Source: an uncultured Gemmataceae bacterium (lineage in GTDB: Bacteria; Planctomycetota; Planctomycetia; Gemmatales; Gemmataceae). From it: a stretch of 32,000 nucleotides of DNA. A program made the translations under genes and the position numbers. Positions within the stretch are counted from its first letter, which is position 1. Each line of letters begins with the position of its first letter. Positions 1 to 32,000 of the stretch are shown in pieces. The stretch covers positions 56,047-88,046 of the forward strand of contig CAWDRY010000038.1 in NCBI GenBank assembly GCA_963804745.1. The letters run 5' to 3'. Below the pieces are notes generated by a model. That model ran no database searches. It was not told the DNA's origin and saw nothing but the letters and a program-made list of their open reading frames with translations.

Positions 1-595
1 GTGCCTTCGCCATCTCGACCATCTCCGATGCAAGCTGCCGTTTCGTTTCCGCAGATGGATCTTCCCACTCGAACCCGAACTCCGCTGCTGCCCAATTCAT
101 GTTGCCCAGAGTTTTCTTGTACAGGTGGACGAATGAAATGACGACCTCGTTCTGTAACTCCCTCCAGGTCGCGGCAAAGCGTTTCAAAGTTTCGGCGGTG
201 GAAATCAAGTGGCGTCAGCGATGACACCACAATCGTGTCGTAGCGCCAGACACAAACACTAAGGCCGTACGTCTCTGCCAATCCCGCAATGCATCAACGC
301 TGCGGCGAGCATTGACCACAGAAAACTCTAGCGCCTTCGGGTATGCGTTGATGCTGTGCTGAATGATAAATGGGAAACCCCGCTCGTGGACTTGCTTCAG
401 GTGGGGAACAAACGGGCTGATGTTTTTCGTCCAGAAGACGATGCCGTCCACGTCACGGCGTTCAAGTGAAACTCGAATCACCTGGTTGTGGTTCCACGGG
501 TTGACCATCTTGCAATACCCGGCCCGCAAGCGGTTCAAGAACCAATCGCCGTAGAAGGTGGGGATGTCCGTCTTGTAGCTGGCCGAGATTATCAT
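1..595 (-). pseudogene. DUF1848-family protein, frameshifted, running off the left edge
   Basis: ORF 215..619 carries MIISASYKTDIPTFYGDWFLNRLRAGY...DGIVFWTKN, the N-terminal signature I recognise for DUF1848 (likely ATG at 595). The frame then dies, but family-like sequence continues in two other minus frames: TIVVSSLTPLDFHRRNFE, then LQNEVVISFVHLYKKTLGNMNWAAAEFGFEWEDPSAETKRQLASEMVEMAKA down to nt 1. Confidence 0.6.
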
Positions 596-599
596 GGCC

Positions 600-1433
600 T
601 TAGCCTTTTCTGCGCACAATGCGACAGGCGATATCCGGTTTCAACTTGGGTGAACCGAATTTGCTGAAATAGGGTTCCATATCGGCCTTATCTTCATCCC
701 AAGGCATGCATTCCTCGCCCGCGCGGGCAAGAACGAAAGTGAGATTGCTTTTCTTGGCCAGTCCATCGAACCAGTCCGTGAACCGCGAATCATTGTTGTC
801 GACGTAGAGGAGGACGGCACCTGGCTTCATTTGGGTCATCAGTTCGACGAAATACTCCTTCGCCTTGTCCCGAACGGCGAATACCTCGGAGATAAAATAG
901 ATGAGGGTAAAAAGGTCCGCAATGAAGTGTTTCCTGAATAGCCGCCAGCTGGTCGGGTCGGCGACGTTGATTGGCTGATAGCTGGTGGAAATCCGGAACG
1001 TCGATTTGACCTTGTCGTCCACGTCGCTCCAGGACTCGCTCCAGGCGGGGTCGCGATCGAGGATCTGGCATTTCAGTTCTAACCTTTTCTTAGCGTTGTT
1101 GCAGTACTTCATGATTCCGAGGAAATCGCTGCCGGGCCCGCCGCCGATGCACGACACTACAAGCTTGTCGTTGTTGAAGAGCTTCTGCAAGGTCGGATTG
1201 TTGTTGATCTTGCTGTACACAATGTTCGCGTGGGACGTGGTGTAGCGATAGATGTAGGCAAACCGCCGGCAGGGGTCGCTGTAGTCAAGGCAGCCCTTTG
1301 TCAGCAACCTCCTGTAATCACGCGTGAGCTGATCCAGCGCGGCCCGAATGGCTTCGTCTTTGGATACCTCCTTGCCAGGGATCGCCGCATAAGCTTCGTC
1401 TAGTACGGTCTTGATCAGTTGAAAACAATTCAT
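600..1433 (-). CDS. class I SAM-dependent methyltransferase-like protein, substrate unknown
   Basis: Intact 277-aa ORF. It has a glycine-rich SAM-binding motif I (VVSCIGGGPGSDFLG) followed by an acidic motif (QILDRD), typical of Rossmann-fold methyltransferases. Its 3' end abuts the DUF1848 start, suggesting an operon. Confidence 0.5.
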   Translation of the reverse strand: MNCFQLIKTVLDEAYAAIPGKEVSKDEAIRAALDQLTRDYRRLLTKGCLDYSDPCRRFAYIYRYTTSHANIVYSKINNNPTLQKLFNNDKLVVSCIGGGPGSDFLGIMKYCNNAKKRLELKCQILDRDPAWSESWSDVDDKVKSTFRISTSYQPINVADPTSWRLFRKHFIADLFTLIYFISEVFAVRDKAKEYFVELMTQMKPGAVLLYVDNNDSRFTDWFDGLAKKSNLTFVLARAGEECMPWDEDKADMEPYFSKFGSPKLKPDIACRIVRRKG

Positions 1434-1448
1434 GCTGGGACTCCGAAG

Positions 1449-1479
1449 AATTGTCCATGTTTAGTAATCATGGACAATT
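1449..1479. promoter_or_regulatory. perfect 11-bp inverted repeat (candidate operator) just upstream of the methyltransferase-like gene
   Basis: AATTGTCCATG (1449-1459), a 9-nt spacer, then CATGGACAATT (1469-1479). It begins 16 nt upstream of the ATG at 1433 (minus strand). Confidence 0.35.
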
Positions 1480-1709
1480 GTAGCGGATCTGCGTGGATCA
1501 TGTCTAGGTTTATTTTCTTCCGGCAACCCATCTGCGATTTACGCATGAACCGATGTTTTCGCAGCACTCAATCGGACATGTCTATTACGTTCGCCTCTAA
1601 CCGCTATGTCTTCGGCCAATCCGGAGCCCCGAGACCTCAACGTGCCGTGCCAGGAGCCCGGAGCAACCCGCTGTCACACATACCGCCCAACATCCGTCTG
1701 CCCGAGGCC

Positions 1710-1886
1710 TCATTGTGCCCCCGTTCCCTCCGCCGCCTGTGCCGCCCTCTTCTCCTCTTTCCGCCTCTGAAATATCTCCTGGCACCTCTCCATCTCTTCC
1801 TCCATCTGTTCTTCCGTCAGCCCGCGGAGATACTCGCACATGGCCGCTATCTCCGAATCAAACTGCGCTGGCTCCGGCTCGAACAT
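1710..1886 (-). CDS. small acidic hypothetical protein
   Basis: ORF 1710..1901. An internal ATG at 1886 (MFEPEPAQFDSEIAAMCEYLRGLTEEQMEEEMERCQEIF...) is preceded by a GAGGA-like sequence. No family recognised. Confidence 0.3.
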   Translation of the reverse strand: MFEPEPAQFDSEIAAMCEYLRGLTEEQMEEEMERCQEIFQRRKEEKRAAQAAEGTGAQ

Positions 1887-1957
1887 CTTGTCCTCGCGCA
1901 CCCTCTGTGACTCGCGGATTCGGCTCAGAATGTCCGAACGCCCTCACGACGATCTTC

Positions 1958-2203
1958 TCATCCTTGGAGCGCGTTCATCTTGCGCAGCGCGTTCCGCGCT
2001 TCCATGCCCGCGTCTGCGACCGTTTGGTCTTCCGCTTCACGATAGAGCCGAATCCAGACCTCCCTGTACGTCCGCGGCCAATGCCGGCAGCTTTCGGCAT
2101 CCCGCTTACACGCTTCCCCAATCCTCGCCCAACTCGCCCCGGCGGCCCGCAACTCGGCGGCAATGGTAAGCAGTGTCATCATTCTTTCGGAGATGTTGGA
2201 CAT
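1958..2203 (-). CDS. small hypothetical protein, possible helix-turn-helix regulator
   Basis: Within ORF 1958..2275 the ATG at 2203 (MSNISERMMTLLTIAAELRAAGASWARIGEACKRD...) follows a strong AGAGGAGG Shine-Dalgarno. The LTIAAELRAAGASWARIGE segment looks HTH-like. Confidence 0.45.
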   Translation of the reverse strand: MSNISERMMTLLTIAAELRAAGASWARIGEACKRDAESCRHWPRTYREVWIRLYREAEDQTVADAGMEARNALRKMNALQG

Positions 2204-2538
2204 GACGACCTCCTCTTTAGAATTAGCTGGTGTGCCGAAGTGCGGCTGGATCAGACCAACGAAGCGCTCGCCCAACGCGGTCTACTGAGAGTGCATAATC
2301 TCAGCGCCTGGCCGAAGTGCGATATGTAAATATGTTCAGATGGCCCCGTAACAACTATAAGACATAAAATCGCTTTGTCAAGAAAAACCCTCAAAAGTCA
2401 CATTAACCGGTCCTCAGCGGTCGCCCCGCGGCAGTCAGCGACGCAAGCTATGCACATACCAGACCTTGCAGCGAAATTGCCTCTCATCAAAAACTGAAAA
2501 CACCGGTTAAAACCGGACAGTCACTCCAAAAAAAAACT

Positions 2539-3675
2539 TCACTCCGTCATCCCACGCAGTCGCCCAACCACCGCCGCAATCCGCCCGGCCGCCTCATCCA
2601 CTTCCGCCTCGCTCAACAGCGCGCTGAGACTGAAACGCATCGCCGAGTGCAGCACATCGTCCGGCAGTCCCATCGCCTGAAGCACCGGCGACGGCAGCAG
2701 CGATCCGCTCGAACAGGCCGAACCCGTGGAGCAGGCCACGCCGGCCAGGTCGAGATTCATCAGCAGCGAATCAGCCCGGCAGCCGGGGAACGATACGTTC
2801 AACGTGTGCGGCACCCCACCATGCTCCGGCCCGTTCAGCACCACCGGCCCCGCTTGCCGGTTTAACGCTGCCAGAAATCGCTCCCGAAGATCCATAATGT
2901 GTGTCCATCGAACATCCGCTTCCCGCTGCCACATCTCCAGTGCCTTCGCCATGCCCACCACCAGAGCGACCGGTTCGGTCCCCGGACGCCGGCCGTGCTG
3001 CTGGTGACCGCCCCAGAGTTGTGCATCCAACTTTGTGCCACGGCGCAGCAACAGCGTGCCGATGCCCTTGGGGCCGTGAAACTTGTGAACGCTAAACGTC
3101 AACGCCGTTACGCCAAGCTCGTGAAAGCTGACCGGCAGCCTGCCGACGGCTTGCACGGCATCGCAGTGAAAAACGACTCCAGGCTGGCAGCAGCCGGCGA
3201 GCGCTTGCACCGGCTGCACCGCTCCCGTCTCATTGTTGGCAAGCATGACGCTCACCAGCCTGGTCTCCGGCTTTATCATGCTCGGCAGCGTTTCCGCGCG
3301 GACGATTCCACAGCCGTCCACCGGCAACCAATCGACGGCGAACCCGCTAGCCGCGAGTTGGCGGATCGGCTCAACGACGGAAGGATGCTCAATCGGACTG
3401 GCGACAACATGCCCCGGACCGTCACCCGCGAGGCCGAACAAAGCCAGGTTGTTCGCTTCGGTGGCGCCGCTGGTGAAGATGACCTCATCGGCATGTGCAT
3501 CGAGGATGGCGGCAATGGAGTCGCGGGCATCTTCCAAAGCCCGCCGCGCCCGCCGGCCGGCCTGATGAGCGCTCGCCGGGTTGCCGAACACGTCGGTCAT
3601 GAACGGCTGCATGGCTTCCCAAACAGCAGGCAGCAGCGGCGTGGTCGCGTTGTTGTCGAGGTAGATGCAGTGCAT
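2539..3675 (-). CDS. cysteine desulfurase (NifS/IscS class V aminotransferase family)
   Basis: Intact 378-aa ORF. Motifs seen: YLDNNATTP, GNPASAH, FTSGATEANN, the PLP-lysine motif SVHKFHGPKG, and the catalytic Cys loop STGSACSSG. Confidence 0.9.
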   Translation of the reverse strand: MHCIYLDNNATTPLLPAVWEAMQPFMTDVFGNPASAHQAGRRARRALEDARDSIAAILDAHADEVIFTSGATEANNLALFGLAGDGPGHVVASPIEHPSVVEPIRQLAASGFAVDWLPVDGCGIVRAETLPSMIKPETRLVSVMLANNETGAVQPVQALAGCCQPGVVFHCDAVQAVGRLPVSFHELGVTALTFSVHKFHGPKGIGTLLLRRGTKLDAQLWGGHQQHGRRPGTEPVALVVGMAKALEMWQREADVRWTHIMDLRERFLAALNRQAGPVVLNGPEHGGVPHTLNVSFPGCRADSLLMNLDLAGVACSTGSACSSGSLLPSPVLQAMGLPDDVLHSAMRFSLSALLSEAEVDEAAGRIAAVVGRLRGMTE

Positions 3676-3731
3676 GGGTATTTGTTATCATTATGGCGCC
3701 TGAGTCAAGGGCCGTCAGGAGATAAATCACC

Positions 3732-5530
3732 ATGATTCGCAAGCATTGGCTTCTTATCACCGTCGTCCTGGTGGTTCCCGTCTTGATTCTGCTTCTGGCC
3801 GTTGGCGGGTACTTCGTCGTGTGGCCGTGGCTGACTCCTGCCGTCGCCAAGCCGCGGCCTGTTATCACCGTCGAGGCAGTCTATCCGGGAGCCAACGCCC
3901 AGATCGTCGCTGACGCCGTGGCCGCGCCGTCGAACAGCAGCTCAACGGCGTCGAGAACATGGTATTCATGCATTCACAGTGCGGGAACGACGGAGCCTAC
4001 ACGCTGAACGTAACATTCAAGCATGGAGTCAATCCCGATTTTGCCCAGGTACTGGTCCGGAATCGCGTCAACCTTGCTCATCCGGTCCTGCCGGATGCGG
4101 TCAAGAAAACAGGCATTACAGTCAGGAAGAGGTCCCTTAATGCAGTCATGTTCGTGGTCGTGTCTTCGCCCGACAACAGCCGGGACATCCTCTATCTCGG
4201 CAACTATGCCAATATCCATCTCAGAGACGAGCTAGCCCGACTTCCCGGCGTCGGAGACATCACTGTCATCGGCGCGCGGGAGTTCGGTATGCGCATCTGT
4301 CTCGATCTTGAAAGAATGGCGGCCTGCAACGTGACGGTCTCCGATGTGACCAAAGCGATCAAGGAGCAGCCCGTTGCCGATCTACAGCAGATCGAGAACA
4401 TCAATCTGAAAGCTGACCCCGACAGAATGGTCCGCCTGAAGGACGTGGCTCGGGCGGAACTGGGAATGGACTATCCAGCAAGTTTTGCTCGCCTCAATGG
4501 TAAGCCCGTCGTGGTCATGGGCGTTTACCCCATGCCGCTGTCTTCTCCGCGCGAGTTGAATGTCGCGGTGCAGAACAAGCTGTCGGAACTACGGGGATTG
4601 CTCCCCAATGGCATTGCTGTTGATGTCGCCTTCAACTTCACTCCGAACCTTGTGGCCTCGAACCTGGGGACGCCACCTGAGTACCTGCGGCTCGACATCT
4701 CCTTGCCGGATGGCGTGTCGGTGGAGCGTACTCAGGAAGCTGTGAAACATTGTGAGCAGTTGCTCAACGAAGTGGCAGGTGTGCAGGATATCCTGGCCCT
4801 GAGCGTCCCTCCGTTCACTGCTTCCAGCAACCAGGCCGGCATTCTGCTACATCTGGCTCCTGCGAAGCAGAGACAGGCCAATCGGGAGCAACTCATGCAG
4901 ACTATCCGCGCCCGGCTCCGTGATGGACTGCCGGAAGCGCAGGCACGGGTGTGCGATGTAACGAAGTCGAGCCGATTTCCGCTGGGTGGTTACCCCATCG
5001 AACTCGCCATCCAAGGCCCGGAGCCGGATAAAGTGAGAAGGTTGGCACGCGAGCTAGCTGATCGGCTACGCCAGAGCGAGAAACTGACGGACGTGGGGAC
5101 GAGCGCGGGGGCCGCGTTGGCGCCAAATATCGACATGACCATCGACAGAGCCAGGGCGAAAAGGCTGGGAGTTTCGATGGAGGACATTGACAATACCTTG
5201 CGGGTTCACCGCGGCGCATTTTACGTCAAAGTGAACGTGCAAGTGGATGCCGATGCCCGCAAGCGGATCGATGATCTTAGCATGATGTTGCTCCGCAATG
5301 ATAAGGGGGAAATCGTCCCATTGGCTGCTGTCGTCGAAGTGCATGCAGTGGACTGGCCTGTGGTTGCCGAGCGATTCAACATGAACCCGATGGTGGGAAT
5401 CACGGCCAATCCCGCGCCCGGAGTCTCCCTGAAGGAGGCCCGGTCGCTCTGCGAGACCTTGGCGCAAGAGGTCTGCAAGGAACTCGGAGTGTCGGCGGAG
5501 TACCGGTTGACGTGGATGCAGGAACCGTAG
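3732..5530 (+). pseudogene. RND (AcrB-like) derivative retaining only a signal-anchor helix plus both periplasmic porter/docking loops; one frameshift near 3930
   Basis: ORF 3732..4007 gives a hydrophobic N-terminus then VITVEAVYPGANAQIVADAVAAP. Homology continues in ORF 3959..5530 after a 1-nt slip (..EQQLNGVENMVFMHSQ..). Loop-1-like sequence (..GIAVDVAFNFTPNL) runs directly into loop-2-like sequence (PPEYLRLDISLPDGVSVERTQEAV..). The ORF stops at ..EYRLTWMQEP, where TM8 would begin. No TM2-TM12 equivalents are present. Confidence 0.65.
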
Positions 5531-5561
5531 TAGCCGAGACCGGAGTGGCTCATGACGTTTC

Positions 5562-5984
5562 TTGAAGGAGGGAGGTTCGACGACGTTCCGGCGCTGCCGC
5601 AAGCAACGCGGCCTGGAGCCGGATAATTGTTACTGGATCGTGAGCGAGCCACAGGTTCGCGGCAAGCTCGAAATCGACCTGGCCATAGACCCACCTCCAG
5701 ACCTGGCGATCGAGGTCGACGTCACTCATGGTTCGCTCGCTCGTCTTGACATCTATGCCGCACTCGGCGTGTCAGAGGTGTGTCGCTTCGATGGACAGAC
5801 ACTCACATTCCATGTGCTGGAAAATGGGAGTTACAGCGTGAGTCCGGACAGCCGAACATTCCCGGGCTTGACAGCGGACGACCTGATCGGCTTTGTCATT
5901 CTGCGCATGCAGATGGATGAGAACGCGGTCGTCCGGCAGTTCCGTGCCTGGATCCAGGAGCGGATAGCAACTGGCTGGAAGTGA
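5562..5984 (+). pseudogene. Uma2 (DUF820) family endonuclease, N-terminally truncated
   Basis: GSTTFRR..GLEPDNCYWIVSEPQVRGKLEIDLAIDPPPDLAIEVDVTHGSL..YAALGVSEVCRFDG matches the C-terminal two thirds of Uma2 proteins as I remember them. The N-terminal ~100 aa are absent. Confidence 0.65.
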
Positions 5985-6078
5985 TTCTTCCGTCCGGAAC
6001 GCAGCGAGCCGCTGCTTTCGTGCTTGGCGATACTCGATCATGCAAGTAGAATGGCATCTCAAGAGAAAAAGGGGCATT

Positions 6079-6312
6079 ATGTCCAAACACACCAAAACCA
6101 TTCCCAAGAAGAGATCGAAGCGTGACGGCCGGCCTTCCAAGGCGAACTCCGTTTCGGAAGGTCCTCTGGACATCGAAGTCCTGGCGGCTCAGCAGGGGGT
6201 GAAGCCCATCGAAAAGCCAGAGGATCTGCGCGGCGACTTCTGGCCGGAAGATGAGAGCGTCGATGACTTCTTGAAGGCCAGAAAGCGCTGGCAGCGCGAG
6301 GGACGGAGGTAG
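6079..6312 (+). CDS. antitoxin partner of the downstream VapC (family not recognised)
   Basis: The ATG at 6079 follows AAAAAGGGG. The 77-aa basic/acidic protein ends 5 nt before the VapC start, a typical type II TA layout. Confidence 0.55.
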   Translation: MSKHTKTIPKKRSKRDGRPSKANSVSEGPLDIEVLAAQQGVKPIEKPEDLRGDFWPEDESVDDFLKARKRWQREGRR

Positions 6313-6317
6313 TCGCC

Positions 6318-6719
6318 GTGGCGGTCGTTGTCGATACCAACATCGTTTCGTTCCTGTTCAAGGGCGACACGCGCGGTGACCTATATCTGCCTCACTTGAT
6401 CGGCGAGGTGGGTGTGATTTCTTTCATGACTCTGGCCGAATTGCACCGTTGGGCCCTGGAACGCAACTGGGGACAGGCCAGGAAAGCACGGATGCAACGG
6501 TTCCTACGTCGCTACGTCCTTCACCCCTATGATCGCAGCCTGTGCTTGAGGTGGGCCGAAGTCAGTGACCAGGCGCGTCGCAAAGGGCGGCCCATCGGTG
6601 TCGCGGATGCCTGGGTCGCGGCCACGGCTCTGACGTTGGACATCGCGCTGGTGACGCACAATCCCGGTGATTACGCTGGCGTGACGGGTTTGACGATCAT
6701 CACAGAAGCTGGGCCTTAA
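6318..6719 (+). CDS. vapC: VapC-type PIN-domain toxin
   Basis: GTG start. AVVVDTNIVSF supplies the first PIN acidic residue, LAELHRW the second, and PIGVADAWVAATAL...LVTHN the C-terminal acidic residue. The size (133 aa) fits. Confidence 0.85.
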   Translation: MAVVVDTNIVSFLFKGDTRGDLYLPHLIGEVGVISFMTLAELHRWALERNWGQARKARMQRFLRRYVLHPYDRSLCLRWAEVSDQARRKGRPIGVADAWVAATALTLDIALVTHNPGDYAGVTGLTIITEAGP

Positions 6720-6772
6720 AGGCAGGTCGGGTAGCATGAAGCGGGTTGCCCGCCAGACCATTCACGAACTGT

Positions 6773-7679
6773 TCACGCCGATTCACGCCGCTCTGTCTCA
6801 CCTTCCCCCAGGAACGTCGCCAACCCCGTCGCTGCCGCTTGCCGATAGATCGGCTCCAGCACGTCAAGAAACCGCTCGGCACCTCGCCAGAACGGGAAAC
6901 TCCCCAGTCGTTTCGGCAACGCCGCGGATACCGGCGGCGTCTGCACGTCGCCGAAAAAGTCGTCCGGGAGGCTCGCTCCGGTCCAGAAGGTCGCCGGATC
7001 GGCGGTCAATGGTTCGGCCGGCAGGGCCGCAGTTTGTTCAGCTTGGGAGGCCTCTTCTTTGTCTCTTTGGTGACACCCGCTTCGCCGAGCAAGCGGCAGC
7101 AATTCTTCCCGGCTCAGGCCGCGCAGCTTGAAGATGAGGAACGGATCGCGGTCGAATTCTTCGCCCAGCAGATAGTAGACCGCGGCGATGTGCTTGCACG
7201 GGTTCGACCAGTCGGGGCAGGAACAGTCTGTTTTCAGATCGCCGAGCTTTTCGGGGAAGAGCGACAGCTTCACTTCCTTGAAGACCTGCTCGATGTCCTG
7301 CGGCATCTCGCCGGCCAGGAGCTTGGCCGCGAACAGGGCCTGGCGAGAGAGCGCATCGGCCAGCTTCTTCCATTCCGCGGCGGAGAGAGGCTTGACCTCG
7401 ATGGTGATGTCGTAGGGTTTCGGGCGCGATCCCTGCACCTTGGCCTTGACCTTGCCCTTGTCGATATCGACGGACAGCACCTGGCCTTTGCGGGCATACG
7501 ACCGGCCGCGGCCGAGGCGGGCGCCGATGTCGAAGCTCTCCAGCACGGCGATCCAGCGCTTGGCCCACCAGCTTTGGCCGAAGCCGCCGCGCTTCGACTG
7601 GGCCTTGATGCCGCCCTTGGCCGCCCTCGGCACGGAACGGGGAAAACGGGGGAAGAAGTCGTAACGGCGGTCGCCACAT
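6773..7679 (-). pseudogene. SWIM zinc-finger protein (partner of the SNF2 helicase), apparent early frameshift
   Basis: Motifs: [41 protein letters not shown], and the SWIM finger [16 protein letters not shown]. The ATG at 7679 (TAACATG overlap with the helicase stop) is in a different frame from the conserved body. The span of 907 nt is not a multiple of 3. An in-frame GTG further in could rescue it. Confidence 0.75.
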
Positions 7680-7680
7680 G

Positions 7681-10600
7681 TTATTCTCCCAGTGCTTCCT
7701 TGCGAAGCGCAAACAGCTCCTTCAGTTGATCGTTCGACAACTCCGTCAGCCAGCCTTCGCCCGCTGCCGACGACGCGGGCGGCGATGTCCTTCTTGCGTT
7801 CGATCATCGCGTCGATCTTCTCTTCCAGCGTGCCGACGCACAGGAACTTGTGGACCTGGACGTTGCGCGTCTGGCCGATGCGGAAGGCGCGGTCGGTCGC
7901 CTGGTTCTCCACCGCCGGGTTCCACCAGCGGTCGAAGTGGAAGACGTGGTTGGCGGCGGTCAGGTTGAGACCGGTGCCGCCGGCCTTGAGCGACAGGATG
8001 AAGATGGACGGGGTATCAGGGACTCACGTCCGCCGCTCGCCTGGAAGCGCTCCACCATGCGGTCGCGCTGCTTCTTGGGGACGCCGCCGTGCAGGAAGAG
8101 CACCTCGCGGCCGAAGGTCTCCTGCAAGTGGCGCTGGAGGATCGCGCCCATCTCGCGTGAACTGGGTGAAGACCAGGGCGCGGTCGCCGGTCTCGGCGAT
8201 TTCCTCCAGCATTTCGGTCAGGCGGGCCAGCTTGCCGGAGCGGTCCGGGATGGCCGAGTTGTCGCCGAGGAACTGGGCCGGATGGTTGCACACCTGCTTG
8301 AGCTTGGAGAGCGTCGCCAGGATCACGCCCTTGCGCTGGATACCCTCTTGTGCCTTCTCCAGAGTGTTGGTCGCCTCCTCGACCACGGCGGCGTAGAGCG
8401 AGGCCTGCTCCTTGGTCAGCGTGCAGAAGACCTTCATCTCCAGCTTGTCGGGCAGGTCGGCGATGATCGACTTGTCGGTCTTGAGACGGCGGAGCAGGAA
8501 GGGGCCGGTCAGCCGTTTCAGCCGCTTGGCTGCCTCGGGATCGTGGCCGGCCTGGATGGGGATGAAGAACCGTGCGCTTGAAGTCGGCCTGGGTGCCGAG
8601 GAAGCCGGGGTTGAGGAACTCCATGATCGACCACAGGTCGCCGACGTGGTTTTCGACCGGGGTGCCGGTGAGGGCGATGCGGTAGTCGCCCGGCAGCGAG
8701 CGTGCGGCCTTCGCCTGCTTCGTTTCGGGGTTCTTGATGTTCTGCGCCTCGTCGAGGATGACGCCGGCCCAGTCTACTTCCTTGAAAATGTCGAGGTCGC
8801 GGTGGAGCAGGGCGTAGCTGGAGAGGACGAGAGCGTGCTTCTCCGCCTCCTTCTTGAACGCGGGGCCTTTCTGGCGCTGACCGCCGTGGTGAACCAGGAC
8901 CGGCAGATCGGGCGTGAAGCGCTCCGCTTCCTTGTGCCAGTTGCCGACGACGGACATGGGGCAGATGAGCAGCACCGGTCGCCGGCCATTGCTTTCCCAG
9001 TCGCGCTGGATGAGGGCGAGCGTTTGCACGGTCTTGCCGAGACCCATGTCGTCGGCCAGGCAGGCGCCCAGGCCCGAACGGCGCAGGAAGCCGAGCCAGG
9101 AGTAGCCGCGCACCTGGTAAGGACGCAGCGTGCCGTGAAACCGTGCCGGCGATGACAGTTCTTCAAACGCGGTCCGACCCTCCAGTTGAGCCAGGAAGTC
9201 CTTGACCCAGCCGTCGGCGCTGACACCGTCGATGGCGAGACCGCCCGGCGCCTTGGTACGCGCCCAGGGCCATCTGCACGACCTCGCGAAGTGTCGTCTT
9301 GCCGGTTTCCTTGTTCTTCCAGAAATCGAGGGCCGCCTGGATTTCGTCGGCATTGAGCTGCACCCACTGGCCGCGCACCCTGACCAGCGGCGCCTTGAGC
9401 TTGGCCAGGGTTTCGAGTTCTTGCAGCGAGAGTAGCTGGTCGCCGATGGCCACTTGCCAGTCGAACGCGAGGGGATCGCCGAGAGATACGCCGCTGGTGT
9501 TCTTCATCTTGGGGGACTTGACGTTCGCCCGGACGCTCAGCCGCAGCTTGGTGCCCTTGCGCGTCCACCATGCCGGCAGCATGACGCCGAATCCCGCTTG
9601 TTCCAGCAGCCAGGCTTGTTCGGTCAGGAAGGTGTGCGCGCCAGTGGCATCGAGTTCGTAATCGGCAGGCGTGGCCGTCTTGAGGCTGGCCTCGACCGGC
9701 GGGCAGACACGCGCCGCCTGGCCCAGGGCAGCGAGCAGGTATTCGCGCGGATGGAAACCGTTGCGCTGCAAGACTGCCGCCTTGCGTCCTTTGGCCGTCC
9801 AGGCCTCCTCGACGGGAACGAGCAGGCTGGGATCGTCGGCGGCTTGCAAGAGATAACGGAGCCGCCAGGGATCGCGTGCGGACTCCATCGAGAGCGATCT
9901 CGTCACCATTAACCTTGGGTTCCTCCAGCCGAAAGCAGAGCCGAAACGGAGTCACTGCCGACACGGCGACAGGCCGTTGCCATTCGCGGACTTGCTCGGC
10001 CAGCTTGTGCAGTTCGGCTGCAGCGCCGGTCAAGTTGTCCTCGTCGGAACGCAGCGCATGCAGCCATTGATCGTGAACACTGTCGAAGGATGCCTTCGCC
10101 ATCTTGCGAACAGGCGCCGCGACGAGTGCGACCGGCGCGGCCGAGGAGCGGACCAGGGCATCGACCATCTTGTCGAGGAAGGCGGAGAGCACCGTAGCTG
10201 CCGGCGTGGCAGGCGGCTGGTCGCTCGACTCAGTACACAAGGCCCGGCACGCCGGGGGCATGGCTTGCGCGAGTTGGCGGAAGCGTTGCGCATCGTTCCC
10301 GGCCAGGATCGGCTTCCAGCGGGCGTGGATGCCGTCTTCCATCTCCACCAGGTCCGGCAGGAACTGCTCGCGGGCCACCAGCGCACCGGCGAGGCGAAGC
10401 GCGGTTGTCCAGTATGCCAGCGTTTTGCCGACGACCACGCCAGGTGCCAATGTTTCTCGATCCTGTACAGGCGCAGAGCAAATCGACGGCCTGAGCGGTG
10501 GTCAGGTACAGTGCCGGCACGGTCCAGGGAGAGAGTGTCACTTCGGCGGCCGGCGGCCGGCGGTTCGGCAATGAGCGGGCTGGAGGCTATCGGCTGCTGC

Positions 10601-10818
10601 TGCGCCGTGGGCAACCAAACAATAACGGCCAGGCTTGCATGGGAATTGCCCACCGCTCTGGCAAGATGTTCAGCATCGGCGGCAAAGGGGAGGGCAGGGG
10701 AGTCCGGAGTTTTCGGCTTGCGGCCTCGTGCCTTGACGGTGACAGCCCGAAGCTCCAGGGGCCGTTCACCCCAGACCAGGAATTGATCGTTACTGATGCC
10801 TGCTTGCAAGACGATCAT
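7681..10818 (-). pseudogene. SNF2-family helicase (~1046 codons) broken by at least 8 reading-frame switches
   Basis: The N-terminus is MIVLQAGISNDQFLVWGE. Helicase motifs: [90 protein letters not shown]. The tail is [26 protein letters not shown]-stop at 7681. These pieces lie in successive minus frames (ORFs 10030..10818, 10230..10571, 8774..10450, 9163..9909, 8016..9353, 8024..8437, 7960..8151, 6773..7912). Confidence 0.85.
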
Positions 10819-10860
10819 AAGTGGCGTCCTTCCGTGCGGTCAGTATATGACTGGTCATCA

Positions 10861-11715
10861 CTACTGTTTCGGCACCAGCGCTGCCCGGCTGAACTGCTCC
10901 GGCTTCAGGTCGGGGTTGAGCTTGATGTCGCGGAAGTAATACTCGGCGATCAGCTTGCCTTCCTCACCCTTGAGCACCGAGCCGATTTGCAGCCAGTTTT
11001 CCTTATCTATGTAGATCGTCAGTTCCGTGATGCCGTCGGCTTCGGGCTTCTGGTACTTTGTGCGTTTGAGCTTCCAGCAGAGTCGATCATTGCATTCCTT
11101 CAGCTTGACCTCGCCGATATAGTCGACGTGCAGAGCCTTCTTTTCGTTGGCGGCTTTCCAGCTATCCAGCGTGCGCTGGGCACCGATGTACAGGCCGAAT
11201 TCCTTGAGAGTGTAGCGTCCCGACTGGCGGGAATCGTCGCTGTCCATGTCACGCTCAACGATGTCGCCGACAAGGAGCCGCGCGAGCTGCCCATAAGGCC
11301 GGGCCAGCATCTTGCCATCGTTTTCGCCCTCGACGTACAGTGTGCGCTCGGCCTTACGGGCGCCTTCCTGCCAACAGAAGTAAACGCTGTATGGCTTCTC
11401 CCGGAAGCAAACATCAATAATTTCCTTGTCCTGCAATTTTCCTGTCTCGATGCCGCCGATGCGCTCCTGCTTATGGAAAGTGAGGGTGTAACACTTGACA
11501 TCGCGTTTGTAGCGGCGCAGGCAATTCTCCATGAAGGCAATGGGATTCTCCTTGGCAAGTCGCTCCATTTGAGCAGCATCCGGCAGGGCCTTGCCGTCGT
11601 CAGTAATGCCGCTGCTGCTGGCATTCGAATTCGAGGCCGGCTCGATGGGACCAGGCGTGGCGGGGGCACAGTCGGCCACGGCAAGGCATACAAACAGAAA
11701 CAGAAAGCGACGCAT
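10861..11715 (-). CDS. DUF1571-family lipoprotein
   Basis: Signal peptide with lipobox (LFVCLAVADC). The core CYTLTFHKQERIGG...VCFREKPYSVYFCW...LYVEGENDGKM matches my memory of DUF1571. Confidence 0.65.
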   Translation of the reverse strand: MRRFLFLFVCLAVADCAPATPGPIEPASNSNASSSGITDDGKALPDAAQMERLAKENPIAFMENCLRRYKRDVKCYTLTFHKQERIGGIETGKLQDKEIIDVCFREKPYSVYFCWQEGARKAERTLYVEGENDGKMLARPYGQLARLLVGDIVERDMDSDDSRQSGRYTLKEFGLYIGAQRTLDSWKAANEKKALHVDYIGEVKLKECNDRLCWKLKRTKYQKPEADGITELTIYIDKENWLQIGSVLKGEEGKLIAEYYFRDIKLNPDLKPEQFSRAALVPKQ

Positions 11716-11946
11716 TTGTGCTCCTCCTGTCCTTGGGGTGATCGATTCTCCGAACAGAGTAGTTTAGGGGCTTTACTGAAAATGGACAACTGAGTTTTGT
11801 GCAGGCCGGCTCGTGGGTGCAGAACCTTGCGTTTCCACCTGCCTCCTCAACGAGCCAGTTCATCTTCGGTGTACCCGGACAGGTAAAGCACTTTAGCTTC
11901 GGGCCGCAGATGGGTCAATCTCTGTGCGAGATGGCGACCGATCAGA

Positions 11947-12085
11947 GTGCAGGACACGGTTTGCAACGGCGCGTGAAATACCCTGGAGGCTCTGTAGCCG
12001 AATTCGCCAGAATTCGGGGCCTGGGGAGAGAGCACAGCCCCCGAATTCTGGCGAATTCGGCTACGACGCAAACCATGTCCTGCAC
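11947..12085. repeat. 139-nt nested palindromic element in the DUF1571/feoA divergent intergenic region
   Basis: Outer arms are GTGCAGGACACGGTTTGC (11947-11964) and GCAAACCATGTCCTGCAC (12068-12085). Inner arms of 27/28 nt are GTAGCCGAATTCGCCAGAATTCGGGGC (11994-12020) and its complement (12037-12064). Each inner arm is itself a hairpin (CCGAATTC-nnnn-GAATTCGG). Confidence 0.8.
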
Positions 12086-12185
12086 CAGACCGGTCATGTT
12101 ACATGAAATGGGACACGATGACGCAGTGAAAATGCTGGTAAACATGCTTGCTTACAAAAAAGTAAAGAATCTTGCAACCATGGAC

Positions 12186-12224
12186 TTGACAAAGCTAGCA
12201 GAGCATGTAGACTGAGATTCAGTC
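12186..12224 (+). promoter_or_regulatory. candidate sigma70-type promoter with overlapping palindromic operator upstream of feoA
   Basis: TTGACA (12186-12191), a 16-nt spacer, then TAGACT (12208-12213). The palindrome GACTGA-GAT-TCAGTC (12210-12224) overlaps the -10 and start region. The site lies ~150 nt upstream of feoA. Confidence 0.35.
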
Positions 12225-12373
12225 TCAATAAAACCCTGGCAAGAACAGCGTTCGTTCTGCAAGGAATGAGGCTTTTGAGTCGAGAAATGTTGCTTCCCCT
12301 GAAATTGCTGGTTCGTCCGGTCGCCTTGGCGGGATGATCATTCCTATCCGACACTTCCAACCAGGATCGGTGC

Positions 12374-12622
12374 ATGGCTTCTCTGGACAAGACGCCGGTT
12401 GGCCAACGAGTCCGCATCACGGCAATCCACGGCGACGACGCCATCTTTCAACGTCTCCTGGAAATGGGACTGCTGGAGGGCGAAGAAATCGAAGTTATCG
12501 GCTTCGCTCCTCTCGGTGATCCGATGGAAATTCGTTTGCGTGATTATCGGCTCAGCCTGCGGCGGAGTGAGGCGGCCAGGATTGACGTGACTCGCCTTGC
12601 AGATGATGGGGTGACAAGGTGA
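12374..12622 (+). CDS. feoA: ferrous iron transport protein A
   Basis: 82-aa ORF with the FeoA pattern (VGQRVRITAI..D....RLLEMGLLEGEEIEV......GDPMEIRLRDYRLSLRRSEAARI). It lies directly upstream of feoB. Confidence 0.9.
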   Translation: MASLDKTPVGQRVRITAIHGDDAIFQRLLEMGLLEGEEIEVIGFAPLGDPMEIRLRDYRLSLRRSEAARIDVTRLADDGVTR

Positions 12623-12686
12623 CAAGGTGAAAGGGTGACAAGGTGACAAGGTGACAGGGTGACAGGGTGACAAGGTGACAAGGTAA
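12609..12686. repeat. tandem octanucleotide array (GTGACARG) x ~9-10, covering the last feoA codons and its stop
   Basis: Direct reading gives GTGACAAG x2, GTGAAAGG, GTGACAAG x2, GTGACAGG x2, GTGACAAG x2, then a degenerate unit. The feoA TGA stop is part of a repeat unit. Confidence 0.95.
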
Positions 12687-12752
12687 AGAGGCGACGGCAT
12701 TCCAATTCTGCCGAGGTTTTGGCGATGAAGCAAGTGAAGAAAGAAGCAAGCT

Positions 12753-15011
12753 ATGGAGTCACCCTGTCACCCTGTCACCCTGTCACCTTGTCATCCTGTC
12801 ACCTTGTCACCCTGTCATCCTGTCACGGTGGCTCTCCTCGGCAACCCCAACACCGGCAAGACGACGCTCTTTAACGCCCTGGCCGGCATGCGGCAGCGGG
12901 TGGGCAACTATCCCGGCGTCACCGTCGAAACGAAAAAGGGGCGGATGACCCACCAGGGCCAGGTGTTTCACGTGGTTGATCTCCCCGGCACCTACAGCCT
13001 GGCGCCGCGCAGTCCGGACGAGATGGTCGCGGTCGATCTCATCCTCGGGGATCAAGCAGGCGAGGAACGACCCGACGTAATAGTCGCCATCGTCGATGCC
13101 TCCAACCTCGAACGCAATCTTTACCTGACCACGCAGGCGATGGAAGTGGGCGTGCCGGTCGTCATCGCGCTTAACATGATCGACGTGGCCGAGCGGCAGG
13201 GATTGCACATCGACACGGAACGATTGGCTCGCCAGCTTGGCATGCCCGTTGTCCCAATTCAGGCGAACAAGCGGAAGGGACTGGACCGGCTCAAACAGGC
13301 GGTTGCGGAAGCAGTGGTCAGTGGTCAGTGGTCAGTGGTCAGTGGTCAGTGGTCAGTGGTCAGTGAGAGGAGAAACCAGGGGACGTGGCGGGCACCGCCA
13401 TTTCCCGAGGCATTCGAGCGTGAGGCAACAGCGCTGCACGACGCTATTGGCGATAGCACGCCTCCGTTTCTTGTTCGCCGGCTACTTCTGGACGTTGGCG
13501 GCCATACTGAGCGATGTTTCGCCGAACGCAACGGAGCGAATCTCCCTGATCTAGTGAAAGCGGCACGAGAGCGGCTGGCGGCGGCGGGTTGTGCAGTGCC
13601 GGCCGTGGAAGCCAGGACGCGCTATGCCTGGATTCGGCAAGCGACGGCAGACTGCATTCTCCGTCCCGAACAACGGCCCGTCATCTGGACTGATCGGCTC
13701 GACCGCGTGCTGACGCACTGGCTCTGGGGCACGCTGATCTTTCTAGCGCTGATGGCCGTCGTGTTCACGTCGATCTTCTATCTGGCCGACCCGCCCATGA
13801 AGGTGATCGAAAACGGCAAAAACGCCCTCGGCAACAGGCTGAGTGACTGGCTGCCGCCCGGACCCCTCACCAGCCTGCTGATCAGGGGTGTGCTGGAGGG
13901 CGTCGGCAGCGTGCTCAAGTTCCTGCCGCAGATCCTCATCCTGTTCGGCTTCCTCGCCATCCTGGAGGACTGCGGCTACATGGCCCGGGCTGCGTATCTC
14001 ATGGACAAGATCATGAGCCAGTGCGGGCTGAACGGCAAGTCGTTCATTCCGATGCTCTCCTCGATGGCCTGCGCGGTGCCCGGCATCATGGCGACGCGCG
14101 TCATCGAGAACCGGCGCGATCGGCTGGCGACCATCCTCGTAGCTCCGCTGGTGAGTTGTTCAGCCCGGCTGCCGGTGTACACGCTGCTGATCGCCGCCTT
14201 TATTCCCACGGACACGGTCCTCGGCTACTGCCTGCCTGGGCTGGTCATGTTCTCCATGTACATGATCGGTCTCATCGTGGCGCCGCTCGTGGCTCTGTTG
14301 CTGAAGCGGACGCTGCTGCGCGGCGAGACGCCGGCCTTTGTCATGGAGATGCCGCTCTACAAATGGCCGTCGCCGCGGCTGGTGATCCGGCGCATGCTCG
14401 ACAGCGGCTGGGCTTTCGTTCGCCGGGCGGGCACGCTCATCCTGGCCAGCATGATTCTCGTCTATGCCCTGTTGTACTTCCCTTCCAACGGCTACGACCA
14501 GCAAATTGCCGATCTGCGAGATGATCTCAAGAAGACGACAGACAACGACGCTCGGAAGGACATCAAGGAGCAGATCAACAAGTGTGACGGCGACTGGAAA
14601 CGACAAAGCATCCTGGGCCGGACGGGGCGTGCCATCGAGCCGGCCGTGAAACCTTTGGGCTGGGATTGGCGCATCGGCATGGCGGCATTGGCAAGCTTCC
14701 CGGCTCGCGAGGTCGTGGTCGGCACGTTGGGGGTCATCTACAACGTTGGTGAGGCGGAACCTCAGAAACTGCACGACCCGCTGAAGAATGCGACCTGGGA
14801 TGACGATCCTGGCCGCAAGGTCTTCACGATACCGACGGCCCTATCGCTGATGGTGTTCTTTGCGTTATGCTGTCAATGCGCCTCGACGCTGGCGGTGATT
14901 AAACGCGAGACACGAAGCTGGCGCTGGCCGATTTTCACGTTTGTGTACATGACGGTATTGGCGTATGTCGGGGCGCTGGTGGTATATCAGATAGGGAGCT
15001 TGATAATCTGA
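12753..15011 (+). CDS. feoB: ferrous iron transporter FeoB
   Basis: Intact 752-aa ORF. G-domain motifs are GNPNTGKTTLFNALAG, DLPGTYS and NMID, followed by multi-pass membrane gate regions. The first 24 codons are repeat-encoded (SPCHPVTL x3). An in-frame GTG at 12828 is an alternative start just before ALLGNPNTGKT. Confidence 0.95.
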   Translation: MESPCHPVTLSPCHPVTLSPCHPVTVALLGNPNTGKTTLFNALAGMRQRVGNYPGVTVETKKGRMTHQGQVFHVVDLPGTYSLAPRSPDEMVAVDLILGDQAGEERPDVIVAIVDASNLERNLYLTTQAMEVGVPVVIALNMIDVAERQGLHIDTERLARQLGMPVVPIQANKRKGLDRLKQAVAEAVVSGQWSVVSGQWSVVSERRNQGTWRAPPFPEAFEREATALHDAIGDSTPPFLVRRLLLDVGGHTERCFAERNGANLPDLVKAARERLAAAGCAVPAVEARTRYAWIRQATADCILRPEQRPVIWTDRLDRVLTHWLWGTLIFLALMAVVFTSIFYLADPPMKVIENGKNALGNRLSDWLPPGPLTSLLIRGVLEGVGSVLKFLPQILILFGFLAILEDCGYMARAAYLMDKIMSQCGLNGKSFIPMLSSMACAVPGIMATRVIENRRDRLATILVAPLVSCSARLPVYTLLIAAFIPTDTVLGYCLPGLVMFSMYMIGLIVAPLVALLLKRTLLRGETPAFVMEMPLYKWPSPRLVIRRMLDSGWAFVRRAGTLILASMILVYALLYFPSNGYDQQIADLRDDLKKTTDNDARKDIKEQINKCDGDWKRQSILGRTGRAIEPAVKPLGWDWRIGMAALASFPAREVVVGTLGVIYNVGEAEPQKLHDPLKNATWDDDPGRKVFTIPTALSLMVFFALCCQCASTLAVIKRETRSWRWPIFTFVYMTVLAYVGALVVYQIGSLII
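12758..12826. repeat. tandem octanucleotide array (CYTGTCAC-type) x ~8.5, the reverse complement of the 12609-12686 array
   Basis: Units read GTCACCCT x3, GTCACCTT, GTCATCCT, GTCACCTT, GTCACCCT, GTCATCCT, GTCAC. The array starts 3 nt after the ATG at 12753. Confidence 0.95.
13314..13365. repeat. tandem heptanucleotide array (GTGGTCA) x 7 inside feoB
   Basis: Seven perfect GTGGTCA units span 13314-13362, plus a partial GTG. They are translated as VVSGQWSVVSGQWSVVS, between the G domain and the following helical domain. Confidence 0.95.
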
Positions 15012-15025
15012 GGAAGCATCGGAAC

Positions 15026-15241
15026 ATGAACTGGCAACTCTTCATCGCCGGCCTGATCGTCGCCGGCGCTACCGGGTATCTGGCCCGGCAGACCTGGCGT
15101 AGCTGGAGCGGCCGCAAGAAAGCCGGCTGTGGCGGCGGATGCTGCGGCAGCCAGCAGAGTTCAGCAACGACGGACGGTCAGGCCAACCTCATTCCCGCCG
15201 AGCAAATCAGCGTGCGCCGCCGATCATCCGACCCGTCATAA
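15026..15241 (+). CDS. FeoB-associated Cys-rich membrane protein
   Basis: A single N-terminal TM helix (WQLFIAGLIVAGATGYLA) is followed by a basic stretch and a GCGGGCCG cysteine cluster. It starts 15 nt after the feoB stop. Confidence 0.75.
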   Translation: MNWQLFIAGLIVAGATGYLARQTWRSWSGRKKAGCGGGCCGSQQSSATTDGQANLIPAEQISVRRRSSDPS

Positions 15242-15297
15242 AGCCCCTTTCTTGCTATCATAAGCCGCAGCCCCATCCATTAACACAGGGAAGCGCT

Positions 15298-16302
15298 ATG
15301 TCACAAGGAACTGAAGGACATTTGGAACACGCGGAACATGCTCAGCACGCGGCACACGATCCGTTCGACCGGCGCGTGGCGATGACGATGACGATTGTGG
15401 CGGCGGTGCTGGCGTGCGTCACCATGCTCAGTCATCGGGCACATAATGACAGGCTCGCGCTCCAGAATGATGCGCATGCTGAGCAGACCGAGGTATTGAG
15501 TATCCAGAATGAGGTGATCCGCTTGCAGAACGAAGCGGGAGATGACAAGACCGAAGTGGTGCGCGTCGTTCTGCAAGCGCTAGACATAAAGAACGAGGGG
15601 ATCAGCCAACAGAACGACAAGTCTGCTTTGCAGGCAGACTCGAACAAGCTGATGACACAGGTTGACACCCTGCACACCAAGGCTTCCGACCAGTGGAGCT
15701 ATTTCCAGGCCAAGAAGAACCGCCAATACTTGTACGAGGCTTGTGCAGAACTCCTCTCCGTGACCGCCAAGGATGCCAACAATCCGAAAGCCGCCGAAGA
15801 AGCCAACCAGTTCATCATGGACTGGAAAAAGAAGACAGAGGAATACCAGGCAGACACCAAGAACATTGAGAAGGAGGCACGCGGTCTCGAAGCGGAAGCC
15901 AAGAAGCTTTTAACTGAAGATCAAAAGAAACAGCAGGAAATCGACAAGAAACAGCAGGAAATCCAAAAGACGCAGGAGAAAGCTCAACAAAAGCAGGCCG
16001 AGATCCAGAAAATGCTAGAAGCGGCACAGGAGAAGAAGAGCGAGATCCAGAAAAAGCAACAAGAAGCCCAGAATAAGCAAGCGGACAGATCTTACGAGAA
16101 GACACGCGAGAAAAGCCATCAGGTCCACCTCCGCGCTAACCGATATGATTACTCGGAACTAGGACTCGAGATGGCACTGATCCTGTGTTCCGTCGCCGTG
16201 TTGACAAAACAGCGAGCTTTCTGGTTTTCGGGCATGGTTGTCGGATTGGTGGGACTGTCAATAGCTACCACGGGCTGGTTTGGGTTGTTCATGCCGCACT
16301 GA
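15298..16302 (+). CDS. DUF4337-family membrane protein with His-rich N-terminus and expanded Q/K/E coiled-coil insert
   Basis: Family-like features: HLEHAEHAQHAAHDPFDRRVAMTMTIVAAVLA.., ASDQWSYFQAKKNR, and a C-terminal TM pair. The 334 aa are longer than the family size I remember (~190 aa) because of a KKQQEI/QKxQ repeat region (15900-16090). I prefer the ATG at 15298 over the ORF-track start at 15139, which overlaps the previous gene. Confidence 0.6.
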   Translation: MSQGTEGHLEHAEHAQHAAHDPFDRRVAMTMTIVAAVLACVTMLSHRAHNDRLALQNDAHAEQTEVLSIQNEVIRLQNEAGDDKTEVVRVVLQALDIKNEGISQQNDKSALQADSNKLMTQVDTLHTKASDQWSYFQAKKNRQYLYEACAELLSVTAKDANNPKAAEEANQFIMDWKKKTEEYQADTKNIEKEARGLEAEAKKLLTEDQKKQQEIDKKQQEIQKTQEKAQQKQAEIQKMLEAAQEKKSEIQKKQQEAQNKQADRSYEKTREKSHQVHLRANRYDYSELGLEMALILCSVAVLTKQRAFWFSGMVVGLVGLSIATTGWFGLFMPH

Positions 16303-16319
16303 CCGGAGGCAACCGGTCA
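16300..16319 (+). terminator. stem-loop overlapping the DUF4337 stop codon (possible operon terminator; no U-tract)
   Basis: TGACCGG-aggcaa-CCGGTCA, a perfect 7-bp stem. The downstream sequence is not T-rich. Confidence 0.3.
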
Positions 16320-16443
16320 GAGTTCAGAAGCGTTTTCCGGCACCTGGCTTGTCTTCTGCGCCGGACCGCCATGAAGGAATTGACGCACAGTCCCACAAAG
16401 ACTGCACACAGGAGTGCCATGATCGAGGAGCACAAGTTCCGGG

Positions 16444-16777
16444 TTAAGTCCGTGATCGTTTTCGGCTTCGACCAGGTTTGGCCCGGTCCGCGAGCCACTT
16501 CTTGAACGAAGTCTGGCTCTCGGCCGAAGGCTGGCCGGCCAGCAGGTTCGCGACGCTAATGTCCTCGTCGATGGCCGGCCAGTGGATTCCCCGGCCACCG
16601 GCTATGAGTCGCCAGGTATTTCCGTTCCTCGGGCGTGGCATGTGCCAGGCGAGGATACCAGCCCACCGGCGCGGCGACGGTGCGGCCGTTGGCCAGTTCA
16701 ACAGTCAGAGTATCGTCGCTGACATCTACCTGAATGGCAAGTGCAAATCCTGCTTTCAAATGGTCACTTCGAGGCAT
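16444..16777 (-). pseudogene. DUF2442-family protein with one frameshift
   Basis: ORF 16556..16777 gives ..LTVELANGRTVAAPVGWYPRLAHATPEERKY. The family continuation (W)RLIAGGRGIHWPAIDEDISVANLLAG lies in ORF 16444..16701, a different frame. Confidence 0.65.
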
Positions 16778-17669
16778 CAGGATGCTCCAGAATGATCAAT
16801 TGCCTTTCGCCATAGAGCGATGGCTTGTCTGGCGGGTCATAACGCACTTTCAGCCAAATTCGGGTGATGTCGGGACTATAACTGCTCCACGGTAGGCATA
16901 ACGTGTAGCCCTTACCAATCGCATCCTTCCGTCGCACTCTTTGGAGAGTTTCGCCGTCGATACGCCAGACTTCCTGAAGGTCGGGAGGCTCGTTAGCCTT
17001 GGTTGTCTCCCTATGAAGTTCCACGACCACCTCACCATTCCCGTACTGCGGCACTTCGGCCTTTTCACCGATTAGATACAGTCTGCCGGTCAAACATGCA
17101 ATTCGTTCGCCATCATGTGAGAGATCGGCGTGGAAAACGATGTTCTTTTCCCAGTTGGCGACGATGCTGGCCCCTTTCCTGAGAGGCATGCCGCTCTTGG
17201 CCACTACCCGACAGCCTGAGAATGCAATAAAGAATGGACCATCTTGTTCGCCCTTCCTCCCTTCACATAGGCCGCAGATCGTGACGACCTGGGGAGGCTC
17301 CAAATCCACCAATTGCTTGCGATCCTCGGCGTCGAACCGAAATGCGATGCAAGTCTCGGGAGCGCGGCTACCTTCTATCGTCGGCACATAAACCGGCGGA
17401 GTATGATCCGGATATCCCAGAACGCTCTTGACCAGCCCGGTGACCTCTACTTGCTTGTTCGTGAAGTTCTCGTCGGCAAAGGCATCGTTGGTGCGGTAAG
17501 CCCGGAACAACTCTGCGGCAGTCGTTTTCCTCACGGTTGAAGTATTGCCATCGAACTCTGCTCCTTTATGGTTATCGCCCTTGCGGAGCGGCAAGTCTGC
17601 TTTCCTCTGTGGCTCGTCGGCGGCGATTAACAAACAAGCAAAAACACCAATCAGGATGTGTATTCTCAT
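16764..17669 (-). CDS. secreted hypothetical protein with tRNA_anti-like OB-fold segment
   Basis: Signal peptide MRIHILIGVFACLLIAA. TAAELFRAYRTNDAFADENFTNKQVEVTGLV resembles the OB-fold 'tRNA_anti-like' domain pattern. The remainder is unrecognised. Confidence 0.5.
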   Translation of the reverse strand: MRIHILIGVFACLLIAADEPQRKADLPLRKGDNHKGAEFDGNTSTVRKTTAAELFRAYRTNDAFADENFTNKQVEVTGLVKSVLGYPDHTPPVYVPTIEGSRAPETCIAFRFDAEDRKQLVDLEPPQVVTICGLCEGRKGEQDGPFFIAFSGCRVVAKSGMPLRKGASIVANWEKNIVFHADLSHDGERIACLTGRLYLIGEKAEVPQYGNGEVVVELHRETTKANEPPDLQEVWRIDGETLQRVRRKDAIGKGYTLCLPWSSYSPDITRIWLKVRYDPPDKPSLYGERQLIILEHPDASK

Positions 17670-17769
17670 GGCAAACCTCCGTGTGAACCAGGTGCGGTCT
17701 TTTGAATGATAAAAGCGTCTCTTCTCGCGCCAGGCTCAGGATTATCGTCTTTCGGGAACACCCGGACAA

Positions 17770-17785
17770 GTTCAAAGCCCGGCGT
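17770..17785. repeat. left copy of target-site duplication of the IS
   Basis: GTTCAAAGCCCGGCGT (plus an ambiguous T) is identical to 19239-19254. Confidence 0.8.
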
Positions 17786-17849
17786 TGTCACACCAAAGTA
17801 GAAATGTCCTCCTTTTGCCCCAGATAGAAATGTCCGGTGTCGCTACCAG

Positions 17850-19177
17850 TCATTTCTTCGGCAGACCTTGACGCCAGGGATGGTCAGGGCCAGGGCGATA
17901 CGAGCCCGAGGGGCCAGGGAGCGGTGCGGCGGCCGGAGCGCAGGGCGAGCGCAGCGAGCCCGGAGCGGAGGCCGCCGCACCGCTCCCTGGCCGAGGCTCG
18001 TCTCGCGGTTCTGCATTCGCCACGATCTCGTGGTAAGCTAGGTAACGTTCCCCAAAGCGAATCGCCATCGTCCTGTCACGACGCTCCTCAATAATCACCC
18101 GGCCATACCCGCAAGCCCGGCAGCGCCGGCTTGTGCAGTTGATACCAGCGGTTGTGCAAACGAATCGTGTAGTCGTTGGTCACCACGCGTTTCGTCTGCA
18201 CGCTCAGAATGGCCGGCAAGAAATACTGCCGTCCCAAGGCGCGGTGGGCATCCAAGCCATCAGCCGCTGGTACTGCAAAACGCCGGTTGTATTCCGGAAC
18301 CAGCGTGTGGCGAACGAACTCGTTCGCTGCTGCTCGGGTCGTCACCTTGGCCAAACGCATCTCCTTCACCCAGCGATCCTGGGCTACTTCAAAAAAGCCT
18401 CGATCCGTCCCTTGGCCTGCGGGCTGTGGGCCAGGATCAATTCGATGTCCAGCTCCCCATGGCCCGGCCAAACTGCGTCAGTCCTGCGGCGGCTTGTCCC
18501 TTACTTTGCCACTGAAAAACGCTGTCTCTGTCCGTGTAAAACGCCCACGGCCGGCCTTGGCGCCGCAGCCAGCGTTCCGTCATGTCCATGTACGCTTCGA
18601 CCGTTTCACCTTCGTAATACCCTGCGTCGATCCGACTCGTGGCATCGTCGATCAGCGCCACCAAAACCATCTCTTCACCACGCCCTTCCAGCCAGTCGTG
18701 CAGCAAGGTGTCCATCTGAATCAACTCGCCAAAACAACGCCGGCGCGGCCGCCGACTCCGATGCACGTCACGCCGCCGCTTGCGCCTCCATAGCCCCTCC
18801 GCCAGCAGCCATTGCCGTAAGGTCTCGACCGACACCTGCAGCCCCTGCGCCGCCAACTTTTCGCTCGCCAGCGTCGGCCCGAAGTCCGCGTAACACTTTT
18901 GATAGGTCTTCAGCACCTTGCCGCGAAGCTCCTCGTCCAGTCGCCGGTTGGACAGTCGGCCGCGCAGCCCATGCACCAAGGCCTGGTCGCCTTCCTCCTC
19001 CAAGCGTAGTGCCAAGCGGCGCACATGCCGCGCTGTCAGATCCAACAGCCGCGCCGCCTCGGCTTGGCTCGCCTTGCCATCCACGACTGTTTGCAAAACT
19101 TTCAAAACATCGCGCTCACGCTGACTCATAGTAATCCGGTCTTCGAACCCTTTCATGAGAACTGCCCTCCTTGACAC
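17850..19177 (-). pseudogene. ISNCY-type transposase (HTH + rve/DDE core) with two frame changes
   Basis: Three pieces in three frames: MSQRERDVLKVLQTVVDGKASQAEAARLLDLTARHVRRL.., ELIQMDTLLHDW..VALIDDATS..FYTDRDSVF (ORF 18437..19177); ..FFEVAQDRWVKEMRLAKV..TNDYTIRLHNRWYQL (ORF 18088..18471); ..IIEERRDRTMAIRFGERYLAYHEI (ORF 17850..18098). Confidence 0.8.
17914..17990. repeat. perfect 21-bp GC-rich inverted repeat (35-nt loop) inside the 3' end of the transposase ORF
   Basis: CCAGGGAGCGGTGCGGCGGCC (17914-17934) is the exact reverse complement of GGCCGCCGCACCGCTCCCTGG (17970-17990). Confidence 0.9.
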
Positions 19178-19238
19178 GATTTGCCAAAGAGGACATTTCT
19201 ACCTTGTTAAGACCGGACATTTCTATTTTGGTTTGACA

Positions 19239-19254
19239 GTTCAAAGCCCGGCGT
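19239..19254. repeat. right copy of target-site duplication of the IS
   Basis: GTTCAAAGCCCGGCGT is identical to 17770-17785. Confidence 0.8.
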
Positions 19255-19380
19255 TTTGCCCGCTCGCGCCATATTCTAATTATCACGCGGGTATATTGCG
19301 GCCCAGTAAGCCGGCGACAGCGACCCAGCCCGAGCCAAAATGAACAACCCGCAGGACACTAGAAAGCACGAGGTCAATCC

Positions 19381-20946
19381 ATGTCCACAAACGCAATCAC
19401 CACCCAACCGACACTCCACATCGGCCGCCCCATCGGTCCCTGCGTCATGGTAACCTTCGGCGCATCGGGCGACCTAACGAAACGCAAGCTCCTGCCGGCG
19501 ATCTTCAACCTTGCTCACCAAAAACTGCTGCCGGAAGAGTTCGCCTTCGTCGGCTCAGCACGACGGGGGCTGACCAACGAGAGTTTCCGTCAAACCGCCC
19601 ATCAGGACTTGCAACAATTCGCATCATGTCCCGTGGAGACGGAGCTGTGGAACTGGTTCCAGCGCCGCCTCTATTACCTTCCCGGCGACTCGCAAGACGC
19701 TGGCTTCTACGAAAAACTGAAGCAACTGCTGAACAGGATCGACAAGGAGCACAAGACGGGCGGGAACTACTTCTTCTATCTGGCCACGGCTCCGGACCTG
19801 TTTGCACCCATCATTCAGCAACTAGGCAAGGCGGGACTCACCCAGGAAGAGAACGGCCATTGGCGGCGCGTCATCGTCGAGAAGCCTTTCGGCACCGATC
19901 TGGAATCGGCACGGCAGCTCAATCGCGACATCAGCGCGGTCCTCAATGAGAGCCAGGTTTACCGGATCGATCATTACCTCGGCAAGGAAACGGTGCAGAA
20001 CATCCTCGTCTTCCGGTTCGCCAACGGCATCTTCGAGCCGATCTGGAACCGGCGTTACGTGGATCACGTGCAGATCACCGTCGCGGAGGAACTCGGCGTC
20101 GAACAGCGCGGCAGTTACTTTGACAAATCCGGGGCGCTGCGCGACATGGTGCCGAACCACCTGTTTCAACTGCTGGCGCTGACTGCGATGGAGCCGCCCA
20201 TCTCGTTCGAGGCCGACAGCGTCCGCGACGAGCAGGCCAAGGTGCTGCATGCGCTGAAACCGATGACCACGGAAGATGTGGCCATGCGTGCCGTGCGCGG
20301 GCAGTACGGCGCGGGAACGATTCATGGCCAGCGCGTACCCGGTTATCGCGCGGAAGCCAACGTGGCGTCGAATTCCTGCACGGAAACGTTCGTCGCTCTC
20401 AAGCTCCTCATCGACAACTGGCGCTGGGCCGATGTGCCTTTCTATCTGCGGACCGGGAAGCGCCTGCCCCGGCGTGTCACGGAGATCGCCATTCAGTTCA
20501 AGTGCGCTCCCTTGATGCTGTTTCGGGAAACGGCGGTCGCTTGCGTGAATCCGAACCTGCTGGTCCTGCATATCCAGCCCGAGGAAGGCATCTCGCTGCG
20601 CTTCGAAGCCAAGGTGCCCGGCGCCGTGATGCGACTCGGAGCAGTCAACATGGACTTCCACTACGGCGACTACTTCGGCAACACTCCGAGCACGGGCTAC
20701 GAACGGCTGCTGCGCGACTGCATGATCGGCGACTCGACCTTGTTTCGCCGGGCCGACATGGTCGAGCACGCCTGGGCTACCGTCATGCCGATCCTGGAAG
20801 CGTGGCAGAGGAAGCCGTGTCCGGACATTCCCATGTACGCGGCGGGGACAGCGGGGCCAAGGGAAGCGGATGAGTTGATGCAGCGCGACCGGCGGATGTG
20901 GCGGGGGATAGCAATTGCGGCGGATCAAAAACAAGGGAAGGGGTGA
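19381..20946 (+). CDS. zwf: glucose-6-phosphate dehydrogenase
   Basis: Intact 521-aa ORF. It has the NADP-binding motif [15 protein letters not shown], the active-site nonapeptide RIDHYLGKE, and EKPFG. Confidence 0.95.
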
Positions 20947-21101
20947 GAAAGTCGGTTGTTATCCGCCTGTCGGCGATTCCATTCGTGATCGGGCCATTGC
21001 CCGGCTTGGTGTTGGCCGGTTTTCTTGTTTCGTGTAGCATGGAGTTGTTGCAGGTCCGTGCCGCCTGGGCAACAATTTGTTCCGCGTAAAAGGAGAATAT
21101 C

Positions 21102-21320
21102 ATGCAATCGCAACCCTCATTGCGCCAAATGACTCGTGATCCGGATGAAACTTCTGATCTGGAAACGCTCATGGCCGAGGTCGTTCCGGACCACGACACA
21201 TGGAAACAGACTCCGAATCCTGTTCTGGGCGGAAAGAAGCCCATCGACCTGATAAACTCGCCACAGGAACAGGTCTTACGTGATCTGCTCCGCGCTGCCA
21301 AGCATGGGATGATGTCGTGA
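21102..21320 (+). CDS. Xre/MbcA/ParS-like antitoxin (DUF2384-type C-terminal toxin-binding domain)
   Basis: 72 aa. W..TPNPVLGGKKPIDLINSPQEQVLRDLLRAAKHG matches the DUF2384 pattern. It overlaps the RES toxin start by 4 nt and is preceded by an AAAGGAGA Shine-Dalgarno. Confidence 0.7.
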   Translation: MQSQPSLRQMTRDPDETSDLETLMAEVVPDHDTWKQTPNPVLGGKKPIDLINSPQEQVLRDLLRAAKHGMMS

Positions 21321-21928
21321 AACTGGCTAATTGCTATCGGCTGGCAAGACGACCGTTCACAGGGACGTGGTACCGAGCGATTAGACCTCAATTTCTGCAA
21401 ACCACACTTGCTTACGCACATACAAGGACGATTCCTGGCCGATTCAACGCTGGTTCAATCCCACGGCCCGGGTTCCCAATTCTTTACCTTGCCGAAGATC
21501 AGGTCGTGGCCCTCTTTGAAGTCTACGCTCTCTTGGGATCACCATTACCAGGACTACCTTTCCTGCCCAATCCGGCCTTACCCTGGGCAGTGATCAATGT
21601 GGACGTACAGTTAAGAAGCGTTGTCAATCTTTGTCGGGAGTCTCAACGCAAGATCGTCCAAACCACTGTTCAGGAGTTGACAGGTGACTGGCGAGGTTAT
21701 CTGCTCCGTAACCCAAGCCCGATGCTGAATCCACCCTATTGGACTCATGTTCCCACGCAGCGACTCGGTGCGGCGTTTCACGCCCTTCGTGGAGTGGAAG
21801 GCTTTCTCACTTACTCAGCAAAGGTTTCCACGCGCCGCAATCTGATCGTGTTCCCGGACAAACTCCGCTCCGGAAGTTTCGTTCGCTACACCGATCCAGC
21901 AACCGGCCAGATCCATTCGATTCCATAA
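21317..21928 (+). CDS. RES-domain toxin (NAD+-targeting family)
   Basis: GTG start. GRFN (Arg), YLAEDQVVALFEV (Glu) and LTYSA (Ser) occur in RES order. The 203-aa size and the pairing with an Xre/ParS antitoxin both fit. Confidence 0.8.
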   Translation: MKLANCYRLARRPFTGTWYRAIRPQFLQTTLAYAHTRTIPGRFNAGSIPRPGFPILYLAEDQVVALFEVYALLGSPLPGLPFLPNPALPWAVINVDVQLRSVVNLCRESQRKIVQTTVQELTGDWRGYLLRNPSPMLNPPYWTHVPTQRLGAAFHALRGVEGFLTYSAKVSTRRNLIVFPDKLRSGSFVRYTDPATGQIHSIP

Positions 21929-22011
21929 TCACAGCAGCCGGCTCATCAGAAAGAAAGTCTTCGGGCGTCTTCGCGAACTTTCGGCGAATGAACCTGGTGA
22001 ACAGCGGCACT

Positions 22012-22031
22012 GAGAAGCAGTACTGCTTCTC
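22012..22031. repeat. perfect 20-bp palindrome
   Basis: GAGAAGCAGTACTGCTTCTC, located 84 nt after the RES stop. Confidence 0.85.
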
Positions 22032-22064
22032 TTGAACCGTTGCCGTTTTTGCCGGTAAAAAAGG

Positions 22065-22085
22065 TGCCGGCGACACCGGCATTTT
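22065..22085. terminator. candidate bidirectional intrinsic terminator
   Basis: AAAAAAGG-TGCCGG-cgaca-CCGGCA-TTTTG: a 6-bp GC stem with an A-run upstream and a T-run downstream. Confidence 0.45.
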
Positions 22086-22424
22086 GACGCATGTTCAAAT
22101 CAGCACACACCTTACAACGTGGCACTTGGTGCCGGTTTACAAAAGTACCGGCAAAGGATAGGTAATGTCCTCATTTGGGCGCCGCATAACTGCCATTGTG
22201 TCAAGTGGTTGTGGCAAGCGAGCCGGGGAATGTCAGGGATTTGGTTTGCAAACGGCGGGGAAAAGGCCGAAAATCGAGAGATATGTGGTGGTTGCCTGGT
22301 GCCGACACAAGAGGAAGGAGAGGCGGGACACTCTGCTCAGTGTGGTGGTGACATGGTACCCGCAAAGACGTAGAATGCGTGGTGGGGAAGAAACGCAGCG
22401 GAATGTCGAGCACGAGGTGAAATC

Positions 22425-22622
22425 ATGGCTAACCCAAGCGTAGCGAATTCAGAACATAGTCTGACGCTGGAGCAACGCCGCCGTTTCCTGAAGTTGCCGC
22501 TGGAGGAACGCCGGCGGCAGATGGCCGAGCAAGCGGCTCAAATGGTGCAACACTACGAGTCGCCTTTTGAGGTCCATGATCGCATGGAATGGCAGGGAGT
22601 CGACATTGTTGAGTGTGCATAG
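22425..22622 (+). CDS. putative antitoxin of the adjacent MazF remnant
   Basis: 65-aa ORF (..LTLEQRRRFLKLPLEERRRQMAEQAAQMVQHYES..) that overlaps the MazF-like GTG start by 8 nt. Confidence 0.5.
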   Translation: MANPSVANSEHSLTLEQRRRFLKLPLEERRRQMAEQAAQMVQHYESPFEVHDRMEWQGVDIVECA

Positions 22623-22826
22623 TTCCCCTCCGAAGCGGGGCGAAGTCTGGAAGGTCAGCTTTGATCCAACGATCGGCACCGAGATTCGCAAGACACGGCC
22701 CGCGTGTTGCAAGCAAGAGGCATGGACACACAACGTTTCGTCCAACGGTTGGGGGCAGTGTCGCCGGATAAGCTGGAAGAAATCTTATTGGCCATCGCCG
22801 CCGTGATCGAATACCCAGACACCTGA
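22615..22826 (+). pseudogene. MazF/PemK toxin remnant with internal deletion
   Basis: The N-terminus PPKRGEVWKVSFDPTIGTEIRKTRPA is the canonical MazF start. The C-terminal DTQRFVQRLGAVSPDKLEEILLAIAAVIEY is found in another frame ending at 22826. The ~55 central residues are missing. Confidence 0.7.
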
Positions 22827-22851
22827 CTGGCTGCTTGCGATCCTGAACGCG

Positions 22852-23217
22852 GTGGAACGGCTGGCGAATGCGTGTTGTTCGGAATGTGACCGTGTTCGGC
22901 AGGACTTGGCCATCGCGGAATCCCAACTTCGCGACTACCAGGCGCGCCTTGGAAAGCCTTTCCTCTATGAGTCCTACCTGGACCAACTCACCGCCCTTCG
23001 GGACCAACTCAAGGCCGGCCTCGCGGGCAGGACTCCGCAGGCAACAAGCGAACCGTTGCCGAGCGTTGCCGAAGTAGCCGAGAGCATCAAGGCTCTTCGG
23101 GCTGCACACACCATTGAGGCAGCTCCGGAGCGCGTCGGCAAAAGCCGTGGCTCCGCAGAGGAGCCGGTCACCGCGCGTATCCGCCGGCGGATGGAGGGGG
23201 TTCTGGAAAACCCGTGA
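22852..23217 (+). CDS. hypothetical coiled-coil protein, possibly a C-terminal gene fragment
   Basis: 121-aa ORF with a GTG start and no recognisable family. It is wedged between two gene remnants. Confidence 0.25.
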   Translation: MERLANACCSECDRVRQDLAIAESQLRDYQARLGKPFLYESYLDQLTALRDQLKAGLAGRTPQATSEPLPSVAEVAESIKALRAAHTIEAAPERVGKSRGSAEEPVTARIRRRMEGVLENP

Positions 23218-23711
23218 CGGGGGTCCGGTCAACTTCATCGGCTTTGTTCTACGCGGATATTCTGAATGTCCCGGTTACCCGCTATTACGTCGAGCTTGCC
23301 GGTGGAGAAATCGGCGGCTTCGACACTCATGGCGGCCAGGCCGACAACCACGCGGCCCTGCTCCATCAATTCTCGGAAGCCGTGGCGGCCTTCATGGACG
23401 ACCTGAAACGCGACAAGCTTGTGGATCGAGTCCTCTTGCTGACGTTCTCGGAGTTCGGCCGGACGGTTCAGGAGAACGGCCGGCGTGGCACCGATCACGG
23501 CTCAGCCGCCCCGATGTTCCTGGTAGGCGGTCGCGTCAAGGGCGGTCTTATCGGCGCTGACCCGAACCTCACCGACCTGGAGAACGGCGGCCAGAAGCAC
23601 CACACCGATTTCCGCCGCGTGTACGCGACCGTGCTCGAGCGCTGGCTCGGTTTCGACAGCCAAGCTGTGCTCGGCGGCCGGTTTGAGCCTGTGGACGTAG
23701 TCCGGGGCTGA
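23214..23711 (+). pseudogene. DUF1501 (sulfatase-like) protein, C-terminal fragment only
   Basis: FDTHGGQ...LLLTFSEFGRTVQENGRRGTDHGSAAPMFLVGGRVKGGLIG...HHTDFRRVYATVLERWLG matches the last ~150 aa of DUF1501 proteins. The N-terminal ~300 aa are absent. Confidence 0.75.
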
Positions 23712-24339
23712 ATTGCAGGGGTGTTGGCAACGGTTTGACGCGGTAAAAGCCGGGGTTTTCGAAAACCGCCCTGGAAAATCAACCCGATTTTGCCCAAAAA
23801 CGCCCAAAACTGCCCACGCCCCCACGGAATCACATCAAAAACATTGGGAATTCATGCGTTTTCGTAGCCACTTATGGCCGCTTCGGAGTTTTTTGCGAGC
23901 TTGCCTGGTTAGACGGATGTTGGTGGTGGATAACGAGTTCGGAAAACTGCGGCGTTGCCAAGTAGGGGGAGATTGGCAACGGTGAATTTTCCGGGCGCTG
24001 CGTCCTTTGACGTATCTGCTGTGCGAATTTGGGTTTGTGCTGTTTTTTGAGCGTGGGTTGGACCCTTTTGTTTACCCTGGTTGTCCGGCAAAAGGGTCAG
24101 ACCTCCGCACCGTAGTGTCGTGATTGGCCTTGGAATTCTTGGAGTTTGATCCGCGTTTGATCCGCGTTCCATCCGTGGCGAAAAATTCGGTAAGAAAACC
24201 GCCGAACGCCGGAACACTTGCCGATTCGCCCGTATAAGTAGGTGGGCGGAGGCCGGTTCACCCTGTCCAACTGCCCTTCGCCTGCCATAATGACAGGATA
24301 TCCCGTGACCCATTCATCCTCGCCGCCGGGAGTACAACC

Positions 24340-26732
24340 ATGATTGCCTTATCCTGTTCGAGTTGTGGTCAGCGGTTATCCATCAAGGTGGAAATGGCAG
24401 GTCGGAAGGGCAAGTGTCCCAAGTGCGGCAAGCCGATCCAGGTTCCCTCTTTGGATCGGTCCGCAGGCGCAGATTGGCCGCCGTCACCGGACGCTCTGGC
24501 AGTCCCGCCGCCGCCGGCCATCCATGTAACCGGGGCGAGCGACTCGGACACGAACGGACCGGAACCCGGCGCCGAGGTAACTCCCGAAGACTATGCCTTT
24601 CTGACCCCAGCCAAGGGACCGGGCGAACTCGGCTGGCTGGGATCGTACCGCGTTCTGAAAGTGCTCGGCGCCGGCGGCATGGGGATCGTTTTCCAGGCGG
24701 AAGATCCGAAGTTGAAGCGTCTGGTGGCCCTCAAGGCCATGCGGCCGGGGCTGACTCTCAGTCCGGCGGCCAAGCAGCGATTCCTGCGCGAGGCCCAGGC
24801 CGCTGCCGCCATCGAACACGATCATATCGTCGGCATCTTTCAGGTGGCGGAAGATCGCGGCGTCCCCTTTCTGGCGATGCCGTTCCTCAAGGGCGAATCA
24901 TTGGATGCCCGGCTGAACCGTGACAGCTCGTTGCCGATGCCGGATGTGCTGCGCATCGGTCGGGAGATTGCCGAGGGATTGGACGCCGCCCACCAGCACG
25001 GCCTCATTCATCGCGACATCAAGCCGGCCAACATCTGGCTCGAAACCAGAGGGCGAGCCGAGCGGCGTCAGCCGCCGGGTGAGTCAGAACCCGGGGGCCG
25101 GGTAAAAATCCTTGATTTCGGCATGGTCAGGACTGCCGACAGCAAGACCCACCTTACCCAAACAGGCGCCATCCTCGGCACACCGGCGTACATGGCTCCC
25201 GAACAAGCGCGCGGCCTGCCGGTTGATGCTCGCTGTGACCTGTTCAGTCTCGGCTGCATGTTGTACCGCATGACGACGGCCACGCTGCCGTTCACGGGCA
25301 CCGATCCGCTTTCGGTACTCATGTCGGTAACGACCGATGATCCTGAACCGCCACGCAAACTGAATCCGGCGGTGCCGGCGGCGCTGTCCGATCTGATCAT
25401 GAAGCTGCTGGCCAAAGACCCAAAGGACCGGCCGGCCTCGGCGCGAGCAGTGGTAGAGGCGATTGAGGCCATCGAGCGCAGACTGGCCAGCGCGGCCGTC
25501 CCGGTGGCCAAGAGCTTGGGTACGTCAGCGGGCTCAAAGACCAGGTTTCTACGCCGTGCCTCTTCGGTACTCGCCCTCGGCGCCGCGACTCCTATGGCTG
25601 CTGCTGGTCGTGCCGGCATTATGGCTTCTGCGCATCGGCATGGGCTATCTACGCCGGCGTCCTCGTTTGCGAATGGGCGTCGTCATCGGCATGTTCTTCC
25701 TGGCACTTGGGTTAGCGGCTTTGGTGGTCATTCGCATCAATACGGACAAGGGTACGGTCGTCATTGAGAGCGACGATCCTGATGTCGAAGTGGTCGTCAA
25801 ACAGGGCGGCAAGCAGATAGAGATCATCGATCTCAAGACGAAGAACAAAATCGAGCTGAAGGGTGGCGAGTACGAGTTCCAGTTGGCAAAGGAAGGAACC
25901 GGTCTGCGTTTGTCCACGGATCGGCTGACACTTATGCGCGGGGACAAGAAGATGGTCAAGATCCGCCGCGCGGAGGGGCTTCCCAAGGAAATCACCAACT
26001 CCATCGGCATGAAACTGGTGCTGATCCCCGCCGGCAAGTTCGTGATGGGCTCGCCCGCTTCCGAGGCGAATCGCCAACCCGACGAGGAACAGCACCAGGT
26101 TGAGATCACGAAGCCATTTTACATGGGCGTGTACACTGTCACGCAGGCAGAATATGAAAAGGTCATGGGCAAGAACCCCAGTTACTTTTCCGCCACTGGT
26201 GGTGGCAAGGATCGCGTGCAGGGCAAGGATACCAGTATGTTCCCGGTGGAACAGGTCTCGTGGTCAGAAGCGGTCGAATTCTGCAGTAAGCTGTCCGAGT
26301 TGCCAGAGGAAAAAGACAAAGGGCGGCAAATACCGCTTGCCCACGGAGGCCGAGTGGGAGTATAGTTGTCGCGCTGGTACGACAACTCGCTTCTACAGCG
26401 GGGACAGTGACGAAAGCCTGGCCGGTGTGGCCAATTTCGCGGGGAGCAAAGTGGGGATGCCAACCCCGGTAGGTCAGTTCAACCCTAATGCTTTCGGACT
26501 GTACGACATGCACGGGAACGTATGGCAATGGTGTGCAGACTGGTTTGAGGTGGATTACTACAAGAAGAGTCCTGGGCAAGATCCGCAAGGGCCGGGCGCC
26601 GGCGCGTTCCGCGTTTTTCGTGGCGGCTCGTTCCACAGCGGTGCCCGCGACTGTCGCTCGGCGTACCGCAACAGTCGCGGGCCTTTGGCCCGCAACGACT
26701 TCTTCGGTTTTCGTGTCGTGTGTGTGCAGTAG
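24340..26732 (+). pseudogene. Ser/Thr protein kinase fused to TM segment and FGE/SUMF1 (formylglycine-generating enzyme-like) domain; two frameshifts
   Basis: An N-terminal zinc ribbon (CSSCGQ..CPKCG) is followed by kinase motifs GAGGMGIVF, VALK, HRDIKPANIW, DFG and TPAYMAPE. Then a frame change near 25550, a TM segment, and IRINTDKGTVVIESDDPDVEVVVKQGG. The SUMF1 motifs are NSIGMKLVLIPAGKFVMGSP, a frame change near 26322, RLPTEAEWEYSCRAG, GLYDMHGNVWQWCADW and RVFRGGSF. Confidence 0.85.
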
Positions 26733-27081
26733 TTTCTGGCCGGGTCTTGTCCTCTGTATTCTCTGTTCTCTGACCTCTGTTACGAAGGACGGCCGTGAGC
26801 GGCGGCAACGGGCAGTAGAATGGCAAGCATCGGGATGGCCGGAGTAGCTACTGGCCGGCTTGCCCGGCATCCTGCGGTTGCATCTCTCCATTTGTCCCGC
26901 AAGCCTTGCCATCAGCAATCGTTGTTGCTAATCTTACATCTCCATAACAGGCCAAACCGTAGGTGAATTGGTTCCTGCCACCAGCGCCACCAGCGCGGGG
27001 TTGAGCCAACCATAGCTCAGGGAAACTCCGCTTTCAAATGAGGCAAAACACTTGCGAGCCGCATGGACATTGCCATCCACG

Positions 27082-27648
27082 CTACCGCACGGACACCACC
27101 AGCTTTTTTGCTTTTTCCAATGGATGTTCTCCGGTGTAGTTCTCGCCCATGAAGACCTCCTTGATTGTGGCATTACGAAGATTTGGGTCTAGCATCTTCT
27201 CATACGCGACCAACACTCGGAATGCATCTCCCTCCTCTCCAGTTATGGCTTCCGCGCCACCAACAATGTGACAGTTGCGGGAGTCAGGGCTAAAAGGAAT
27301 GACGGCATTGTCCTCATCGAAAAAAATGTGCTTGAGTCTTATGGTCGGTTGGGTATTGAGGAGAGTGCTTTGCAATTTCTGCAAATCATACCGGTTTGCA
27401 GCGGAATCGTTCGTCACGGTTGTTTCAAACTCCAGCAAATACTCGAGTTCAATACCACACACCAGACAGCCCTTTTGATGTTCGTAAGGGCGTTCGGTGA
27501 GTTTCAAGGACAACTTTTTCATTTTCAGACCCGGAATCCGGCTGATCCCCCGAATCCCAGTATCATCGTCCACCGTTCCTTTGTCGTTCCCAGCCGTGTC
27601 GGTCGCGGGAACATCGTTCACCTGATCGTTGCTAGCGGTATCGGTCAT
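27082..27648 (-). CDS. hypothetical protein (D/T-rich N-terminus), last gene of a minus-strand cluster
   Basis: Intact 188-aa ORF with no family recognised. Its start lies 38 nt downstream of the T5orf172-like gene. Confidence 0.4.
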   Translation of the reverse strand: MTDTASNDQVNDVPATDTAGNDKGTVDDDTGIRGISRIPGLKMKKLSLKLTERPYEHQKGCLVCGIELEYLLEFETTVTNDSAANRYDLQKLQSTLLNTQPTIRLKHIFFDEDNAVIPFSPDSRNCHIVGGAEAITGEEGDAFRVLVAYEKMLDPNLRNATIKEVFMGENYTGEHPLEKAKKLVVSVR

Positions 27649-27685
27649 GGTCTTTCTCCGAATTTGGCGTGCGTGTTCCTTGTGT

Positions 27686-27928
27686 TCAGAAATGATAAGT
27701 CAGCACTTCTTCGATGATCGCACCCTTGAACCATTCGCCTTCCAGTCTGTGCTGGGCAAACTTGCCGTGGAATGAGAGTTCGTCATCGGGTGTTCCCGGT
27801 ATGATCCCAATAAGAATCAGCTTGTGCGGATTGCCCGTTTGCAAATCAGACAAACGTTGCTCAGGTTTCTTTGAGGAGTAACCGATTTTGATGGCTTGAC
27901 TTACCGTGTCTTTGATGAAGTAAATCAT
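27686..27928 (-). CDS. stand-alone T5orf172 / GIY-YIG-like domain protein
   Basis: MIYFIKD....IKIGYS..PEQRLSDLQTGNPHKL.L.......ELSFHGKFAQHRLEGEWF matches the T5orf172 (MUG113-like) pattern. Confidence 0.6.
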   Translation of the reverse strand: MIYFIKDTVSQAIKIGYSSKKPEQRLSDLQTGNPHKLILIGIIPGTPDDELSFHGKFAQHRLEGEWFKGAIIEEVLTYHF

Positions 27929-27975
27929 GGCAATTCTCTCCGAGGATACCTCTCTGGTAGGACACTATCCACGTA

Positions 27976-28191
27976 TCATATTACGTTCTCAGTTTCTTCG
28001 GCCTTTTTCAAAACTCGCTTCGCCTCCGCCAGCGCCGCACGGATAGCGAACTGCGTCATCGGTCGGCGATCGATTTTGGCGGCGGCTTGAACAAGTTCGT
28101 ACTCCTCTTCCGTATACCAGAGTTGCGACGGCTTGTAGCCGAGTTTCGCCATGCGTTTCCCGCCAGATTCTGTGCCTTGCTTTTTGAGCAT
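27976..28191 (-). CDS. ribbon-helix-helix (CopG/MobC-like) protein
   Basis: YTEEEYELVQAAAKIDRRPMTQFAIRAALAEAKR fits a strand-helix-helix pattern. The start is uncertain (ATG at 28191 or 28152; the ORF-track start at 28245 overlaps the upstream gene). Confidence 0.45.
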   Translation of the reverse strand: MLKKQGTESGGKRMAKLGYKPSQLWYTEEEYELVQAAAKIDRRPMTQFAIRAALAEAKRVLKKAEETENVI

Positions 28192-28222
28192 TGGTCCCTC
28201 CCTTGCCGTGTCGATCCCGCCA

Positions 28223-29277
28223 TCACGATTGTTCCTCAGGATCATTCTGCTCGGAAGCAGGTTCCGGCCATTCAGGCCAGAGCCTTTGGCAAAGGTCGCC
28301 TATTTCAAATTCCTCAACTTCGCCGGAGCTCGGCTCAAGAATGATGTTTACCTGGATGTCAAATGTAACCCTACCCGAGAAATGACCGTCAACGCTACGG
28401 TCTTTGTATTGGCAATTCACGATGCCATCGGCCCGGTAAACGATGAAAATGGAAAGACGATCATCCTCCATTTGCCAGGCATTGATGTAGAATTGCTCCG
28501 GCACATCCGCGAGGTGCGCGAGCTGCGGTGAATCGAAAGAGGGAGTATTGAAATGAGAGGGAAAACTCCCCCAGCCGATGATGTCCTCACTCACGGCTTC
28601 GAAAATCTCGCTGTGGTTGTCCGCAAACAATTGACGAAGGTTGAAGGCTGGGTGTTTGTCGTTGTAAATCATGGGCCACAGTTTTTCAAAGGTCTCCAAT
28701 CGTTGTTTTACGTGTCCTTTCACAAAAGAGAATAAAGTTCGGTAGAACTGGACTCGATTGCTGGGTATCATGCGTTTTTCCAGGTCAGCAGCCAAATCAG
28801 GCGCAGCTCGCCAGGCTTGCCGAAATCGCGCACACTTTCCGTGATTATGGTGATCGTATCTTGGCTGTGGGTCAGAAATTCATCCGCCATTTGCCAGATT
28901 ATTGTGCCCTTAACCGACCTGGATTCGCGTGCTGTTAGAACAATGTCGTTATGGCCTGCCTGCTCGATGCCCAGAACCGTTAACCTGGTGGAAAGCGTTG
29001 TCCTGTAACGATTCTCTTCCTCGTCCAAACAAACAGGTGGAAACCTCCACTCAGCATCCCTTGGCAATAATCTGCTCATTGCTTTTAGCCCCTTGTCGAT
29101 CATTGCCGCTGCATCTTTGATGCCTTTCCGGAAGTTTGTTGCTGCCTCATCCATCACTATTTCAGGCACAACGATTTTCGTATCTTCGCAACTCTTCCAG
29201 TCGCGAAGCCAATTGCATTTCCTTCCCTGAAAGTAAGGATTCTTGACAAATTCCATCGAATCAATGATTACAATCAC
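28223..29277 (-). pseudogene. PIN-like (DUF4935-type) protein, apparently split by one frameshift near 28801
   Basis: The GTG start at 29277 follows GAGGAGG. N-terminal IVIIDSMEF...KIVVPEIVMDEAATNF resembles PIN-like DUF4935 proteins. ORF 28768..29277 ends ..FGKPGELR and the sequence continues as PDLAADLEKRM.. in ORF 28223..28795. The combined 1055 nt is not a multiple of 3. The family call is tentative. Confidence 0.4.
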
Positions 29278-29332
29278 AATTGTCTACCTCCTCTCGTCAG
29301 CTACACTCCATTCCGTTTCTCATAACATTGTC

Positions 29333-29356
29333 ATTCTATACCTGTTCTATAGAATA
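29333..29356. promoter_or_regulatory. AT-rich repeated half-sites / palindrome in the divergent intergenic region (candidate operator)
   Basis: ATTCTATA-cctg-TTCTATAGAAT; TTCTATAGAA (29345-29354) is a perfect palindrome. It lies ~60-80 nt upstream of the PIN-like gene start. Confidence 0.3.
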
Positions 29357-29411
29357 GTCAAGGAGGGAAAATCACTTTTTGCCGCCCAGAAGACGTGGAA
29401 GGCAAAATGGC

Positions 29412-29653
29412 AGCTGGGGTCAGCAACCTTAACAGACATCCTTACTCTTAATATGTTCCTCACCCTGCCGCCGGTGTAAAAGTCCAGGAATGTACCGTGC
29501 CGGCAGCAAGCTATTCCGGGGAACGCGGGTTTGCAGGATAATGGCAGGGCGCCGTCTGGGCTACCTCGTGGCGCCACCTTTGGTAATTTTCCACCAGTGT
29601 TTATTGCCGTGAATCGCTGTTTGCGCCTGCACAGCCACGCTTGTCACCCTTGC
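29412..29653 (+). repeat. copy 1 (full length) of a conserved non-coding 'C element'
   Basis: It aligns by eye along its whole length with 30337-30577 at roughly nine identical positions in ten. It contains the palindrome GTGGCGCCAC at 29568-29577. Confidence 0.9.
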
Positions 29654-29705
29654 GTTATAATACAATTGTGTTAGCATACTATCCGGCGGCGGCCAGGAGC
29701 AGTGT

Positions 29706-29987
29706 ATGGACTTGCGGGATGCGTTGATCGATTGGGACGATTCGGATGATGAGGACAGCAACACGGCCCACATTGCGGAACATGACCTGACGCCGGAAGA
29801 GGTCGAATCGGCTCTCTTCGACGAAAACACAAGGTTTGACGTGAGCGACTCGTCCGGCCGTCCCATTGCATTCGGCAACACCGATACGGGCCGGTTTATC
29901 GCCATCGTGTTCGACGTGCTGAACCCGGCCGATCCGCTCGTTATCCGCCCGATCACCGCCTACGACGTTCCCGAACCGAAGGAGTGA
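29706..29987 (+). CDS. BrnT-like (DUF497-type) toxin
   Basis: 93 aa. WDD....N..HIAEHDLTPEEVESAL, GRPIAFGNTDTGRFIAIVF and VIRPITAYDV follow the BrnT pattern. An AGGAG Shine-Dalgarno precedes the start. Confidence 0.55.
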   Translation: MDLRDALIDWDDSDDEDSNTAHIAEHDLTPEEVESALFDENTRFDVSDSSGRPIAFGNTDTGRFIAIVFDVLNPADPLVIRPITAYDVPEPKE

Positions 29988-29991
29988 AGCC

Positions 29992-30327
29992 ATGAAGCCA
30001 ACGATGAAGTCAAAACGTACCGCCGAGCAGCGGACCGAGGAAGAAGCCGTCCGCCGCCAGCACGCGGCAAATCCAATCCTACAACGGCCGGCCGGGACCA
30101 TTGATCGCCAGAGTTTTGCAGCTATCTTAAGTCTTGTGGCGCGATTCAAAGCTGTCCGGGAAAGCCAGGGGTTGACGCTGACCGAGGTGGCCGAGCGGAT
30201 GGGGATCGACTCGCCGGCTCTTTCCCGATTGGAAACGGGCAAGATGCTGAACCCTACGCTGGCGACGCTACACAAATGGGCGGAAGCTCTCGGCCAGAAA
30301 CTGGAGGTTGACTTGTCGTCCGCATGA
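29992..30327 (+). CDS. XRE-family HTH antitoxin
   Basis: QGLTLTEVAERMGIDSPALSRLETGKMLNPTLATLHKWAEALG is a classic Cro/C1-type HTH. The start is 4 nt after the toxin stop, with an AAGGAG Shine-Dalgarno. Confidence 0.75.
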   Translation: MKPTMKSKRTAEQRTEEEAVRRQHAANPILQRPAGTIDRQSFAAILSLVARFKAVRESQGLTLTEVAERMGIDSPALSRLETGKMLNPTLATLHKWAEALGQKLEVDLSSA

Positions 30328-30336
30328 CCGGTCGTA

Positions 30337-30577
30337 GCGGGGGTCAGAAACCTTAACGGACATCCTCACTCTTAATATGTTCCTCACCCTGGCTCCGGCG
30401 TGAAAGTCCAGGAATGCACCGTGCCGGCAGCAAGCTATTCCGGGGAACGCGGGTTTGCAGGATAATGGCAGGGTGCCGTCCGGGCAACCTCGTGGCGCCA
30501 CCTTTGGTAATTTCCCACCAGTGTTTATTGCCGTAAATCACTGTTTACGCCTGCACAGCCACAGTTGTCAGGCTTGC
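30337..30577 (+). repeat. copy 2 (full length) of the C element
   Basis: It starts ~10 nt after the XRE stop codon. The palindrome GTGGCGCCAC lies at 30492-30501. Confidence 0.9.
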
Positions 30578-30644
30578 TGAGTGATGAGAACGTGCTATTC
30601 TGAACGAGAAGAGAGAGACCTGATTATTTTACAGGAGGCTTTCG

Positions 30645-31322
30645 ATGAGCGTGCAGCAGAAAAGTCTGCCCGGTTTCGTGGTTACTATTCGGCCGGTTGC
30701 TGAAGAACCGAACGCATATTCCGTCAGCTATGTGCCGCGCGGACTCCAGCAAGCACGCACTCAGGGTGGCGGGGTGAAACGTGTACACGACAAATTCCTT
30801 CCTTACAAGGCGCTGGTCACGATTCAAGGGGACGAGATTGCCGTCAATTGGCAGAAAAAGCCTTCCTTTCCGGAAGTGACGCCAGAGGAATTTGACGAAG
30901 ATATGCGGGAGCGCATCCGCCTCATGCTCGGATGGCTGAGCCTCATCTCGCAGTTGATCGACTCCGTGCGCGAATGGGCCGCAGGGCTTGACTGGTCCAC
31001 GAAAGTCGTCGCGAAACCGATGGAGGATTCGGAGATCGGCAATTACACGGCTCCTGCGTTGCTTCTACAGCGAGAGGTCACCAAGATCCTCCTTGAGCCG
31101 ATCGCAAGGCACGGACCTGGCATGGAGGGCCTGGTGGATTTGTATCTCATGCCCGGGTATGACGACATCGCCAGCCTTTATTATTACAACGACCGCTGGA
31201 ATCTTCATTACCAGCTTCCTCCGGCCGGTGTCGCTGCGAATATTCGGGAAGGGAAGGTGAAGCCGCTTACCAAAGCGAGTTTTCTCAAAGTCCTCGAGGA
31301 GATGAGGCAGCATGCCCAGTGA
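30645..31322 (+). CDS. hypothetical 225-aa protein (no family recognised)
   Basis: Intact ORF with an AGGAGG Shine-Dalgarno 7 nt upstream. It is followed 30 nt later by a HEPN-like gene. Confidence 0.5.
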   Translation: MSVQQKSLPGFVVTIRPVAEEPNAYSVSYVPRGLQQARTQGGGVKRVHDKFLPYKALVTIQGDEIAVNWQKKPSFPEVTPEEFDEDMRERIRLMLGWLSLISQLIDSVREWAAGLDWSTKVVAKPMEDSEIGNYTAPALLLQREVTKILLEPIARHGPGMEGLVDLYLMPGYDDIASLYYYNDRWNLHYQLPPAGVAANIREGKVKPLTKASFLKVLEEMRQHAQ

Positions 31323-31352
31323 AGCTTCGGCTGGAACACCCGGATCAAGGCC

Positions 31353-31769
31353 GTGGAGCGGGAATATACCACGGTTCGGCTGGCCATGAATCGGCTCGAC
31401 CAGCATGCCAAGGACAATCCAGCCATTCTCACCGGCGACTTGCGAATCCGAGATATTACGACCGCCTCCAACCGGTTGGAAGGCACCTATATCATTCGCC
31501 TGTTTGCCGAGTTTGAGACTGGCCTGCGGCAATTCATGAAGGCATTCAAGTACCGCCTTCCAAAATCCACGGAGGCATTGTTGAACCGCGTGAAGGACAG
31601 GGTGGCATTTCCAAGGAGTTCGGACAATGCTCACGCTGTTCGCGATTACAGAAACACGTTAGTCCACGACCGCCAGGAGCATGCTGATCGGGTATCTGTG
31701 CGGGAGGCAACCCGATATCTCGGCTGCTTCATGGGCTGGCTACACGCTACTGGTGATTTATCTGGATGA
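31353..31769 (+). CDS. HEPN-like protein (Rx4H motif)
   Basis: 138 aa with a GTG start. The C-terminal AVRDYRNTLVHDR contains an R-x4-H motif within a predicted helical protein, as in HEPN RNase families. The assignment is tentative. Confidence 0.4.
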   Translation: MEREYTTVRLAMNRLDQHAKDNPAILTGDLRIRDITTASNRLEGTYIIRLFAEFETGLRQFMKAFKYRLPKSTEALLNRVKDRVAFPRSSDNAHAVRDYRNTLVHDRQEHADRVSVREATRYLGCFMGWLHATGDLSG

Positions 31770-31776
31770 ACGTGGA

Positions 31777-31937
31777 GCGGAGCTTAGAAATCTTAACGGA
31801 CATCCTTAGTATTAATATGGTCCGCTCCCTGGCTCCGGTGTGAAAGTCCAGGAATGCACCGTGCTGGCGTTGAGATATTCCGGGGAACGCGGGTTTGCAG
31901 GATAATGGCAGGGCGCCGTCTGGGTAACCTCGTGGCG
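31777..31937 (+). repeat. copy 3 (left ~160 nt only) of the C element
   Basis: It starts ~8 nt after the HEPN stop. It aligns with copies 1 and 2 up to ..CCTCGTGGCG, then diverges completely (GGCGGGAACCGGGG..). Confidence 0.85.
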
Positions 31938-32000
31938 GGCGGGAACCGGGGCCATTCTCCCTTTTTCTCCCCCCCAATCCACCACAAAACCTGCCAAAAC

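Follow-up and report, generated by a model that had tools for sequence, protein, structure and literature searches.

Inverted octamer repeat arrays at the feoA–feoB junction of a Gemmataceae bacterium: a candidate STRR-type intercistronic hairpin

Known repeat hairpins and the feoA–feoB arrays

The closest precedents for the element described here are the STRR hairpins of the hupS–hupL spacer in four cyanobacteria, for which a role in transcript stability or translational coupling was suggested by the authors (PMC2670836), and the arrays of one heptamer, TAACTGA, that are common to Beggiatoaceae, Cyanobacteria and Bacteroidetes (MacGregor 2015, PMC4679880). Cross-phylum tandem arrays of 7–8 nt units, STRR and TAACTGA among them, have been known for decades. 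Hairpins of the REP/BIME type, such as that at malE-malF, stabilise the upstream mRNA within operons and set relative cistron expression (reviewed in PMC3733652).

The window analysed here is a 32,000-nucleotide stretch of Gemmataceae DNA, in which the boundary between feoA and feoB carries two arrays of an octamer in mutually inverted orientation. The features of the locus are as follows.

12374..12622, + strand: feoA coding sequence (Pfam FeoA, E = 6.8e-23; from sequence)
12610..12684, + strand: array 1, the 5' arm, GGTGACAR in the form GGTGACAA, x9.4 with 91% matches, followed by two degenerate units reaching to 12697 (Tandem Repeats Finder, TRF, and pattern search)
12685..12757, + strand: loop or spacer of 73 nt between the arrays
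12753..15011, + strand: feoB coding sequence, most likely extent (Pfam FeoB_N from residue 25)
12758..12826, + strand: array 2, the 3' arm, YTGTCACC in the form GTCACCCT, x8.6 with 86% matches, open in all frames (TRF)
13312..13365, + strand: array of the heptamer CAGTGGT, x7.7, within feoB, translated as VVSGQWS repeats that lie in a variable linker (TRF, 100% matches)

Array 2 is the reverse complement of the array-1 unit GGTGACAR, and a repeat search returned the two arrays as inverted arms of 68–77 nt with 83–90% complementarity. The two-unit 16-mer has 16 matches in the window, every one inside arrays 1 and 2, against 0.06 expected from shuffled sequences. Array 1 contains TGA in every unit and therefore closes all three frames; array 2, several units of which are variants, contains no stop in any frame. 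The feoA gene ends in GTG ACA AGG TGA, its stop codon lying inside the first array-1 unit, while the feoB open reading frame from ATG 12753 begins M-E-(SPCHPVTL)x3 and continues into the G1 motif. A sequence-only reading of this locus had described the arrays, their spacing, inverted relation, stops and open frames, including the feoA stop as part of an array-1 unit and the three SPCHPVTL copies ahead of the G domain, and it was right in every detail. The inverted octamer arrays between feoA and feoB are confirmed; as 5' and 3' arms they belong to a single element, (GGTGACAR)n–variable loop–(YTGTCACC)m, that spans the gene boundary with the feoA stop in its 5' arm and the feoB start codon or codons in its loop.

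The RNA of positions 12590–12850 is predicted to fold into a single long stem of ~65 pairs, which bears out the stem of ~65–70 bp proposed earlier; the fold energy is −145.6 kcal/mol, compared with −88 ± 4.8 kcal/mol for shuffles (z = −12.1). Two ATG codons lie in the loop, one at 12753 in frame with feoB and one at 12725 in the +1 frame relative to it. The latter is preceded by GAGG at 12713–12716 with a spacing of 8 nt, and of the start codons at the window's junction it is this out-of-frame one that has the best ribosome-binding context. Array 2 itself includes an in-frame TTG at 12804. A promoter-like site is predicted upstream of feoA at 12186–12213. The junction does not have the short GC-rich stem and U tract of an intrinsic terminator: no terminator-like site was found between feoA and feoB, and no T run follows the 3' arm. 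Rfam 15 families gave chance matches only, far below gathering scores. As a separate observation, GGTG stands at both ends of the element, and excision of 217 nt would join feoA and feoB in frame, for which the chance is 1 in 3.

By copy number and 16-mer count the arrays fall within the wider STRR class of tandem 5–11 nt units. They share with STRR the short tandem units, and the dispersed copies at many unlinked places (at least 111 loci, several of them in single metagenome-assembled genomes (MAGs)). The original STRR definition, a heptanucleotide in a heterocystous cyanobacterium, does not fit: the unit here is of 8 nt rather than 7, the host is a planctomycete, placed in the Gemmataceae by its FeoB relatives, and the unit is common to at least nine phyla, so that the assignment holds for the wider class only. 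The CAGTGGT array inside feoB belongs to the same STRR-like repeat class. As between the co-transcribed genes hupS and hupL, inverted arrays that are predicted to form a hairpin lie between two genes, here adjacent and co-oriented, and orthologous junctions are predicted to fold as well. The arms differ from the hupS-hupL STRR in overlapping both coding sequences, namely the upstream stop and the downstream N-terminal codons, and the stem is far longer (~65 bp). The TAACTGA arrays are alike in that one specific short unit forms tandem arrays in distant phyla with no known transfer mechanism, that its stop codons close all frames, that the arrays stand at gene boundaries near start codons, and that they have been proposed to act post-transcriptionally. 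They differ in unit sequence and in taxa; moreover, the TAACTGA sets are almost all direct (169 sets, one indirect), whereas about one third of the listed GGTGACAR loci are inverted pairs, with strict polarity.

Other families of small hairpin repeats fit less well. REP/BIME and REPIN elements are likewise dispersed extragenic palindromes inside operons, but enterobacterial REPs are single imperfect palindromes of 20–40 bp that carry a GTAG/CGTC tag, are species-specific and are mobilised by RAYT transposases. The arms here are untagged tandem octamer arrays of 69–75 nt that overlap coding sequence; no linked transposase was found, and no neighbouring gene is shared among the listed loci. Rickettsia palindromic elements and Correia MITEs are also small hairpin repeats on or in genes that can be translated without destroying them, but the copies here have no common internal sequence and their arms are tandem arrays of variable length. 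Inverted arms are present as in a MITE, with loops that are unrelated to one another (3–137 nt among the listed pairs) and no target-site duplication seen.

The junction in other Gemmataceae

The layout of the element is kept in five divergent Gemmataceae feoAB operons: arm 1 contains the feoA stop, a start codon is located either within that arm or in the loop, and the FeoB G domain is reached at the end of arm 2. At the junctions L113, L194, L195 and L196, array 1 begins at the feoA stop and array 2 directly adjoins G1, with an in-frame start in the loop or in array 1 itself. In L194 and L195, the GTG start of feoB is the GTG of the array-1 unit following the unit that provides the feoA stop. 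No ATG, GTG or TTG occurs between array 2 and G1 in these two operons, and array 2 must therefore be translated there. These observations support the view that the 3' arm is translated as a putative low-complexity N-terminal leader of FeoB that ends exactly where the G domain starts. N-termini derived from array 2 were found in 14 of 120 FeoB homologues, distributed over several clades. The element is also present in culturable relatives such as Zavarzinella formosa.

Significant hairpins are predicted for the window, L197, L113, L195 and L196; L194 folds weakly (z = −1.9), and arm 1 is lost in L112. The FeoB proteins of the array-bearing lineages are 62–71% identical, and both arms are still recognisable and complementary at this distance. 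The loops are not conserved between species (mean column identity 43%). Unit numbers vary by species, from 3 to 8.6, and the frame is ON at all seven junctions examined (7/7). In a large clade of Gemmataceae FeoB with the N-terminus MVLVRTTTVALVG, to which L135 belongs, feoA and feoB are separated by a plain gap of 14 nt and the arrays are absent, indicating that the element is dispensable for Feo function. Among related genomes, the array pair is kept in several Gemmataceae and absent from many other feoAB operons of the family. FeoB relatives from metagenomes, which served as a negative control, were among the matches listed mostly distant (45–68% identity) and carried no arrays.

The junction L197 comes from a second assembly of a strain that is ~98% identical to that of the window. 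The same array structure is present there, and the arrays are therefore not an assembly artefact. The non-coding arm 1 is 48 nt (six units) shorter in L197 than in the window, arm 2 is identical base for base (0 nt difference), and the heptamer array inside feoB has three fewer units plus a 72-nt palindrome, both of which preserve the frame; the comparison is between two assemblies, of which L197 carries single-base indels typical of long-read error. Between close strains, arms of the element gain or lose whole units, in a manner resembling replication slippage, as seen for the non-coding arm.

A dispersed octamer family

A sequence scan recovered GGTGACAR arrays at 111 loci or more in at least nine phyla: Chloroflexota, Planctomycetota, Bacteroidota, Acidobacteriota, Cyanobacteriota, Verrucomicrobiota, Gemmatimonadota, Elusimicrobiota and Pseudomonadota. 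Several loci occur in single MAGs, for example JAEUUQ01, JADKFS01, DAOUCA01, CAZKEX01 and JAIBAN01. By tblastn of FeoA and FeoB, neither gene was found at the 111 loci listed, and all-against-all BLAST of the flanking open reading frames revealed no shared neighbour family and no linked transposase among them. The sequence-only reading had allowed that the octamer arrays might turn out to be dispersed repeats that have no connection with feo. Dispersed they are, with none of the listed loci next to feo, and the objection holds in part; the pair is nevertheless conserved at the feoA–feoB junction of several Gemmataceae.

Where the arrays are paired, their order is fixed. Among the listed loci, 40 inverted pairs have the (+,−) order and none the (−,+) order (binomial p = 2e-12), the arrangement always being GGTGACAR–loop–YTGTCACC with loops of 3–137 nt among the matches listed. 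About 70 of the 111 listed loci are single arrays, which are unable to form a hairpin, so the hairpin is not the whole story of the family.

Loci selected for the octamer are rich in short tandem repeats in general. Arrays of period 6–10 number 321 in 772 kb of these loci and 11 in 356 kb of control feoB loci. Eighteen inverted heptamer pairs were found as well; the polarity count for heptamer hairpins (6 versus 2) is not significant, and STRR1-like heptamers (ACTGGGG) are present in loci carrying the octamer. Mimicry of Shine-Dalgarno and anti-Shine-Dalgarno sequences was considered as a general rule for such repeats and rejected, the pairing with the 16S tail being moderate and other units showing no enrichment. 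A literature search with the octamer dimer as a string returned nothing relevant; the inverted repeat of IS4Sa contains CTTGTCACC by chance.

Readings of the feoA–feoB element

We favour the reading, with a probability of roughly 0.5, that the feoA–feoB element is an STRR-type intercistronic hairpin, a member of a dispersed family of hairpin-forming short tandem repeats, whose function we infer from its position and predicted fold. As the element is dispersed in many phyla, it probably serves as an RNA hairpin, structural or regulatory, and not as an on/off switch of feoB. In the feoAB transcript, the ~65-bp stem would form a hairpin between the cistrons and uncouple them. It may protect the feoA portion against 3' exonucleases or provide a double-stranded processing site, and it may throttle initiation at the feoB start beside the 3' arm; the combined effects would fix the FeoA:FeoB ratio. 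Because the stops face inward-moving ribosomes and the open frames face outward, the element can sit on the gene ends with neither gene destroyed.

The feo junction offers a tractable case of such arrays, with one element between two functionally known genes, at a defined position that is conserved among orthologues, and with natural variation in presence or absence, in arm length and in the loss of one arm. It could serve to test whether such hairpins set cistron expression ratios or are merely tolerated.

Toleration alone is possible, though a more doubtful account: the element would be a dispersed repeat without function at feo that was inserted, or grew, at a gene boundary. It would persist because precise loss is rare and its stops-inward, open-outward design is harmless, and slippage rather than selection would keep the arrays recognisable. 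The family is tied to no gene function at the listed loci, many Gemmataceae feoAB operons lack the element, neither the loop nor the encoded peptide is conserved, the length of arm 1 is free to vary, and further repeats and palindromes are tolerated in the same genomes, even within feoB. Three considerations weigh against this account. The arms stay complementary across the FeoB divergence given above, though the loop has been randomised; in bacterial DNA, inverted repeats that are long and perfect are as a rule unstable; and the strict polarity of the listed pairs (40/40) calls for selection or a directed mechanism.

At the level of the whole family, the arrays might represent a previously undescribed cross-phylum family of fixed polarity, either maintained by some directed mechanism or read by a conserved cellular machine, a proposal we regard as speculative and rather unlikely. 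The machine, if one exists, would most plausibly be the translation or RNA-processing apparatus. This idea accords with the presence of one octamer in nine or more phyla, with the 40:0 polarity, and with array units that double as the upstream stop and, in L194 and L195, as the downstream GTG start. If it holds, copies at gene boundaries, such as that at feoA–feoB in Gemmataceae, would constitute a layer of post-transcriptional control.

The sequence-only reading had raised, on condition that ATG 12753 is the real start, the possibility of a contingency locus, in which slippage of arm 2, with its 8-nt units in the feoB frame, switches FeoB on and off. We consider this very unlikely. The resemblance to the simple-sequence contingency loci of host-adapted pathogens (Haemophilus, Neisseria, Moraxella) is real in one respect, namely that a repeat tract whose unit length is not divisible by 3 stands within the reading frame, between a start codon and the body of a nutrient-acquisition gene. 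In several orthologues arm 2 separates the only usable start codons from the G domain, unit numbers vary between species, and arm 1 and the internal heptamer array vary in length between close strains. The tract is, however, interrupted and imperfect (86% matches) rather than homogeneous, and it remained unchanged between two strains while arm 1 changed by six units. Tract-length variation between strains that gives ON and OFF frames was not seen in the very small sample of two strains and 7 junctions, every junction being in the ON frame, and the difference in the heptamer array within feoB, exactly three units, kept the frame. Changes of frame would moreover be buffered by the loop starts in two frames and the in-frame TTG codons in arm 2. 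Further differences from the contingency loci are that the tract is paired with an inverted copy, that the hosts are free-living planctomycetes, and that the same arrays are scattered beside unrelated genes. The analysis does not support the more striking idea of an iron transporter under phase variation.

Equally hard to sustain is the proposal that the units are recognised, as an array of binding sites, by a conserved factor that binds RNA or DNA, perhaps the ribosome, which would account for the persistence of one unit sequence in different phyla. The 5' arm is Shine-Dalgarno-like (GGUGA), and GUG and UGA overlap in each of its units as GUGA, a possible relay of termination and re-initiation. 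Besides the identical unit in at least nine phyla and the feoB GTG start of L194 and L195 that is the GTG of an array-1 unit, this proposal draws on the pairing of the octamer with the anti-Shine-Dalgarno tail at −8.3 kcal/mol (top 5% of permutations) and on the regulator-binding role proposed for TAACTGA arrays (PMC4679880). That pairing is weak, however, next to the −21 kcal/mol of a genuine Shine-Dalgarno sequence, and among other repeat units of the same genomes the combination of a stop and a Shine-Dalgarno-like motif was observed 15 times versus 13 ± 3 in shuffles. With a period of 8 bp, successive sites face different sides of the DNA helix, and no candidate binding protein was identified.

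Least probable of all is that both arrays are untranslated and FeoB starts at GTG 12828 with the start region hidden by the hairpin: the hairpin part of that proposal stands as a prediction, and the GTG is in frame directly 3' of arm 2 with a GTG at the matching position in L112 and L196, but such a start would leave 4 residues before the G1 glycine where typical homologues have at least 11–12 and where Pfam FeoB_N begins at residue 25 of the long open reading frame, no Shine-Dalgarno-like motif lies upstream, and a start codon is missing from this position in L113, L194 and L195. A metal-binding role for the Cys-His peptide is likewise unlikely, because the Cys is not conserved; orthologues have SPSH, SPRH, SPHH or SPGH at the matching positions. 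For annotation, the SPCHLVTL-type N-terminal peptides of many hypothetical proteins, as well as FeoB starts, derive from such arrays.

Anatomy of the feoA–feoB junction

The boundary between feoA and feoB is occupied by two octanucleotide arrays that are mutual reverse complements, with inverted arms of 68–77 nt that are 83–90% complementary. A two-unit pattern with ≤2 mismatches matched the window 16 times, and 16 of the 16 matches fell inside the two arrays (0.06 expected from shuffles). Tandem Repeats Finder, arm complementarity and the pattern search all confirm the pair of inverted arrays around the feoA stop and feoB start that the sequence-only reading had noticed. The features of the region are as follows.

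12186–12213, promoter-like site (predicted), the one upstream of feoA
12374–12622, feoA (Pfam FeoA, E = 7e-23)
12610–12684, array 1 (5' arm), GGTGACAA x9.4, 91% matches (Tandem Repeats Finder)
12758–12826, array 2 (3' arm), GTCACCCT x8.6, 86% matches (Tandem Repeats Finder)
12753–15011, feoB open reading frame (Pfam domains FeoB_N, Gate, FeoB_C)
13312–13365, perfect heptamer array in feoB, CAGTGGT x7.7, encoding VVSGQWS repeats in the linker after the G domain

Downstream of feoB comes a gene encoding a FeoB-associated Cys-rich small protein. The 3' end of feoA reads ...GGG GTG ACA AGG TGA, so its stop codon lies inside the first array-1 unit. Every array-1 unit contains a TGA and array 2 has no stop codon in any of the frames, all as originally read. 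The predicted RNA fold of 12590–12850 is a single stem of ~65 pairs, close to the ~65–70 bp proposed earlier, with a loop of ~70 nt; its energy is −145.6 kcal/mol vs −88 ± 4.8 for shuffles (z = −12.1). No Rfam family matched the junction at threshold, and no intrinsic-terminator-like site was found there.

Conservation of the junction and the start of feoB

The closest FeoB relatives are 62–71% identical and their named sources are all Gemmataceae (Planctomycetota). Many called FeoB N-termini carry array-2-encoded peptides (SPCHLVTL, SPSHPVTL, SPRHPVTP, SPHHL) right before the G1 motif that begins the G domain. Such a peptide is clear in 14 of the 120 best homologues, scattered over several clades of the FeoB tree. 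Junction DNA was compared, a check proposed in the sequence-only reading, in five array-bearing operons (L112, L113, L194, L195 and L196). Four of them repeat the layout of the window: the feoA stop is an array-1 TGA, array 2 ends just ahead of the G domain, and the inter-array spacer is ~35–90 nt. The in-frame feoB start is located in the loop in L113 and L196 and in an array-1 unit in L194 and L195. The fifth operon, L112, has array 2 only, array 1 being replaced by a 9-mer array (GCTGCAAAT x4 at 610–648). The element is thus conserved at the orthologous junction in some of the Gemmataceae. Loops from different species defy alignment (43% mean column identity, no common motif), indicating that the arms are kept while the loop drifts.

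Predicted hairpins of the junction series (locus, dG in kcal/mol, z)
Window, −140, −16
L197 (sister strain), −103, −12
L113, −89, −4.8
L196, −61, −3.3
L195, −47, −4.3
L194, −52, −1.9
L112, −49, −0.7

A large FeoB clade with the N-terminus MVLVRTTTVALVG lacks the array peptide, and L135, a feoAB locus of this clade, has a plain feoA–feoB gap of 14 nt; the element is therefore dispensable. Its history is either ancient presence with repeated loss or repeated insertion at the feoA–feoB boundary.

Three in-frame start candidates lie past the last stop in the window, ATG 12753, TTG 12804 and GTG 12828, which leave 29, 12 and 4 residues, respectively, ahead of the G1 glycine. Homologues typically have at least 11–12 residues before this glycine, and the Pfam FeoB_N match starts at residue 25 of the long open reading frame, upstream of GTG 12828. 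The only in-frame start of L194 is 40 codons upstream of the glycine, those of L195 are 27 and 31 codons upstream, and L113 offers a choice between 43 codons and 18 codons, the latter within array 2. Array 2 must therefore be translated in those species, and very probably in the window as well. Initiation at GTG 12828, which would have turned both arrays into an untranslated hairpin, is unlikely given the short leader, the upstream FeoB_N match and the translated array 2 of the orthologues. The Cys and His positions of the array-2 peptide are not conserved among homologues, which argues against a metal-binding role and makes the proposed metal-binding extension improbable.

The only usable feoB start in L194 (1494–1503) and L195 (1272–1282) is the GTG of the array-1 unit right after the feoA-stop unit, with 4–5 nt between the TGA and the GTG; array units here double as stop and start. 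The best ribosome-binding context in the window belongs to ATG 12725 (GAGG, 8-nt spacing), but this codon is in the +1 frame, so that two of the three frames have a start within the loop.

Strain differences and candidate roles

The exact FeoA sequence is present on two further contigs: L197, a 747-kb sister-strain contig with ~98% identity to the window, and L198, a short-read contig that ends within arm 1 and has a third unit order. The arm-1 region is 40 nt in L197 vs 88 nt in the window, a length polymorphism of 48 nt, equal to six units; arm 2 shows no base difference. The feoB heptamer array of L197 is three units (exactly 21 nt) shorter and contains an inserted 72-nt perfect palindrome (L197 ~3897–3968), and both changes keep the reading frame. 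Two differences of a single nucleotide were also seen. One A in the loop run (GAAGAAAGAAG against GAAGAAGAAG) would put ATG 12725 in frame, and an inserted A at L197 4348 (window 13718) splits feoB into two called open reading frames. The latter reflects a long-read homopolymer error or else a true pseudogene, and the former may have the same cause; weight was therefore given only to multi-unit differences.

In these two genomes the non-coding arm is free in length and the coding repeats are unchanged or frame-preserving, a pattern predicted by purifying selection on FeoB and the opposite of an ON/OFF switch. Phase variation of feoB, as earlier suggested, is thus unlikely: invariant unit numbers, which would speak against it, hold for arm 2 though not for arm 1. 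The junction feature is real; its most exciting reading is without support.

The hairpin may instead act in RNA as a modulator of feoA and feoB expression. It could do so by stabilising the upstream segment, by double-strand processing, or by restraining initiation at the start adjoining the 3' arm. The main rival is that the element is a tolerated passenger. Mimicry of Shine-Dalgarno and anti-Shine-Dalgarno sequences by the arms is weakly supported for the octamer (−8.3 kcal/mol, top 5% of permutations) but does not extend to other repeat units.

A dispersed octamer family with strict polarity

A scan for GGTGACARGGTGACARGGTGACA in one genome per prokaryotic species returned at least 111 loci, whose taxonomy was taken from record titles. 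Those listed include Chloroflexota (Caldilineaceae, Anaerolineae, Roseiflexaceae, Kouleothrix), Planctomycetota (Gemmataceae, Zavarzinella formosa DSM 19928, Phycisphaerae, Tepidisphaeraceae), Bacteroidota (Saprospiraceae, Bacteroidales, Prolixibacteraceae), Acidobacteriota, Cyanobacteriota, Verrucomicrobiota, Gemmatimonadota, Elusimicrobiota and one Alcaligenaceae MAG. Among the matches listed, single MAGs often contribute several loci, none of the 111 encodes FeoA or FeoB, and no recurrent gene family adjoining the arrays was found. In IMG/VR, 19 contigs classed as viral carry the array, with up to 24 units (e.g. L217 3652–3844, L202 3801–3886). The feoA–feoB arrays therefore belong to a family of inverted arrays that is dispersed over multiple phyla. 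Dispersal unrelated to feo had been named as a reason to doubt the locus; the dispersal is borne out, and the lack of relation only in part, the pair being kept at Gemmataceae feoA–feoB junctions.

A tolerant detector counted 40 inverted pairs in the order (GGTGACAR)n-loop-(YTGTCACC)m and 0 in the opposite order among the matches listed (binomial p = 2e-12), with loops of 3–137 nt (median 32). The reverse complement of an inverted pair keeps the same order, so the polarity is genuine and does not depend on the strand read; one viral contig, L203, is a possible exception. Ribosomes arriving from either side reach a stop-filled arm, and translation running outward from the loop meets no stop in any frame. 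Since a pair in the opposite order would form an equally stable fold, RNA stability cannot account for the polarity, which requires a coding-related constraint or a directed origin. This cross-phylum family, more than the junction itself, is the interesting lead. Open-access papers and preprints yielded no description of the GGTGACAR family, of its polarity or of a comparable feoA–feoB junction, the last in line with the sequence-only reading.

The feoA–feoB element belongs to a known, unexplained repeat class. Like it, hairpin-capable STRR sequences lie between two genes, hupS and hupL, in four species of filamentous cyanobacteria, and also upstream of hoxW; suggested roles are in the stability of the transcript, in translational coupling or in termination (PMC2670836). 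TAACTGA heptamer arrays resemble the octamer in that one short unit is common to distant phyla (Beggiatoaceae, Cyanobacteria, Bacteroidetes); they adjoin start codons, a post-transcriptional role is proposed, and no mechanism for inter-phylum transfer is evident (MacGregor 2015, PMC4679880). A survey of prokaryotic long simple-sequence repeats, as cited there, has 5–11 nt units marking a scattered set of genomes.

In the octamer-selected loci listed (772 kb) there are 321 tandem arrays with a period of 6–10, vs 11 in unrelated feoB loci (356 kb). About 120 of the 321 are heptamer arrays of many different units, including the classical STRR1 unit; TGAAGGA, TGAGGAC, CGTGAAA and STRR1-like ACTGGGG occur in octamer-carrying genomes. 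Heptamer arrays form 18 array-loop-inverted-array hairpins in the loci listed (e.g. L008 619–703, L093 6297–6407, L088 258–322). Together with the CAGTGGT array in feoB, these data place the feo element within a broad STRR-like class. One octamer locus, L074 (2996–3180), has a CGAACAT heptamer inverted pair nested within the loop of a GGTGACAA octamer inverted pair.

Two other repeats were seen in the window. A 21-nt tandem repeat of ~3 copies (15920–15977) in a DUF4337 gene encodes QKKQQEI-type repeats and looks like an ordinary in-frame coding repeat. A nested palindrome of 152 nt upstream of feoA (11941–12092) has outer arms of 18 nt (11947–11964, 12068–12085), inner arms of 30 nt (11994–12023, 12035–12064) and a predicted RNA fold of −88.7 kcal/mol. 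A GACCG direct repeat brackets it, and neither of the sister strains, L197 or L198, carries it; its appearance is that of a recent MITE-type insertion.

Follow-up and report, generated by a model that had tools for sequence, protein, structure and literature searches.

The window, by which we mean the whole 32,000-nt stretch of DNA analysed here, comes from a contig of an uncultured Gemmataceae bacterium and carries at its right end three copies of one repeated element (85-92% identity), all on the same strand and separated by two pairs of small genes (Table 1). Repeat finding within the window returned them as two families, D2, with three 162-nt copies (29412-29573, 30336-30497 and 31776-31937), and D3, with two 242-nt copies (29412-29653 and 30336-30577; 92% identity), and the nhmmer E-values of the copies (1e-58 to 1e-87) lie far beyond chance. 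Direct counts gave 20 mismatches in 242 nt between copies 1 and 2, 20 in 162 nt between copies 2 and 3, and 24 in 162 nt between copies 1 and 3. A sequence-only reading of the window had described three direct copies, two closely similar and a third shared only in part, and these counts bear it out, copy 2 reaching further than it had placed it, to 30586. That reading had also remarked that copies 2 and 3 begin close after stop codons, and this holds as well: copy 2 starts 8 nt past the XRE stop codon (30325-30327) and copy 3 starts 6 nt past that of the HEPN-like gene (31767-31769); over all arrays described below, the spacing between stop codon and element runs from an overlap up to 37 nt. 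The cargo, too, is much as it had been read. The toxin of the first pair matches BrnT_toxin in Pfam below threshold (28.9 bits vs. a cut-off of 34.5) and is partnered by an HTH_3/XRE protein, and in the second pair a 225-aa protein with no Pfam family match is followed by a protein with only weak HEPN-clan matches (DUF4145, HEPN_Apea and HepT-like) and an RNTLVH (Rx4H) motif.

Table 1. Features of the array at the right end of the window (positions of the window; element positions counted from its 5' edge).
Feature	Position	Strand	Details
Variable region left of first copy	26733..29411	-	Five minus-strand genes (ORFs, Pfam): 188-aa protein, GIY-YIG/T5orf172-like, TacA-like antitoxin, 190-aa protein, PIN_12 protein
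Element copy 1	29412..29653	+	Element positions 1-242; leftmost copy in the window array
Cassette 1 cargo	29654..30327	+	Own promoter and leader (GTTATAAT); BrnT-like toxin 29706-29987; XRE/HTH_3 antitoxin 29992-30327
Element copy 2	30336..30586	+	Element positions 1-251; goes with the upstream BrnT-XRE cassette
10-bp palindrome GTGGCGCCAC	30492..30501		Copy 1 equivalent 29568-29577
Most conserved block, imperfect inverted repeat CCAGTGTTTA-TTGCCG-TAAATCACTG	30518..30543		Copy 1 equivalent 29594-29619; absent from copy 3
Element 3' end CAGTTGTCAGGCTTGCTGAGTGATG	30563..30586		Family consensus CACTTGTCAC-CCTTGC-TGACTGATG; short inverted repeat where homology ends
Cassette 2 cargo	30587..31769	+	Leader (AGAACGTGCTATTCTGAACGAG...); 225-aa protein 30645-31322; HEPN-like protein 31353-31769
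Element copy 3	31776..31937	+	Terminal, truncated; element positions 1-162 only
Conserved right flank of the array (GGCGGGAACCGGGGCCATTCTCCC...)	31938..32000

The element is also present on four further contigs of related Gemmataceae (L001, L049, L053 and L054), which together with the window hold 25 copies in five arrays of 2-8 copies each; a profile search placed its matches in array interiors only. All arrays occupy a common locus, with a Ser/Thr kinase and an FGE-sulfatase gene on the left and a CarboxypepD_reg-like gene on the right (in L049 and L054 the right flank runs into the 3' end of this gene, which lies on the minus strand; RuvB adjoins the array in L001 only), and all 25 copies lie on the same strand relative to these flanks. 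About 16 different small cargo modules, mostly toxin-antitoxin-like, sit between the elements, and cassette content varies from array to array. In the Gemmataceae chromosome of the window, the three repeats mark the right-hand end of one such array, whose small toxin-antitoxin and defence cassettes vary between strains. The idea of an integron-like or tandem-att-like cassette array, put forward from the window alone, is strongly supported by these related contigs, in which the same locus holds different cargo. No attI-like conserved left junction was found: the region left of copy 1 is unlike its counterparts in L001 and L049 except for one 45-nt segment, all that the window and L049 share there. 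Its G+C content is only 0.49-0.52, compared with about 0.58-0.62 for most of the window, and the region, which no element precedes on the left, may represent a first cargo in reverse orientation. The element is known only from one narrow lineage (two ENA samples and NCBI MAG contigs), and none of 45 Gemmataceae loci recovered in a RuvA-anchored search contained it.

The 5' edge of the element is sharp and constant (AGCGGGGGTCAG) and its 3' edge is ragged, between positions 235 and 251, which gives a length of ~235-250 bp. In the junction table, homology ends at 235 (directly after GTCAC) in four copies of L053 (one of these with an internal deletion of 16 nt ahead of this point), at 242 before the BrnT-XRE module and at about 251 in the remaining copies. 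These three edges bracket the short inverted repeat at 30563..30586, the putative exchange zone. Its equivalent in L049 (6740-6762) was flagged in a scan as a 9-pair hairpin; a role as terminator was rejected, as this is the one copy to pass the scan and its pairing is not conserved. Beyond the element, about half of the cassettes share a further 30-80 bp of conserved sequence, which covers a common D segment and a promoter-leader containing TGTATAAT. Conservation is graded: it stands at 76% over positions 1-45 and reaches 96% over positions 183-213. In the latter block mean pairwise identity is highest (96.3%, 17 copies), and the imperfect inverted repeat there would form only a weak hairpin (-4.1 kcal/mol, z = -2.9). 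The claim that invariant blocks flank a hypervariable patch does not generalise over 17-25 copies, among which the patch consists of just two main haplotypes and the 37-nt 'invariant block' itself varies, at GGGGAACGCGGG. In each array that extends to the right flank, the terminal copy stops at the centre of the GTGGCGCCAC palindrome or 1 nt from it, and the truncation point and right flank of copy 3 are the same in L001, L049 and L054. The sites are all direct repeats, and the short inverted repeats within them (CAGTGTTTA-6-TAAATCACTG and GTCA-7-TGAC) are, by eye, unlike dif sequences from outside the Planctomycetota. An exact 20-mer from the 'invariant block' (CGCGGGTTTGCAGGATAATG) had no match in genome, metagenome or viral contigs; a 21-mer from the most conserved block had no viral match, and its matches in three metagenome contigs were rejected as chance because all three are metallophosphoesterase coding sequence (VFIAGNHD).

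The element is non-coding, and it is neither an integron attC site nor a known RNA. As had been read from the letters, no reading frame is preserved: the synonymous share of changes is 20-29% in each of the six frames among eight full copies, with none favoured, differences between copies lack a 3-nt periodicity, and a Pfam search of all element frames gave no match at E <= 10. The longest spurious frame, searched against 5.8 billion proteins, retrieved three ORFs only, and the two examined had been called on other copies of the element. The frame statistics and the Pfam result also dispose of a pseudogene fragment, an idea raised by the metallophosphoesterase coincidence.

The structured leader or 3'-UTR RNA that the sequence-only reading had offered as its alternative did not hold up. 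In its wider form this explanation takes the element for a functional RNA tied to the toxin modules (leader, 3'-UTR, sRNA or antitoxin RNA), whose transcription would begin at a weak promoter-like site (element positions 18-46) or run on from the upstream operon, and it is consistent with the promoter-like match TTAACA-17-TATGTT in copy 1 (29429-29457), with the start of the element right after stop codons and with the shared promoter-leader into which about half of the copies run on. However, conservation of the element is lowest in the promoter-like region, the element trails reverse-oriented cargo as well as it trails forward-oriented cargo, and no same-strand gene follows the terminal copy of any array that reaches the right flank. 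Neither the arrays nor the right flank of L001 matched any Rfam family, whether at gathering score or at E <= 10, and the fold z-scores of the two strands are -0.43 and -0.03. RNAalifold on 17 copies showed no covariation (covariation term +0.95, i.e., penalising; compensatory double changes in only 2 of 62 pairs), a result of limited power because the copies are about 86-92% identical. We regard an RNA function as improbable.

For attC sites, R'' (RYYYAAC) and R' (GTTRRRY) boxes 45-150 nt apart were sought by regular expression on both strands; no such pair occurs on either strand of the window array (29301-32000) or of the L049 array (6401-13800), in line with the caveat made from the window sequence that attC core sequences are lacking, and DNA folds of element segments (z +1.2 to -2.7) gave no consistent hairpin. 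Neither intI nor attI was found in the window or the array contigs, and arm-type repeats in the element are not above chance. The remark that the window holds no recombinase stands as well: among the tested window ORFs, ~29 kb upstream of the array, there is no Pfam match to Phage_integrase or another recombinase, nor is there one in the gene tables and Pfam scans of L001, L049, L053 and L054 within about 10 kb of the arrays. ARAGORN found no tRNA or tmRNA in the window that could serve as a target of accretion. Co-oriented sites between small strain-variable cassettes, the arrangement of integrons and CALINs, are nevertheless what the arrays consist of. Since the site is unlike attC, a known RNA or coding sequence, the array would work like an integron with an undescribed site.

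A short, non-coding, multi-copy repeat might also arise if a miniature transposable element, or the terminus of an IS or prophage, had spread within a toxin-antitoxin island, and the same genomes contain a genuine MITE-like family, whose 146-nt repeat has terminal inverted repeats and occurs in both orientations. The element itself has no terminal inverted repeats and no match in plasmid and phage collections, its copies share one orientation (25/25) and lie only inside arrays at a locus shared by all, it is absent from the other Gemmataceae loci searched, and no transposase or integrase lies nearby. These features make such an origin very improbable.

Cassettes shared between arrays are 97.7-99.3% identical, whereas the flanking kinase gene is only 87-89% identical, which shows that cassettes passed from lineage to lineage after the flanks had diverged and lends further weight to the cassette-array idea. 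The BrnT-XRE module recurs in the L049 array (99.3% identity), and the 225-aa/HEPN cassette in L001 (97.7%). The element copies themselves point to linkage with the upstream cargo: copies that follow the same cargo are 99.4, 97.9, 96.6 and 92.3% identical, against a between-array background of 86.2% (sd 5.3), while informative comparisons between copies lying ahead of the same cargo gave 83-94%. Copy 2, e.g., is 97.9% identical to the L049 copy following BrnT-XRE, with zero mismatches over positions 164-251, rare variants included, although the next cassette differs, whereas copy 1 and the L049 copy preceding BrnT-XRE are only 86% identical, with cargo that is 99.3% identical. Likewise, copy 3 matches the terminal copy of L001 at 99.4%, vs. 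78-84% for terminal copies that follow other cargo. The exchange points deduced from such comparisons cluster in the last ~20 nt of the 251-nt element, into which three of the four informative junctions fall: the point between BrnT-XRE and the next cassette lies at position 248 or beyond, that between the previous cassette and BrnT-XRE at positions 232-242, and that between the previous and the 225-aa cassette at position 247 or beyond. Crossover at the palindrome (position 162) and in the conserved inverted repeat at 183-213 were both considered and rejected, because a shared cassette retains its entire downstream copy, up to position 251, and has an upstream copy that differs as far as position 231.

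Homologous recombination between copies has reshaped the arrays as well. In the DUF6932 cassette, compared between L049 and L054, one boundary of a mosaic tract lies inside the element and another inside the gene; copies 2 and 7 of L049 carry internal deletions at short homologies; and terminal copies are hybrid, with a left part that matches the upstream cargo and positions ~120-162 identical in all. Together with the lack of a nearby recombinase, of a hairpin and of arm-site repeats, these traces could mean that nothing else is at work, the element being portable homology kept similar by gene conversion, with no dedicated site or recombinase. RecA-type recombination would then swap, delete and duplicate cassettes after DNA uptake, and any role of the element would be local, e.g., transcription insulation. 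This explanation, however, predicts symmetric linkage of a copy to both neighbours, but copies go with the upstream cargo; it predicts exchange anywhere along the element, but exchange is concentrated near one end; and it accounts neither for the sharp, constant 5' edge nor for the origin of the unrelated modules between elements, e.g., BrnT-XRE, which occurs element-free in other bacteria (between housekeeping genes in L050/L051, 78% nucleotide identity). We therefore take homologous recombination alone to be a serious but unlikely explanation.

With a little better than an even chance, in our view, the locus is an integron-like cassette platform, fixed at one site in these Gemmataceae, whose recombinase and mechanism we infer. 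A cassette would consist of a small self-contained cargo, in most cases a toxin-antitoxin or defence-like pair of genes that has a promoter of its own, and the non-coding DNA element of about 235-250 bp at its 3' side. The element would serve as a long, double-stranded site of recombination on the plan of phage attP or plasmid cer/psi, in which a short core (CTTGTCAC / YTTG / TGAC...) has about 230 bp of accessory sequence on its left. The recombinase would be encoded at another place in the genome and probably cuts near the 3' end of the element. It would excise a circle of cargo plus element, and the circle would re-insert into the core of any copy already present; the truncated terminal copy would be a dead end, still usable by homologous recombination. 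Several observations weigh against the cassette platform. No recombinase gene turned up in the 29 kb searched in the window or in the ~10 kb surroundings of the other arrays, the exchange points do not fall on a single nucleotide and the DUF6932 tracts fit homologous recombination, the putative core is short and its pairing shows no covariation, a complete leftmost and a position-162-truncated rightmost copy are not predicted by simple attP x attB accretion, and the element is known from one narrow lineage only. That the platform is a previously undescribed site-specific gene-capture system distinct from integrons, with an attP-like double-stranded site of ~250-330 bp, an unlinked recombinase and a short 3' core, is a more tentative proposal, to which we give somewhat less than an even chance.

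Clusters of attC sites without a nearby integrase are known as CALINs (Cury et al. 2016, PMC4889954). The Gemmataceae arrays resemble them and sedentary chromosomal integrons in their fixed locus with tandem 0.6-1.8 kb cassettes of cargo and downstream site, in the single orientation and high within-lineage similarity of the sites, in cargo that is mostly co-oriented with the site and sometimes reversed, and in a strain-variable content rich in toxin-antitoxin cassettes; like CALINs, they have no integrase nearby. Their site, however, is 235-250 bp or longer, has no RYYYAAC/GTTRRRY boxes or significant single-strand hairpin and is conserved in primary sequence, and, unlike in integron arrays, the leftmost site is complete and the rightmost truncated. 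For comparison, attC sites are 57-141 nt long. As a long, unstructured, double-stranded site with exchange near one end, the element resembles phage attP and plasmid cer/psi (a core with about 150-200 bp of one-sided accessory sequence), but it shows no dif-like 11-6-11 consensus by eye and no above-chance arm-type repeats. Tandem CIMEs, IMEXs and satellite islands likewise lack a recombinase of their own and pile up head to tail at one chromosomal site; the arrays differ in having no tRNA/tmRNA target and units far smaller than genomic islands, and they end without the attL/attR forms expected of simple attP x attB integration. The pdif modules of Acinetobacter plasmids, which include BrnT/BrnA-type toxin-antitoxin pairs, are also small, often toxin-antitoxin modules, bounded by XerC/D recombination sites whose recombinase is encoded elsewhere, but pdif sites are 28 bp long and alternate in orientation, whereas the Gemmataceae sites are about 250 bp, all direct and chromosomal. 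The orphan toxin/immunity arrays downstream of rhs/cdi are again tandem toxin-related modules in which preceding homology allows recombinational swaps; there, what recurs is coding sequence from the main toxin gene, whereas the Gemmataceae repeat is non-coding and no part of a neighbouring gene.

Among bacterial systems that store and shuffle cassettes on the scale of single genes, only integrons are, to our knowledge, well understood, and every known integron depends on folded attC sites and IntI. If the cassette platform proposed here is real, its long, unfolded, sequence-conserved site would mean that such platforms evolved more than once, and its recombinase/site pair would be a new one and a potential genome-engineering tool; attC-based tools such as IntegronFinder would miss the array. 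If homologous recombination acts alone, the locus is still a clear natural case of repeat-scaffolded cassette exchange, in a phylum with poorly known mobile elements. The arrays also form a ready catalogue of mobile toxin-antitoxin and defence candidates. One of these is the widespread 225-aa/HEPN-like pair, found without the element in L002/L003, whose AlphaFold model (pLDDT 84, pTM 0.80) predicts a fold without a solved relative (Foldseek against the PDB, none at E <= 0.001); in the window, the N-terminus of the HEPN-like protein is shortened relative to L001 by a 1-nt deletion.

Copies of the element form arrays at one chromosomal locus. A repeat search of the window returned three direct copies, of which the first two align over 242 nt at 92% identity (repeat search and alignment); copies 2 and 3 begin 8 nt after the XRE stop codon and 6 nt after the HEPN-like stop codon, respectively, so that the arrangement described in the sequence-only reading held, as did its account of the cargo. 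The window is chromosomal, encoding FeoB, glucose-6-phosphate dehydrogenase, a class-V aminotransferase and a Ser/Thr kinase adjoining an FGE-sulfatase. Because exact DNA words from the element gave zero matches in the three contig collections scanned, relatives were reached via proteins: the 225-aa cargo protein led to an ENA contig (L001) that encodes a homologue of 96% identity, the exact window BrnT sequence is present on a 747-kb ENA contig (L049), a BrnT variant led to L052 (98% identical to L049, different sample), and a profile built on the longest of the spurious reading frames in the element matched three ORFs called by gene callers on other element copies, two of which led to contigs L053 and L054. 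All arrays stem from a single narrow lineage, represented by two ENA samples together with MAG contigs from NCBI, and the closest matches of the L001 RuvA (up to 81% identity) are in MAGs mostly labelled Gemmataceae or Gemmatales. A single sample supplied L001, L049 and L053, whose arrays may represent orthologous loci in co-existing populations or, with lower probability, paralogues. With an nhmmer profile built on the element, three copies were found in the window, two in L001, eight each in L049 and L053 and four in L054; all have one orientation with respect to the flanks, and no copy lies outside the five arrays on these contigs; the element was absent from all 45 other Gemmataceae loci in a profile search. 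The arrays share a left flank of Ser/Thr kinase and FGE-sulfatase genes (81-89% identity where the contig extends that far) and a right flank beginning GGCGGGAACCGGGGCC, which in L049 and L054 leads to a CarboxypepD_reg-like gene on the minus strand and reaches that gene at its 3' end. G+C falls across the array region of the window. In L001 the BrnT-XRE cassette is missing and the DNA left of the first copy differs.

About 16 different small modules lie between the copies of the five arrays, about three quarters of them co-oriented with the element and the remainder reversed: BrnT-XRE (a sub-threshold BrnT_toxin match and a clear HTH_3/XRE protein), the 225-aa protein with a HEPN-like protein, an 83-aa protein with PhdYeFM, a Tse2-like ADP-ribosyltransferase with a 94-aa protein, a HicA-like protein with DUF4365, DUF7689, DUF6932 with a 65-aa protein, DUF4058 with DUF4926, a 91-aa protein with PIN_3, DUF433 with DUF5615, a TacA-like antitoxin, a C39 peptidase, and several modules of small proteins of unassigned family. 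The XRE antitoxin belongs to a cluster of 146 members at 90% amino-acid identity, many of those listed being from JGI metagenomes. The 225-aa/HEPN pair is widespread, with 366 homologues found at E <= 1e-3, and the related contigs examined (L001 and two contigs lacking the element, L002 and L003) retain the pairing. The 225-aa protein matched a family in neither Pfam nor PADLOC; in its AlphaFold model, which is of good confidence (pLDDT 84, pTM 0.80), a long helix joins two beta-rich parts, and Foldseek returned zero PDB matches to this model at E <= 0.001. Its partner gave weak HEPN-clan hits only, plus an Rx4H motif. Near 31330 the window is without one T present in L001 (a frameshift, or else a sequencing error), and because of this the window HEPN-like ORF is shortened (138 aa from a GTG at 31353, versus 149 aa in L001 from an ATG overlapping the 225-aa stop codon).

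Cargo is far more alike between arrays than the flanks are, and the cassettes thus move. The BrnT-XRE cargo of the window and L049 is 99.3% identical (5 mismatches in ~690 nt), whereas the flanking kinase gene is 87% identical; for the 225-aa/HEPN cargo of the window and L001 the corresponding values are 97.7% and 89%. With two to eight copies per array, a shared locus and varying content, the cassette-array idea of the sequence-only reading was strongly supported. Both cargo modules of the window also occur without the element: BrnT-XRE at 78% nucleotide identity between housekeeping genes in L050 and L051, where homology of L050 to the window starts ~20 nt inside the 3' end of copy 1, at CCACGCTT, and the 225-aa/HEPN pair at 80% identity in L002 and L003. 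When all pairs of copies from different arrays were compared over element positions 1-235, background identity was 86.2% (sd 5.3); copies 3' of the same cargo were 99.4, 97.9, 96.6 and 92.3% identical, informative copies ahead of the same cargo 83-94%, and terminal (rightmost) copies that share the flank but follow different cargo 78-84%. The downstream copy goes with the cargo, and the travelling unit therefore consists of a cargo and the copy 3' of it, an arrangement shared with integron cassettes. The switch points support this unit, since the copy after BrnT-XRE is the same in the window and L049 at positions 164-251, rare variants included, with different cassettes thereafter, whereas the copies before BrnT-XRE differ up to position 231, and those before the 225-aa cassette (window versus L001) differ to position 247. 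The locus is fixed, its cassettes vary and have been transferred recently, and we regard a mobile cassette array as very probable.

The exchange points cluster at the 3' end of the element: three of the four informative junctions fall in the last ~20 nt of its 251 nt, which is unlikely under evenly spread crossovers and argues against the main rival explanation, exchange by homologous recombination alone. The fourth junction, that of the DUF6932 cassette, is a mosaic with boundaries within the element and within the gene, and homologous recombination therefore also acts; internal deletions in two L049 copies fit it, as do the hybrid terminal copies, in which the left part follows the upstream cargo and positions ~120-162 are the same in all. 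As the sole process, we consider it rather unlikely. We lean slightly towards a mobile cassette array with a long attP- or cer/psi-like site and an unlinked recombinase. The element would then be a long double-stranded site in which accessory sequence borders a short core on one side, and a recombinase encoded elsewhere would excise circles of cargo plus element and re-insert them, with an exchange point near the boundary of CTTGTCAC and YTTG; the truncated last copy would be barred from excision and re-insertion, except via homologous recombination. That a dedicated site-specific step exists at all we put at a little below even chances.

The 5' edge of the element is sharp, with (GC) directly followed by AGCGGGGGTCAG in every copy retaining its 5' end. 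The 3' edge is ragged: homology ends after GTCAC (position 235) in four L053 copies, after CCCTTGC (position 242) before BrnT-XRE, and at a third point after TGACTGATG (position ~251), while about half of the copies extend into a common 28-nt segment (D) and several pass beyond it into a common promoter-leader with TGTATAAT. These three endpoints frame a short inverted repeat, GTCA-N7-TGAC, and a loose YTTG motif follows GTCAC, divergent cases included; judged from these motifs, the region is a candidate core. No covariation is seen in its pairing, and a single copy qualifies as terminator-like in a scan. Conservation is 76% at positions 1-45 and climbs to 96% at positions 183-213, which contain an imperfect inverted repeat, CAGTGTTTA-TTGCCG-TAAATCACTG. 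The terminal copy ends at position 162 in the window, L001, L049 and L054, at the centre (or within 1 nt) of the palindrome GTGGC/GCCAC. Short internal repeats of the element are no more frequent than in shuffled sequence.

The element is non-coding, as had been proposed: the synonymous share of changes is 20-29% in every frame, no frame has a Pfam match, and the mismatches of the three copy pairs in the window (20, 20 and 24; our own count) have no 3-nt periodicity. The earlier alternative of a structured leader or 3'-UTR RNA found no support, with zero Rfam hits at gathering score and, in the array, none at E <= 10, fold z-scores of -0.43 and -0.03, and an alifold covariation term of +0.95 with a compensatory change in 2 of 62 pairs, in copies too similar for a strong test; in addition, the terminal copy precedes no same-strand gene, and a functional RNA appears improbable. 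A MITE or IS end, with terminal inverted repeats absent, a single orientation, copies confined to the array and no match to the element in plasmid and phage collections, is still less probable, and the same collections gave nothing for a prophage end. The window is without any tRNA that a tRNA-type att site could involve. attC sites are much shorter than the element. The R''/R' pair of an attC site is on neither strand, in agreement with the sequence-only reading, and a consistent hairpin is absent. The window, for which that reading had likewise noted the lack of a recombinase, encodes neither a recombinase nor a transposase or reverse transcriptase, and there is none within ~10 kb of the other arrays or in any cassette. 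In organisation the array is like a sedentary chromosomal integron or CALIN; however, neither the defining attC nor intI/attI was found, and we therefore set it outside the integron family, as a variant and not a member. Canonical integrons do occur in Planctomycetes (PMC4889954, PMC8352920), so that the element is not merely the form that attC takes in this phylum. Full-text literature searches returned no account of such arrays.

Coordinates of the element copies, cargo and further features in the window and related contigs
Feature	Contig	Position	Remark
Element copies 1, 2, 3	window	29412, 30336, 31776	direct, 162 nt shared; repeat search
XRE antitoxin	window	29992-30327	
225-aa/HEPN pair	window	30645-31769	
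Region lacking one T	window	31312-31353	
Element-free BrnT-XRE	L050	5715-6333	
45-nt segment	window	26795-26839	
45-nt segment	L049	5101-5145	
Tandem duplication	L049	6488-6524	
CAGCGGG-like motifs	L049	7478-7500	
Facing 8-nt repeat arrays	window	12585-12837	
FeoB ORF	window	12753-15011	
Stretch similar to facing arrays	L049	17444-17653	
~146-nt repeat	L001	370-515, 14223-14362	
~146-nt repeat	L049	966-1111, 16550-16676, 18308-18438	
~146-nt repeat	L053	11692-11835	
FGE-sulfatase-type gene	window	25463-26732	frames 25463-26365 and 26100-26732
Hairpins	window	11994-12064, 17912-17992	
RES-domain protein, Uma2-family endonuclease-like ORF	window	21317-21928, 5562-5984	

Several minor features were observed beside the array. 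The left-of-array regions of the window and L049, otherwise unrelated, have an identical 45-nt segment in common, GTGAGCGGCGGCAACGGGCAGTAGAATGGCAAGCATCGGGATGGC, which is absent from L001 and L053. In L049, short duplications lie at the 5' edge of the element: GGCGGGGGTCAGG is tandemly duplicated ahead of the first copy, and CAGCGGG-like motifs occur three times where copy 2 is without positions 1-100. A second repeat family of ~146 nt, unrelated to the element and absent from the window, is MITE-like: its copies lie in both orientations and combine terminal inverted repeats (TTAGGCATGGTTCAA ... TTGAACCATGCC) with a long internal hairpin. Where the FeoB ORF begins, two arrays of 8-nt tandem repeats face each other (~10 x GGTGACAA, then ~8 x GTCACCCT) and make up a long inverted repeat whose arms reach 77 nt, with 83-90% complementarity. 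Two overlapping frames divide the FGE-sulfatase-type gene, and several further window genes, e.g., AcrB-like and SNF2-like, seem truncated; these may be pseudogenes or assembly errors. Toxin-antitoxin- or defence-type genes also occur in the window outside the array (a RES-domain protein and a Uma2-family endonuclease-like ORF), and two strong hairpins with 11-nt loops are present, one with 30-nt arms of 97% complementarity and the other with 35-nt arms of 86% complementarity.
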